Shown piece by piece: positions 1-64,000 of a stretch of DNA of 64,000 nucleotides. The translations under genes were made by a program, and so were the position numbers. The first letter of the stretch is position 1. Each line of letters begins with the position of its first letter. The notes beneath the pieces were generated by a model that was not told the origin of the DNA, made no database searches, and worked only from the letters and a program-made list of their open reading frames with translations. The DNA lies in IMG/VR virus record IMGVR_UViG_3300031867_000005, positions 96,001 to 160,000 of that record. One strand, given 5' to 3'. Origin of the DNA: a virus. Its lineage: Duplodnaviria; Caudoviricetes.

Positions 1-413
1 AGGGACTTAGGACAACCGCATCAGGCTTGGATTCTCATGCCGAAGGAGCTGGTACAACCGCATCAGGCTTGGATTCTCATGCCGAGGGACTTAGGACAAC
101 TGCATCAGGTGATTATTCTCATGCTGAAGGAATTGGTACAACCGCATCATCTACACAACATGTTCAAGGACGAAACAATATTAAAGATGAAGCTGGCCAA
201 TATGCTTTTATTATAGGAAATGGAACGGATGATTCAAATCGTTCCAATGCATTTGCTGTTGATTGGAATGGATTAATTTACGTCAACAATGCACAAACCG
301 GTGTCGACGTGTCCAAAATGAAAACAATTTGGCAAGGGACTCAAGAAGAATATGATGAATTAACTTCAACAAATGAATATGACTTTTATTGTATTTATGA
401 GGAGGAAGATTAA
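1..413 (+). CDS. C-terminal part of a tail-fibre/adhesin-like protein with Hep_Hag (YadA head-like) SHAEG repeats; 5' end outside the window
   Basis: 42-bp/14-aa repeats DSHAEGxxTTASGx followed by AFIIGNGTDDSNRSNAFAVDWNG; ends TAA at 413. Confidence 0.75.
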   Translation, partial: GLRTTASGLDSHAEGAGTTASGLDSHAEGLRTTASGDYSHAEGIGTTASSTQHVQGRNNIKDEAGQYAFIIGNGTDDSNRSNAFAVDWNGLIYVNNAQTGVDVSKMKTIWQGTQEEYDELTSTNEYDFYCIYEEED

Positions 414-1987
414 TGATAATTAACCCAACAAATAATAAAAGAATTGCAATAATTAAAGATTCAAACGAGAAAGAAGTTAAAAAAACTTATGATAAAAATG
501 GAAATTTAATTTTTAAAAACTGGAATACACTTTAGGGAACTTCACCATTAAATTTTAAAAGTCGTAGTTTGACATTACAAGACTACCGGATTTATGGAAA
601 TACTGTGCAGAACGGCACTCCTGCTCCTGAAACTCCGGTTGAGGTTCAGGGAGTGGGGGAACAGACGGAAAATTTATTTGATAAAGATGTGGCGGTAGTA
701 TATAACGCTTATATAACAGGTGGTGGAAAATGGTATTACGCTAATGATTCCAGAAGTGTTAGGATTCGAGTTAAGCCAAACACGCAATACACACTTTCCA
801 CTGAGGGAACATACTCGATTTTTCGAATTATGGAAATACAATCAGATGATGTTCCAACTGAACAAAACAAATATCCCGAAATGCAAGGCATTGTTATCGT
901 GCGTGGCGAAGATCAATCACACTATACTTTTAAAACAAGTGAAAATGCAAAATATATTGTTTTTCAGTCAAATCTTTCCGTTGTAAATAAGTGGCTAAGC
1001 GAACTGATGCTTGTTGAGGGTGACTCTGTCAGAAGTGATTATATTCCCTACGGCTACAAAATTCCTGTGACGGTAAGCGGAGTGAATTTATTTGATTATA
1101 ACTGGCTGTGGACAAAAGAAAATGTGAAGCTAAACGACTATTTTAATTATATAACTATCGCCATGAAACCGAATACAGAATACACAATCAGCAATAATTA
1201 TAGAGTATTAAAATCGTCGGAGCGTATTGAAACAGCATTGATTGTCGTAAATTCAGAAACTGAAATCATCACAGCTAATGGTGGGGTGGATAGAATTAGA
1301 ACTGTTACAACAGCTTCTGATGGATTATTGAGAATTGCCTATAGAATACAACTAGCTAACGTAACTTATCAAGATATTGTTGTAAACAGGGACACCCTAG
1401 CTGATGGAACTTATTATATCCAGATCAATGAAGGCTCGTCCGCTTCGCCTTACGAACCCTATCACGAACCAATCACCACTTCCGTTTACGTTGGTTCAGA
1501 ACCTCTCCACAAAATCGGAGACTATGCGGATTATGTCGATTACAATCGTGGTGTGGTTGTGAGAAGGATTAAGAAGCTGGTGCTTACAGGGGAAGAACGA
1601 GTGACGCAGGATGGTATGACTAACACCGTGAATGTCCAACTTACAACGATATCGGCAACACTACAAGTAGTTTGCACACATTTTATGAGCACGCCCACGA
1701 TTCCAGCTGATGCATACAGATTTGGTTATGCGTTCATCAGACTCGATCTACAGAAGTTATATTTTGGAACAAGATTATTTGACGACGATTTCAAAACCTA
1801 CCTCGCCGCCCAATACTCCGCCGGAACTCCTGTGACAGTTTGGTATGTCCTTGCTACACCAGAAGAAGAACCGCTTGAAAACCTGTTGCCAATTTGGACA
1901 ATCAAAGGCTCTGACGTTCTCACAACTGAAACAACTGTTCAGCCGTCTAATATTTGGATAAAAGGAAAAATTAAAGCTATCAATTGA
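413..1987 (+). CDS. Tail/receptor-binding-associated protein (one in-frame TAG read as Gln)
   Basis: ATG at 413 overlaps the previous stop and is in frame with ORF 569-1987 through a TAG near 532; the GNTVQNGTPAPETPVEVQGVG and YEPY motifs resemble Firmicutes phage tail proteins. Confidence 0.65.
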
Positions 1988-2000
1988 AAGGATGATTTTT

Positions 2001-2035
2001 ATGGCAAAGGGAATTGATGTCAGTAAACATATTAA
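2001..2035 (+). pseudogene. Truncated start of a GH25 lysin (MAKGIDVSKH)
   Basis: RBS, then ATG GCA AAG GGA ATT GAT GTC AGT AAA CAT, after which the similarity is lost; matches the GIDISKH start of the intact lysin at 2612. Confidence 0.5.
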
Positions 2036-2089
2036 TTATAAGTACAAAAAATAATCTGTTCGCAGAAAATAAATGGGAGTTGTGAAAGT

Positions 2090-2293
2090 ATGCAGAACAA
2101 TGAAATAGCACAAGCATTCAAGACAGTTTTAGAGGAATTTGATATAAGAGATACACATTGTAAGGATACATACTACTATTGTCCAAATTGTAACAAATCG
2201 TTTGGTAATAAGGCAAATTTACTCGAAAAATATAGTGAAATGAAATTTTGCTTTAATTGTGGGTTAAAATTAGATTGGAACGGTATAAAATGA
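2090..2293 (+). CDS. Small Zn-ribbon protein
   Basis: CPNC...CFNCGxKLDW. Confidence 0.6.
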   Translation: MQNNEIAQAFKTVLEEFDIRDTHCKDTYYYCPNCNKSFGNKANLLEKYSEMKFCFNCGLKLDWNGIK

Positions 2294-2375
2294 AACAGAT
2301 TTTAGGTAGTATGTCCACTTGATTTTTGTCATCAATATTACGGTAAAAGTAGAAAATACAGAAAGGGTGCATAAA

Positions 2376-2597
2376 ATGAATAATTACAAAGATAATTATA
2401 TGAATATGGTCAATATTATAAGCCTAGTTTTAGGAATGATGAATTTATAGGAAAATTTGACTCAAGGAGATAAATAGGATATTATAGATGACTTAAATAA
2501 GAAATCTGAACTCCTATTAAATGAAATTCATCAACATCTAAAAAAATAGGACGAAAAAATTGATTTGATTTTAAAGAAAATAGAAAATATAAAATAA
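2376..2597 (+). CDS. Small coiled-coil, membrane-associated protein next to the lysin (3 in-frame TAG)
   Basis: RBS and ATG at 2376; frame is open to TAA 2597 if TAG is sense (LGMMNL*ENLTQGDK*DII...HLKK*DEKID). Confidence 0.6.
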
Positions 2598-2611
2598 AGG
2601 AGATGGTTTAT

Positions 2612-3373
2612 ATGAGTAATAAAACATTTGGAATTGATATATCCAAACATAATGGTTTAATCAATTGGGATGCGTTAAAAAACTCAAAAAAGGTAGACTA
2701 TGCAATTATTAGAGCTGGATATGGAAAGCTATTGTCTCAAAAAGATATAAATTTTGAAAGAAATTATTCAGAAGCAAAGAGAGTAGGAATTCCAGTAGGA
2801 TGCTATTGGTATTCTTATGCAAAAACAGTATCTGAAGCACAAACAGAAGCGAGAGTTTTCCTTAAAGCTATTGAAGGTAAACAATTTGAATATCCTGTTT
2901 ATTTAGATTTTGAAGAAGAATCTCAATTTAAACTTGGAAGAAGTACTTGTTCAGCTATGGCTAAAGCCTTTCTTGAAATTATAGAAAAGGCAGGATATTT
3001 TACTGGAATTTATTCAAGTAAGTCTGGGCTTGAAAATTATATTGATACAGATACTAGAAAAAAGTATTCAGTTTGGGTAGCTCATGTTAATGTAAATCAA
3101 ACTACATATTCAATGCCATTTGATATGTGGCAATTTACTTGGAAAGGAAAAATTGACGGAATTTCTGGTGATGTTGATTGTAATTATTGTTATAAGGATT
3201 TTTCCACTATTATCAAGAATGCTGGCTTAAATGGTTTTACAAAAGCATCTGGAACAGTAAAAGACAGCAATGTTATTATAAATAATGATAAAAAAGAAGA
3301 TAAAAAGGAAACAATAAAAATTACTTTAGAAATTGATGGAGTTAATTATACTGGAACTCTAGAAAAATCATAA
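2612..3373 (+). CDS. GH25 muramidase endolysin
   Basis: GIDISKHNG, IIRAGYG, YLDFEE, WQFTWKG, VDCN motifs. Confidence 0.9.
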   Translation: MSNKTFGIDISKHNGLINWDALKNSKKVDYAIIRAGYGKLLSQKDINFERNYSEAKRVGIPVGCYWYSYAKTVSEAQTEARVFLKAIEGKQFEYPVYLDFEEESQFKLGRSTCSAMAKAFLEIIEKAGYFTGIYSSKSGLENYIDTDTRKKYSVWVAHVNVNQTTYSMPFDMWQFTWKGKIDGISGDVDCNYCYKDFSTIIKNAGLNGFTKASGTVKDSNVIINNDKKEDKKETIKITLEIDGVNYTGTLEKS

Positions 3374-3419
3374 TTTGAAGTAAAAATTTGTGATTTTTTA
3401 AATTAGCAGATAACATATG

Positions 3420-3535
3420 TTAGGTAGTAGCGAAATAGGCACGTCTGTAAGAATAAGAAACTCCTAATTTCAGGCAGAGACTTAAATATCGTTCTTCTTA
3501 TGAAGTCGCTCCATTTATAGAAGTGGGACTCAAGT
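3420..3535 (+). mobile_element. Possible remnant 3' end of an IS200/IS605 tnpB-type element (omega-RNA-like)
   Basis: GC-richer intergenic stretch GGTAGTAGCGAA...GTAAGAATAAGA...GAAGTCGCTCCATTTATAGAAGTGGG resembles tnpB right ends as I recall them; no transposase is present. Confidence 0.35.
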
Positions 3536-3569
3536 AAAGATAGTAATATATAAAAAAAGAGGTGATAAA

Positions 3570-5858
3570 ATGGAGCTTACTAACAAAAAAATACTTTTTG
3601 AGAGAAAAGACGCTGGAGTTAATAGTAATATTCATCCTTATCTTGAAATAAATGCAAAAGAACATAAGGAAGAAATAAAAGAAGGCATTGAAATAAAAAG
3701 TGATAATATTTCTATTGTAGCTTCAACTAGAATAGGAGATTATGATTTAGATATAATTCACCCTCGTATTCCAGATTTAAACTGTTATGCTTTTAATTCT
3801 GAAAAGGTAGGAGATGGGAAAATTAATGCAGAAGATGCGTCTTTAATTCTTCAAATCGCAAGCACTGTAGCAAAAGATTGTCGAGGACATAACGTTGGTT
3901 TTTTAGAAATTAAAGATAAAAATATGAATGTTGTTTTTGAAAGGAAAATGGTTGATTTAGATAGACTTGAAGAAGATTGGGGAATTGATTTTACAAAAAG
4001 TCCATATGCTGAATATACTAAAATAATTGAACCTATTTTTAATAGAAAATAGACTTGGAGAGCAGATGCCAGTTGGAATAGTTTTGAAAATATTTTTCTT
4101 CCAATTACAATTCGTGATGCAATATTGGTAAATAATTATGCTGCTTATAGAGGAGCAGGTGAGCCATTAGTAATAAATTTTGAAGATACAAGCGAAAAAG
4201 ATTGGGGGAAATTTTTGAAATTAGTTGATGAAAGGGAGCTTTCTTTGAAAGCAGAAGTTATTCCCTTTTCTTATTTCTTTCCGGCTGTAATAGATATGTC
4301 CAAAATAACAAAAGAGGATTATGATATAATTAAAATAGCTTATGAATAGAAATAGAATGGAATCGCATTTGAAGATTGCATATTAGCTCAATATAAAGTT
4401 AATCCAAAATGGGAAGAACATTATAACAATGGAAATATATTAAAAACAAAAATCTATAATTTTGATTTAATAAAACATTTTCTAGGTCTTTGTGAAATGA
4501 AAACATTGATGAAACCGCAAGGATATTATACTGATGAAGATGGAAAACCTTATGGCACTCCTTAGGGATGGAAGGACTATATAGAAAGAGAATTTGGCAC
4601 ACTTTCTGCAATAAATATTGAAAATATAGAATTTATTTTTACTGATAAGGATAACTATTCAGAAAAATCAATTAGTCCTTTTGGCGAAAACAATCAAATA
4701 TCTTCAGTCATTAGTGATACATCTTATAATGTTAAAGGAGTTGGAGGAATAGAAATTATTTCAGAACTTGGTGGTAATGTCTAGAATACAGCTGAAAAGA
4801 ATGGAGAAATTAAGTTGTCTTTAAGTCAACTTCATGATTATTCTGAAGATTTAGGAGAATTGTTATCTCCTATAAATTATCAATTAGATATATCAGAAGA
4901 ATCAGGTTTACAAAGTCAATATTATCTTTATCCAGAAAGTCCCAGCTATTATTTCAGAGGGAAATATAATTATGAGTATGATGAAAATACCAATACTTTA
5001 ATATCATAGAATATAGAAATAAAAAACGATGATAAGGCTATCATTACAGTTAATATGCCTTCATTGCAATCTCAAATTACTAATGAAGTAGAAGTTATAG
5101 ACCCTTTGCCAAAATTAAGAAGTTTTTCATTATATGTAAAGAATAATAATAATGAATGGGTTACGCCTGGTGGAATCAATTAGCGACAAACTACTGGTAC
5201 AGATAACGCAGGAATACCTATTATGAAGCAAAATGATATTATTGGGAGACCTCTTTATCTTAATTCTGGTAATGAAAAAGGAATTATTTCTTATCATATA
5301 GACAGGTTAGGACGTTTTTCAAATGAACTAATTGAGTCAGGAAGATAGTATTATCATACAAATGAAACTCCTTTTAATCCTACCACAGAAGAATATTTAA
5401 AAATTGAATTAGCTTTTAATGGCATTCCAAATGAAGATTATAAATTGCCACAAGTTGATAATTATACTTCTAATAATTCAGAAATTTATTGGTCTTGTTA
5501 GTTAAATAATTTAAAATTAAATAATACCATTGAAATTATTGAAGCCGGACTTGAGAATGATATTGTTCCAAAAGAAGTCAGTCCAAAAGGATTTTATACG
5601 ACAACAGGAAGAGAAATCGTATTTTATTGTATTGTAAAAATAAAAGGAAATATTGATAATTCTCCTATAACACAAGAAGGTTCAATGTCTATAACAGATT
5701 ATTATGATTATTCATACAGAGACAATTTGTATTCATAGATTGCCTATCCTTTGGTATTTACTTTTAGACATGATACAGAAGAATCTCCTAATGGAGAAAT
5801 AATAAATTTTGGAGAAAAAATTTATATTGATTTATTACTATAGAAAAAGGAGGTGTGA
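3570..5858 (+). CDS. 762-aa putative virion protein with dockerin-like EF-hand motifs (multiple TAG read as Gln)
   Basis: ORFs 3570, 4125 and 4815 share one frame; I read it through TAG-only stops to TGA 5858; GDGKINAEDASLIL and a second TIRDAILVNNYAA half-repeat. Confidence 0.75.
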
Positions 5859-5864
5859 TTAGTA

Positions 5865-7064
5865 GTGTCATTAACTCCAGATAAGGTTGAAAAAATTAAT
5901 GGTGTTACTGTTAAATAGTATTTTTTGACTAAACATAATATAAATAAAATTTCAATGCCATCAATTGCTATGACAAAACCAATTGGGATAACCATTCATA
6001 ATATGGAATCTATTAATACAACTTCTAATATTTCTCCAGCAGAACAATATACTAATGCAACTATAAATGACAGTATGGGGACTATTAGAACACATTTTTA
6101 TATAGACGAACTTGGAGCGTGGCAAAATCTTCCTTTAAATTTAAGTGGCTGGCATGCAGCAGATGGAAATGGCGATGGTAATAAATTAACTATTTCTTTT
6201 GAAATAATAGGAAATTCACTTAAAGCAGAAATTAATGCAATTAAACTAGCAGCATATTTTTTAAAAAAGTATGGAAGAACAGTTGAAAATGGTCTTTTTA
6301 CTCATACTTATTGGTTCAATATAAAAGATGGGAAAAAAGGAGACATAGATTATTTGAATACTTTATATAATTCAAACAAAATTTGTCCAGCTTATATTAT
6401 TCCTCATTGGTCTACTTTCAAAGAAAAAGTAAAAGAAGAATTTGAAAAATTGCACGCTACAATTAACCAGAAAGATACTATATCTTCTTTACTTAATGAA
6501 AATCTTTATAGAATAAGAAAAAAATGGAATGAGCCAGAAACTGAGATAGGAGCTTATCCTTCTCTTGATATTGCAAAAAAAGAATTTAAAAAAGGCTATT
6601 TTATTTATGATTCCAAGGGAGTATAGATTTATCCAAATAAAATTTTAGAAAAAGAAAAGATTGATGTTTTTTATCGAGTATTTTCAAAAGACAGTTGGAC
6701 TCCAGAAATAAAAAATTTAGAAAATCATGCTGGTATCGAAAATAAAATAATGAGTGCTATTTCAATTAAGACTCTAAAAGGACAAATTCGTTATAGAGTG
6801 CATTAGTTCAATTCAAATTGGATGAATTGGATTTATGATTACAATATAAGTAATGTAATTACTGGATGTGCCGGCCTACCAGGAATTCCAATAGATGGAA
6901 TCTAGATTCAATATATTGGAGAAGATGGTTATGATGTAAGATACAGGGGCGCCGCACGAGGTCAAGATTATTATCAATGGGTATACGGAAAAGATTAGAA
7001 TAAGTTTGCCGGATATGCTGGGAAATATCTTGATAGACTTTAGATTGAAATTGTAAAGGAGTGA
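5865..7064 (+). CDS. N-acetylmuramoyl-L-alanine amidase (Amidase_2) with C-terminal cell-wall-binding region (TAG read as Gln)
   Basis: GTG start; ITIHN, HFYIDE, GWHAADG, HTYW, KICP motifs; frame continues through TAGs (IDGI*I, DRL*IEIV) to TGA 7064. Confidence 0.85.
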
Positions 7065-7069
7065 TTTAA

Positions 7070-7597
7070 GTGGGAAATTTGAGTGCTCATTTTAATGATT
7101 ATGAATTTGCTTGTAAATGTGGATGTGGAAGAAAAACAATTTCTAAGGATTTGATTAGTGGTCTTGAGAAAATTTTTTCTATAATGAATGCAAAAGCTAT
7201 TATTATAACTTCTGGTTTTCGCTGTCCATCCTATTCTGTTAAAATTGGTGGTTATAGTGATGATGCACATACTATTGGCATTGCTGCTGATATTAAGGTT
7301 AAGAAATAGGATGGAAGTTATTATACTCCAGAACAAGTTGCTGAGGCAGCAGAAAGAGCTGGTTTTGGTGGAATTGGTTTAATGAATACTGCTTGTCATG
7401 TAGATAGGAGAGATTTGGGCGGTTATAAAAACTCCCATTGGTTTGGAGATGAGAGAACTGGGAATAACAGGATTAGCACATTTCAGAAAGGAACTAACTT
7501 TGATAGTTACTCTATCAGCTCTTCTCAAACTTAGTCTTTTTCTCATGAGGTAAAAGTAACAATTGATGGTAAAGAAGTTTATAAAGGCATTATTTGA
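7070..7597 (+). CDS. Peptidase M15 (endolysin-type) (TAG read as Gln)
   Basis: HFNDYEFACKCGC, ITSGFRC, HTIGIAADI; the last Zn-ligand motif CHVD lies after the TAG at 7307; ends TGA 7597. Confidence 0.85.
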
Positions 7598-7713
7598 ATA
7601 GGTAATAATGGGGAAAATATTAAATATTTTCCCTTTTATTTTTACTTTTTGGTAGACTAAAATCTTGACTTTCTCAATGTTTTGAGATATAATAATGTTA
7701 AGGAGGGGTGAAA

Positions 7714-8037
7714 ATGTTAGAGCTTTTAGGTGCGTCTTCTAGTTCAGTGTTGGGTGGACTTGGGGCTTTGGCCGCAATTGTTAGTATAATTGTTGAAATA
7801 TCTAAAGCTTTTATTCCGAAAAAAATTCCCACTGCTTTAGTGACTTTAATTGTTTCTTTAGTGGTCTGTATCGCTTTTGTTCTTATATTTTTTGAAATTA
7901 CGGTAAAAGCTTTAGTGTTAGGATTTTTCATGAGTTTTATTGTTGCGTATACAAGTATGAATGGTTTTGATACGTTGACAAGTATATGGAAAAGATTTTA
8001 GATTATTGAAAAAGAAGGTGGTGAGAAAGATGAGTGA
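7714..8037 (+). CDS. Holin-like membrane protein (TAG near the C-terminus)
   Basis: Three hydrophobic segments, adjacent to lysins; TAG 7999 read through to TGA 8037. Confidence 0.6.
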
Positions 8038-11000
8038 AAATACCAATTGGTATAATAATCTAGATGAAACACAAAAGGAATATGTGAGAGGAATTTTTTC
8101 GAATAATACAAGTGGAGAAATGCCAGATGATGTTTTAAATAAGATGTCAAAAGAAGATTTTTGGAAGTATTTATTGGGTTATTTAAATGATAATCACCCA
8201 TTAAAAAATGATAATGATAGTTTTGTTGACGGTTCATTTGCTAAAGTTGTAGGTGAAAAAATTGATTATGAAGTTGAAAATAATAAGAATAGTTGGAATG
8301 ATTCTGTTTAGGATTTAATATATGGATTGAGAAAAATATTAGAAAATATAAAAAAATATAAAATAAATAATAATGGAAAAATTTGTGGAAGTGATGATTA
8401 GGAAATTACCTTTAAAACTTTTACTACAGAATTAGCAGCCTTTTTTGCAAAAGTGGGAAATGCAGTATATTCTCTTGATAGTATTCCATACGTAAGTCCA
8501 CCATAGAATTATTCTGGAGAAACTTATAAAGAAGTTAGAGGAAAAGACATAATTCCAGATGGAATAAAACTTAAAGAAGGAAAGTATTAGGAAACTAATA
8601 GTTTACAAAAAATTGATAATTCACAAGAGAATTCTGATAACTCACAAGAAAATTCTAATGATTCACAAGAAAATTCTAATGATTCACAAGAGAGTTCTAA
8701 TGATTCACAAGAAAATTCTGATAACTCACAAGAGAATTTTTGGGTAAATCTTTTGATGCCGAAATATTCAAAAGAAATTGAGGTCGAAGATTTAAATAGA
8801 AATTTTTGGGTTATTAGCCAAGTGCTTTCAGCATTATCTTGGTATTTATTTCAAGACGGTTTAAAAAATAATTTAAAAAATAATTTAGCTGATATAATTA
8901 ATGAACTAACTCAATTATGGGATAATGTCATACTTTTATGGGCGGCCCTAGCAAAAAATTTATAGAATGAAAATACTGATTTGATTCATTACGAAGTTTT
9001 ATATTTGAATTAGCCAAATAGTTATTCTCATACAATGAAGTTTGATAATTTTGAAAAAGAGGGAAGCTATTTTATAATTGATGAAGATAATGGGACGGCT
9101 GATATAAAATGGGATATTATACAAAAAGAATATGAACAGATAGTTTCTTTAAATCCTTCTTCAAATTTAGTAATCGCACCGGTCATTAGAATTGGAAATT
9201 ATAAGAAAAACTATTATAACTGTGAATACTGGCCGGGCTTGTCTTTTTATAGTAAAGGAACTAGACAATGGATTCATAAGGAATTTCTCGTTGATTCAAA
9301 TAGTGATAAAACTGAATATTATTCTGATTTTGTTGAACCCATATATAAAATATATGAAGAAAATGGGAAATATACTTATGACAATTAGATAATCCCAAAA
9401 AATGGAATTTATATTGATTTAAAAGCTCCTTCTTTACAAGAATAGACTGTAGCAATACATGAAAATGAGTTAAATTATGAGTATATAGAAAAACTTTCTA
9501 ATACTAAATTGAATAAAAAAGAAAAAGTCTATTATGGATTATTAAGAACAACTTTCAATTTCAATATGGAAAAAGAAACTACAATCATTGATGAAAGTGA
9601 AGAAGAAATTGAAAATTTAAAAAATATATAGCTTTAGATTGAAGATATTACTAGAACAAACGCTTATGGCGAGGATAGTAAAATTATATTAAATAATGTT
9701 GAAAATGGTATTTTAGTTAGTAATGATTTGTTCTTAGATTTTGAACACAATGAATATGGAACAAAAACAGAAGGAGATTTTGATACTAATATATTATTTA
9801 AAATTAAAAGGGCAGACAATGAAGAAGAAGAAGAAGAAGATTCTATTACAGAATATATTACAAAATATCGCTATCCCGGAACAGATAAATATTGGGCTTA
9901 GATAAATGTATATGCTAAAGAAAGAAATTCTAATGATGAATGGCAAGAATTATTACCGCCCGCAGCTTCTTCAGACGTTAATTTAACTACTTATAAAAAT
10001 GACCATTATTATTATTTAACTTCAAATAAGGATTTTACACCTTTTAACGGGCGAACACTTTAGGATGTATTAACTTATTATTTTGGAGAAGGCTCGGGAG
10101 TTGCCAATAATCATAATTTTTTTCATGTTGATAGTAATTTTTCAATGATTGATCCTGTTTTTAAAATAAAAATTATAGGAAAACTTAATAAATATCCAAT
10201 AATTCCTATGACAGAGACAGATGAATTATTAGAATTGGATGATTAGATTCCTGATGGGGCATTGAATACAAAATACTGGAGAGAATTTTTAGGTGATGAG
10301 GCAGATTTAATTGCAATTAATCGAATTGAAGAGGTTGATTTATCTGAATTAGAAATACAAGATATAGAAAATAGCCAATAGGATTTTTTGAGTTTTATGA
10401 AAACTTTTTCTTTCTATGATGAATCTGGTTTAAATTCAGAATGGAAATAGTTACCTGAACTTAAAAGTATTAATGTTAATTGCGATATTTATGATATAAC
10501 AAATTAGGGAATTGGTACATCATCTAGTCTTGATTTAACAAATCTTCAATATAATCTTAGTTTAGAGAAGCTTGCTTTTGTTACTAACTATATAGATGAT
10601 ACTGAATTGTCTATTCCAACTTATGGAATAAATGAAAAGCTAACTATTTAGCCACAGGAATTAATATTAAGGGGTAAATTTTTAATAAAAGAAAATATTA
10701 TTTCTGATGAAAAATATTCTGATAATTTGTCTCTTTTAAAACTTGATTTAACAGATTTCATTGGAGAAATAGATGAAGAAAGTTTTTATGGGAATAATAG
10801 TCTATATGAAGTAAAAATGCCTAGCAATAAAAAAGGGAATTCAATTTTTGGAATAAATGTATTTGACGTTGATGATGACTCTGCCTCATAGATTGAAGAA
10901 TTAAATATATATCCAAAAACGACAATAGTAGTAAATGATACTTCCACTTTTGGAGATAATAGATTATATAAAAAAATTATTATTTATTATAATACTTTAA

Positions 11001-14000
11001 ATGAAATGTATAGATATTAGAATTATTTTGATTCAAAATACGGAGACTCTGTTGAAATAACTTACTTGCCAATTAATAATGGTGAAGTTAAAATTCATAA
11101 TGGGGTTTTTGGATATTATTAGGGAGAAATAATTAGTAGTTGGAAATATATAGAACAAGAAAAAATTAGTGTTAATAACTGGATAATTAGAGGACTTCCT
11201 TTTTATTTAGATAAAGAAGTTATCCTTCCGTCTGAGTAGAATAGTAATATTGGAACAAATGTTTGGGCAAAAAATAGTAATGGAAAAAATAGTAATACAA
11301 AATTTTTTGAGAGTGGAATTGATAATTATGGCGTATGGAGTAATGGTTCATTTTTGCAAGGATTTTACACAAATGAAAATACAAATGGCTAGATAAACGT
11401 ATAGTCTGGAAAAGATTATTTAATTAACAAAGATTACATTTCTAACTTTATAGATTTTATTTGCGATATGTATCCAAATCAAAAAATAAAATAGCTTTTT
11501 AAAAAGAATGATGAAAACATTAAATATATGGACGCAATTAGTCTATATTCAGAAGCTTGCGAAATTCTAAGAAAAAAAAGATAGGATTCTGGCGATAGAT
11601 CTGAATCTTTATATTATATTAGTTTATATAATGAAAATGGAAATCTCTATTGGCCGCTAGCTAAAAAAGATAATAATAAATGGAGTCTAACTTAGATTAT
11701 AGATAATACTTATTAGAATCCAATTTCATTAAGCGGCGAAGGATATAAAATTCATTTCTATGGGAGTTCAGTAACAGGAGCAGATGGAAATATACAGTGG
11801 AACACAACGGATAATGAAATGGCTACGTTATCCATAAATCCTTCTAGTAATAATAATGATGATTATTTATTTACTTTTACTTATAAACTTTTTTTGTCAA
11901 ATTTAGAGGATGAAGAACAAAAATATTATGATGATATTTTAATAATATTTTTATTATCAATTTGTATTATATGTGGTTAGAGTGTTAAAATTAATTTTTG
12001 GAACTTTGTGCCGCCGGGCCAAGCTGGAATACAATCAATAGTTGAGGATTAGGTTGCTCGCAGTTCTTCAAGTTCTCCTAATTATTACATCTATGATTTT
12101 GTAAAACAAGAATCTAATATAGCTAATAATTCTGTTAATAAAAAACCATTTTTTTCTTATAGTGACTTATTAAAAGAAAGAGAAAATCAATTACTTGAAT
12201 TATATTATTCTTTCAAAGAGAAAGAATTAAAAAAAGAAAAGACTTACAAGCCAGAAAAAAGATTAGATTGCTATTCTTTAGAACATTTTTAGGAAGGCAT
12301 TTACAACAAAAGCTTTTTAGAGGTGTCTAGAGCAGAAAGAAATTTTTTGCCAAGAAAAGTGTTGATTTTTTCAAAAATTGATGGACTTGAGTTTTCTTTT
12401 GACAGAGATGATGATGGAACTTTTATTACTTTAATAGTAGATTTGTCAAAGGTATCAAATTTTAATCCCACAAATCTATACCTGTATTTAAAAGAAGACG
12501 AAACAGAAACAATTATAAATTATAAGAAACAAGAATCAAATAATAATGTTTATAAATTTTATTATGATTTTAAAGCCTTCAGTGGATGGTATTATTTTAA
12601 AATTAAATAGAGTAATGAAATTTATGATGCAACTTACAATTTTTGTGTAAAGCAATTAGAAAATGATTCTCTAGAATTGAATTATAGTTAGGGAAGCTTA
12701 CAAATCTTTCCATATTTAAGTATAGGCGGATATGATAGGGATGGATTAATAGTAAAGACACCTTAGGGAAAAAAATATCACATTGATAATACTGGAACGG
12801 TAAAAACTGCTTATAATTCTAATCTTTGGCAATGGGGAACGCAGAGGGATGTTGAGGTAGAACCACATAATTTAGATAGAGATTAGGGTATCTAGTCAGC
12901 AAGAATTTTTATTAATGATAACGATTATGAAATGTCTGAAGATAACTGGGTTTTAGAAATTATAGATTATGATACTTACGAAAAACCGAGAGATCATTTT
13001 ATTGCCCCGTCTTTTTCATAGAATGACGGACTTAAACTTAATTCATCAATTACCTTGAATAATAATAATTATTTTTATCCTGAGTTAAAGGAATTTTATT
13101 ATGATTTAAGCATTAAATATCCATCAATTACAATTGATGAATTACTTAGTTCTGAATATAATGATATAATTGATAGTAAATACAACAATTATGGAGATAA
13201 AGCATCAATCAAAGAATCTTTAGAGAAATGGAGAGAATATATTAATATATTTTATATAAAGGATACTGAAACAAATTTGTATTTTTTAAGAAAACAAAGT
13301 GACTTATCTGAAAATTATATTAGTCCATTGCTTAACGATGATATAAATGTTCCTTGGCCGCTAATTAATAGAAATGGAGAATAGGTTGTGGGAATATTAG
13401 GTTCTGTAGTTCAATTAATGATAAGAATTCTTACTCCTAATTCTAATGGAGAATTATTGGATATTTGTCATTATGATTTATATAAATACGACTGTAGAGT
13501 TAATAAGGCTTCAAATATAGATTTAGAAAGAATTTATAATAATGTAGATTCATTAACAGACCCGCCAATAACTAATACAGCAAATGAAGAAATTTGTAAG
13601 GTTGGATATTTTGATAGAAATTACAATAGAAATCTTCTAACTCCCTATGGAGTTAGCAGTTCATCATAGAATTCTACCAGTTCTTTAGATAGTTTTACTC
13701 TATATGAAAGAGGACAATGGATTTCTTTATATAAGCAGAATACCAATATTAGTCTTAACGATAGAATAAAACATAATGGAGATAATTATGTATTATATTC
13801 ACAAAGTAATTAGATGACAAGTAATAATACAAAAATCATAAATCCTGAAAAAGCAAATTTTTCTTTTGATTTTTCAGCGTATCCATCTAATGGATTATAT
13901 GAAAAATATGTTCCTCATTGGAAGAATGAACGTGTTAATATAAAAGATGGAATTAATTTTTATGTATTAAAAATTGATGGACTCGTTTCTGAAAAAGCTA

Positions 14001-14119
14001 ATCTACCAGAAGAGTTCAAAACGACTTGCGATTATGGAGAGCTCTCTGCTCCGCCATTAATTGATTTTAAAGAATTATTTAGCAATGCTACTTATTATGG
14101 AGAGGATAATAATGGCTAA
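8030..14119 (+). CDS. ~2029-aa putative tail/baseplate structural protein with many TAG codons
   Basis: ORF fragments 8006, 8753, 9035, 12323, 13055, 13388 and 13814 all share one frame and all but the last end in TAG; spot-read stretches show only TAG stops; TAA at 14119. Confidence 0.75.
8615..8738 (+). repeat. 21-bp tandem repeat, about 6 copies, encoding (D/N)(N/D)SQENS
   Basis: gattcacaagaaaattctaat-like units. Confidence 0.9.
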
Positions 14120-15551
14120 TTTAGATAATTTAAAATAGTCTTCATTACAAAATTTTCTTGCTTCTTTAATTGGATAGTCAATTGACTCGGTTTCAAATAT
14201 CGTTTCTTCTATTTTAAATTTAGAAAAGACTCCTGATATTAAAAAATTATCTCCTTTATCAGAGTTAGATAATTATTGGAATGAAGGAATAAAAGAAATA
14301 ATGCATAATTATAAAGAACTTTATGATAATAATAAGATTTTTGATACAAATGAAGAACCTTACAACTCAATCTCAACGATAGGCATTAAAAACACTGACG
14401 CTTAGTATCAACAATCCTTAGATAAGAATTTTTCAAATTTTGTAATACCGTAGAAAAATTATAAAAATGATTATTATTCATCAGTTAGGGGAGAAGATTT
14501 TTTTATAAAAATTGCTAATGATAAAACTAATTTATAGTATACTAATGACAAAAGAAAGAATAATAGATTACTAATGCCAAAAAATTCTCGTAGAGTAGAA
14601 ATAGAAGATTTAAATAAAAATTTTTGGGTTATTAGTCAATAGTTAAGTATAATTTGTAATAGCTTATTTAATCCTAAATCTTATTAGAATAATATTATGA
14701 ATGGAATTATTAAGTAGATTTTAAAAATTTGGGATAGTATTTTACTTCTATGGATTGGAGTAAGTAAGGTATTCCAAAATAATATTTTAATATTTTTTCT
14801 TCCCATTTCTTTTAGTTCGAACAGTTTTGACAAGAGATTTGATAATATAGATTACGAAAAATATGATGAATCAATTGTTAATAAAGAAATTTACAATTAG
14901 TGTTATTTTCTTTGTAAAAAATATCAAAATAGTAATTTATTTATTTTTCCCTTACTTAGGGGCAATAATTATTATAAGAATTATTTTTCAAAAATAAAAA
15001 TTCCTTTTTACTATAAAAAGGAAAAGGGAAGTAATGAAATGATAAAAATAAATTAGGATGATGGCAAAGAAATTATTTCAATTGATATTGAAGAAACTGA
15101 ATTATTTAATTAGCAAAAGCTTTCTGAATAGCTTTATGGTTTTAGAGAAAAAGAATCTACTATGGAGTTTTATTATCCATTTAATAGAAATTTATCTAAT
15201 ATTGAAAAGCAAAAACTAATTAGAGATTAGATAAATGCCGGTGACGACAATAACTTAGAAATTGGTTTTTATTGTGCGATTAGAATAATTCCAAAAGTAG
15301 AACTGAATATGGATCCAGTTTAGGGACTAATTATAAAAAAAATCGATTTTGATATAATTGATTTAGTAGAAGAAATTTTAAACCAATCTCTTGAAGAACC
15401 TGAAAAAGTTATAAATGAATAGATTGTATTTTATAATAAAAAATACAGTGAAAAAATAGGTAATATTAGATTGATAGAGAAAAGTAATAACACTTATGGT
15501 CATTATATGGGAGAAGTTTTAAGTTGTAGAAAAGCGGTAAGAATTTATTAA
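14112..15551 (+). CDS. 479-aa paralog of the N-terminal part of the giant protein (TAG read as Gln)
   Basis: LLMPKNSRRVEIEDLNKNFWVISQ versus LLMPKYSKEIEVEDLNRNFWVISQ; start and TAA 15551 in frame; absent from the standard ORF track. Confidence 0.75.
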
Positions 15552-15636
15552 AGTAAACATTTTATATTTATAATTAATTGACTTTTATTACAAAATATAA
15601 TAAAATAAATATATGAAAATAAAGAGGTGTTTTAAT

Positions 15637-16455
15637 ATGGCTGAATTTGAAATATCAACTATGGATGAACTTGTTAATGCAGAATAGATTACTGGCATAT
15701 CAACTGGTGATACGCTTAAGCTAATGAATGATATTGATGGGGTAGAAGCTGGATATAGCTATCCAACGACGCTTAGTAATAAATATAATATTGATTTAAA
15801 TGGCTTTACGTTAAAAAATTTATTTTTAGATACGGCTGGTCCTTTTAATAGCAGTACAGTAGTTAAAAACGGAAAAACTCTTAATATATATTTTTCAACT
15901 TAGACAATTTCCCCTTGGCTTAATTTAGAAAATTGCGTTGGTTCTTTTTATTCAAATTTATCAAAACTATTAATATCGAGATTATATAAAAGTGCAGTTG
16001 ACATAACTTATAATCCAAACATAACTGTTAATGAGGGTATTTTTCGCAACGTCAGCTCCAATGAAATAAAACAATTATCAAATATAGTAATTAGGAATGC
16101 TAAAATTAAAGGATCCTACTCAGATAACAAAAATAGCATATATCCGACCCCAAAAGGTTCTTTTGTCGCAGTAGTGTATGATAACTGTCATTTTAATTTA
16201 GATAAAACCTCTCCGAGATTCTATTTTTATGGAAACAATTGTTATGCAGCTTTTTTAGAAACTTCTTTTAATTTAGGAGAAAATAACGCATTAACATTTT
16301 ATGCATCTGATGGTCTAAAACTTGTCAGCTTTCCCGATGGGACTTTTTCAGAAAGTATTACTCTTAATAACGAAAGTCCAGCGAAAGTCAAAATTCTTAC
16401 CAAAGACCAATTAAGAAGTCATGAGTATCTTACAAATATAGGGTTCTTGCCATGA
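15637..16455 (+). CDS. Putative virion/adhesin-like beta-helix protein (TAG read as Gln)
   Basis: RBS and ATG 15637; KLMNDID...IDLNGFTLKNL motif; in frame with ORF 16174. Confidence 0.6.
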
Positions 16456-17378
16456 GTTGGGAAATTAAAACACATAATGAAATTATTGACGAATTTGAAT
16501 GGGGAGGCTTAGATTCATCTGGTGAAGAAATTGATTATAATAGTCGAATTCGTTCAAAAGAATTTCTTTTTCTTTTTGGAGCACCATCTCCATATACCAC
16601 AACATGTGTTATTTAGCCACCTAGTTATGAAGGATTAAAATATGATATATATAGATATAAAGATGATGAAACATATTCATCAAAAACGACTGGTAGGACA
16701 GGAAATACAGAAATTACTTTAATAAAAAACGAAAAAATTAAATTAGTTTTTTATACTGCGAGTACAAGCACATTAATTCCTGGAGGGCTAGATAATATCA
16801 ATGTTAAAATAATTTTAACGTATCCAGAAATTCCAATTACAGCAGACAATAATTTTTTTAAATTACCATATTATACAACAGAATATGGACTTCCGGAGAA
16901 ATATACTGGGGAACTTTGGGCAATAAATGAAAACTTTTATTAGTTTCCTCATATAAAAGAAAGTGGTATAGCTCCAGAATATGACGGTTTTCTTTGGGCA
17001 ATAAATGAAAACTTTTATTAGTTTCCTCATATAAAAGAAAGTGGTATAGCTCCAGAATATGACGGTTTTCTTTGGGCAATGAATGAAAATTTTTATTAGT
17101 TTCCTTATATTAGAAAGAGTGGTATAGCTCCAGAATATGAATTCCCACCCGGTTATACTCCTCCTGAAGAGGAAGATGCTCTAATACCTCTTGATAGAAT
17201 TATTTATGATATAGGTTACTCAGCATCTCTTGTTAGTATATCAAAGAAATAGACTACTTCGGAAAAGATAAAAGAACTATTGAAAAGAATGAAGGGGATA
17301 GAAACAAAACATATTGAGAAGTCAAATATTGTTAATTTAATTCTAAGTCCAACTGATTCTAAATCAGATGGAAATTAA
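16452..17378 (+). CDS. 308-aa hypothetical protein with 26-aa repeats (TAG read as Gln)
   Basis: ATGA overlap with the previous stop; in frame to TAA 17378. Confidence 0.65.
16914..17139 (+). repeat. 78-bp tandem repeat, 3 copies (WAINENFY*FPHIKESGIAPEYDGFL)
   Basis: Copies start at 16914, 16992 and 17070; the first two are identical. Confidence 0.95.
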
Positions 17379-17440
17379 TTTAAAAATAATAAAATAATAG
17401 AATATAACTTTTTAGGACGAGAATAAATACTAAAGATTGG

Positions 17441-17487
17441 AAAGTCAATTATAATTAATTGACTTTCTTTCTTTTTTATGATATAAT
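17441..17487 (+). promoter_or_regulatory. Terminator-like hairpin overlapping a sigma-A promoter at the boundary between the structural arm and the replication arm
   Basis: AAAGTCAATT...AATTGACTTT inverted repeat; TTGACT 17459, 17 nt, TG-n-TATAAT 17482. Confidence 0.8.
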
Positions 17488-17521
17488 TTATATAGTAAAA
17501 ATGAAACGGAGGAAAATAAAA

Positions 17522-19648
17522 ATGGAGTTTAATGCAAGACAGAAAAAAGTAATTTATGCTGAAGAACCTAACATTTTATGCTTAGCCAGCGCTGCTTCAG
17601 GAAAGGCTATTCCAAATTCTACAATTATTCCTACTATTAATGGAGTGAAAAGAGTAGATGAGATAAAAAAGGGGGATTATTTGTTTGATAGAAATGGTAA
17701 TCCGACAAAAGTTTTAGGTGTTTTTCCGCAAGGAAAAAAAGAAGTATTTGAAATAACTTTTGGTGATGGGAGAAAGGCTAAATCATCAAAAGATCATATT
17801 TGGTTTGTGAATAAAAGAACTTGGAAAGACAAAAATCGTTATGAAGAATATACTATTGAAGAACTTTTAAAAGAAAAAATAATAGTTAATAGAGGAGGAA
17901 ATTTCTATATTCCTTGTGCTAAGCCAGTTCATTATCTAGAAAAAAAATATGAAATTCATCCGTATATAATTGGAGCTTTTTTAGGTGATGGGTGTTGTCT
18001 AGAAAAAGAATTAGTAATTTCTTCTGAAAATGACACAATTCCTAATCATATAAAAGAATTGCTTCAAGCAGATGAAATCCATCGAAATCCAGCTAATTAT
18101 AATTGGTATTTTAAAAAGGGAGGAGTCAATATTAAAAGTAACATTCTTCCAATTGAATTGAAAAAGTATAGTTATGAAAAAAGTATCCCCAAAGAATATA
18201 AATATGGTTCAATTGAACAAAGATTAGAATTAATTCGGGGATTGATGGATACTGATGGTTCAATATCAATAGATAAAAGAGAAAATCATTCTCCTTGCGT
18301 AAGTTTTACCTCTACAAGTTATCAATTAATTTTAGATGTAAAAGAGGTATTAGGCTCTTTAGGCTATGTCTCTACGATTTCAGAGGATAAGCGTTCAGAT
18401 AAATATACTAAGGGGATAGCATACAGTTTAAATATAAACATTTCAAATAGTGAAAAATATAAATTATTTTGGTTAAAAAGGAAAAAAGATATTGCTTTGT
18501 CTATCAAAAATAAAAAGCAACATAGAGATTATATGAAAACAACAATCAGAAAAATTGAAGATTTAGGTTTTTCAGAAGAAATGACTTGTTTTTATGTTGA
18601 TAATGCTGAACACTTATTTTTAATGAATGATTTTATTGTAACGCATAATACGAGTGTGCTAACCGAACGAATTAAGGTTTTAATCAACGAAAGAAATATG
18701 TCTCCAAGCGATATAGTTGCAATCACCTTTACTCGTATGGCAGCAGATGAAATGGTTAAAAGATTAGATGGGGTCGCTAATGGAGCTTTCATTGGTACAA
18801 TTCATTCCTATGCAAATAAAATCTGTGTTAGTAACAATATAGATACCCAAAAGTTCCTTGAATATGGAGAGTTTGATAAGATTCTAAAGAAAGCGAATAC
18901 CTTACCGTCCAGTAGATATTTCCAAATTAAACATCTCTTAGTTGATGAATGTCAAGACATTAGTCCATTAGAATATGCTTTTTTGGAAAAAATTCCATCT
19001 GAAAATGTATTTTTCTGTGGGGATAATAGGCAAATGATTTATGCTTTTAAAGGAACGACAGACGAATATTTGGTTAGTATGTATAGAGATGCGAATTATA
19101 AAAAATATTTTTTGACAGAAAATTATCGTAATGCGCCAAATATTTTAAAATTTGCTGATAGTTTAATTGCATCACATATTCAACTAAGTCCTAAATCGAT
19201 TCCAGTAAGAACAAAAGGTGGAGATGTTATTCAGGGAAGTTTTTATGAAGCTCTAGAAGAATTAGAATATTCTGAAAATTGGGGAAGCTGGTTCATTTTA
19301 ACCAGAACTAATGCAGAAATTATTCAAGTTCAAGAAATTTTAAATAAAAAGAAAATTCCAAACATTACCTTTAAAAAGGGCGACTTAGATTTGGAAGAAA
19401 TGGGACAATTAATGCAAAGTGATAGAGTCAAAATTCTCACGATCCACACATCAAAGGGACTTGAATCTAATAACGTGATTGTAATAGGAGCTAACCTATA
19501 TAATGAAGAAGAACGAAGGCTGGCATATGTTGCAGCTACAAGAGCTAAAAATTCACTTTATTGGTGTCCTTCAATAAAGAAAAGAAGAAAATATGATAAT
19601 GAAAATAAAAAAATCAATAGAACTAAAACTGATATTATAGAATTTTAA
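17522..19648 (+). CDS. UvrD/PcrA-like SF1 helicase containing an intein
   Basis: ASAASGK|T Walker A split by the intein; AITFTRMAA, GTIHS, VDECQD, GDNRQMIY, ENYR, TIHTSKGLE, YVAATRA. Confidence 0.9.
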   Translation: MEFNARQKKVIYAEEPNILCLASAASGKAIPNSTIIPTINGVKRVDEIKKGDYLFDRNGNPTKVLGVFPQGKKEVFEITFGDGRKAKSSKDHIWFVNKRTWKDKNRYEEYTIEELLKEKIIVNRGGNFYIPCAKPVHYLEKKYEIHPYIIGAFLGDGCCLEKELVISSENDTIPNHIKELLQADEIHRNPANYNWYFKKGGVNIKSNILPIELKKYSYEKSIPKEYKYGSIEQRLELIRGLMDTDGSISIDKRENHSPCVSFTSTSYQLILDVKEVLGSLGYVSTISEDKRSDKYTKGIAYSLNINISNSEKYKLFWLKRKKDIALSIKNKKQHRDYMKTTIRKIEDLGFSEEMTCFYVDNAEHLFLMNDFIVTHNTSVLTERIKVLINERNMSPSDIVAITFTRMAADEMVKRLDGVANGAFIGTIHSYANKICVSNNIDTQKFLEYGEFDKILKKANTLPSSRYFQIKHLLVDECQDISPLEYAFLEKIPSENVFFCGDNRQMIYAFKGTTDEYLVSMYRDANYKKYFLTENYRNAPNILKFADSLIASHIQLSPKSIPVRTKGGDVIQGSFYEALEELEYSENWGSWFILTRTNAEIIQVQEILNKKKIPNITFKKGDLDLEEMGQLMQSDRVKILTIHTSKGLESNNVIVIGANLYNEEERRLAYVAATRAKNSLYWCPSIKKRRKYDNENKKINRTKTDIIEF
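17606..18649 (+). mobile_element. 348-aa intein with LAGLIDADG homing endonuclease, Ala-1 (class 3-like)
   Basis: Begins AIPNST, ends VTHN/T; IIGAFLGDG and LIRGLMDTDG; W in block B, C in block F, T in block G. Confidence 0.9.
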
Positions 19649-19658
19649 GGAGATAATA

Positions 19659-20174
19659 ATGGAAGAAGATTTTATTGTAATTTATAAAGATGAAGAAAAA
19701 ACAATTTCAGTTTCTAAACTACTTATTGATTTTTTAGAAAAGAAAAGAGTAAAAAAAATAAAAATTACTCAAGATGAACTCTCTGTTTTAATTCCATTAG
19801 TATATACTCAATTATCTGCTAATGGAGTTGATATAAAAGCTCTTAATAAAGTAAGTAGTTCAGTTGCCCCTGTAATTACTTATGGTTATAGATTATGTTT
19901 AGGAGAACCATATAATAAATTTTCCAATGTGATTGAAATGATTTCATCTTCAATAGATATAAGAAGAGATAAAGATAGTTTTGAGGAGTATCTTTATTTT
20001 TATAATAATTTTTCGTTGCCAAAAGGAGAAAAGATTTATTGCAAGATATTTGACGATAGATTTAAGGGCTTAGATGGTTGGTTAGCACATGTTTCAAAGG
20101 AAGATTTAATTATATTATTTTGGAGTTATGAAAATAATGAAGATGAAAATGATGATTTGCTATTAAGAATATAA
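19659..20174 (+). CDS. Hypothetical protein
   Basis: RBS and 171-aa ORF. Confidence 0.6.
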   Translation: MEEDFIVIYKDEEKTISVSKLLIDFLEKKRVKKIKITQDELSVLIPLVYTQLSANGVDIKALNKVSSSVAPVITYGYRLCLGEPYNKFSNVIEMISSSIDIRRDKDSFEEYLYFYNNFSLPKGEKIYCKIFDDRFKGLDGWLAHVSKEDLIILFWSYENNEDENDDLLLRI

Positions 20175-20231
20175 TCATTTAAAATGTATTATATTCTGTT
20201 ATATATTTATTGATATTAGGAGGAATTAAAA

Positions 20232-20525
20232 ATGAAGAAAATTATTACAATGATAATGATGGGAACAATTGCTATTACAATGGTAGGCTGTACTAATAAC
20301 ACTGATTCCAATAATGGTGAGAGTTCTATAGTTGAAACGGAAACATATGTTGATGAAGTAGAGAATGGAATAGAAGTCCAAACAGAAACAAGAGAAACAG
20401 AAGAGACAGATACTGAAACAGTGATTTTTTCTGAAACAGAGACAGAAGAAACAGAAGAAACAGATACTGAAGAGATGTCTTTTTCTGAAACAGAAACAGA
20501 AGAAACAGAAGAATCTAAAGAGTAA
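20232..20525 (+). CDS. Acidic Glu/Thr-repeat lipoprotein
   Basis: Signal peptide with lipobox-like MVGC; ETEETEETDTE repeats. Confidence 0.7.
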   Translation: MKKIITMIMMGTIAITMVGCTNNTDSNNGESSIVETETYVDEVENGIEVQTETRETEETDTETVIFSETETEETEETDTEEMSFSETETEETEESKE

Positions 20526-20709
20526 GAATAAATATAGAAAAAAGAAAGTCAACTATTAATGTTGGCTTTAATTTTTTATAGAGGGGGTATATTTTTTAAA
20601 ATAAGTTCTATGAAAAAGATCATTTTTAAATAAAAAAATATTTGAAAAATTTGACTTTTAAAGAAAATAATGCTATAATTATTATAGTAATGAGAAAGGA
20701 GTTGGAAAA

Positions 20710-21303
20710 ATGCATATATATAAAAAGAAAAATGATGATAGAGAGATATATATAGCAGCAGACTTAAATTTTTGTCAATCAAAAGAAAGAGATAAAATAT
20801 TGGTAAATAATTGGAATCTCATTGTTAAAGAAAATGATTTGGTTATTTTATTGGGAGATATTATTAATGGTCAGAAGTATAATTGGATTGAAATTCAATA
20901 GATTTTTGACTCTTTAAATGGAGAAAAAGAAATAATTAGTATTTCAAGTGATGAAGATATTGCCGATAAATGGAAGAATATTTTAGGACATACAACTCAT
21001 AAAGTTACAGCGGCCGCAAAAGGAAAAATTAACGGAATGGAAAAGGTAGTTATTATTTATCCTTATTTAACTCCATCAATTAAGAATAAAGATTTTAAGG
21101 ATACTGAAATATATAGTGCGGCACCACGTTCAATTACAAAACAGAATAATGTATTTGAAGATAATATTATGAGTATTAGCATTGATGATTGGGGCCTTTT
21201 TCCGATTAAATATAAAAATATTCCTTTAATGATAGATGACATATTGGTATTTGAAAAGATGAAAGATACGGAGGAAAATATTGATGAACAAAAAAATATA
21301 TGA
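20710..21303 (+). CDS. Degenerate calcineurin-like metallophosphoesterase (one TAG)
   Basis: YIAADLNF, WNLIVKENDLVILLGD; ORFs 20710 and 21037 are in frame across TAG 20899; metal-ligand His residues appear lost. Confidence 0.6.
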
Positions 21304-21568
21304 GATTAATAATTTAAGGGATTTTATAATTGTTGTTATAGGTGCAATTGCAATTTTCTTTGTATTAACTGTTTTTTATATGTGGATTTGGAAAGTTGCA
21401 ATAGTTGCTTTATTTCCTTTTATGCCGATGCCATCTTTTTGGCAATTTGTAGGATTAGAAATTTTGGCGAATGTATTTTTTAAGAATAATAATGATAGCT
21501 CATGGATACAATTTAAGGCTATTGGTGGAGGTGAAGAAGTAAGTGGGAAAGATAACAATATTAAATGA
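21284..21568 (+). CDS. Small membrane protein
   Basis: Hydrophobic segments. Confidence 0.55.
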   Translation: MNKKIYEINNLRDFIIVVIGAIAIFFVLTVFYMWIWKVAIVALFPFMPMPSFWQFVGLEILANVFFKNNNDSSWIQFKAIGGGEEVSGKDNNIK

Positions 21569-22223
21569 TACGACAAAAGAACCAATTGAAATGATTGGAA
21601 GAATGGCTGGACTTTGTTGGGGGTCTGATACTGAAGATTTTAATAAGAATTATAAAAGAGGTCTAAATTGTATTAAAGCTAATCATGGAAGGACATTAGA
21701 ATATCCACAAATTTATATTGAATTTGAAGGATATTCTGCCCGTGTAATCAGAGAATTATATACACATATAGGTTCTCTTCCAAGCCGTCTTCAAGAATCA
21801 ACAAGATATATGGATTTCAGCTCGTTTGAATTTGTGACTCCGCCATCCATTCAAAAAAATTCAAAGGCAGAAAAAATTTATAAAAATTGTATGAAAGAAA
21901 TTTCTAATGTGATCACACAGCTCAATGAATTAGGGGTCAAGCGAGAAGATTCAGCAATGCTTTTGCCGCTTGCTATGGAAACAAAAGTAATAATGAGAAC
22001 GAATTTAAGACATTTAGTTGATATGTCTCATCAAAGACTTTGTTCTCGTGCTTACTGGGAGTTCAGAGAACTTTTCAAAGATTTAATGGAAGCTTTAAGT
22101 AATTATAGTAATGAGTGGCGGATTCTAATAAAGGAATTAAAAATATTTAAGCCAAAATGTGAAATGTTAGGTTATTGCCCTGAGCTAAAATCTTGTGGAA
22201 GAAAGGAGAAAAAAGAGGTGTAA
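21543..22223 (+). CDS. thyX: Flavin-dependent thymidylate synthase
   Basis: HGRTLE, RELYTH...LQESTRY, NLRHL, RLCSRAYWEFR. Confidence 0.9.
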   Translation: MGKITILNDTTKEPIEMIGRMAGLCWGSDTEDFNKNYKRGLNCIKANHGRTLEYPQIYIEFEGYSARVIRELYTHIGSLPSRLQESTRYMDFSSFEFVTPPSIQKNSKAEKIYKNCMKEISNVITQLNELGVKREDSAMLLPLAMETKVIMRTNLRHLVDMSHQRLCSRAYWEFRELFKDLMEALSNYSNEWRILIKELKIFKPKCEMLGYCPELKSCGRKEKKEV

Positions 22224-22228
22224 TATAA

Positions 22229-23272
22229 ATGGGAGTATTGGAAAACGAAGTTCCCAATAATGGAGCGATTATTGATGCACTTGTAAAATGTGAAAGTGTA
22301 TTAAAATAGCATAATAAAGTTATGGTAAGTATCAGCGGCGGCTCAGACTCTGATATGATGATGGATTTAATTGAAAGATGCAGACAGCCGCACAACGAGA
22401 TTTATTATGTTTTCTTTGACACTGGAATTGAGTTTCAGGCTACTAAGAATCATATTAAGTTTTTGGAAGAAAAGTATGGAGTTGAGATTTATAGGGAGAA
22501 ACCTATTAAGTCAATTCCGACTTCCTGTCGTGAGCATGGGCAGCCTTTTCTTTCTAAAGCAATTAGTGAGAATATTTCTCGTTTACAAAAGCACAATTTT
22601 CAGTGGGAAGACGAATCCTATGAGGAACTTGCTAAGAAATATCCTAAATGTTTATCTGGGTTAAAATGGTGGTGTAATGATTGGGGAGAAAATAGTTCTT
22701 TTAATATTGAAAGAAGAAAATGGTTAAAAGAATTTTTATTAGCTAATCCGCCGCAGTTCAAGATTTCTTAGAAGTGTTGTCAATATGCTAAAAAGGATTT
22801 GGCTAAGCACTGGAAGAAAGAACACATTGTCGATTTAAGTTGCGTTGGAGTTAGAAAAGCAGAGGGTGGTCAGAGGGCAACTGCCTATAAGAATTGTTTT
22901 ACTAAAGGTGAAGGAGTTGCTGATGAGTATAGACCAATTTTCTGGTTTACTGACAAAGACAAAGAAGATTATTTGAATTTTTATGGGGTTGAATTGAGTG
23001 ATTGTTATACTAAGTATGGACTAAGAAGAACAGGTTGTTCTGGTTGTCCCTACGCTTAGGACTGGAAAGGGGAACTTGCGGCTCTTGAAGAATTTGAACC
23101 TAAGTTAGCTAATGGTGTTAAACATATCTTTGCAGACAGCTATAAATTCTTAGAAGATTATGAAACTTTCTGTCAGGATATGGAAAAGAAATATGGAATG
23201 AAGTATGCAACATTTAGAAAATACCAAAAAGAAAAGGAGAAAGAGAATGCTGAAAAATGTGAAACTGTATGA
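22229..23272 (+). CDS. PAPS-reductase/PP-loop family protein (3 TAG read as Gln)
   Basis: SISGGSDSD, FFDTGIE, KIS*KCC, GVRKAEG, RTGCSGCP in a single frame to TGA 23272. Confidence 0.85.
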
Positions 23273-23765
23273 AGAAGAAGCTGAAAGAAAATCGAAAGAA
23301 ACTTGGTATGATTTAAAATACCAATGGTGGTGCGGTTGGTGTGGAACAAGAGAGTTTGATTTTGCTAGCGATAATTATAACTCCCATTGTTTTGCTAGTG
23401 TAGACCCTAAGACTAATGAAGTAATTGGCTTGATGGGTTATGAAGTTGACTGGGCCGCTAAATCTACTTCTGGTTTCTATGCGGCCAGCTTCGATGAGAG
23501 CGGTCGTGCTATTTTTGCAAAAGATTTGTTGGAAATGATTGACGATATTTTCATGAAGTATGATTTTAAAAGAATGGAATGGCGTTGTTGGGCTGACAAT
23601 CCCGCAATTCGTGGGTATCGAAAGTTCTGTAAGAGGGTTGGCGGTAGAGAAGTCGGAACTCTTTATAGGGCTGGGATTTTGCTTGACGGACAAATTCACG
23701 ACAACGTTATCTTTGAATTGCTTCAAGAAGATTATTTGAAAGCTAAACAGGAGGAGAGAATTTGA
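23247..23765 (+). CDS. GNAT (RimJ/RimL-like) acetyltransferase
   Basis: NPAIRGYRKF..GGREVG..LDGQIHD. Confidence 0.65.
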   Translation: MLKNVKLYEEEAERKSKETWYDLKYQWWCGWCGTREFDFASDNYNSHCFASVDPKTNEVIGLMGYEVDWAAKSTSGFYAASFDESGRAIFAKDLLEMIDDIFMKYDFKRMEWRCWADNPAIRGYRKFCKRVGGREVGTLYRAGILLDGQIHDNVIFELLQEDYLKAKQEERI

Positions 23766-24301
23766 GTATTGTGGTAAACTTTTTTGGTGCACCTTGCAGT
23801 GGAAAAAGCTTTGGGGCTGCCTATGTTTTTAGTTTGTTGAAAACAGTTGGAGTTAACTGTGAACTTGTTACAGAATTTGCTAAAGATTTAGTGTGGGATG
23901 AAAATCAAATGGGCTTGAATTGTCAGGAGTATCTATTTGGTAATCAGTCCTATCGTTTGAGTCGCCTTAAAGATAAAGTTTCGGTTATCATAAGTGATTG
24001 TCCTCTTCTCCTTTGTTCTTTTTATAATAAAAACTCTGTTCTTGATAAGGATTTTGATAGTGTTGTAATGAAAGTTTTTAATTCCTATGATAATCTTAAC
24101 TATTTAGTAATGAGAAGTGGTGATTATAGTGAAGTAGGACGTATTCATACTAAAGAAGAAGCTGATAAAATCGGTGATGATTTGCAAGATTTTCTTGATA
24201 GCCGTAACATTCCTTATCATCATGGAATTGGAGAAATCCTATTCTATAATTCAATCGTTGAGGATGTATTGAATGAGTTGCAAAAGAGTGGTGGAGAATG
24301 A
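23762..24301 (+). CDS. P-loop nucleotide kinase (AAA_28/NadR-like)
   Basis: FFGAPCSGKS, TEFAKD, SDCPL. Confidence 0.75.
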   Translation: MSIVVNFFGAPCSGKSFGAAYVFSLLKTVGVNCELVTEFAKDLVWDENQMGLNCQEYLFGNQSYRLSRLKDKVSVIISDCPLLLCSFYNKNSVLDKDFDSVVMKVFNSYDNLNYLVMRSGDYSEVGRIHTKEEADKIGDDLQDFLDSRNIPYHHGIGEILFYNSIVEDVLNELQKSGGE

Positions 24302-24720
24302 TGGGAAATGAGTTTTTAACTAGTCAGTTTTTTAGAAAAGGGAATGATGCTCGTTTTAACGAAGTAATGGAATTTCTTACATCAATGAAAGAAAAAGCAG
24401 ATGAGTTAATGGAGGAGAATGATAGGTTAAAGCATAGGTCTGATGAAGATATTTTTGCTGAAAAGAATGCTATCATTGAGGAGCTAAGAAAAAAGCTTTC
24501 TGAGAAACAAAAAGTTTCTTGTTATGCCTTTACAGAAGAACAGCTTAAAGATTTTAATAATTGGTGGAAGTCTCATATTTCTGATCCTAAGATTCAGGAG
24601 AAAATGGCAAAGCTTAAAAATTCTGGACACCATCCAACTTATGAAATTACTCCAACTGAACTGGGATATTGGTATGGCATTAGATGTTCTTGTGGTGCAA
24701 ATTATGGAGAATTAGATTAA
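24298..24720 (+). CDS. Hypothetical protein
   Basis: 140-aa ORF coupled to its neighbours. Confidence 0.6.
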   Translation: MMGNEFLTSQFFRKGNDARFNEVMEFLTSMKEKADELMEENDRLKHRSDEDIFAEKNAIIEELRKKLSEKQKVSCYAFTEEQLKDFNNWWKSHISDPKIQEKMAKLKNSGHHPTYEITPTELGYWYGIRCSCGANYGELD

Positions 24721-25115
24721 TGGGAGCTATGGAATGGATTGTAATAATTGCATGGGGAACGATGATCTTAGGATTTATTCTCCATGCAATTTCTAATTAT
24801 TACATTTCAAATAGAAAGAAATTAAAGAAAAAAGACAATGCGAATGATAAGGAATATAACGAAGAAGATATGCAAAGGCTTTTAAAAATTCTAAAGTAGA
24901 AAGAAAAGAGAGAGGAAGATGAATGGACTGAATCTTGGGTAAAGACTGAGAAAGAAATTAGTAAGGAAATTGATGAATATGAAAGAAGTAGGAAGGAAAG
25001 ATTAGAAAAGGTAAAAGTTTCATGTGATAAATTAGAGAAGGGCACAGAACAAGATTGTCTTTCTTGTATTGAAAGATTAAATAAAATGAGAGAAAATGAA
25101 AATAAAGATAATTGA
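24720..25115 (+). CDS. Membrane-anchored coiled-coil protein (one TAG)
   Basis: ATG 24720, N-terminal TM segment, frame open through TAG 24897 to TGA 25115. Confidence 0.55.
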
Positions 25116-25190
25116 CTTTTCTTATATTTTATTATATAATATATATAGAAAATGTGTTTAATACAATTTAAATTTATGGAGGAAAAAGAA

Positions 25191-25448
25191 ATGAGAGTTA
25201 GAATTTATTTGACAACCAACAAAGATTGTGTAAGTTTTTGTGATACTGTTAAGTCTTTGGGTATTAACGGTGAGCTTGTAAATGAGAATGGACGCTATAG
25301 AGTATCTGCGGCGAGCCTAATGGGATGTTTAATGGCATCTGCTGAATGGGGAGATACTATTTACTTCGAATGTGAAGAGGATAAGTATAGTGAATTTGAA
25401 CCTTGGATTGCTGTAGAAGCTGATGATGCAGCAAATATTCATTGTTGA
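25191..25448 (+). CDS. HPr-like protein
   Basis: RYRVSAASLMG resembles the HPr vdAkSimg motif. Confidence 0.55.
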   Translation: MRVRIYLTTNKDCVSFCDTVKSLGINGELVNENGRYRVSAASLMGCLMASAEWGDTIYFECEEDKYSEFEPWIAVEADDAANIHC

Positions 25449-25456
25449 GGTGAAAT

Positions 25457-26368
25457 ATGGAAGTATTAAGCTTATTTGATGGTATTTCAACTGGAAGACT
25501 AGCCTTACAAAAGGCTAATGTTTTAGTTGAGAATTATGCGGCATTTGAAATTAATCCTTTTGCAATTGAGGTATCTAAAAAGAATTGGCTCGATATTGAG
25601 CATTATGGAGATGTGACTAAAAATGATTTTAAAGATTTTATTGGTTACGACCTTTTAATTGGCGGAAGCCCTTGCCAAAGTTTAAGTAGTGCAAATGTTT
25701 ATCTAAAAGATGGGGAATATGGGGTTGAGGGAACTGGGAAAAGTAGACTTTTTTGGGAATATGTAAGAGCTATGAAAATTGTAAAGCCTAAATTTTTTCT
25801 TTTTGAAAATGTTGCATCTATGGCAAAGAAAGATAGAGAAATTATAACGAAAGAATTAGGGGTAAAACCAGTTAAAATTAATTCTTTAATCTTTTCGGCT
25901 TAGGTTCGAAATAGATTATATTGGACAAATATTCCTTTTAAAAAACCAACAGAAAGAATTGTAAATTATGAATTAAAAGACATATTAGAAGAAAAAGTAT
26001 TAGATAGATATTATTTGAAATAGGGAACATTAGACTTTATTACAAGACCATCAAACAATTATAATAATGGAAAGTTAGAAATTAATCCTATTTATGCACG
26101 TCCAATTACAGCTAGTATGTGGAGAACTCATAAAGCTGATGCAGATACGTATGTTAGCACAGAATATAAACCAGAAGGAAGAACCAATGTTAGAAAAATA
26201 ACTCCAGTAGAGGCTGAAAGGCTTCAAAATCTTCCTGATAATTACACTTATTTGAGTAATTATTCAATTCCTCAAAATGATAAGAATAGATATGAATGTA
26301 TTGGCAATGGTTGGACTGCTGATGTTATTGCCTATATTTTTAATGGGTTAAAGGAGGAAAAAGAATGA
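25457..26368 (+). CDS. C5-cytosine DNA methyltransferase (2 TAG read as Gln)
   Basis: LSLFDG, GGSPCQ, FENV, SA*VRNRLYWTN (family consensus SAQxRxRxYW), EAERLQ, IGNGW. Confidence 0.9.
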
Positions 26369-27114
26369 CTTATCAAGGCGGTAAACAAAAATTTATTAAG
26401 GTAATTGTCCCCTATATTAATCAATATATCAAAGACCATAACATAGAAAACTTCTATGATATGTGTTGCGGCGGCTTCAATGTTGGAAGTAATGTTGAAT
26501 GTAAGAACATTTATGGCAATGACTTGTCTCCTACTCTAATTGCTTTACTAAAGCAAGCACAAGAAGATTTTAGTAAAATTTGTCTTAACGAAAGTAGAGA
26601 GCAGTGGGATAGATGCTATTCTGAATATAAAAAGATTAGAAGTAATAATTTTGAAGGAAGTGAAATTCCTCTAGCTGAAATTGGAGCTTGTGAATGGCTA
26701 TGCAGTTATAGTGGACGTGGATTTCCTGGTGGCTATGGGGTTATAAGCAGGGGCCGCAGTCAATTCAGCGAACGATTAAGAAATTTAGAAAGACAAAGTA
26801 AACTGGAAGGTTTTAAAAAGGCAATTTTTACTTGTAAAAGTTATGAGGAAATTGAAATCCTACCTAACAGTTTACTTTATTTTGATGCCCCTTATCAAGG
26901 AGTTAAGCCTTATGGTATAAGTCCGCATTTTAACTATACTGAATATTATAATTTTTTAATGCAAACTGCTAAAAAATTTCCCATTTTTATTAGTGAACAG
27001 TCAATTCCAGACGACATTCCAGCTCAGGTGATTTGGAGAAGAGAAGTCAATAGAGATATTGGAAAAGGTTTTAAAGCTCAAGAGACCTTATATTTTTTAG
27101 ACTTAAGAAAGTGA
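26365..27114 (+). CDS. Dam-like (D12 class) adenine methyltransferase
   Basis: YQGGK, DMCCGG, NDL, YFDAPY. Confidence 0.8.
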   Translation: MTYQGGKQKFIKVIVPYINQYIKDHNIENFYDMCCGGFNVGSNVECKNIYGNDLSPTLIALLKQAQEDFSKICLNESREQWDRCYSEYKKIRSNNFEGSEIPLAEIGACEWLCSYSGRGFPGGYGVISRGRSQFSERLRNLERQSKLEGFKKAIFTCKSYEEIEILPNSLLYFDAPYQGVKPYGISPHFNYTEYYNFLMQTAKKFPIFISEQSIPDDIPAQVIWRREVNRDIGKGFKAQETLYFLDLRK

Positions 27115-27121
27115 GGAAAAT

Positions 27122-27586
27122 ATGGAGATAATTAAAGGAAACGTTTTGGAGACGAATTGTAATGTAATAGCCCATCAAGTAAATTGTATGGGAGTTATGG
27201 GGGCTGGATTGGCAAAACAAATTAAACAAGAATATCCAGAGGTGTTCTTAAAATACAAAGAATTTATTAAGGAGAATGGAGCTTCCAAAGTATATGGACG
27301 AGCACTTGGAGTTAAGACTTCTAACTATTTATTTTTCAATCTTTTTGGACAATATGGATATGGAAGAAGTAGACAGCAGACCTCTTATAAACATTTAGAA
27401 TCTGCTTTAGAAGAAATGGGAGATATTTTAAAAGAGAGTTATAAGTGTGGAGGACAAGTTCCTGTAGCAATTCCTTATAAGATTGGATGCGGGCTTGCTG
27501 GTGGAGAATGGGAAGTAGTTAGTCAAATATTGGAGAAAGTTGAGAAAAGAAAGGGATTTTTGTTTATTGCATATCAATTAAAATAA
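27122..27586 (+). CDS. Macro domain protein (ADP-ribose hydrolase)
   Basis: HQVNCMGVMGAGLA, PYKIGCGLAGGEW. Confidence 0.85.
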   Translation: MEIIKGNVLETNCNVIAHQVNCMGVMGAGLAKQIKQEYPEVFLKYKEFIKENGASKVYGRALGVKTSNYLFFNLFGQYGYGRSRQQTSYKHLESALEEMGDILKESYKCGGQVPVAIPYKIGCGLAGGEWEVVSQILEKVEKRKGFLFIAYQLK

Positions 27587-27663
27587 TTGACTTTTTATAA
27601 AAAATATTATATAATTATTATAGAAAGTTTAAAATGATATAAAAAAGATTGGAGTGATTTTAA

Positions 27664-27969
27664 ATGAAAATAACTCCCGAAATTGCAGAGAGGATAAATG
27701 AATTATATGTTGAGATTGGAGTAAAGAAAAAGGTAGCAGAAATTATAGGATGTTCACCTTCTACTGTTAGTAAATATATAATTCCAAATTTTATTCCAAA
27801 GACTCAGCGGCCAGCCTATACTTTTGAAGGAACTATAGGAAATTCAGAATGGATGATTAGTCTCCTTGAAATGATTGATAATCCAGCTCAAAAACTTTGT
27901 GAGCTTTGTATGCTTAAAGATGAGGAATGGGATGAGATGAGAGAACTTCAAAAAGAAATTTATCTTTGA
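27664..27969 (+). CDS. HTH protein
   Basis: KKKVAEIIGCSPSTVSKY. Confidence 0.65.
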   Translation: MKITPEIAERINELYVEIGVKKKVAEIIGCSPSTVSKYIIPNFIPKTQRPAYTFEGTIGNSEWMISLLEMIDNPAQKLCELCMLKDEEWDEMRELQKEIYL

Positions 27970-27993
27970 TTGTTTATTAAGGGAGGATTAAGA

Positions 27994-28296
27994 ATGAAAT
28001 TTATACCTGTATCTAATTGGGATGAATCGTATTGGAAAGTTGGTATGGATGATTTTACTTGGGCTGAGTATAAAAATTTTTGTGGTTGTTCTTATAATGT
28101 TCTACCAGCTCGTCTTTTGCAAATGGAATATCCTAGTTATTTGAAATATCTCCGTTCATTGGGAGCTGATTTAAGAGGTAATGTAGGGTATGTATATGCA
28201 ACCTTTAAAGATAAAAAAACTGTTGAAGAACTTTGTAAAAGATTAAATAAAGAGTGGAGTAAAATCAAGATTTATATAGAAGGAGAAGGAGAATAA
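27994..28296 (+). CDS. Hypothetical protein
   Basis: RBS GGAGG and ORF. Confidence 0.55.
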   Translation: MKFIPVSNWDESYWKVGMDDFTWAEYKNFCGCSYNVLPARLLQMEYPSYLKYLRSLGADLRGNVGYVYATFKDKKTVEELCKRLNKEWSKIKIYIEGEGE

Positions 28297-28537
28297 AAAT
28301 GGATAATAATGTATCATATAAAGTTTATGGTATTAATAGAGAAGGAAAAAAGGAACTAATTGGTTCATATAGTGAGCCATTTGATGCTCATGAAGCGGCA
28401 ATGAGATGGACAAAAATGTTTCAAACAATGCAAATTGAAAAGGTGTCAAAGAAAAATCAAATTATTTGATAAAATACTTAACTTTATTACTTTTATTTTA
28501 GGCAAAATTTGCCTAATTTTTAAAAGGAGGGATAAAA

Positions 28538-28786
28538 ATGGCAAATACTTTTGAATGGGATGCTGAAAAAGGTTGTTATAAGACTATTGTTGAGGCTGGC
28601 GGAACTCCAACTTATTTTGACGTTGTTGGTGGAAAAATTTATGCTCGTCCAGAAGAACCTTTTCTTAATGAAAGCAATTCTTATAATACTAAAACTCGTA
28701 TTAGTAAGCAAGAACTTTACGGTTCAGCAGATGTTAAGTCTCATGAGGTCATGCTTGAAGAAATCGAAAGAGCTAATGGAGACTAA
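28538..28786 (+). CDS. Hypothetical protein
   Basis: Strong RBS; followed by the terminator-like hairpin GAGGGGT...ACCCCTT at ~28805-28830. Confidence 0.6.
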   Translation: MANTFEWDAEKGCYKTIVEAGGTPTYFDVVGGKIYARPEEPFLNESNSYNTKTRISKQELYGSADVKSHEVMLEEIERANGD

Positions 28787-28850
28787 GCTCTATTTCACAT
28801 TTGAGAGGGGTTAATTACCCCTTTCTTTTATTTTAAGGAGGATTAGTGTA

Positions 28851-30344
28851 ATGAAGAAATTACTTTGTTTATTTACAAGTCTTTTAATGATTGGAATGTT
28901 TATGCCTTTAAAGGTTTTCTCAGAAGAAGGAATTGATTTACTGAATTATACAGATAAAGGAGAAATATTGGGAGTCGCTTCTGCATTTTCCATTTTTGTG
29001 GAAGAAGATTTCGGAGCTAATGGTTGTGATTGTGAGGGGCGCATTTATGCGGGTCACAGTGCCAATGTAGGGGAGAGTAGGTATTATAGCACTATATATG
29101 ATAATGGAGCTAGTGTTGTAATTGGAGATGGAATTTTAAGTAATTTTGATACAGGTCATAGAATTTTTGTTTATGGAACTCATGGTACAAATTTATTAGA
29201 GGGCGGCCAAGTCTATCAAGCTGACCTTTTTGATAAGGAAGAAACTTTCAGACAGTTAAAAAGAAAAAGTATTGAACTTTCTTATTATAAAGCCGGAGAG
29301 ATAAGAGTTAATGAAAATTGGAGTTCTCAAATTGACTTTATTGGAGAAGACCCTAAACTCAATGTCTTTAATTTAGACCCCAATGTGATTACTTCTTGTA
29401 ATTATTTCTTTAATTATGATGTTCCAGAGGGGTCATATGTAGTTGTAAATGTAAGCGGAAAAGAGAACACAGCTTACACGCAACTTTATGGAATGCAATA
29501 TGCGGGTCATCGTTCTACAAATAATAAAGATGAAATAAATAAAAGAATTCTTTTTAATTACTATGATACTGATAATTTGATACTCGCTGGCACAGGAACT
29601 TTTTATGGAACAATTCTAGCACCTTTTGCAAACGTAACTGATGATATTATTGAGGGGACACACTATACTGGAGGAATTATTGCTAAAAATTATTTAGGTG
29701 GTGTAGAATGGGGTAATTGTACTTTCGATGGAGGTGATAACTATAATGAAGTTATTAAAACAGAAGAAACTACTACTGCCATTTTTACTTCCAATACTCC
29801 AGCTAACACCACATCAGTATGTTCAACAGAGAGTAAAGGAACTACAGTTGGAGAATCAGCTACTAATACTAAAAATACAACCATTACTACACAAAGAGAG
29901 AAATATTCTACTACAATTACAACTTCAACAACAACAGATTTACCTATTACTTCAACAACCTCAGGAAATACTACAGAAACTTTCAAAAGGTCAGAAGTAT
30001 ATAATTCAACAACAGGAACAGAAACCACAAGATTCAGAACTACCTCTGGACTTAGAAGTAGCACAGAAACAACTCAAACTATTAGACCAAATAATGACAC
30101 GGCCGCAGCCAGTTCAACTAGTAGAGAAACCATCAGAATTGGAACTGATACAACAGAGACATCAACGTCTATTTCAACAGTGGCTACAATTACAGAAACA
30201 AATTCAAATGATAGTGAAGTAAGGAAGAATGGCGCGGCCGCCTCTGATTCTACTCGTATGCCTGCAAAAACAGAGGATAGAATTATCTTTGTGGGAATTG
30301 CGTTATTGATTGCGATTGTGGGATTGTTTATTACTAAGAAATGA
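28851..30344 (+). CDS. Cell-surface protein: signal peptide, choice-of-anchor-A-like domain, Thr/Ser stalk, sortase-like signal with TM
   Basis: DCEGRIYAG, VVVNVSG, ILFNY, GTILAPFA, GGIIA; C-terminal MPAKT, hydrophobic helix, KK. Confidence 0.75.
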   Translation: MKKLLCLFTSLLMIGMFMPLKVFSEEGIDLLNYTDKGEILGVASAFSIFVEEDFGANGCDCEGRIYAGHSANVGESRYYSTIYDNGASVVIGDGILSNFDTGHRIFVYGTHGTNLLEGGQVYQADLFDKEETFRQLKRKSIELSYYKAGEIRVNENWSSQIDFIGEDPKLNVFNLDPNVITSCNYFFNYDVPEGSYVVVNVSGKENTAYTQLYGMQYAGHRSTNNKDEINKRILFNYYDTDNLILAGTGTFYGTILAPFANVTDDIIEGTHYTGGIIAKNYLGGVEWGNCTFDGGDNYNEVIKTEETTTAIFTSNTPANTTSVCSTESKGTTVGESATNTKNTTITTQREKYSTTITTSTTTDLPITSTTSGNTTETFKRSEVYNSTTGTETTRFRTTSGLRSSTETTQTIRPNNDTAAASSTSRETIRIGTDTTETSTSISTVATITETNSNDSEVRKNGAAASDSTRMPAKTEDRIIFVGIALLIAIVGLFITKK

Positions 30345-30431
30345 TTAGGAAAGTCAAAGGCGAAATAAGTCTTTGACTTTTTTTTGTTTTTTATTATATA
30401 ATATAATAGTGATGAGGAAGAGATTGATTTG

Positions 30432-30528
30432 TTTGCTAAAAATTAAAAGTGAGCCATGAAATGGCGAACCAGCCCGCTTCCGCGCTGCTGCGGAAGCCTT
30501 TTCTGTTTACTCTTTCGGAAAAGAGTAA
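30432..30528 (+). repeat. 97-bp GC-rich three-hairpin element, copy 1
   Basis: 95/97 identical to 33404-33500; hairpins GCCAT/ATGGC, GCTTCCGC/GCGGAAGC, TTACTCTTT/AAAGAGTAA. Confidence 0.95.
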
Positions 30529-30534
30529 ATAAAT

Positions 30535-30643
30535 ATTATACAAAACTGAACAACCCATTATACTTTTTTGAACAACTCATTATACTTTTTTGAACAGTTC
30601 ATTATACTTTTTTTAACACCTATTATACTTTTTTGAACAATTT
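30535..30643 (+). repeat. Iteron-like 21-22-bp direct repeats, 5 copies (ATTATACTTTTTTGAACA)
   Basis: Direct repeats at two-helical-turn spacing upstream of an HTH gene. Confidence 0.85.
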
Positions 30644-30727
30644 ATGAAATTGTTCAGGACTGAACATTTTAGAGAAATAAGAGATAAGTAATACTTTAAA
30701 GTAGAATTAGTAAAAGAGGTGAAAATA

Positions 30728-31411
30728 ATGAAAAATGTTCGAGTTATGTCTTCTGACTATACTCATAAAATAGAAAAATTATCTGTAAAGCAATGGCTGG
30801 TGTATTATTATTTAATGTCCATTTGTAAATGGAATGGAGTGGATAATGAAAGACATTATTACATATATAAGAATACTTTGAATGTAAGCGCCGCCGCACG
30901 ATTATTGTCGATTAGTAGAACAACTTTTTATAAGGCTTTAGAAAATTTAAGGGAGATGTTTATTTTAGAAGAGTTTGATAAATACTATATCGTTAAAATT
31001 CCTCAAACGTATGCAGCAGTTGATTAGAAGACACTTAGTTTTTTACTTCAATATCAAAAATTTTTAGGAGTAGAGCTAATAAGGACTTATGTAATATTAA
31101 GCAGGATTTATTAGCATCAAGAATTAGAGCAGTGGTTTAATAAAGCGACTTTAATTTCTATTCTTGACCATAGCATTACTGACACTTCTTATTATGCTTA
31201 GGTAGAACTTTATTTAGGATTCCTGTCTTATTGGAAGTTAGTAAATCTTAAGATTGAAAAGAGAAATGACAATACAGGAAGGCATAAGTATTATAAGGTT
31301 AAAGAGATTAATAGAATTGAAGAAATAACAGACTTCGAAATTGAAACTACTGCCCCAATAAATAAAGAATTAGTAGATAAAATAAAAAAAGAAATAACAG
31401 ATTTTTTTTAA
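30728..31411 (+). CDS. HTH replication-initiator-like protein A (3 TAG)
   Basis: KQWLVYYYL...NVSAAARLLSISRTTFYKAL; open to TAA 31411; paralog of 33684. Confidence 0.7.
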
Positions 31412-31473
31412 TAAATAATTGACTTACCTTAAAAAATATGTTATACTAATTATAGTAAAGGGGGTAAAATAAA

Positions 31474-31767
31474 ATGAAATTCCACAAGGGAACTTTTTCA
31501 ATCCAAAAAGAAAACATACAAGGCAAGAGAAGTCTCGAAACAGTAATCGGTTGGATAGAAGAAACAAATTCTTACGGCTTCGACAACAGGAACGGAGAAT
31601 GGATTGCAACAGACCTTAACAGTGGCGTTATCCTTACAAAAGGTAAAACAAGAAAAGAATGTGTAGCTTGGATTGAGGAGAACTTAGCACTAATTAAGCT
31701 TCAAAAAACCAAACCACGTTATCGAGACCATGTTTCAAGCTTTAAGAAATTAAAAGGAGGAAATTAA
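31474..31767 (+). CDS. Hypothetical protein, paralog of 61021-61350
   Basis: Shared GWIxExNxYGF..WxATDLxSG..TRxxCVxWIE. Confidence 0.65.
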   Translation: MKFHKGTFSIQKENIQGKRSLETVIGWIEETNSYGFDNRNGEWIATDLNSGVILTKGKTRKECVAWIEENLALIKLQKTKPRYRDHVSSFKKLKGGN

Positions 31768-31769
31768 GT

Positions 31770-32669
31770 ATGGTTACTTTCATAATGGCTGTGGGAATTG
31801 CAGGAAGTGGAAAAGACTATCTCTACGCACATCATTACCTTTTACAACCAGAATATAAAGACCTCGTAATGGTTTCTTCTGATAACATTAGAGAAACTAT
31901 ATTCGGGGACATTAATGACCAAGCTCATAATAAGGAAGTCTTTGAAATTATGAGACAGCAAGCTCTTAAACTTTTAAAACAGGGGATTAGTGTTTATTAT
32001 AATGCTACCAACTTATCTTCTAAAAGACGAATCAATTTCTTAAAGGAAGTTTCTAAGATTCCTAATGTTAAAAAAATTTGTGCATTAAATGTGCCGCCCT
32101 TTGAAAAAGTTAAAGAACGTAATGCTGGTAGAATAAGAAAAGTTCCAGAAGAAGTTATTGAAAAAATGCTTAGAAAGTTCCAGCCGCCGCACCAATCGGA
32201 AGGATGGGATGAGATTGAAGTCTTTGGAAAAGACATGGACGGTCAAAAGACTTACGACATCGTTGCTACGGCAAATAAAATTCCTCACGATAATCCCAAT
32301 CACACTCTAACAATTGGCAAACATATGTATCAAGCTTATTTCTATGGTATTAGACAGGGGTTGCCACTTGACGTATGTGAGGCCGCATTGTGTCATGATG
32401 TAGGGAAGCCGCACTGCAAATCTTTTTATGATTATCGTGGAAGAAAAACTCGTAAGGCTCATTATTATTCTCATGATAGTGTCGGGGCATATATTTATTT
32501 ATCCCATTCCAATGGACTTGAACAAGATATAACTGTCGCCAATTTAATTGCTCATCATATGGATTTTTTTAAAGGGGAAAAATGTCTAACAAAAATCAAA
32601 AACCAATATGGAGAAGAGTTCTATAAAAAACTCGAACAGCTTCACGAAGCAGACATTAATGCTCATTAA
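31770..32669 (+). CDS. Polynucleotide kinase (AAA_33) fused to HD phosphohydrolase; RNA end-healing enzyme
   Basis: VGIAGSGK, SSDNIR, NATNL, RNAGRIRKVP; C-terminal HTLTIGKH, CHDVGKP, HYYSHD, HHM, LHEAD. Confidence 0.85.
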   Translation: MVTFIMAVGIAGSGKDYLYAHHYLLQPEYKDLVMVSSDNIRETIFGDINDQAHNKEVFEIMRQQALKLLKQGISVYYNATNLSSKRRINFLKEVSKIPNVKKICALNVPPFEKVKERNAGRIRKVPEEVIEKMLRKFQPPHQSEGWDEIEVFGKDMDGQKTYDIVATANKIPHDNPNHTLTIGKHMYQAYFYGIRQGLPLDVCEAALCHDVGKPHCKSFYDYRGRKTRKAHYYSHDSVGAYIYLSHSNGLEQDITVANLIAHHMDFFKGEKCLTKIKNQYGEEFYKKLEQLHEADINAH

Positions 32670-32768
32670 AAACTTGAAGAACTTTTTCTTGATAATTACT
32701 TAATAAAGGAGAGAAAATCTTAAAGGCACTTTCAGTAGTGCCTAATTTTATATAAAGGAGGTAAGATT

Positions 32769-33314
32769 ATGCCTAATAACGAACTTATTTATCCAGCTGA
32801 TTTGGCTCATAGAGATGGTTGTTGTGAAGTAAGACCAAGCACAAATACTTGTGGTTGCCCAAATGGTATCTATTGGATGCCGCCTCCACCAATGGATTAT
32901 CCCCCTGTCTTTCCATCAGTTCCTCCTTATCCAAATCCTAATCCATTTTCATACCCGCATCCCTGTCCTTGTCCTTCTGAAGAAATTCCAGTTAAAAAGA
33001 CTTCGATTGAAGGAAAAATTTGTAAGCTTTCAAAGAAAGCGGCCGCAGTCAATCGTATGATTGAAAATCTTGAAACTAAGAAAAAGGACTTTATTCTTAA
33101 AGCTGGGGATACAAGCTATAATTTTGGGAATGTTGATTTAGAGGTTGAGAATTGGGAAGATGGAAGCTATGCAGATACAGCTCTTAAAGTTTTAAAATTT
33201 GAGCTTTCTTTAATTAAGACAAAAATTGCAGATTTGTCTACATAGCTTGGAGAAGAAATTGATGATTCTGGTGGAACTGAGGGAACAGCTGCTGGAGATA
33301 CAACTGACCCGTAA
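32769..33314 (+). CDS. Pro/Cys-rich hypothetical protein (one TAG)
   Basis: ORF extends through TAG 33243 to TAA 33314, followed by a terminator. Confidence 0.6.
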
Positions 33315-33403
33315 GTTAGAGAAAAGTCAAAGCGAATTACTGCTTTGACTTTTTTCTTTTTTTATTATATAATATGATAGTAAGGGAAATAAAAATTGGT
33401 TGT

Positions 33404-33500
33404 TTTGCTAAAGATTAAAAGTGAGCCATGAAATGGCGAACCAGCCCGCTTCCGCGCTGCTGCGGAAGCCTTTTCTGCTTACTCTTTCGGAAAAGAGTAA
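33404..33500 (+). repeat. 97-bp GC-rich three-hairpin element, copy 2
   Basis: Near-identical to 30432-30528. Confidence 0.95.
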
Positions 33501-33506
33501 GATAAA

Positions 33507-33613
33507 TATTATCAAACTTTAGACAGTTCCATAACAAATTTTAGATAACTCCATAACAAATTTTAGACGCCCCCATAACAAATTTTAGATAGTCCATAAC
33601 AAATTTTAGATAC
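33507..33613 (+). repeat. Iteron-like 21-22-bp direct repeats, 5 copies (CCATAACAAATTTTAGA)
   Basis: Direct repeats with a different sequence from the 30535 array. Confidence 0.85.
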
Positions 33614-33683
33614 CGTATCGAAAAGATTATTTTTTTAGATTAAAAATTTTCTCTTTCTACTTATTAAATGGAGGTGATTAAGA

Positions 33684-41823: not shown

Positions 41824-41912
41824 GACAGATAAACTCAGACGGCTCTGAGCCTGTTCTTGAAAAACAGTGGTGCTATGAGGAGTGGCATAGAGGTCGGCAC
41901 TCTTGTCTGTCG
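41824..41912 (+). tRNA. tRNA-Ser(TGA)
   Basis: CTGTT-CTTGAAA-AACAG, long variable arm, GACAGA/TCTGTC acceptor. Confidence 0.75.
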
Positions 41913-41970
41913 TTTAAAGGTAAAATCCGCAAATAAAAAAAATTTTTATCTTGAAAAGGAGACTGATATT

Positions 41971-43479
41971 ATGAATTTTATTGATGCATTTGAAAGACAA
42001 GCTAATATGACTGAATCTGAAAAAGGCGGAGTTGTTTTTAAATCTGTCTCAAATCCACTTTTGGACTTATATTCTCATATTGGTGGAATGAGAAATAGAA
42101 ATGAGAATGATATTGTAAGTCAATGGTTGGAGGCAAGAATATTTGATAAGGAATTGGCAGATAACTTAATCCTCTATACTCGTGATTTTCGTAACACTGG
42201 TATTGGAGAACGAAAAATCGGTCGTATTCTTTTGAAAGAGCTTACAACAATTGACCCCCATAAAATTGAAAGAAACTTTCAAACAATTGTTGATGCCGGC
42301 AGATGGGATGATTTGTTTGTGTTTGTTGGAACTTCTGTCGAGAAAGAAATGTGGAACTTTATTGAAAAGCAATTACTTAGTGATGTTAAAGGAATGAAGA
42401 ATAAAGCTCCGATTTCTCTCTTAGGAAAGTGGCTGCCGTCTATCAATACCTCTAGCAAAGAAACACGTGCATTGGCTCGTAGAGCTTGTGTGCAGTTAAA
42501 TCTAACAGAACGCACTTACCGTAAAACTCTTTCTGCACTTCGTAAATACATTGGAGTTGTTGAGACTTTAATGTCAGCCGGCAAGTGGGATGAGATTAAC
42601 TTTGAAGCAGTTCCTTCAATTGCAATGTCTCGTTATATTAACACGTATAACAAACATTGTCAAGAAAGATTTGCAGAGTATAAGGCGGCTTTAGAAAAAG
42701 GCGAAGTAAAAGTTAATGCCGGAGCTTTAACACCAGCTGATATTTGTAAGAAATTCATTACTAATGGCGGCTATAAAGCATGGATAGATCATTGTTGGTA
42801 TGATGAGAAGCCAAGGGAAGTTAGGGGCGTTCTTGATGGAGTTGATATGGCTCAGTGGGGTGCTTTACCAAATTATGTAGAAGGGAATCAAGATGTTATC
42901 GTATTAAGTGATATTAGTGGGAGTATGGGAACTCCAAATTATGAACCGATTGCGGCCAGTGTTGGTTTGGCTACTTATTTCGCCCAGAGAAATAAGGGTG
43001 CTTATAAAAATCTTTTCATGGTATTTGCAAGTGACCCAGTTTTTATTAAAATCGAAGATATTTGGGATATTGAAAAATGTTTTTCTTACGTTTTAGGTCA
43101 ACAAATATCTTATTCAACAAATATGGATAGAGCCTTTAAAGCAATTTATGAAATGGCGCTTAAAACTCATGAAACACCTAAAGCAATTTGTGTTATAAGT
43201 GATGGAGAAATGGATAGATGGGTTCAAGATAAAGCTTCTGATTCAATTGTTTCTAAATGGAACAATGGTTTAATTGAAGCTGGACTTAATCCGATTAAAG
43301 TCATTTCTTGGAATGTGGCTAATCGTCATGATACAAATATTGCACCAGCTAGTGATTATGTTTCTTATTGTAGTGGTTTTTCTACAGGTTCTTTTGCGCA
43401 CTTCTCAAGTTTAATTAACAAAACAGCAGAAGAAGCGATGGTTGAGATTTTATCAAAGCCTCAATTTCAATGGAAGTAA
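41971..43479 (+). CDS. DUF2828 / TROVE(Ro60)-like protein with C-terminal vWA domain
   Basis: RDFRNTGIGERK, GRWDDL, LGKWLPS, YRKTLS, VPSIAM, SDISGSM (MIDAS), STNMD, ISDGEMD, WNV; RBS before ATG 41971. Confidence 0.8.
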   Translation: MNFIDAFERQANMTESEKGGVVFKSVSNPLLDLYSHIGGMRNRNENDIVSQWLEARIFDKELADNLILYTRDFRNTGIGERKIGRILLKELTTIDPHKIERNFQTIVDAGRWDDLFVFVGTSVEKEMWNFIEKQLLSDVKGMKNKAPISLLGKWLPSINTSSKETRALARRACVQLNLTERTYRKTLSALRKYIGVVETLMSAGKWDEINFEAVPSIAMSRYINTYNKHCQERFAEYKAALEKGEVKVNAGALTPADICKKFITNGGYKAWIDHCWYDEKPREVRGVLDGVDMAQWGALPNYVEGNQDVIVLSDISGSMGTPNYEPIAASVGLATYFAQRNKGAYKNLFMVFASDPVFIKIEDIWDIEKCFSYVLGQQISYSTNMDRAFKAIYEMALKTHETPKAICVISDGEMDRWVQDKASDSIVSKWNNGLIEAGLNPIKVISWNVANRHDTNIAPASDYVSYCSGFSTGSFAHFSSLINKTAEEAMVEILSKPQFQWK

Positions 43480-43512
43480 CAACTTGATGGCAATAGTCAT
43501 TGAGATATATTT

Positions 43513-43655
43513 GACCTTTTCAGCAACTCATTATATAATGATGAAAGAATGGTTTGAAGTTATCCCTAAACTTCGCTCATCTCCTAAAATCCCATGTGGT
43601 GAGGTCGAGTTACTATGATTCATCAGCATTTAAAATTTGAATAGGATTGAATCGT
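43513..43655 (+). ncRNA. Two further degenerate CAGCA-stem elements after the TROVE-like gene
   Basis: GACCTT-TT-CAGCAAC...GAGGTC and ATGATTCA-TCAGCAT...TGAATCGT. Confidence 0.45.
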
Positions 43656-43658
43656 GCG

Positions 43659-43700
43659 GCGATAGCAAAAATCTTAGGATGAATTGCTATCGTCTTTTTG
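43659..43700 (+). terminator. Rho-independent terminator
   Basis: GCGATAGCAA...TTGCTATCGT followed by a T tract. Confidence 0.7.
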
Positions 43701-43946
43701 CTTTAGAGAAAGACTTTTTTATTTTTATCTATTTTATATATTTTATATATTTCTCTACTAATTTTATTCCTATGAAACGGTAAAATCATTCCAAAACTAT
43801 GGAATAATTTTAGTAGAGGAAATGGTAAAGTTATTCCACTAGAATAACTTTTCCACCCCGTATTTTTATTCCACTTTTGAAAAAATTTTTCTTTTATTAG
43901 AGAAAATTTTTTCCTTTTCTACTTTTGGATGTAGGGAGGTGAAAAA

Positions 43947-44483
43947 ATGATTAGTTATCCAAACTAGAAACTCTATCATATAAAAAAGAAAATTGAGGAT
44001 GGTGATATTTTTATTATGTTAGGATGGGAAGATTACATTGCGGCGGCGAAAGAATTATCACCGTCTGCTTTGAATTTATATATGTATCTTGCAAAGAATC
44101 AGGACAATTATGAATTGTGGCTCAGTTCGAAAGATTATTGCAAGACTTTTAATGTAGTGGACAAGACATATCGAAACGCAAGGAACGAGTTGCTAAGAAA
44201 AGGCTACCTAAAAGAAGCCGAAAATAATCGTGTCTTTTTTGATTCTAAAGGTGGATACAAAGAGACTAAAGAGAATTTACAAGAAGAGTTAAAGTCCTTA
44301 GGGGAAAGACTAAAAGTAGAAGATGAAAAGAGATATATGAAATTAATGGAAGTCCTAAAGGATGCAAAGCTAAAAGAGATTCATGAAGAAGTTATTTATA
44401 AAATTGAAATAAAAAAAGTAATTTCTTTTGCACAAGACTTATTAAAAGAGATTAGTCAATCAGAGTTTGAGGGGTTATTCTAA
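43947..44483 (+). CDS. HTH initiator-like protein C (TAG at codon 7)
   Basis: MISYPN*KLY; LSPSALNLYMYLAKNQD...KTYRNARNELLRKGYL; preceded by an AT-rich tract and loose TTATTCCAC repeats. Confidence 0.65.
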
Positions 44484-44715
44484 AAAAGAGATATGTTTTC
44501 CCTAACCAAAAAGAATATTTGATTTTATTAAAAAAAAATGATATAATAAATATGTAAACAAAAGAAAACAGCTGAAAAAAAGGAGAAGATAATATGAATA
44601 TAATTTGTTCAATTTTTCTGGTTACTGAACTTATTTGTGCTCTTATCTGGTTAGGAGAATTACTCTATGAGATGTATGAGGACTACAAACTTAGAAAAGA
44701 GGAGGATGATAACCA

Positions 44716-46122
44716 ATGATATGGACTGTCATATATATTTTAGGCTTTATTTTAGCAATCTTAGGTGGAATAAATATAATTCGTTTCGATGGTTCAATTA
44801 AGCGAGCTACAGTTTGTTCAATAATGATTATGACAGGATTAGTTTTTATTATGTGGGGAGACAGTCAAAGAAAGAAAGTTCCAATTGATTATGAAGTTGT
44901 TCAGATTCAAGTGGTCGACCTTAATGATTCTAAGTATCGAGTAACTTTAAAGTCTGGAGTCAACTCTACTGTTATCTACGTAGATAAAGCAAAGGTTGGT
45001 ACAATTAAAGAGGGAGACACAATCGCTTTAACTAAAGAGGAATTAGAGGAGTTACAGTAATGAAAAGCAATATGATTTGGGCTGCAGCTGTTATCTTCCT
45101 GCTTTGTTTAGGCTTTGATAACAGCTATGCAGAAAATGAAAAGAAAAACATTCAAAGTAATCTTGCTTTATTTGAAACTTTTACTGCAAATGGGGGGAAT
45201 TTTAATTGTAGTGATGTTGAAAATATTAGTATTGATGTCCACACTTATACTGGAACTGATGTAGTATTCTATCTAAAAAATGGGGATAAGGTTTGTACAT
45301 CTGTTAATAAAATCATTTGGCATAATAATAAGGAGGATTAACTTGGAAATTTATACTTCTTACTTCTATCAAATTCGTTTCTTTAAACCTTACATGATTC
45401 CGCTCAGCACAGCTGTCTTTGACCCTAAGTGGTATCATGAATGGAAAGAACAAACGCACTTCTTTATTGATAAGAACGGAGTAATAAATGGCGGTCGGGC
45501 TTCAACGCTTGTCCCCAATCCAAATCTGATGAACTTATGTAGCGGTGTTGACAAATGTGAGGTTAGACAGAAAAATGAAAGAGCTGAGGATTTTTCTGAC
45601 TGTAAGTTCCTACATGACTATAAATACCAGCTTGACTGTCTTTTCTTTGGACAGTTCCTTTGTGATATTGAAAAAGTTAAACAACAAGCTACTAAAATCC
45701 TTCAGCTTGATAGAGAACCGATAATCGTTTTAATTGTTCATGAAACACCGGATAATCCTTGTAGTGAGAGGGTCGCAATTCTACAATGGCTTAAAGATAA
45801 TGCGGTCGACGCAAAAGAATTATCTTACCCAATCCCACAATATTATTGACTTTCTTTAAAATTTTTGTTATAATTATTATAATAGAAAGGGGGAATTAGA
45901 ATGAGAGTAAAAGCAAAAATTAAACCCGTAATCAAACCTGATTTTCAGTATCAATGTCCACATTGTGGTGAACTTATTGGTGGTTCTTCTCTTATGCCTG
46001 CTTATCATTTTAGAATTGACTGTTCTCCTGTTGAAACAGACTGTGATGTTATTTGTCCAAATTGTTGGGTTGGTGCGGATATAAAGATTTGGTGTGAAAA
46101 TAGAATTTGGGAAAAAAGATAA
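44716..46122 (+). CDS. Small genes: 44716-45060 membrane protein, 45060-45341 secreted protein, 45343-45849 DUF488-like, 45901-46122 Zn-ribbon
   Basis: RBS-led ORFs; IYTSYF...HETPDNPCSER in 45343. Confidence 0.55.
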
Positions 46123-46189
46123 GTTGACTTTTCTTAAAAATTATGATATAATTCTTTATAGAAAAGAAAAAAGAAAGGGGTATGATGTT

Positions 46190-47146
46190 ATGAAGCATTA
46201 TTTGGATATTAAGTATATGAAAGAGAAATACTCTGATTGTATGACAGTTGGGAATGAAATCGTTGTTGAGGAGAAAGTGGATGGTGCTCAGGCAAGTTTT
46301 ACTTTTTCTCCTTCTGAAAATTGTATCGAAGCTTTTTCTCGTAAAACTCAGCTCAATGAGATGAATAATCTTCGTGGATTTTATGAATGGACTCAACGTT
46401 TAGACGTTCAGGCAATTGGAAGAATTACTCACTTTGGTCGTTATATTATCTTTGGAGAATATTTATGTTCTCATACGGTTTCCTATCCACAAGACAAGTA
46501 TAATAAATTTTATATGTATGATGTGTGGGATACTGTTACAGAAAAATGGTTAGGCTTTAAACAGGTCAAAGCTTTATATGAACAATTGGCTAAAGCAGTA
46601 AGTCGAACTAATGAAGTAATTGAATTCGTTCCTGTGTTTTTTGAAGGGGCTTTTAATTCTTGGGAACATCTTCTTAGTTATGTCGGAAGAACTGAATTAG
46701 GAGCGTCCCCTTGTGGCGAAGGGATTGTAGTTAAGAATCAAACAACTCTGAATGATGAGAACTCTCGACTCCCTTTCTATATAAAAATTGTCAGTGAAAA
46801 ATTTAGTGAAGTGCATGAAGTTAAGCCAAAGAAAAATGTCAGTCCTGAAAAATTAAAAGAAAAAGAAGAAGAAAAACAATTAGTAATGTCAATTGTTACA
46901 AAACGTAGGGTTATTAAATTACTTGAAAAAATGGTAGACAATGGAGTTTTAAGGGAACGCTGGGATGAGAAAGATATGGGGTTAATTGCTAAGAACATTG
47001 GAAAACTCGTCTATGAGGATTGTGTAAAAGAAGAACCAGGGGTTGTTAGTCAATGTAAGAATTTTGGCAAGACAGCGAATAGTATTGCAATGACAATTGT
47101 TAGAGAGGAGTTGAAGACGAGATGGAAATTTTTGTCCGTTTTTTAA
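46190..47146 (+). CDS. RNA ligase, Rnl2-like
   Basis: EEKVDGAQ (motif I), FSRK, IFGEY, FYMYDV, GEGIVVK, YIKIVSEKFSE. Confidence 0.85.
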   Translation: MKHYLDIKYMKEKYSDCMTVGNEIVVEEKVDGAQASFTFSPSENCIEAFSRKTQLNEMNNLRGFYEWTQRLDVQAIGRITHFGRYIIFGEYLCSHTVSYPQDKYNKFYMYDVWDTVTEKWLGFKQVKALYEQLAKAVSRTNEVIEFVPVFFEGAFNSWEHLLSYVGRTELGASPCGEGIVVKNQTTLNDENSRLPFYIKIVSEKFSEVHEVKPKKNVSPEKLKEKEEEKQLVMSIVTKRRVIKLLEKMVDNGVLRERWDEKDMGLIAKNIGKLVYEDCVKEEPGVVSQCKNFGKTANSIAMTIVREELKTRWKFLSVF

Positions 47147-47771
47147 TCTACTTTATTATTGGACTGGCGGGCTTATTTGCGGCGATAGCAATACTTTTTA
47201 CGACTTTCTCTTATCTCATTCTTTTCATTATTGGAAAGGAATTTATCAAGGCGGCCGCAGTTATTGTCCTCATTTTTGTTGAAATTTTCGCAATTAACTA
47301 TTTACTTTATGACTACCACAGTGAGTAAGATATGGAAAATCTAAATTTTAATAATGAAAAAGTAATACAAATGTGGGATTCAATTTTTATCTGGGGTCGG
47401 AAAACTGGAGAACGTACCTGTTGTAAAACTCCAGCTTTATTGATTAACGTTCACTTAAAAGATTATTTCTGTTCTAATGAGTGTTTTGATGAGTATTATA
47501 AAGAAAAGTTAAATTGACTTTTCTTAAAAATTATGATATAATTTTTATAGTAAAAAGGAAAAGGAGAAAATTAATTATGATAAGAATTGAAATGAGAGCT
47601 GTGACAGCTCAGGGTTTTGGTGGAGAGGCATATTATAAGGAAATTTATACTTTGAAGAAAATAAGTCAGGAAAAACTCAATTGGATGAGACAACAATTTG
47701 CTATCAAATATAATGTAATGATTGATATGATTGAAGTTACTACTCAAACAACTGATTAAGGAGGAACTTGA

Positions 47772-48893
47772 ATGACTTTGAAGATTCAAGAGTTCATAAG
47801 AACTCATCCTAATTGGAAAGAGGAACTTTCCAGCTCTCCGTATAATCTTAGAATTTCTGAGGATGATGGCTTCTTTCTGTTTAAATACTCTCAAATTGAT
47901 TCTGACTTTAATGAGGAGATTTGTCGTGAAGCCAGAGGTTTAATTCTCGATTCTACAGATAATTTTAAAGTTGTTAGATTTGCGTTTAAAAAGTTCTTTA
48001 ACCTCGGAGAACAATACGCAGATGATATAGATTGGGATAATGCGGTCGGAAGTGACAAAATTGATGGAAGCTTAATGACACTCTGGTATGCTCGTGGCAA
48101 ATGGCGATTAAGCTCTAGTGGAACTGTCAACGCTTTTAAGGCTGCCCTCGCTAATTCTACTGTCTATAAAACATTTGGAGAATTGTTTGATGCGGCCGCT
48201 ACGAACGATGGTCTTGATATTAAGAGACTTAATCCTAATCACAACTATACTTTTGAACTTGTAAGCCCTTATAATCAAGTTGTTCTATCTTATCCAAAGC
48301 CTTCCCTCTATCATATTTCCACTCGTAGAATGGATACTTTAGAAGAGATTGAGGAATATATAGGAATACAAAAACCCAAATGTTATAATTTAAATTCTGA
48401 AACTGAATATCAAGACTTAGTATCACAAATGGGTGATGGTCATGAGGGAATCGTAGTAAGAGATAAAGAGGGCAATCGAGTTAAAATAAAAACGAAACGT
48501 TATTTTGAACTTCATCGACTTCATAATAACGGACAAATCAATCTTGAAAGAATTGTTGATTTAATTCAAGAGAATGATTACGAAGAACTTTTGTGCTATT
48601 ATCCTCAATATACAGATTACGTTATGAAAATAAAGAAGAGAATGGAAGAAGCTGGCGAACTTGTAGCTCAAATCGTTGAACAAACAGCTCAATGGAAAAA
48701 TGCAAACAATGTAACAGAAACTAATTCTCGTCAGCTCAAAGGATGTTTTGCTCAGCTTTACAAAAAAAATAAGTATTCCGCCCTCTACTTTTTGGCATAT
48801 GATAATAAAATCATGCAAATATTTGCGACCGCACCAACTAAGAGACTTATCTCCTTACTTCATCTTGACGAAAATGAAAATGAAAAAGAATAA
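47772..48893 (+). CDS. RNA ligase, T4 Rnl1-like
   Basis: CREARGLIL, FKKFFNLGE, DKIDGSL, TFELVSP, HEGIVV, RVKIK. Confidence 0.9.
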   Translation: MTLKIQEFIRTHPNWKEELSSSPYNLRISEDDGFFLFKYSQIDSDFNEEICREARGLILDSTDNFKVVRFAFKKFFNLGEQYADDIDWDNAVGSDKIDGSLMTLWYARGKWRLSSSGTVNAFKAALANSTVYKTFGELFDAAATNDGLDIKRLNPNHNYTFELVSPYNQVVLSYPKPSLYHISTRRMDTLEEIEEYIGIQKPKCYNLNSETEYQDLVSQMGDGHEGIVVRDKEGNRVKIKTKRYFELHRLHNNGQINLERIVDLIQENDYEELLCYYPQYTDYVMKIKKRMEEAGELVAQIVEQTAQWKNANNVTETNSRQLKGCFAQLYKKNKYSALYFLAYDNKIMQIFATAPTKRLISLLHLDENENEKE

Positions 48894-48955
48894 TTGACTT
48901 TCATTATAAAAAATGATATAATATATATAGAATAAAAGAAAGGGGCAAGGAAAGT

Positions 48956-49777
48956 ATGACTTATTCAAAAGCAGAAGTTTTCAGTATAGTGAGAGAAATG
49001 TTGGGGGATGGTGCAGAAGACATCTATCTCCCCAGTGAGGAATTTGAGATAGGATGTAGTGATGCTTTTCCAATTTCTCTTGGCACATACGGAGCTTTTA
49101 ATGTCGAAGGCACAATGGAAGTTGAAGTCTATCGTGGGGCAACAAAAGTTGTTCTTGTTCCAGTTCAATCTGATTATGCTATTAAACTCAACATTTCTGG
49201 AACTTATTTAACAGAAGACGAATGCGATGAAGCCGGATTCCAATACCCTCATATTGACAGACTTTCTTCTGAAAATGTATTAGATGAAGAAAACATTATG
49301 TTTGAAAGTCTCCCAAAAGAATTAAAAGAAATTATTCTCCCAAATATATATATTGGAGACTGTGGAAATATTCCTGTTTATATACAAAAAAAAGTAAAAG
49401 CAACTTATGGACGAGTTACGGGGTTGGCTGAAGCTCGTTACAAAGCAAAAGGTAAAAGCCGCACGACTAGTGTACAAAAAGCTTTAAAGAGTAGCACGCC
49501 TGTTGGTTTAAATTGGATTATTCATAGTGTGTTGCCGGAAGCATTCGTTTCTGACTTAATTGACTTCTATGGAGAAGAGAAGGCTTCTTTAATACTTCAA
49601 CAACTCTCTGTTAGCGAAATTACAGATTTAAATTATGAAAATTTTGGTTATGATATGGAAGATAGACCTTGTATTTTTGATATAGCTGGCTATAATGAAA
49701 ATGATTTTTTTGAATATGATGAACACTTTTATGAGAGTAAAGGAGACTGTAACTTTATAGACGATGAAGAAAATTGA
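48956..49777 (+). CDS. Protein-kinase-like protein 1
   Basis: RGATKVV, AIK, DLNYENFG, IFDIAG. Confidence 0.6.
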   Translation: MTYSKAEVFSIVREMLGDGAEDIYLPSEEFEIGCSDAFPISLGTYGAFNVEGTMEVEVYRGATKVVLVPVQSDYAIKLNISGTYLTEDECDEAGFQYPHIDRLSSENVLDEENIMFESLPKELKEIILPNIYIGDCGNIPVYIQKKVKATYGRVTGLAEARYKAKGKSRTTSVQKALKSSTPVGLNWIIHSVLPEAFVSDLIDFYGEEKASLILQQLSVSEITDLNYENFGYDMEDRPCIFDIAGYNENDFFEYDEHFYESKGDCNFIDDEEN

Positions 49778-50039
49778 TTATTTGACATTTATTATAAAAT
49801 ATGATATAATTTATATAAGTTTAGAGGAGGAAAAGGGAGCTAAATGAGTAAAAACAAGAAAGGTAATCAGAACTACGATAAGGAAGAGATTAAAAATCGT
49901 AGAGAAATGAATAAAGAAAAACGCAAACAAAAGCGAGAAATGCAAAAAGAAGCAACTGAAAAATCTGATTACCGCAGACGGAAACAACACGATAGAGAAG
50001 AATCTAAATGGGATTACTAATTAGAAAGGAGAAAATAAT

Positions 50040-51491
50040 ATGAGTATGAAAAGAAAGATTTTTAAATGGGGACGATTTAATGAATTGGCTAAGGAAATGG
50101 GAATCAAAATGCCTAAACAGCAAGAACGAAATGCTGGAAAACTTAAAGCACAGCGTGAGAAGTTCGCACGTTGCAGGAAGTGTGGTGGACAAATGACTTA
50201 TATTCCTTCAACTAACGTCTTCATCTGCAATAATGTAATTGAAATTGAAAAAAAAGTGATTGTAGGTGGAATTCCAACTACTAAGACAGAAAAGAAAGTT
50301 TGTTCTAATCTGAACTTTGTTGAAAAAGAATATCAAAATTATATGAGATATTTGTTTGATTAATAGGAGGGTTTTAAATATGATTTTTGAATGTCAATTT
50401 TGTGGTAAGAAATATGAGTCAGCTAGTGAATATGCTAAATGCATGGGAAAATGTGCAGCTAAATATGAGAAAGAACAGGAAGTAAAAAATCAAAGAGAAA
50501 AGTCTCTTATTGAAAAAGAGAATGAAATTAAGAGAGAATATGAAGTTCTAAAGAAAGTTATTAGTGAATATTATAACATCGGTGGTAAAAAATCTATTAA
50601 GTCAACATTAAATATTGGTGATAAAGTATGTGATTGTAGCACTCCGTGTCAAAATAAAAATTTTAAGTTCAATAATGTATGGGTGGATACGACCAATAAA
50701 ACTTTTACTATTCCAAAGGATGTAAAAATTGAATATTATGATAAAGCTGAAGATATTTATAAAGCATCTTCTCAAAAAAATAAAAATAAAGAGAAAAAGA
50801 ATAAGAAGAATGATAGCAGAGACGAATCATTGGAAGACCTCTTAAAGAGAATTTTAGATGAAGAAAAATTTAAACCAAAAGAGTCAATATGGTTTTGTGA
50901 TATATTAGACGACATTTTAAAAGAAGTTCATGGATATAAAAAATTCCCAGACAAAAAGGCTACTATTTTAGATTTTAAACCGAAACGTGATGAAACTTAT
51001 TTTGATTTATTTGAATTTTTAAAAGAATTAGAGAAAAATATTAACGAAAAGTGAGGAGTAAAAATATGAGAATAAAAAATGAGTATAATTTTAATTATGT
51101 AATTGATAGTAATGAAAAATATGTAATTTGCATAGCATCACTTAAGAGAAGTGATATACGTTTGCAAAGACTTATTGAATTAGCAATTTTAGCGGCTCAC
51201 TATAATAATGGTGAATATACTAAAAAATATTATAACTTTTTAACGAGAAAAAAGATGTTTAAGGGAATTGCAAGATTTAAGGATGGAGACACATTTAATT
51301 TAGAAGAAGCAAAAGAAATTGCTAGAGCAAAAGCTTTAAGACAAGCTAATGGTATTATGGAAGCTTTTGTAAAAGAAATTGAGAGTGAGCTTTTTGCTAC
51401 TATTCGAAATATTTCCAGTATTGCAATTGGAACTCAATTGAAAAAACTAGAATATATTAAAAAGATTAAAGCGCTTACAAAGCAGCAGTAA
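50040..51491 (+). CDS. Three hypothetical genes (50040-50363 Zn-ribbon, 50356-51054, 51051-51491)
   Basis: CRKCGG and CQFCG motifs; GIARFKDGDTFN in the third. Confidence 0.55.
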
Positions 51492-51598
51492 CAGACAAAA
51501 GTCAAGAGAACAAAAGGACTCTTGACTTTTTTCATATCTTATGATATAATAATATTGTAAGATAAAGAAAAAATGGCTATTTTAGAAAGGATTTGCGT

Positions 51599-53014
51599 AT
51601 GAAGAATAAGATTAAAGAGAATTTTCCTACCGCCGCAGTTAATAAAAATAAAGATAGCACTGCCCTCTTAACTTTTTTAGAACTAAGTTCAGAGGTAAAA
51701 AGTTGGTTATTGTCTAAATATACAATGGAGGATGGGAGAATTGATGCTTTTGGGATTTCTGAATATGTAAAACATTATCGTTTAAAGTCTGATGAATGGA
51801 ACATAAGATTACTTGAAGCTCGTCATTCTAAAAAAGGAGCTATCACACTATTGACAAAAGTTAAAATTGAATTTGATTATGCAAATGATTTAATTTGTTT
51901 TTCTCTCCCTGAATATGGTTTTCCAAAAAAAGCTGGAGAGGCAATAGTTGATTGGAGTGTAGTTTCTGAATATAAAAAGTATCTTTTAACCCCTGATGCA
52001 ACATGGGGGGAAATCTGCATTAATTACAATTGCGGAGTTTTGGAATTAATTGACTTTAAACCTCTTTGTCCTTATACTTTTGATTTAGCAGTTTATAGAC
52101 AAGGCCGCAAAAATTTCTCAATAGAAGAATGGATTGATTTATTATTGGGGTCTTTAAATTTTAACCCTAACGGATTTGATTCTACGGAACAAAAACTAAC
52201 TCTTCTTCAGCGTTTCTTACCCTTTGTTGAAAAAAGATTGAATACAATTGAGCTTGCCACAAAAGGAACGGGAAAATCTTATTGTTATTCTCAGCTTTCT
52301 CCTAAAACGTGGTGTGTAAGTGGCGGCACTGTAACTCGTGCAACTGCATTTTATGATATGACAAGAAAAAAAGTAGGTTATTTTGGTAATAATTCTCAGG
52401 TAATTTTTGATGAAATTCAGACAATTAAATTTCCTAACCCTGAAGAGATAGGTGGGGCTTTGAAATCTTATCTTGAAAGTGGTGAAATTAGATGCGGAGC
52501 TTTTGAGGGAATGGCAGATTCTGGGTTGACTTTGGTTGGTAATATTCCAGTAGATTCTATGGATATAAAAGAGAAAAATATGTTTAAAACGCTTCCAAAG
52601 GTATTCCATGAATCAGCTTTAATTGATAGATTTCATGGGATTATTGAAGGATGGAAAATTCCAAGGATGAATGAAGAATTAAAAATGGAGGGATGGTCTC
52701 TTTCAACTGATTATATTGTGAAAATATTCGACCAGCTAAGAGAAGAATTCTATTATAGAGCTATCGTTGATGAGTTGATAAAAACTGACGGAAAAGCTGA
52801 TACAAGAAATTTAGAAGCCGTAAAAAGAATTGCAACTGCTTTCTTAAAATTATTATTCCCCCATGTAACTTCTGCAAAAGAAATTGATAAAGAAGATTTT
52901 AAAAAATATTGTGTAGAACCAGCGGTTAAAATGCGTGAGGCTGTACTTTCTCAATTAAAAATTCTTGATAAAGAATATGAAGATAAACAAATGCCTAAAA
53001 TAAGAATTGACTAA
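51599..53014 (+). CDS. BrxL-like AAA+ ATPase without a Lon protease domain
   Basis: RKNFSIEEWIDLLL, RFLPFVE, ELATKGTGKS, FDEIQ, ALIDRFHG..GWKIP, DTR..AVKR. Confidence 0.7.
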   Translation: MKNKIKENFPTAAVNKNKDSTALLTFLELSSEVKSWLLSKYTMEDGRIDAFGISEYVKHYRLKSDEWNIRLLEARHSKKGAITLLTKVKIEFDYANDLICFSLPEYGFPKKAGEAIVDWSVVSEYKKYLLTPDATWGEICINYNCGVLELIDFKPLCPYTFDLAVYRQGRKNFSIEEWIDLLLGSLNFNPNGFDSTEQKLTLLQRFLPFVEKRLNTIELATKGTGKSYCYSQLSPKTWCVSGGTVTRATAFYDMTRKKVGYFGNNSQVIFDEIQTIKFPNPEEIGGALKSYLESGEIRCGAFEGMADSGLTLVGNIPVDSMDIKEKNMFKTLPKVFHESALIDRFHGIIEGWKIPRMNEELKMEGWSLSTDYIVKIFDQLREEFYYRAIVDELIKTDGKADTRNLEAVKRIATAFLKLLFPHVTSAKEIDKEDFKKYCVEPAVKMREAVLSQLKILDKEYEDKQMPKIRID

Positions 53015-53249
53015 TAATTCTTTTGACTTTTTTCAAAAAATATGATATAATTTTATTATAAAAGATAAAGAAAAGTTATAAAAGTAGTAAAAAGTATAAG
53101 AATAAAGTTGAAGGAGAGATTAGTATGATTATTGGATTTTTAATAGCTATTCTTTTAGCAATCCATTTTTGGTTGCTAATTAGATGTGCTATTTTAATAA
53201 AGGAGTTTAAGGAAGAAGACAACATTGAAAAAGAAAAGGAGGAATTTAA

Positions 53250-53579
53250 ATGTATAAAGTAACTAATTTGGAAACAGGAGAAAAGAAAGAATATTCAGAC
53301 CTTGAAGATTTTTTAGACGATATTAAAACAGATGAAACTATTATTGAATGGTTAGATGAGATTTATCCGTCTGTCGAAGTTCCATTTATTGGAGAAATAC
53401 CCTCTGGTGAACTTATTTACAAATTGACGAATTGGAACAAAAATGATAAGAGCGTAGATTGGAATGTTTTGGAAGAAAGCTGGATGGATATGGAAACAGA
53501 GTTCATTCAATCTGAATTATCTTATGGGGTTGATGAAATGGATTATGGCTGTTATAGAATTAATGAAATTTCAGAGTAA
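53250..53579 (+). CDS. Acidic hypothetical protein
   Basis: Strong RBS and ORF. Confidence 0.55.
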   Translation: MYKVTNLETGEKKEYSDLEDFLDDIKTDETIIEWLDEIYPSVEVPFIGEIPSGELIYKLTNWNKNDKSVDWNVLEESWMDMETEFIQSELSYGVDEMDYGCYRINEISE

Positions 53580-53656
53580 AGTATACCTTAAATAAAAATA
53601 GTAAGAACTTTAAGTATATAATATAAGAGTGATAAAACTCATATATTATATACAAT

Positions 53657-53705
53657 GGGTCTGTATTAGGTTCGACAGGTGTTCGAAGATTTTATAAGCG
53701 AGCAA
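53657..53705 (+). ncRNA. tmRNA-5'-end-like fragment
   Basis: GGGTCTGTATTAGGTTCGACAGG...GCGAGC resembles ssrA 5' ends; no matching 3' T-arm or CCA seen. Confidence 0.35.
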
Positions 53706-53753
53706 CTTATGGCGGATGGACAAGAATGGACTATAATGTATTTATTAAAAAGG

Positions 53754-54290
53754 GTGATTAAAACGGAAATTAAAGAGATGTCGCAAGAATATACTTCTAT
53801 GAATACGTGTCATAATCGCTTTAAGCTCCCCAATCTTTTTAGGTTGGGGAAGTTTAGAGAGGGGACAACATGTGTAGATTATGGTGGCGGTGCTTATGAT
53901 ACGGTTGAAGAATTTTTAGCTACAAAAGGGGTTAAGGGTTATTGTTATGACCCCTACAATAGAACTCCAGCTCACAACCAAGCTGTGATTGATGCAGTTT
54001 CTCAGCTCAATGGCGTGGACTATGTTTGTAGTTCAAACGTTTTGAATGTGATAAAGGAAAAAGAAGTCCGACTTAATGTAATTCGAAACATGAGTATGAT
54101 GGGAAAAGATGATGCAACTTTCTACTTCGTAACTTATGAGGGAGATAGAACTGGTATCGGAAAGGAGTCAACTAAAGGTTGGCAGAACAACAAGAGAACC
54201 AAGGAATATATACCTGAGATTCAGGAGTTCTTTGAGGACGTTAAAATAAATGGTTTCTTTATAACCGCCAAAGGCAAAAAGTCTATTTGA
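53754..54290 (+). CDS. Class I SAM-dependent methyltransferase
   Basis: VDYGGG, YDPYN, SNVLNVI. Confidence 0.7.
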   Translation: MIKTEIKEMSQEYTSMNTCHNRFKLPNLFRLGKFREGTTCVDYGGGAYDTVEEFLATKGVKGYCYDPYNRTPAHNQAVIDAVSQLNGVDYVCSSNVLNVIKEKEVRLNVIRNMSMMGKDDATFYFVTYEGDRTGIGKESTKGWQNNKRTKEYIPEIQEFFEDVKINGFFITAKGKKSI

Positions 54291-54359
54291 CTTTCTTTAA
54301 AAATTATGATATAATTTTTATAGTAAGAAAGAAAAGACACCTTTAAAAGGAGGATGCTT

Positions 54360-54830
54360 ATGGGATTGGATTATTCGATCAATTTGAGAGTTAAGAACAT
54401 CAAGGAGAACACAATCCATGAAATTGAACTCGCTTATTGGCGCAAGTGTTATGGTATCCGTGACTGCCTTCATTCTCTCATCACCAAATTAGGGAAGAGT
54501 GTAAATGGGGATGACTATGAGTCTATTTGTAGCACTAGACATTTCTCAAAGATTATTGAAGCTCTGCTTAAAGAGATGGCAGACTTAGATTCTGACCTAT
54601 GGAGTGATTCCTTGTGGGGCGCGGCAATCACACGCAACATTACATATGAGAACTTGAAGGTTCTGAGTCAAATGCAAGACATCTTTAGTTCTCCCTCGCC
54701 ACAGAGACGGAAAGAAAAATTCTTAGATATAGTAGATGATTCTCTTCTTCCACAAGAAATCATTGAGCATATGGCGTTAATCGACTGGGAACATTCTCTC
54801 TTTGAAATTGTTTCTTATAATTCGTATTAA
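54360..54830 (+). CDS. Hypothetical protein, tandem paralog A
   Basis: MGLDY...ELAYWRKCYGIRD...YNSY. Confidence 0.7.
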   Translation: MGLDYSINLRVKNIKENTIHEIELAYWRKCYGIRDCLHSLITKLGKSVNGDDYESICSTRHFSKIIEALLKEMADLDSDLWSDSLWGAAITRNITYENLKVLSQMQDIFSSPSPQRRKEKFLDIVDDSLLPQEIIEHMALIDWEHSLFEIVSYNSY

Positions 54831-54916
54831 GAAAGATAATTTGATTTTTCTCATTTTTTATGATATAATTATTATAGTAAATGAGAAAAATGTGCTTTAA
54901 AAAAGGAGAAGATTTT

Positions 54917-55444
54917 ATGAGTTTGAATTATAAGATTTCTTTAAGAGTAAAAAATCATAAGGAAAATACGGTTCGTGAAATCGAGCTTGCTTACTGGCGA
55001 AAGTGTGATGGTATTCGTGACCGTCTGCATCCGTTAATTGCAAATTTAGGAAAATGGAAAGATGAAGATGAAAATTATGAAGCAGTATGTAGCACAAGTC
55101 ATTTTCGTGAAATAATTAATGCTCTTTGTGAAGAATTAACAATTTTTGATTCTACTTTATGGAGAGATTCTTTTTGGAGTGGAGAAGTAACACGAAATAC
55201 TACATATGAAAATCTAAAGGTTTTAACTCAAATGCAAAGTCTCTTTAGTTCTCTTTTGCCCGCACAAAGGCGAGAGAAGTTTATGAGAATGGTGGATGAC
55301 GGTTCTCTTTCAGATGCTTTAATTGAGACTCTTGCTTTAGTTGATTGGGAGAACTCTACTTTTGAATTGTTTCTTACAATTCCTATTAAGAATGTTTATT
55401 TGACATTTTTAAAAAAGTATGATATAATTTTTATAGAGAGTTGA
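54917..55444 (+). CDS. Hypothetical protein, tandem paralog B, with a 3' frameshift
   Basis: ELAYWRKCDGIRD; 1-nt deletion near 55366 relative to paralog A. Confidence 0.65.
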   Translation: MSLNYKISLRVKNHKENTVREIELAYWRKCDGIRDRLHPLIANLGKWKDEDENYEAVCSTSHFREIINALCEELTIFDSTLWRDSFWSGEVTRNTTYENLKVLTQMQSLFSSLLPAQRREKFMRMVDDGSLSDALIETLALVDWENSTFELFLTIPIKNVYLTFLKKYDIIFIES

Positions 55445-55470
55445 GGAAAGAAACTTTTAGGAGGTTGCTT

Positions 55471-57815
55471 ATGAAGAAAGAAAAAGTTTTAGTACAGGTT
55501 ATGGATGGTGAATATGCTGGTCGTAAAGGTTACTATTATAAAGGTTCAGCAATTCGCACAAAGACTGGGACTTGTGTAATGTGGTATTCAGAAGAGGGTA
55601 AGAGTCCTTATCGTTCGGCAGTTCTTTTGAAGAATCTTCAACCAATTAAAAGTTAATTTGACTTTCATAAAAAATATGATATAATATTTATAGAAAGTTA
55701 AATAAAAGCCTGTTCCTCTTAATTGAGGAGAAAGTGAGGATTTATGAATTATATTTGGATTGTTAGATATGCAGAAGATGACGATATAGAGGTATTTAAT
55801 AACCCCACTGCTGCATATGATTGCTGTGTAGAATATATTAAAACTTTAATAACAAATAAAAATGTTATTAAAGAATGCCTTGAAGAACTTCGAACACATT
55901 TTCTTAATGACTCATCTGATTTTTGGTGCGATTCAATTTGTGAATGTTGGAAGCAAGAAATTAAAAGTTAATTTGACTTTCATTAAAAAATATGATATAA
56001 TTTTTATAGAAAGTTAAGGAAAAGAACTCTTTGCTAGGAAAAGCGTAAGAACCTGTTCAGCCCGACGAGAGTGAAGTAGAACGGTGTATCAAGGAAAAGA
56101 ATCAAACCCGACCTTGGCAGGTATTGCGTAAGAAATAGCTAGTCTCAAAATTTTTAGTCTTATTTCTTTAAGGAGGAACTGTGTATGAATATGAATTTTG
56201 TTAAAGAATTTCAGGTGGAAGCAAACGCTCAGAAGTATGCTAAGGCTGTAAAAGGTAAGGTTCAGGTTCGTTACGAATGGGATTCTATGAGAAATAAGGT
56301 TGTTAAAATTTATATCGTTAAATATTAAAGATATACTCCTAAGCAAGAGTTTAAACTGCTTGCCAATATGAAAATTAATTTGACTTTTCTTAAAAAGTAT
56401 GATATAATTTTTATAGTAAAAAGAAAAGTCTACCTTTGAAAGGCGGTAAATTTATGGGATATTATACTTCTTATAATTTGAAAGTTACTCCTCGTGTTGA
56501 GCCGTGTGACAGTGACTTAATTGAAATTGCAAAAATGATTGACATCATTTTTGATGACGTTATTTTTGGTGACTTAGAACTGATGTATATTAAAGAACAC
56601 AACATCATTGATGTATTTTTCGAGCGTAAGGAAGATGGAATTTCATACATCCTTGCAAGAGTTTCTGAGATGTTTCCTGAATATACTTTTTATCTTGAAG
56701 GACGTGGAGAGTTCTTTCCCGCTGATTGGTGGGTACAATATTATAAGAATGGAGAACGTAGTAAGAAAATATTTTCAGTCATTAAAAGTCCTGATGATAT
56801 TGCGAATGGTATACTTGAAGAAAAATTTTTAAAGAATGATTGACTTTATTTAAAAAGTATGATATAATTTATATGTAAGATAAAGAAAATGTCTCTTTTG
56901 AAAGGAGAAAAGCTTATGGAAAATAAAGTTTTAAAGGTTACTTATGGTAAAGCTGATAGCCGTGTGTGGAAAAATCGTTTTGATGATTACAAACGAGCAA
57001 GAGCCTTTGCAAAGGCAAATGGTGCTAAAGTTGAACGAACTAATGATTCCGTTATGAAGTATGTTGTTTATACCGTTGGCGAGGGTATGAAAGCTTAATA
57101 ATTTGACCTTTCTCAAAAAATATGATATAATATTAAAGGAGACCAAAACTTCTTCCAGTGAGTTTTACGAAGCGAGTGCCTGCGTTGGCTTTAATTTTAG
57201 AACTGGAAAAACAAAATAATAATTTGACCTTTCTCAAAAAAATATGATATACTATCATTATAGTAAATGAGAAAAGTCGCATACCGAACGAAGTTCGGAG
57301 AAATGGAGATTTATATGACTGCTATTACTATGAGAGCTTTTATGACTGCTATGATTACTGGTGAATTGGTTATTAATACCAAGAATGAGAAAGATGAGAT
57401 TGTTCAAGTTACTAAGTCCATTTTTAATGAAGATGGAACTTTGATTTCTGAAATTACCGACTACGCAAATGAACAAATTGTTAAGTTGGATAAGAAGAAT
57501 AATGCTAAGAAAGACTCGACAAAGAAGACTCCTAAGCAAATCGAAAATGACACAATTCGTGAAACAATCTTAGATATGATGGAAGAAGGTATTACTTATA
57601 CTTCTCGTGATATTATTGATTTTAATATCGATGGAGTAGCTACTACTCAAAAAGTAACAGCTTTGATGAAGGTTTTGGTAGCAGAAGGAAAAGTTGAAGT
57701 GAATGATGTAAAGACAGCAAGTTCAAAAGGTAAGGTAAAGGGTTATAGTATTGTTGTTAAGGAAGCGGAAAAGACAGAAGAGGCAGAGAAAAATGAAACA
57801 GAAGAAACAGAATAA
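55471..57815 (+). CDS. Array of small promoter-led early genes (55471-55656, 55744-55971, ~56190-56328, 56454-56843, 56916-57098, 57315-57815)
   Basis: Each preceded by TTGAC-17-TATAAT and an RBS; the last has a wHTH-like TTQKVTALMKVLV segment. Confidence 0.6.
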
Positions 57816-57843
57816 TATAGAGAGGAGCTATGCTCCTCATGAT

Positions 57844-57920
57844 GAGTCAATAGCTCAGTTGGATAGAGCATCTGTCCTTTAAACAGAGGGTCATGGGTTC
57901 AATTCCCATTTGACTCACCA
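57844..57920 (+). tRNA. tRNA with TTT anticodon on an Arg-like body (C33)
   Basis: GAGTCAA/TTGACTC-ACCA; TCTGT-CCTTTAA-ACAGA; D-loop AGTTGGATA. Confidence 0.8.
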
Positions 57921-58112
57921 ACTACAACTACAATTAAATATTTTCCTTTATAATAGTCGTTCTATTTAGTTCTAGTTATTATTTAACTAAAAACTTTATA
58001 GAACGACTTTTGTTTTATCAAAAGGAGAAAAACTTGTTTGACATTTTCCTTTTTATATGGTATAATATATATAGTAAAAAGGAAAAGTGTCGCTTTGAAA
58101 GGAGAAAATGAA

Positions 58113-58835
58113 ATGAACATTAGTGAATATATTAAAAAGTACGAGGAAACTGAGCAATATCGAGTAATTATGAACACAATTAAACAAGACCATTACTCCT
58201 ATTGTGGAGATACGATTTATGATGAAGAAATTCTCGATAGAATGCTTAAGGAGGTTAATGATATTTCTTCTGAGGATGATATAGATTATGCAAATGGCGC
58301 AACTAAAGTAGTTATTATCTACAATGAAATAGTCATTAAAAAAACTTTTACTGGTTATATTGATTTTTCTGCTGAGGGTGATGAAGTAGAACTCATAGAT
58401 TATGACATGAAAAACCAAGATTCATACGACTATTCACCCGATTATTGTGCACTTGAATCAGTTGTGTATGAGGAAGCCTTTTTAAAAGGATTACAGGATT
58501 TTTTTGCAGAGGTAATTCAAGTTTCAAAAAATGTATACGCTCAACTTCGAACTGACCATACTTTAAGTGGCTTTTTCCTTATTGAAGATTTGGGATTAAC
58601 AAAAATAGATGTTGAGGAAATTCGTGAAGAATACGGTTTTGAACCTTTAATTCCAGACTATGCTATTGCTTGGTGGTTTATTCACAAAACATCTGAGCAT
58701 TTACAAACTTTTTCAGATTTTTTATATGACCACAAAATAAATGATTTACATTCTTCAAATATAGGTTTCTTTAATGGAGAAATAAAATTATTTGACTATT
58801 CTGGATATAATTCTGGAACTGAAAATACGTTTTAG
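58113..58835 (+). CDS. Protein-kinase-like protein 2
   Basis: NGATKVV, VIKK, DYCALE, NDLHSSNIG, KLFDYSG. Confidence 0.7.
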   Translation: MNISEYIKKYEETEQYRVIMNTIKQDHYSYCGDTIYDEEILDRMLKEVNDISSEDDIDYANGATKVVIIYNEIVIKKTFTGYIDFSAEGDEVELIDYDMKNQDSYDYSPDYCALESVVYEEAFLKGLQDFFAEVIQVSKNVYAQLRTDHTLSGFFLIEDLGLTKIDVEEIREEYGFEPLIPDYAIAWWFIHKTSEHLQTFSDFLYDHKINDLHSSNIGFFNGEIKLFDYSGYNSGTENTF

Positions 58836-58944
58836 TTTAGCATTACAATTTTCTTAATATAAAGAAAAGCTTCTTTGACTTTCTTTAAAAAATATGATAT
58901 AATATATATAGAAAGTTAAAGAAAAGAACGAGGAGGATATTTGT

Positions 58945-59646
58945 ATGGTAAGTGTTGATGAGTTGTTGGGTCAATATGGAAATACAAAAGCTGGTTTGAT
59001 TTTATGGGATATGGTTTATCTTCTTCAAAAAGAGGAATACTATAGCTGGGATGGTGGGATTTATAACGAAGACGAATTAGTCATGGCAGAAATTACTTCT
59101 GAAATTCCTTTTAACGTTGATTGCGGGGCAACAAGAGTTTGCATTATTTTTAAGAGTTTAGTCTTAAAAAAGAATTTCTCTGGGAAGGTCTGTTTTGATG
59201 ATGAACTTGATGATTTTGATGTAGATAATCCAATCGAATATGATACTGACTATTGCAAGACAGAAGAAAAAGTATATCAAGAAGCATTGAAAGAAGGGCT
59301 GGAAGAATTTTTTGCAGAAATTCAAGAAATTGGCAATGGAGTGTATGCCCAACCAACTTGCGAAAAAACAATCTATGATAGTGATTACTATAAAGACTTT
59401 GGAAAAATGTATTCAGAAGAAGTTCATGATTATCTCAATTATATTTTTAATTACAAAATTCCTACAGAAGTTCTTAATTATTGGGCAAGAACAAAAAGAA
59501 TTGGTCAGTTAAGAAAGCTTGCTGAGTTTCTTAAAGCTCACAAAATTAATGATTTACATAGAGAAAATATGGGATGGTTTGGAGATGAGATAAAGTTATT
59601 TGATTATTGTGGTTTTGATTCAAAAACTGAAAAAACCTTTATTTGA
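58945..59646 (+). CDS. Protein-kinase-like protein 3
   Basis: CGATRVC, VLKK, DYCKTE, NDLHRENMG, KLFDYCG. Confidence 0.7.
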   Translation: MVSVDELLGQYGNTKAGLILWDMVYLLQKEEYYSWDGGIYNEDELVMAEITSEIPFNVDCGATRVCIIFKSLVLKKNFSGKVCFDDELDDFDVDNPIEYDTDYCKTEEKVYQEALKEGLEEFFAEIQEIGNGVYAQPTCEKTIYDSDYYKDFGKMYSEEVHDYLNYIFNYKIPTEVLNYWARTKRIGQLRKLAEFLKAHKINDLHRENMGWFGDEIKLFDYCGFDSKTEKTFI

Positions 59647-59789
59647 CTTTTCTCATCATGTATGATATAATTTTTATAGTAAAAAGAGGTAATTAAAAAG
59701 TAAGAATCATTAGTTTTGTTGAGTAAGATAAGGAAGTAGTTTATGTCTGCGGTTGATTAATACTTTTGTTACTCAGAGGAGGTAGCTTA

Positions 59790-60176
59790 ATGATTAGATT
59801 TGTAGATGAATGTGTTTGCTGTGATCTGCCATGCATTGATTGCGGTCGCAAGAATGTAGAGAGAGTATATTGTGATGTATGTGATGAAATGATTGGTGAT
59901 GTATATTATGAAGTAGACGGAGAGGATTTATGTCCTGATTGTGTGACTTCTGTTCTTATTAGTCGATATTTGAACACAAGCTCTTTAAGGAAAGATTATT
60001 ATGAATATTCTCTTAAGTGTGACGACAGTTTTACTGAGAGAGAAATTGAAGATTCCGTTAGAAGATTCGAGAGTTTAAATGAAGAGAATCAATTTGCAGA
60101 GCTTTATCAAGAAGATTCAGAAATGATTGCTGAATTTGCTGAGGTTGATATAAAAAAGAGAAATATTGGAGATTAA
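59790..60176 (+). CDS. Cys-rich Zn-finger protein
   Basis: CVCCDLPC, CDVC, LCPDC. Confidence 0.6.
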   Translation: MIRFVDECVCCDLPCIDCGRKNVERVYCDVCDEMIGDVYYEVDGEDLCPDCVTSVLISRYLNTSSLRKDYYEYSLKCDDSFTEREIEDSVRRFESLNEENQFAELYQEDSEMIAEFAEVDIKKRNIGD

Positions 60177-60241
60177 TGAATGAAGTTCGTTAAATAGCTT
60201 TATAGCAGAATATTGTCTTATAGAAAGGAAGAGTAAAGCAT

Positions 60242-60366
60242 ATGAATAAATATGAACTTGCGGAAATTATTAGAAAACACGAAATGTGGTTGAATGGAAC
60301 TAATGTGGTTCTGGAATTCATTTTTTCATTAACCGTCAAGAGGCTGTTGATTTCACAATGTTTTAA
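60242..60366 (+). pseudogene. Internally deleted pentapeptide-repeat/DUF5758-type gene
   Basis: N-terminal MNKYELAEIIRKHEMWLNG fused out of frame to C-terminal CGSGIHFFINRQEAVDF. Confidence 0.55.
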
Positions 60367-60402
60367 GGTTTTAAAATAACTTAATTAGTAAGAGGTAATA
60401 GT

Positions 60403-63400
60403 ATGATGATTGAATATTGGGTTCATTACAAAGGATTTGATGACGAATTTGGAGTAAAGGGAAAATTTCTTAGAAATGAACTGGCAGAGTATATGGTTGA
60501 GGAACTGCTACGATTGAAGTTGGTGAAAGAAGCTTGGGTTGAAGTAATCTTTGACCCAGCTACCCCTGAAAAGGAGCTAGAGATATGAACGTATGTATAA
60601 TTTATGGTGTCGACACTAAAATTCCTTACCTCACCTATGAGACTATTCTTAATATTGTTGAGGACGGGGCAGTCGCAAAGGCTTGGTTGAAAGCCTATGA
60701 AGATTGTGGACTGTGGAAAAATCTCCGCTATGAATACTGGTGTGTGGAGGATAAACTCCCGTCGAGTTCTTCCCCAGCCGGAAAGCTTATTTGACTTTTC
60801 TCGAAAAATATGATATAACTATTATAGTAAATGAGAAAAAGTCTGTTGAAAGGAGTTCAGAATGTTTAGACTGATTCAAATTAACGGAACGGTTGAAATT
60901 CCTGAGAATGTCTCTCATGACGACTTCATGGATGAGTTCTTAACATGGTGTGAATCTAAAGGCTATTACTTTGGCGGCGGAACAGTTGAAATTGAAGATG
61001 ATAATGAGGAGGAAGATTGAATGGGATTTCATAAAGGGCTTTTCGTAATTCAGAACAATCCACAATGCACTTCTCAACTTGCTCACGTTGTGAGCGGTTG
61101 GATTGATGAGAGGAATCAATATGGATTTCATAAGCGTTATAATAAGTGGGTTGCCACCGACCTCGTGAGTGGATTGTTGGTAACTTCTCAACTTACTCGT
61201 AGGGCTTGTGTTGAATGGATTGAAAGTAACGCTGACCGCATCGCCGCAGAAAAGGAAACTCAAAGCTACAAACTTAAGGTTGAAAGCTTTCGAGATGTTC
61301 TTATCCACGAACTTAAGAAAATTGAAGTTCAAAATAGAATGATAATTTGACTTTTCTTTGAAATTATGATATAATATTTATAGATAGTTAAGGGAAGGAG
61401 TGTTATGTAATACAAATGCCAAGATTTAAGGTGTTTGACTGTTATGAATGGGAACACGAATTGCTTGGTGAGGGTCTGACTATGGAAGAAGCAATCAATT
61501 TGATAGACCAGCGAATTGCTGACACCGATGGAGAATGTGATTGTTATTATATCAGAGAAGATGAAGATGAAGAGCTTGATTATGACTGGAAAGTTAAAAA
61601 GTTTGTTTGACTTTTCTTAAAAAATATGATATAATATATATAGAAAATGAGAAAGGGGTTTTGATAGAATGAAAAAGATTATGGTGATGGCATATAAGGA
61701 AAACTTTCCTTTCAAAGATGAAAGTTTTAAGCGTGTTTTTGATACGATTGAAAAGGCGAAAGAGGAAGCCTTTAAGTTAGCAAAAGAGGGATACGACACA
61801 ATGATTCAGACTGTTGTTTGGAGTGAAGACGACGAACGTTGGATTTGTCTTTAATCAGAAAGGGGAATACGTATGATTAGTATTGAACGTTTCGAGAAAA
61901 TCTTGGAACGAAAGTATTACAATGGCATCCATACCTTTACTGGGAATTTTTCCCATAACGTCTACACAATTCAGAACTCCACCAATCATCGAATGAAGTG
62001 GACGCTTTTTATTAATCAAGTGCCGGCACGTGTGAACACCAATTTCTTTTCGATTGCCTGTGAAATCTACGACACTGAAAGAGAATTCATGTAAATTTCA
62101 TGACAACAAGAGCAGATTAAGTAAGACATTAATTAAAACTTTTAACAATTTTACAAAAAGTTTACTTGACATCTTTCAAAAAATATGATATAATATATAT
62201 AGAAAATGAGAAATGAGCTTGTTTTTTGAAAGGAGAATATAAAATGCTTACTTTTCAAGAAGTTTATCGTGAGTGGAAAATTCCCTTTGAGGAATTTCCT
62301 CAGCCTGATGGCACAGTTCTTTTGAGAAAGATTGAACCTTGTTCCGTTACCTACAATGGAAGAGTTACCGAATTGGGAAAACGTTACACTTCCTGTGCGA
62401 CACTTGTGTCCGCAGATGGTTTCCAAAGTCTTGGACTTAAAGAAATGAAAGATGAGTATTACGAAGACCCGCAGGCATACGCAGACTTGGTTGAAATTGA
62501 TAGCTATGAGGGTTTGATTGGACTGACAAGTGAGGAGCTCTTTAAAGAAGTTAAGAGACGACAGAAAGAGAGAAAACTTAGGGTTGAAGGCTGAAAGCTT
62601 ATTTGACTTTTCTCAAAAAAAATGATATAATATATATAGAAAATGAAAAATGAGTTTGTTCTTTGAAAGGAAAATATAAATGGAGAAATATCAAGTATGG
62701 GCTAAATTTAATGGAAAATGGAAGTTAATTGAGACCTTTGATAATTCTCGCCTAGCAAAAAGAAAAATGAGAGAACTTGTTTACCTCTATTATGCTGAGG
62801 CCGCAACAATTGAGGTAATACAAGAATAAGGAATAAAATTAGTAAGATAAGACAAGTCGTTATTAATCATGAAAGATTTTCCCTTAATGGGAAGAAAAGG
62901 AGATAAGTATATGATGGATTTTACTACAATTAAGGAAAGCACAATCAAGACCACTGCAAGAACTGAAGCTGTTGAGGCTTTGAAGGAAATGTTGGTTGAA
63001 CGCTTCGGTGATGGGAATGTCACTCAGGTGGGCAGTGGTGAGTTTTCCGTTGCTTTGGGCTTTGCCCCCAACGGCAATGAGGTTTGCGTGAACTTCAGCA
63101 TTACTGCTAAGGAATTTGCTGACCGCCAGACGGCTAAGCGTTCCTATGTTGCCTATAACCGTCTCGCTGAAGGAGAGAACTTTGAAGAGAAGTTGACTGA
63201 ATCTGCTGAAAAGAAAGCGACGGCCGCAGAAAAGAAGCAAGCCAAGATTGAAGCTGATAAAAAGGCAAGAGCAAAAGCTAAGGAAGTAAAAGAAACAATT
63301 GAATTTGACGACAGTGATGCACCGTTCTAATCCTTTCAAACCCTTAAAAGTTAAAGACAAAACAACTCTTTGACTTTCCTTAAAAATTATGATATAATTA

Positions 63401-63833
63401 TTATAGAGAAAAGGGGAAAAGAAACAAAAACTTAAGTCGACAATGCCGAAGAAAAGGAGAGCACTTTATGGAAAAGGTTTATCGTGATTTTTCTGGTATG
63501 AAAGTAAGTCAAGTTAAAACTGCTGTTCGTGAAATGTTAATGGCAGACTTCGCAGAGTTTCTCACTCAGAAGTATACCAAAAGCGGTGTGGTTGGCGCTG
63601 CTGAAATGGGTGTCGTAGTTGGGTATTTTATAGATGAAGATGGCTTTGAACATGAAGTGCCGGCAGTAGTTAAAGCAACTGCAAAACCTTTCTATGATTC
63701 TGTAGGAACAAAAGGTCGAGTAACTGAACAATATGTATTAGAAGATGAGATTGAAGCCTATGAATTAGAAAGAAAGGCAGCAAGTGCAAAAAGAAAAGGT
63801 CGCCCAAAGAAAGGAGAAACAGAAAATGAATGA
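60403..63833 (+). CDS. Array of small early genes (60403, 60585, ~60862, 61021, 61416, 61669, 61873, 62243/62226, 62680, 62911, 63468)
   Basis: Promoter- and RBS-led short ORFs without in-frame TAG; 62911 and 63468 look distantly paralogous. Confidence 0.55.
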
Positions 63834-64000
63834 GAGAGGAGAGGGAAGTAATGTCTAAACAAAAATAATTACTTTCCTCTCATTCTTTCTGCCCTTATCA
63901 AGGAGGAATAATATGACAAATCAATATTTTATGAACGTTGTATTAAAGAAGCTTGAGGACGTAATCGAAGAAACTTATAAGAGTTTTGAGATAGAGTTTG

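What the first reader, a model, noticed from the sequence alone, without database searches (positions are those of the whole stretch)
31770..48893. Complete TAG-free RNA healing and sealing kit around the split tRNAs: a splicing-gated genetic-code switch
Seen: PNK-HD (31770), DUF2828/TROVE-like (41971), Rnl2-like (46190) and Rnl1-like (47772) genes are uninterrupted in the standard code and follow sigma-A promoters. Most structural and lysis genes and the initiator-like genes need TAG read-through. Established: Rnl1 and Rnl2 join 3'-OH to 5'-P RNA ends, and T4 Pnk/Rnl1 repairs anticodon-loop breaks. Inference: the early ligase(s) splice the suppressor, which then unlocks late genes. This would be a built-in delay timer, repurposing anti-defence tRNA repair as developmental control.
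Basis: inference. Interest (0 to 1): 0.9.

Follow-up and report, generated by a model that had tools for sequence, protein, structure and literature searches.

The report
Phage RNA-repair kit beside intron-split suppressor tRNA
A 179-kb phage that reads the stop codon TAG as glutamine carries its only TAG-reading tRNA gene split by a small tRNA-shaped intron. It also encodes TAG-free RNA-repair enzymes that could rejoin the tRNA, so the code switch probably depends on RNA ligation, but nothing shows this is an evolved timer.

Summary
Pnk-HD (31770), a Ro60/TROVE-fold DUF2828 protein (41971), an Rnl2-type ligase (46190) and an Rnl1-type ligase (47772) are intact, TAG-free and sit behind consensus sigma-A-like promoters. 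88 of 165 ORFs in the genome need TAG read-through, and TAG means Gln.

Three tRNAs are split in the anticodon loop by 48-64-nt mini-tRNAs that end in NCCA: Ile-UAU, Leu-UAA and the genome's only CUA suppressor. Removing each insert, from its first acceptor base through CCA, restores a canonical tRNA.

The design recurs in many related phages. Orthologous suppressor genes show a clean presence/absence of the insert, and some relatives carry whole tRNAs nested inside other tRNAs.
- All 15 insert-bearing records that are at least 30% complete have an RNA-ligase hit.
- Two ligase-less genomes scanned in full have no inserts.

The likeliest route is that tRNA end-processing nucleases excise the insert and a phage ligase reseals the loop. 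In that case TAG decoding here needs ligation.

The "timer" reading is weak. Most relatives have uninterrupted suppressors, the inserts sit in many kinds of tRNA, and the kit also occurs where no insert was found. The suppressor and the ligases share one promoter class. No splicing data were obtainable.

This scan has already flagged tRNA-shaped introns in at least 13 other genomes.

The parts
31419..31447 (+). sigma-A-like promoter (TTGACT-17-TATACT with TG) before the small ORF 31474-31767 and Pnk-HD
31770..32669 (+). Pnk-HD: N-terminal 5'-OH polynucleotide kinase (P-loop GIAGSGK, SSDxxR) and C-terminal HD phosphoesterase; TAG-free
   Evidence: Pfam; PDB match to the Clostridium thermocellum Pnkp kinase domain; PHROG polynucleotide kinase
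36678..36706 (+). sigma-A-like promoter before tRNA-Gln(UUG) 36741-36813 and the split tRNA-Ile
   Evidence: tRNA
36817..36958 (+). tRNA-Ile(UAU) split after CUUA by a 64-nt tRNA-like insert (36853-36916) that ends in ACCA
   Evidence: detector; the insert alone scores 34.8 bits on Rfam tRNA; the spliced form is called tRNA-Ile(tat); anticodon arm identical to the L043 Ile-UAU
37440..37468 (+). sigma-A-like promoter directly before the split suppressor
37505..37631 (+). amber suppressor tRNA(CUA) with a U1-A72 pair, split CUC|UAAC by a 51-nt mini-tRNA (37540-37590) that ends in TCCA; the only CUA tRNA in the genome
   Evidence: aragorn -i; detector; the spliced form is called tRNA(cta); genome-wide search
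39174..39271 (+). weak Y-RNA-like (YrlA) match, below the family cut-off
   Evidence: 26.8 bits against a gathering score of 69; E 0.014
39293..39425 (+). tRNA-Leu(UAA) split after CUUA by a 48-nt mini-tRNA (39329-39376) that ends in ACCA
   Evidence: Rfam tRNA 38.9 bits across the whole gene; matches uninterrupted Leu-UAA genes of relatives
41417..41445 (+). sigma-A-like promoter before the tRNA-like elements and the DUF2828 gene
41971..43479 (+). DUF2828/DUF7788 protein with a Ro60/TROVE plus vWA fold; TAG-free
   Evidence: Pfam; homologues are about 502 aa; AF2 model pLDDT 90.6; the top 12 Foldseek hits are all Ro60/TROVE, including a Thermus phage Ro60
46124..46152 (+). sigma-A-like promoter before the Rnl2-type ligase
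46190..47146 (+). Rnl2-type ATP-dependent RNA ligase (PF09414), motif I KVDG; TAG-free
47514..47542 (+). sigma-A-like promoter before the small ORF 47577-47759 and the Rnl1-type ligase
47772..48893 (+). Rnl1-type RNA ligase (PF09511), motif I KIDG aligned to the T4 Rnl1 active-site position; TAG-free

Best explanation
The four genes are a phage RNA-repair module made from host-type early promoters in the standard-code part of the genome. It comprises a Ro60-like RNA binder, a Pnk-HD end healer, an Rnl2-type ligase and an Rnl1-type ligase.

The neighbouring tRNA cluster holds three tRNAs whose anticodon loops are interrupted by tRNA-shaped introns: Ile-UAU, Leu-UAA and the sole amber suppressor CUA. 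Each intron has an acceptor stem, a T-arm and an NCCA end.

Most likely mechanism (inferred):
1. Host RNase P cuts at the 5' side of the inner acceptor stem.
2. An endonuclease cuts just after the inner CCA.
3. The two halves of the outer tRNA stay held together by the cloverleaf, with 3'-OH and 5'-phosphate ends.
4. A phage ligase seals them. The Rnl1 type is the natural candidate because its T4 relative seals broken anticodon loops.

If so, reading TAG as Gln, which half of the phage's ORFs need, requires RNA ligation in this phage.

The dependence looks like a lineage-specific consequence of a mobile or heritable intron family landing in the suppressor gene. It does not look like a conserved developmental timer. 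The kit probably also keeps its classical role of repairing cleaved tRNAs.
For: Shown:
- Gene identities and catalytic motifs and the Ro60 fold.
- TAG means Gln. TAG sites of the endolysin align with Q in 17/19, 14/19 and 11/19 homologues. One TAG falls in the C5-methyltransferase motif [TAG]-V-R-N-R.
- The sole CUA tRNA is the split one. CheckV rates the genome 100% complete, and the search is.
- 17 mini-tRNA inserts in the window and relatives share one plan. Their acceptor stems differ in sequence but stay paired, with 3-5 pair types at most positions.
- 21 of 34 ARAGORN intron calls, which ignore intron shape, end in NCCA.
- Removing each insert, first acceptor base through CCA, gives loops with U33 and R37 and default ARAGORN tRNA calls. 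These match uninterrupted tRNAs of relatives.
- L018 and L021 differ from L030 at the orthologous suppressor by exactly that 51-nt unit.
- Complete canonical tRNAs lie nested in the anticodon loops of other tRNAs in L048, L056, L057 and L068. Their own maturation must cut the outer tRNA.
- Ligase hits occur in 15 of 15 insert-bearing records that are at least 30% complete, 14 of them above the curated cut-off. None of the 8 ligase-less records shows an insert; Fisher one-sided p = 0.037, not corrected for relatedness.
- Two near-complete ligase-less genomes scanned in full have 27 tRNAs, uninterrupted CUA suppressors and no mini-tRNA insert.
- In both lineages with a split suppressor (the window and G009/G011), Rnl1 and Pnk-HD have no internal stop.
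- The phage has no RtcB, EndA, RNase Z-like or CCA-adding gene, so host enzymes must do the cutting.
Against: - No RNA data.
- The enzyme for the 3' cut is unknown. The introduction of PMC7479834 states that CCA suppresses Bacillus subtilis RNase Z, while Thermotoga maritima RNase Z cuts just after CCA. The host here is unknown.
- Ligases and Pnk-HD are nearly universal in this phage group, also where no insert was found (about 25 records). The association is therefore weak and confounded by shared ancestry.
- Neither ligase family is necessary on its own. G009 has only Rnl1; G032 and G037 have only a PF09414-type ligase.
- Inserts were sought only within 10 kb of the DUF2828 gene in most records.
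- The suppressor has an unusual T-loop (AUCGUGG).
Confidence: 0.55

Rival explanations
1. One reading: splitting the suppressor is an evolved delay timer. Early ligase accumulation sets the moment when TAG-bearing late, lysis and initiator genes can be translated.
For: - The sole suppressor is split.
- The ligases and Pnk-HD are TAG-free and lie behind early-type promoters.
- TAG is 18 per 1000 codons in late genes against 1 in early genes. The codons read by the two other split tRNAs are also richer in late genes: ATA 26.7 against 14.7 and TTA 41.6 against 29.1 per 1000.
Against: - 22 related loci have uninterrupted CUA suppressors, against 2 with an insert. L030 lacks the insert that its close relative L018 has.
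- The same inserts occur in many tRNA types unrelated to the code switch.
- The suppressor promoter (37440) is of the same class as the ligase promoters.
- Late blocks lack these promoters, so late genes are presumably already delayed at the level of transcription.
- The ATA and TTA enrichment can follow from the lower G+C of late genes.
Confidence: 0.12
2. The kit serves only classical counter-defence and RNA quality control: repair of tRNAs cut by host anticodon nucleases, with Ro60-like surveillance. The introns are removed and the exons joined by other enzymes, so the neighbourhood is coincidental.
For: - Pnk-HD plus ligase is the canonical healing-and-sealing set for 5'-OH and 2',3'-cyclic-phosphate ends. 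RNase P-type cuts would not produce such ends.
- The kit is present in about 25 relatives without a detected insert.
- Pnk-HD tracks the ligases closely.
- Ro60-like plus a Y-RNA-like element resembles bacterial rsr-yrlA-rtcB repair operons (from memory).
Against: - No other RNA ligase family (RtcB) is encoded by the phage.
- RtcB-type host ligases need 3'-phosphate and 5'-OH ends, not RNase P-type ends (established enzymology).
- Every insert-bearing record has an ATP-dependent RNA ligase hit, and ligase-less genomes have no inserts.
Confidence: 0.2
3. The split tRNA genes are dead genes or decoys, and TAG is decoded some other way (a host suppressor, or release-factor interference).
For: - The suppressor has an odd T-loop.
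- MFE folding of the precursor is no better than that of shuffled sequence (z = -0.5).
- No expression data exist.
Against: - The insert architecture is conserved, with compensatory changes across phages whose DUF2828 proteins are only 45-60% identical.
- Exact reconstitution of canonical loops and tRNA calls.
- No other CUA tRNA in a complete genome in which 88 ORFs carry TAG.
- Relatives decode TAG with phage CUA tRNAs that share the U1-A72 pair.
Confidence: 0.05

Closest known systems
T4 Pnkp / Rnl1 (and Rnl2) tRNA repair against the PrrC anticodon nuclease
   Same: Phage-encoded kinase-phosphatase plus Rnl1-type and Rnl2-type ligases. The KxDG lysine motif is present, and the substrate class would be a broken anticodon loop.
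   Different: The healing enzyme is a Pnk fused to an HD phosphoesterase, not the T4 Pnkp phosphatase fold. The break proposed here is programmed: excision of an encoded insert that leaves 3'-OH and 5'-phosphate ends, not a host attack. A Ro60-like gene is part of the block.
'Enigmatic' tRNA introns of Lak megaphages (Devoto et al. 2019, PMC6784885)
   Same: Introns in phage tRNA genes of a TAG-recoded phage. One intron 'itself may encode a tRNA', and alleles with and without the intron exist.
   Different: That paper names no mechanism and no link to ligases. Here the insert family is defined (acceptor stem, T-arm, NCCA, exact boundaries), it hits the suppressor itself, and it co-occurs with RNA ligase genes.
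Stop-codon-recoded phages with suppressor tRNAs and 'code change modules' (Borges et al. preprint, 10.1101/2021.08.26.457843)
   Same: Low-GC phage, TAG read as Gln, recoded late and lysis genes, standard-code early genes, phage suppressor tRNA.
   Different: The suppressor is invisible to standard tRNA callers because it is split. That survey found TAG suppressors in only 40% of TAG-recoded genomes, a gap that split suppressors could partly fill.
Enzymatic tRNA splicing of archaea and eukaryotes (EndA/TSEN plus RtcB, or Trl1 healing and sealing)
   Same: Protein-dependent removal of a short anticodon-loop intron, followed by ligation. Trl1 combines kinase, phosphoesterase and ATP-dependent ligase activities, as this kit does.
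   Different: No bulge-helix-bulge motif: the 5' site abuts a 6-7-bp helix, and the 3' site follows NCCA. The phage has no EndA or RtcB. The insert position varies from 32/33 to 35/36.
Bacterial rsr (Ro60) - Y RNA - rtcB/rtcA RNA repair operons
   Same: A Ro60-fold protein and tRNA-like or Y-RNA-like elements lie next to RNA end-healing and sealing genes.
   Different: ATP-dependent Rnl1 and Rnl2 ligases in place of RtcB. The Y-RNA match is weak (26.8 bits). The Pfam TROVE model is not matched; the resemblance is by fold only.

Membership tests
Rnl1 (T4 RnlA, PF09511) | Pfam model matched above its curated cut-off | tested here: met
   50.9 bits against 28.3; PHROG 562 covers residues 30-348 of 373
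Rnl1 (T4 RnlA, PF09511) | Motif I lysine (KxDG) at the adenylylation site | tested here: met
   KIDGS aligns with the T4 Rnl1 active-site segment (M/K)EDGS of 5tt6
Rnl1 (T4 RnlA, PF09511) | Seals 3'-OH and 5'-phosphate breaks in tRNA anticodon loops | not testable with these tools
   needs an enzyme assay
Rnl2-type ligase (PF09414) | Pfam model above its cut-off and a motif I KxDG | tested here: met
   81.2 bits against 27; KVDG and EGIVVK are visible in the translation; no PDB relative by sequence
5'-OH polynucleotide kinase with HD phosphoesterase | P-loop, catalytic Asp/Arg segment and HD domain | tested here: met
   GIAGSGK and SSDxxR align with the C. thermocellum Pnkp kinase domain; HD 28.6 bits against 22. 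The domain order is Pnk then HD.
Ro60 / TROVE | TROVE ring plus vWA fold | tested here: met
   AF2 pLDDT 90.6; Foldseek ranks 1-12 are Ro60/TROVE, E 4e-8 to 1e-4, TM 0.35-0.57
Ro60 / TROVE | Sequence membership (Pfam TROVE) and a cognate Y RNA | tested here: inconclusive
   Pfam gives only DUF2828 and DUF7788; the profile found no Ro60 in the PDB by sequence; the YrlA match is below its cut-off
tRNA-shaped (mini-tRNA) anticodon-loop introns of phages | Insert runs from the first acceptor base to NCCA, has a 12-bp acceptor/T stack and a 7-nt T-loop, and its removal restores a 7-nt loop with U33 and R37 | tested here: met
   three inserts in the window and 14 in relatives; spliced forms called as tRNAs; presence/absence allele
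Archaeal/eukaryal bulge-helix-bulge introns | BHB motif at the splice sites and an EndA-family endonuclease | tested here: not met
   by direct reading, the splice sites flank a 6-7-bp helix plus NCCA; no PF01974 and no RtcB in the genome
Group I introns in tRNA genes | Catalytic core of about 200 nt or more, matched by Rfam | tested here: not met
   the inserts are 48-64 nt; Rfam finds only tRNA and a weak YrlA match
TAG-to-Gln recoded phages | In-frame TAG at Gln positions of conserved proteins, plus a CUA tRNA | tested here: met
   the CUA tRNA exists only after in-silico splicing

The most novel reading that the evidence does not exclude
Bacteriophages use a protein-enzymatic tRNA splicing route not described for bacteria. 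Ordinary tRNA end-processing nucleases release a tRNA-shaped intron, or a whole nested tRNA, from an anticodon loop, and a phage ATP-dependent RNA ligase reseals the outer tRNA. In this phage that route is obligatory for making the only amber suppressor. RNA ligase would then license translation of half the genome, and intron-hidden suppressors would explain part of the 'missing suppressor' problem of recoded phages.
Probability: 0.45. Interest if true: 0.85.

Novelty: new variant of a known kind. Interest (0 to 1): 0.7.

Why it matters
Enzymatic, ligase-dependent tRNA splicing is textbook for archaea and eukaryotes but not for bacteria or their viruses. If the proposed route is real, three things follow.
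- It gives phage Rnl1 and Rnl2 a housekeeping role beyond counter-defence.
- It makes the genetic-code switch of a recoded phage depend on one enzymatic step that is easy to test with an amber reporter.
- It suggests that standard tRNA callers miss suppressors in recoded phages; the published survey found TAG suppressors in only 40% of TAG-recoded genomes.

Whole tRNAs nested inside other tRNAs in relatives are a clean natural experiment for the mechanism.

Tried and rejected
Searches that led nowhere:
- The search for related loci with the single DUF2828 protein found nothing. An alignment was needed.
- Exact-pattern scans for an intron-less or intron-bearing copy of this particular suppressor found nothing in viral contigs. 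The two metagenome hits are chance matches, not tRNAs.
- The isolated-phage collection holds no close relative of the tRNA block.
- PDB sequence searches gave nothing for the Rnl2-type ligase or the PAPS-reductase-like protein.

Methods that fell short:
- MAFFT right-aligned the inserts (A2), so the 5' acceptor strands were out of register. I therefore built no covariance model and counted pairs with my own script. That detector requires pairing, so only the diversity of pair types is informative, not the percentage paired.
- MFE folding supports the outer cloverleaf and the insert helix only modestly (z = -0.5, -2.5 and -3.5).

Readings rejected:
- ARAGORN's anticodon calls for the split genes (Ser-CGA, Leu-CAA, Met-CAT). 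Its intron boundaries are arbitrary within 1-3 nt, break the first pair of the insert helix, and the supposed 'Ser' has a 4-nt variable region.
- Group I, BHB/EndA and RtcB routes.
- A phage-encoded RNase Z-like or CCA-adding enzyme.

Full report
**What the window is.** The window is bases 96001-160000 of a 178,685-bp virus record that CheckV rates 100% complete. G+C is about 31% and almost all genes are on the + strand. Reading TAG as sense raises + strand ORF coverage from 39.0 to 54.1 kb, and one ORF (7979-14119) holds 39 in-frame TAGs.

Genome-wide, 88 of 165 ORFs of at least 90 aa contain TAG. The density is 13-24 per 1000 codons in the late blocks and 0.4-2 in window 34-64 kb.

TAG means glutamine.
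- In the amidase endolysin 5955-7061, three of the five TAG sites align with Q in 17/19, 14/19 and 11/19 full-length homologues.
- One TAG of the C5-methyltransferase falls in the motif [TAG]-V-R-N-R. From memory, this is the QxRxR motif of bacterial enzymes.

**Observation check.**
- The Rnl1-type protein has KIDG aligned to the T4 Rnl1 active site.
- The Rnl2-type protein has KVDG.
- The kinase domain aligns with the Clostridium thermocellum Pnkp kinase, including the P-loop and the SSDxxR segment.
- The DUF2828 protein, modelled at pLDDT 90.6, hits only Ro60/TROVE structures in Foldseek ranks 1-12. 'TROVE-like' is therefore supported by fold, though not by the Pfam TROVE model.

None of the four has an in-frame TAG.

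Near-consensus TTGAC-N17-TGnTATAAT sites are dense from window 33.3 to 63.4 kb and rare in the late blocks. They lie directly upstream of the two ligases, the DUF2828 block, the Pnk-HD operon and the split suppressor.

Two caveats apply. TAG-freedom is the rule for the whole early block, so it does not single these genes out. One endolysin-like ORF (2603-3370) is TAG-free.

**The split tRNAs.** Default ARAGORN finds 8 tRNAs and no CUA anticodon. With introns allowed it finds 37505-37631 and 39293-39425. A third, 36817-36958, shows up with my detector and at a lower ARAGORN threshold.

In each gene a 5-bp anticodon stem encloses a short 5' loop piece, then an insert, then the rest of the loop. 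The insert has a 6-7-bp helix, a connector, a 5-6-bp stem with a 7-nt loop, the 3' strand of the first helix and NCCA. In other words, the insert is the top half of a tRNA.

Deleting the insert from its first paired base through CCA gives the loops CUCUAAC (anticodon CUA), CUUAUAA (UAU) and CUUAAAA (UAA). Default ARAGORN then calls all three as ordinary tRNAs.

Rfam's tRNA model scores the 64-nt Ile insert itself at 34.8 bits, and the whole split Leu gene at 38.9 bits.

The CUA tRNA has a U1-A72 pair, as do the uninterrupted CUA and Gln tRNAs of relatives. No other credible CUA tRNA exists in the genome.

**Comparative evidence.** DUF2828 homologues are common on metagenomic phage contigs of 100-190 kb. 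An alignment of them retrieved 80 IMG/VR loci.

ARAGORN, which does not look at intron shape, called 34 intron-bearing tRNAs there, and in 21 of them the intron ends in NCCA. My detector recovered 17 mini-tRNA inserts, against about 6 hits expected from shuffled sequence of the same size. The inserts have different acceptor-stem sequences but preserved pairing.

T-loop subtypes follow the host tRNA across divergent phages:
- GGCAG in Leu and the suppressors;
- TGCAA in Pro and Gln;
- TTCRA in others.

This points to inheritance under a constraint on shape.

At the orthologous suppressor gene, L018 and L021 differ from L030 by exactly the 51-nt unit, with conserved flanks.

In L048, L056, L057 and L068, complete canonical tRNAs lie in the anticodon loops of other tRNAs: Phe in Arg-UCU, Asp in Asn, and Asn in Lys. 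Both the inner tRNA and the spliced outer tRNA are called as normal tRNAs. Maturation of the inner tRNA must sever the outer one, which is the strongest sequence-level argument for excision by tRNA end-processing enzymes.

**Co-occurrence with ligases.** I searched whole records for PF09511, PF09414 and the Pnk-HD protein.
- All 15 insert-bearing records that are at least 30% complete have an RNA-ligase hit. Fourteen are above the curated cut-off and one scores 22.9 bits.
- Eight records have no hit, and none of them shows an insert.
- The uncorrected one-sided Fisher p is 0.037. The records are related, so this is weak evidence.
- Two ligase-less genomes (98% complete) fetched in full have 27 tRNAs, including uninterrupted CUA suppressors, and no mini-tRNA insert.
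- Neither ligase family is required on its own. G009, which has a split suppressor, has only Rnl1. G032 and G037 have only a PF09414-type enzyme.
- G015 has an insert but no Pnk-HD homologue, which hints that healing is not essential.
- In both lineages with a split suppressor, the ligase and Pnk-HD frames are stop-free. In G005, whose suppressor is intact, both carry a TAG. This is consistent with the logic but rests on very few cases.

**Mechanism.**

Shown:
- the architecture of the inserts and their exact boundaries;
- that the ligases are intact;
- that the phage has no EndA, RtcB, RNase Z-like or CCA-adding gene.

Inferred:
- RNase P cuts 5' of the inner acceptor stem. A 12-bp acceptor/T stack with 3' NCCA is its minimal substrate (established knowledge).
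- An endonuclease cuts after CCA.
- The resulting 3'-OH and 5'-phosphate ends, held in the outer cloverleaf, are sealed by the Rnl1-type ligase or, failing that, the Rnl2-type ligase.

The 3' cut is the weakest step. The introduction of PMC7479834 states that CCA suppresses Bacillus subtilis RNase Z, whereas Thermotoga maritima RNase Z cuts just downstream of CCA. The host here is unknown.

If a metal-independent nuclease makes the 3' cut instead, Pnk would be needed to phosphorylate the 3' exon. That would fit the tight Pnk-ligase linkage.

**The gating idea.** If the inserts must be removed, TAG decoding in this phage depends on ligation. The evidence does not support a dedicated timer.
- Relatives overwhelmingly keep uninterrupted suppressors: 22 loci against 2.
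- The inserts occur in many tRNA types.
- The kit is present without detected inserts in about 25 records.
- The suppressor and the ligases share one promoter class.
- Late genes are richer in all three codons served by the split tRNAs, but their lower G+C can explain the ATA and TTA difference.

**Prior knowledge.** Devoto et al. 2019 reported 'enigmatic' introns in Lak phage tRNAs, one of which may itself encode a tRNA, and offered no mechanism. Borges et al. found TAG suppressors in only 40% of TAG-recoded phages and suspected non-canonical tRNAs.

Four full-text searches found no paper that proposes or tests RNase P plus ligase splicing of phage tRNAs. The library is incomplete, so this is not proof of absence.

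Earlier notes of this scan describe the same insert type in at least 13 other genomes.

**Verdict.** The kit is an ordinary member of a known kind. What is new is that it stands beside an intron-split amber suppressor in a recoded phage, with comparative support for a ligase-dependent, tRNA-shaped-intron splicing route. The link is plausible and easy to test, but unproven, and the adaptive 'timer' reading is unlikely.

Noticed in passing
L048:19695-19770; L056:16127-16201; L057:14977-15053; L068:6146-6221: Complete canonical tRNAs (Phe-GAA, Asp-GUC, a 77-nt tRNA, Asn-GUU) lie nested exactly in the anticodon loops of other tRNAs (Arg-UCU, Asn-GUU, Asn-GUU, Lys-UUU). Inner and spliced outer genes are both called as normal tRNAs.
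   Followed up: partly
window 38993-39049: Rfam tRNA match (42.6 bits) that covers only model positions 8-63, with a GUA (Tyr-like) anticodon loop. No acceptor stem is evident next to it, so this may be another non-canonical or tRNA-like element.
   Followed up: no
window 39174-39271 and 41622-41819: Weak YrlA (Y RNA-like) match, and tRNA-like elements just upstream of the Ro60-fold gene. This suggests a phage Ro60/Y-RNA pair.
   Followed up: partly
window 37801-38098: About 300 nt without an ORF between tRNA-Lys and tRNA-Gly, with no Rfam match. It may be a structured RNA co-transcribed with the tRNAs.
   Followed up: no
window 25457-26365: C5 DNA methyltransferase whose best PDB matches are DNMT3-family catalytic domains (E about 1e-27). 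It has two in-frame TAGs, one at the conserved [Q]-x-R-x-R position.
   Followed up: partly
G005 (record of L012): 13832-14425 and 29739-30689: In this relative, the Rnl1-type gene and the Pnk-HD gene each carry one in-frame TAG. Its CUA suppressor is uninterrupted.
   Followed up: no
L077:15963-16079; L079:15121-15237; L080:15748-15864; L082:17346-17462: A different kind of ARAGORN 'intron': a 34-nt hairpin insert without CCA, containing AACAGC, in a tRNA-like gene and conserved across four records. It is not of the mini-tRNA family.
   Followed up: no
window 2603-3370 versus 5955-7061 and 7184-7594: Three lysis-type ORFs. The first (endolysin-like) is TAG-free; the amidase endolysin and the peptidase-like ORF carry 5 and 2 TAGs.
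   Followed up: partly
window 28851-30341: TAG-free 497-aa protein with a putative ice-binding-like adhesive domain (pAdhesive_15, E 1e-32). This is unusual cargo in a phage.
   Followed up: no
window 17501-19645: TAG-free 715-aa ORF inside the TAG-rich region. It matches both terminase-large-subunit and helicase PHROGs.
   Followed up: no
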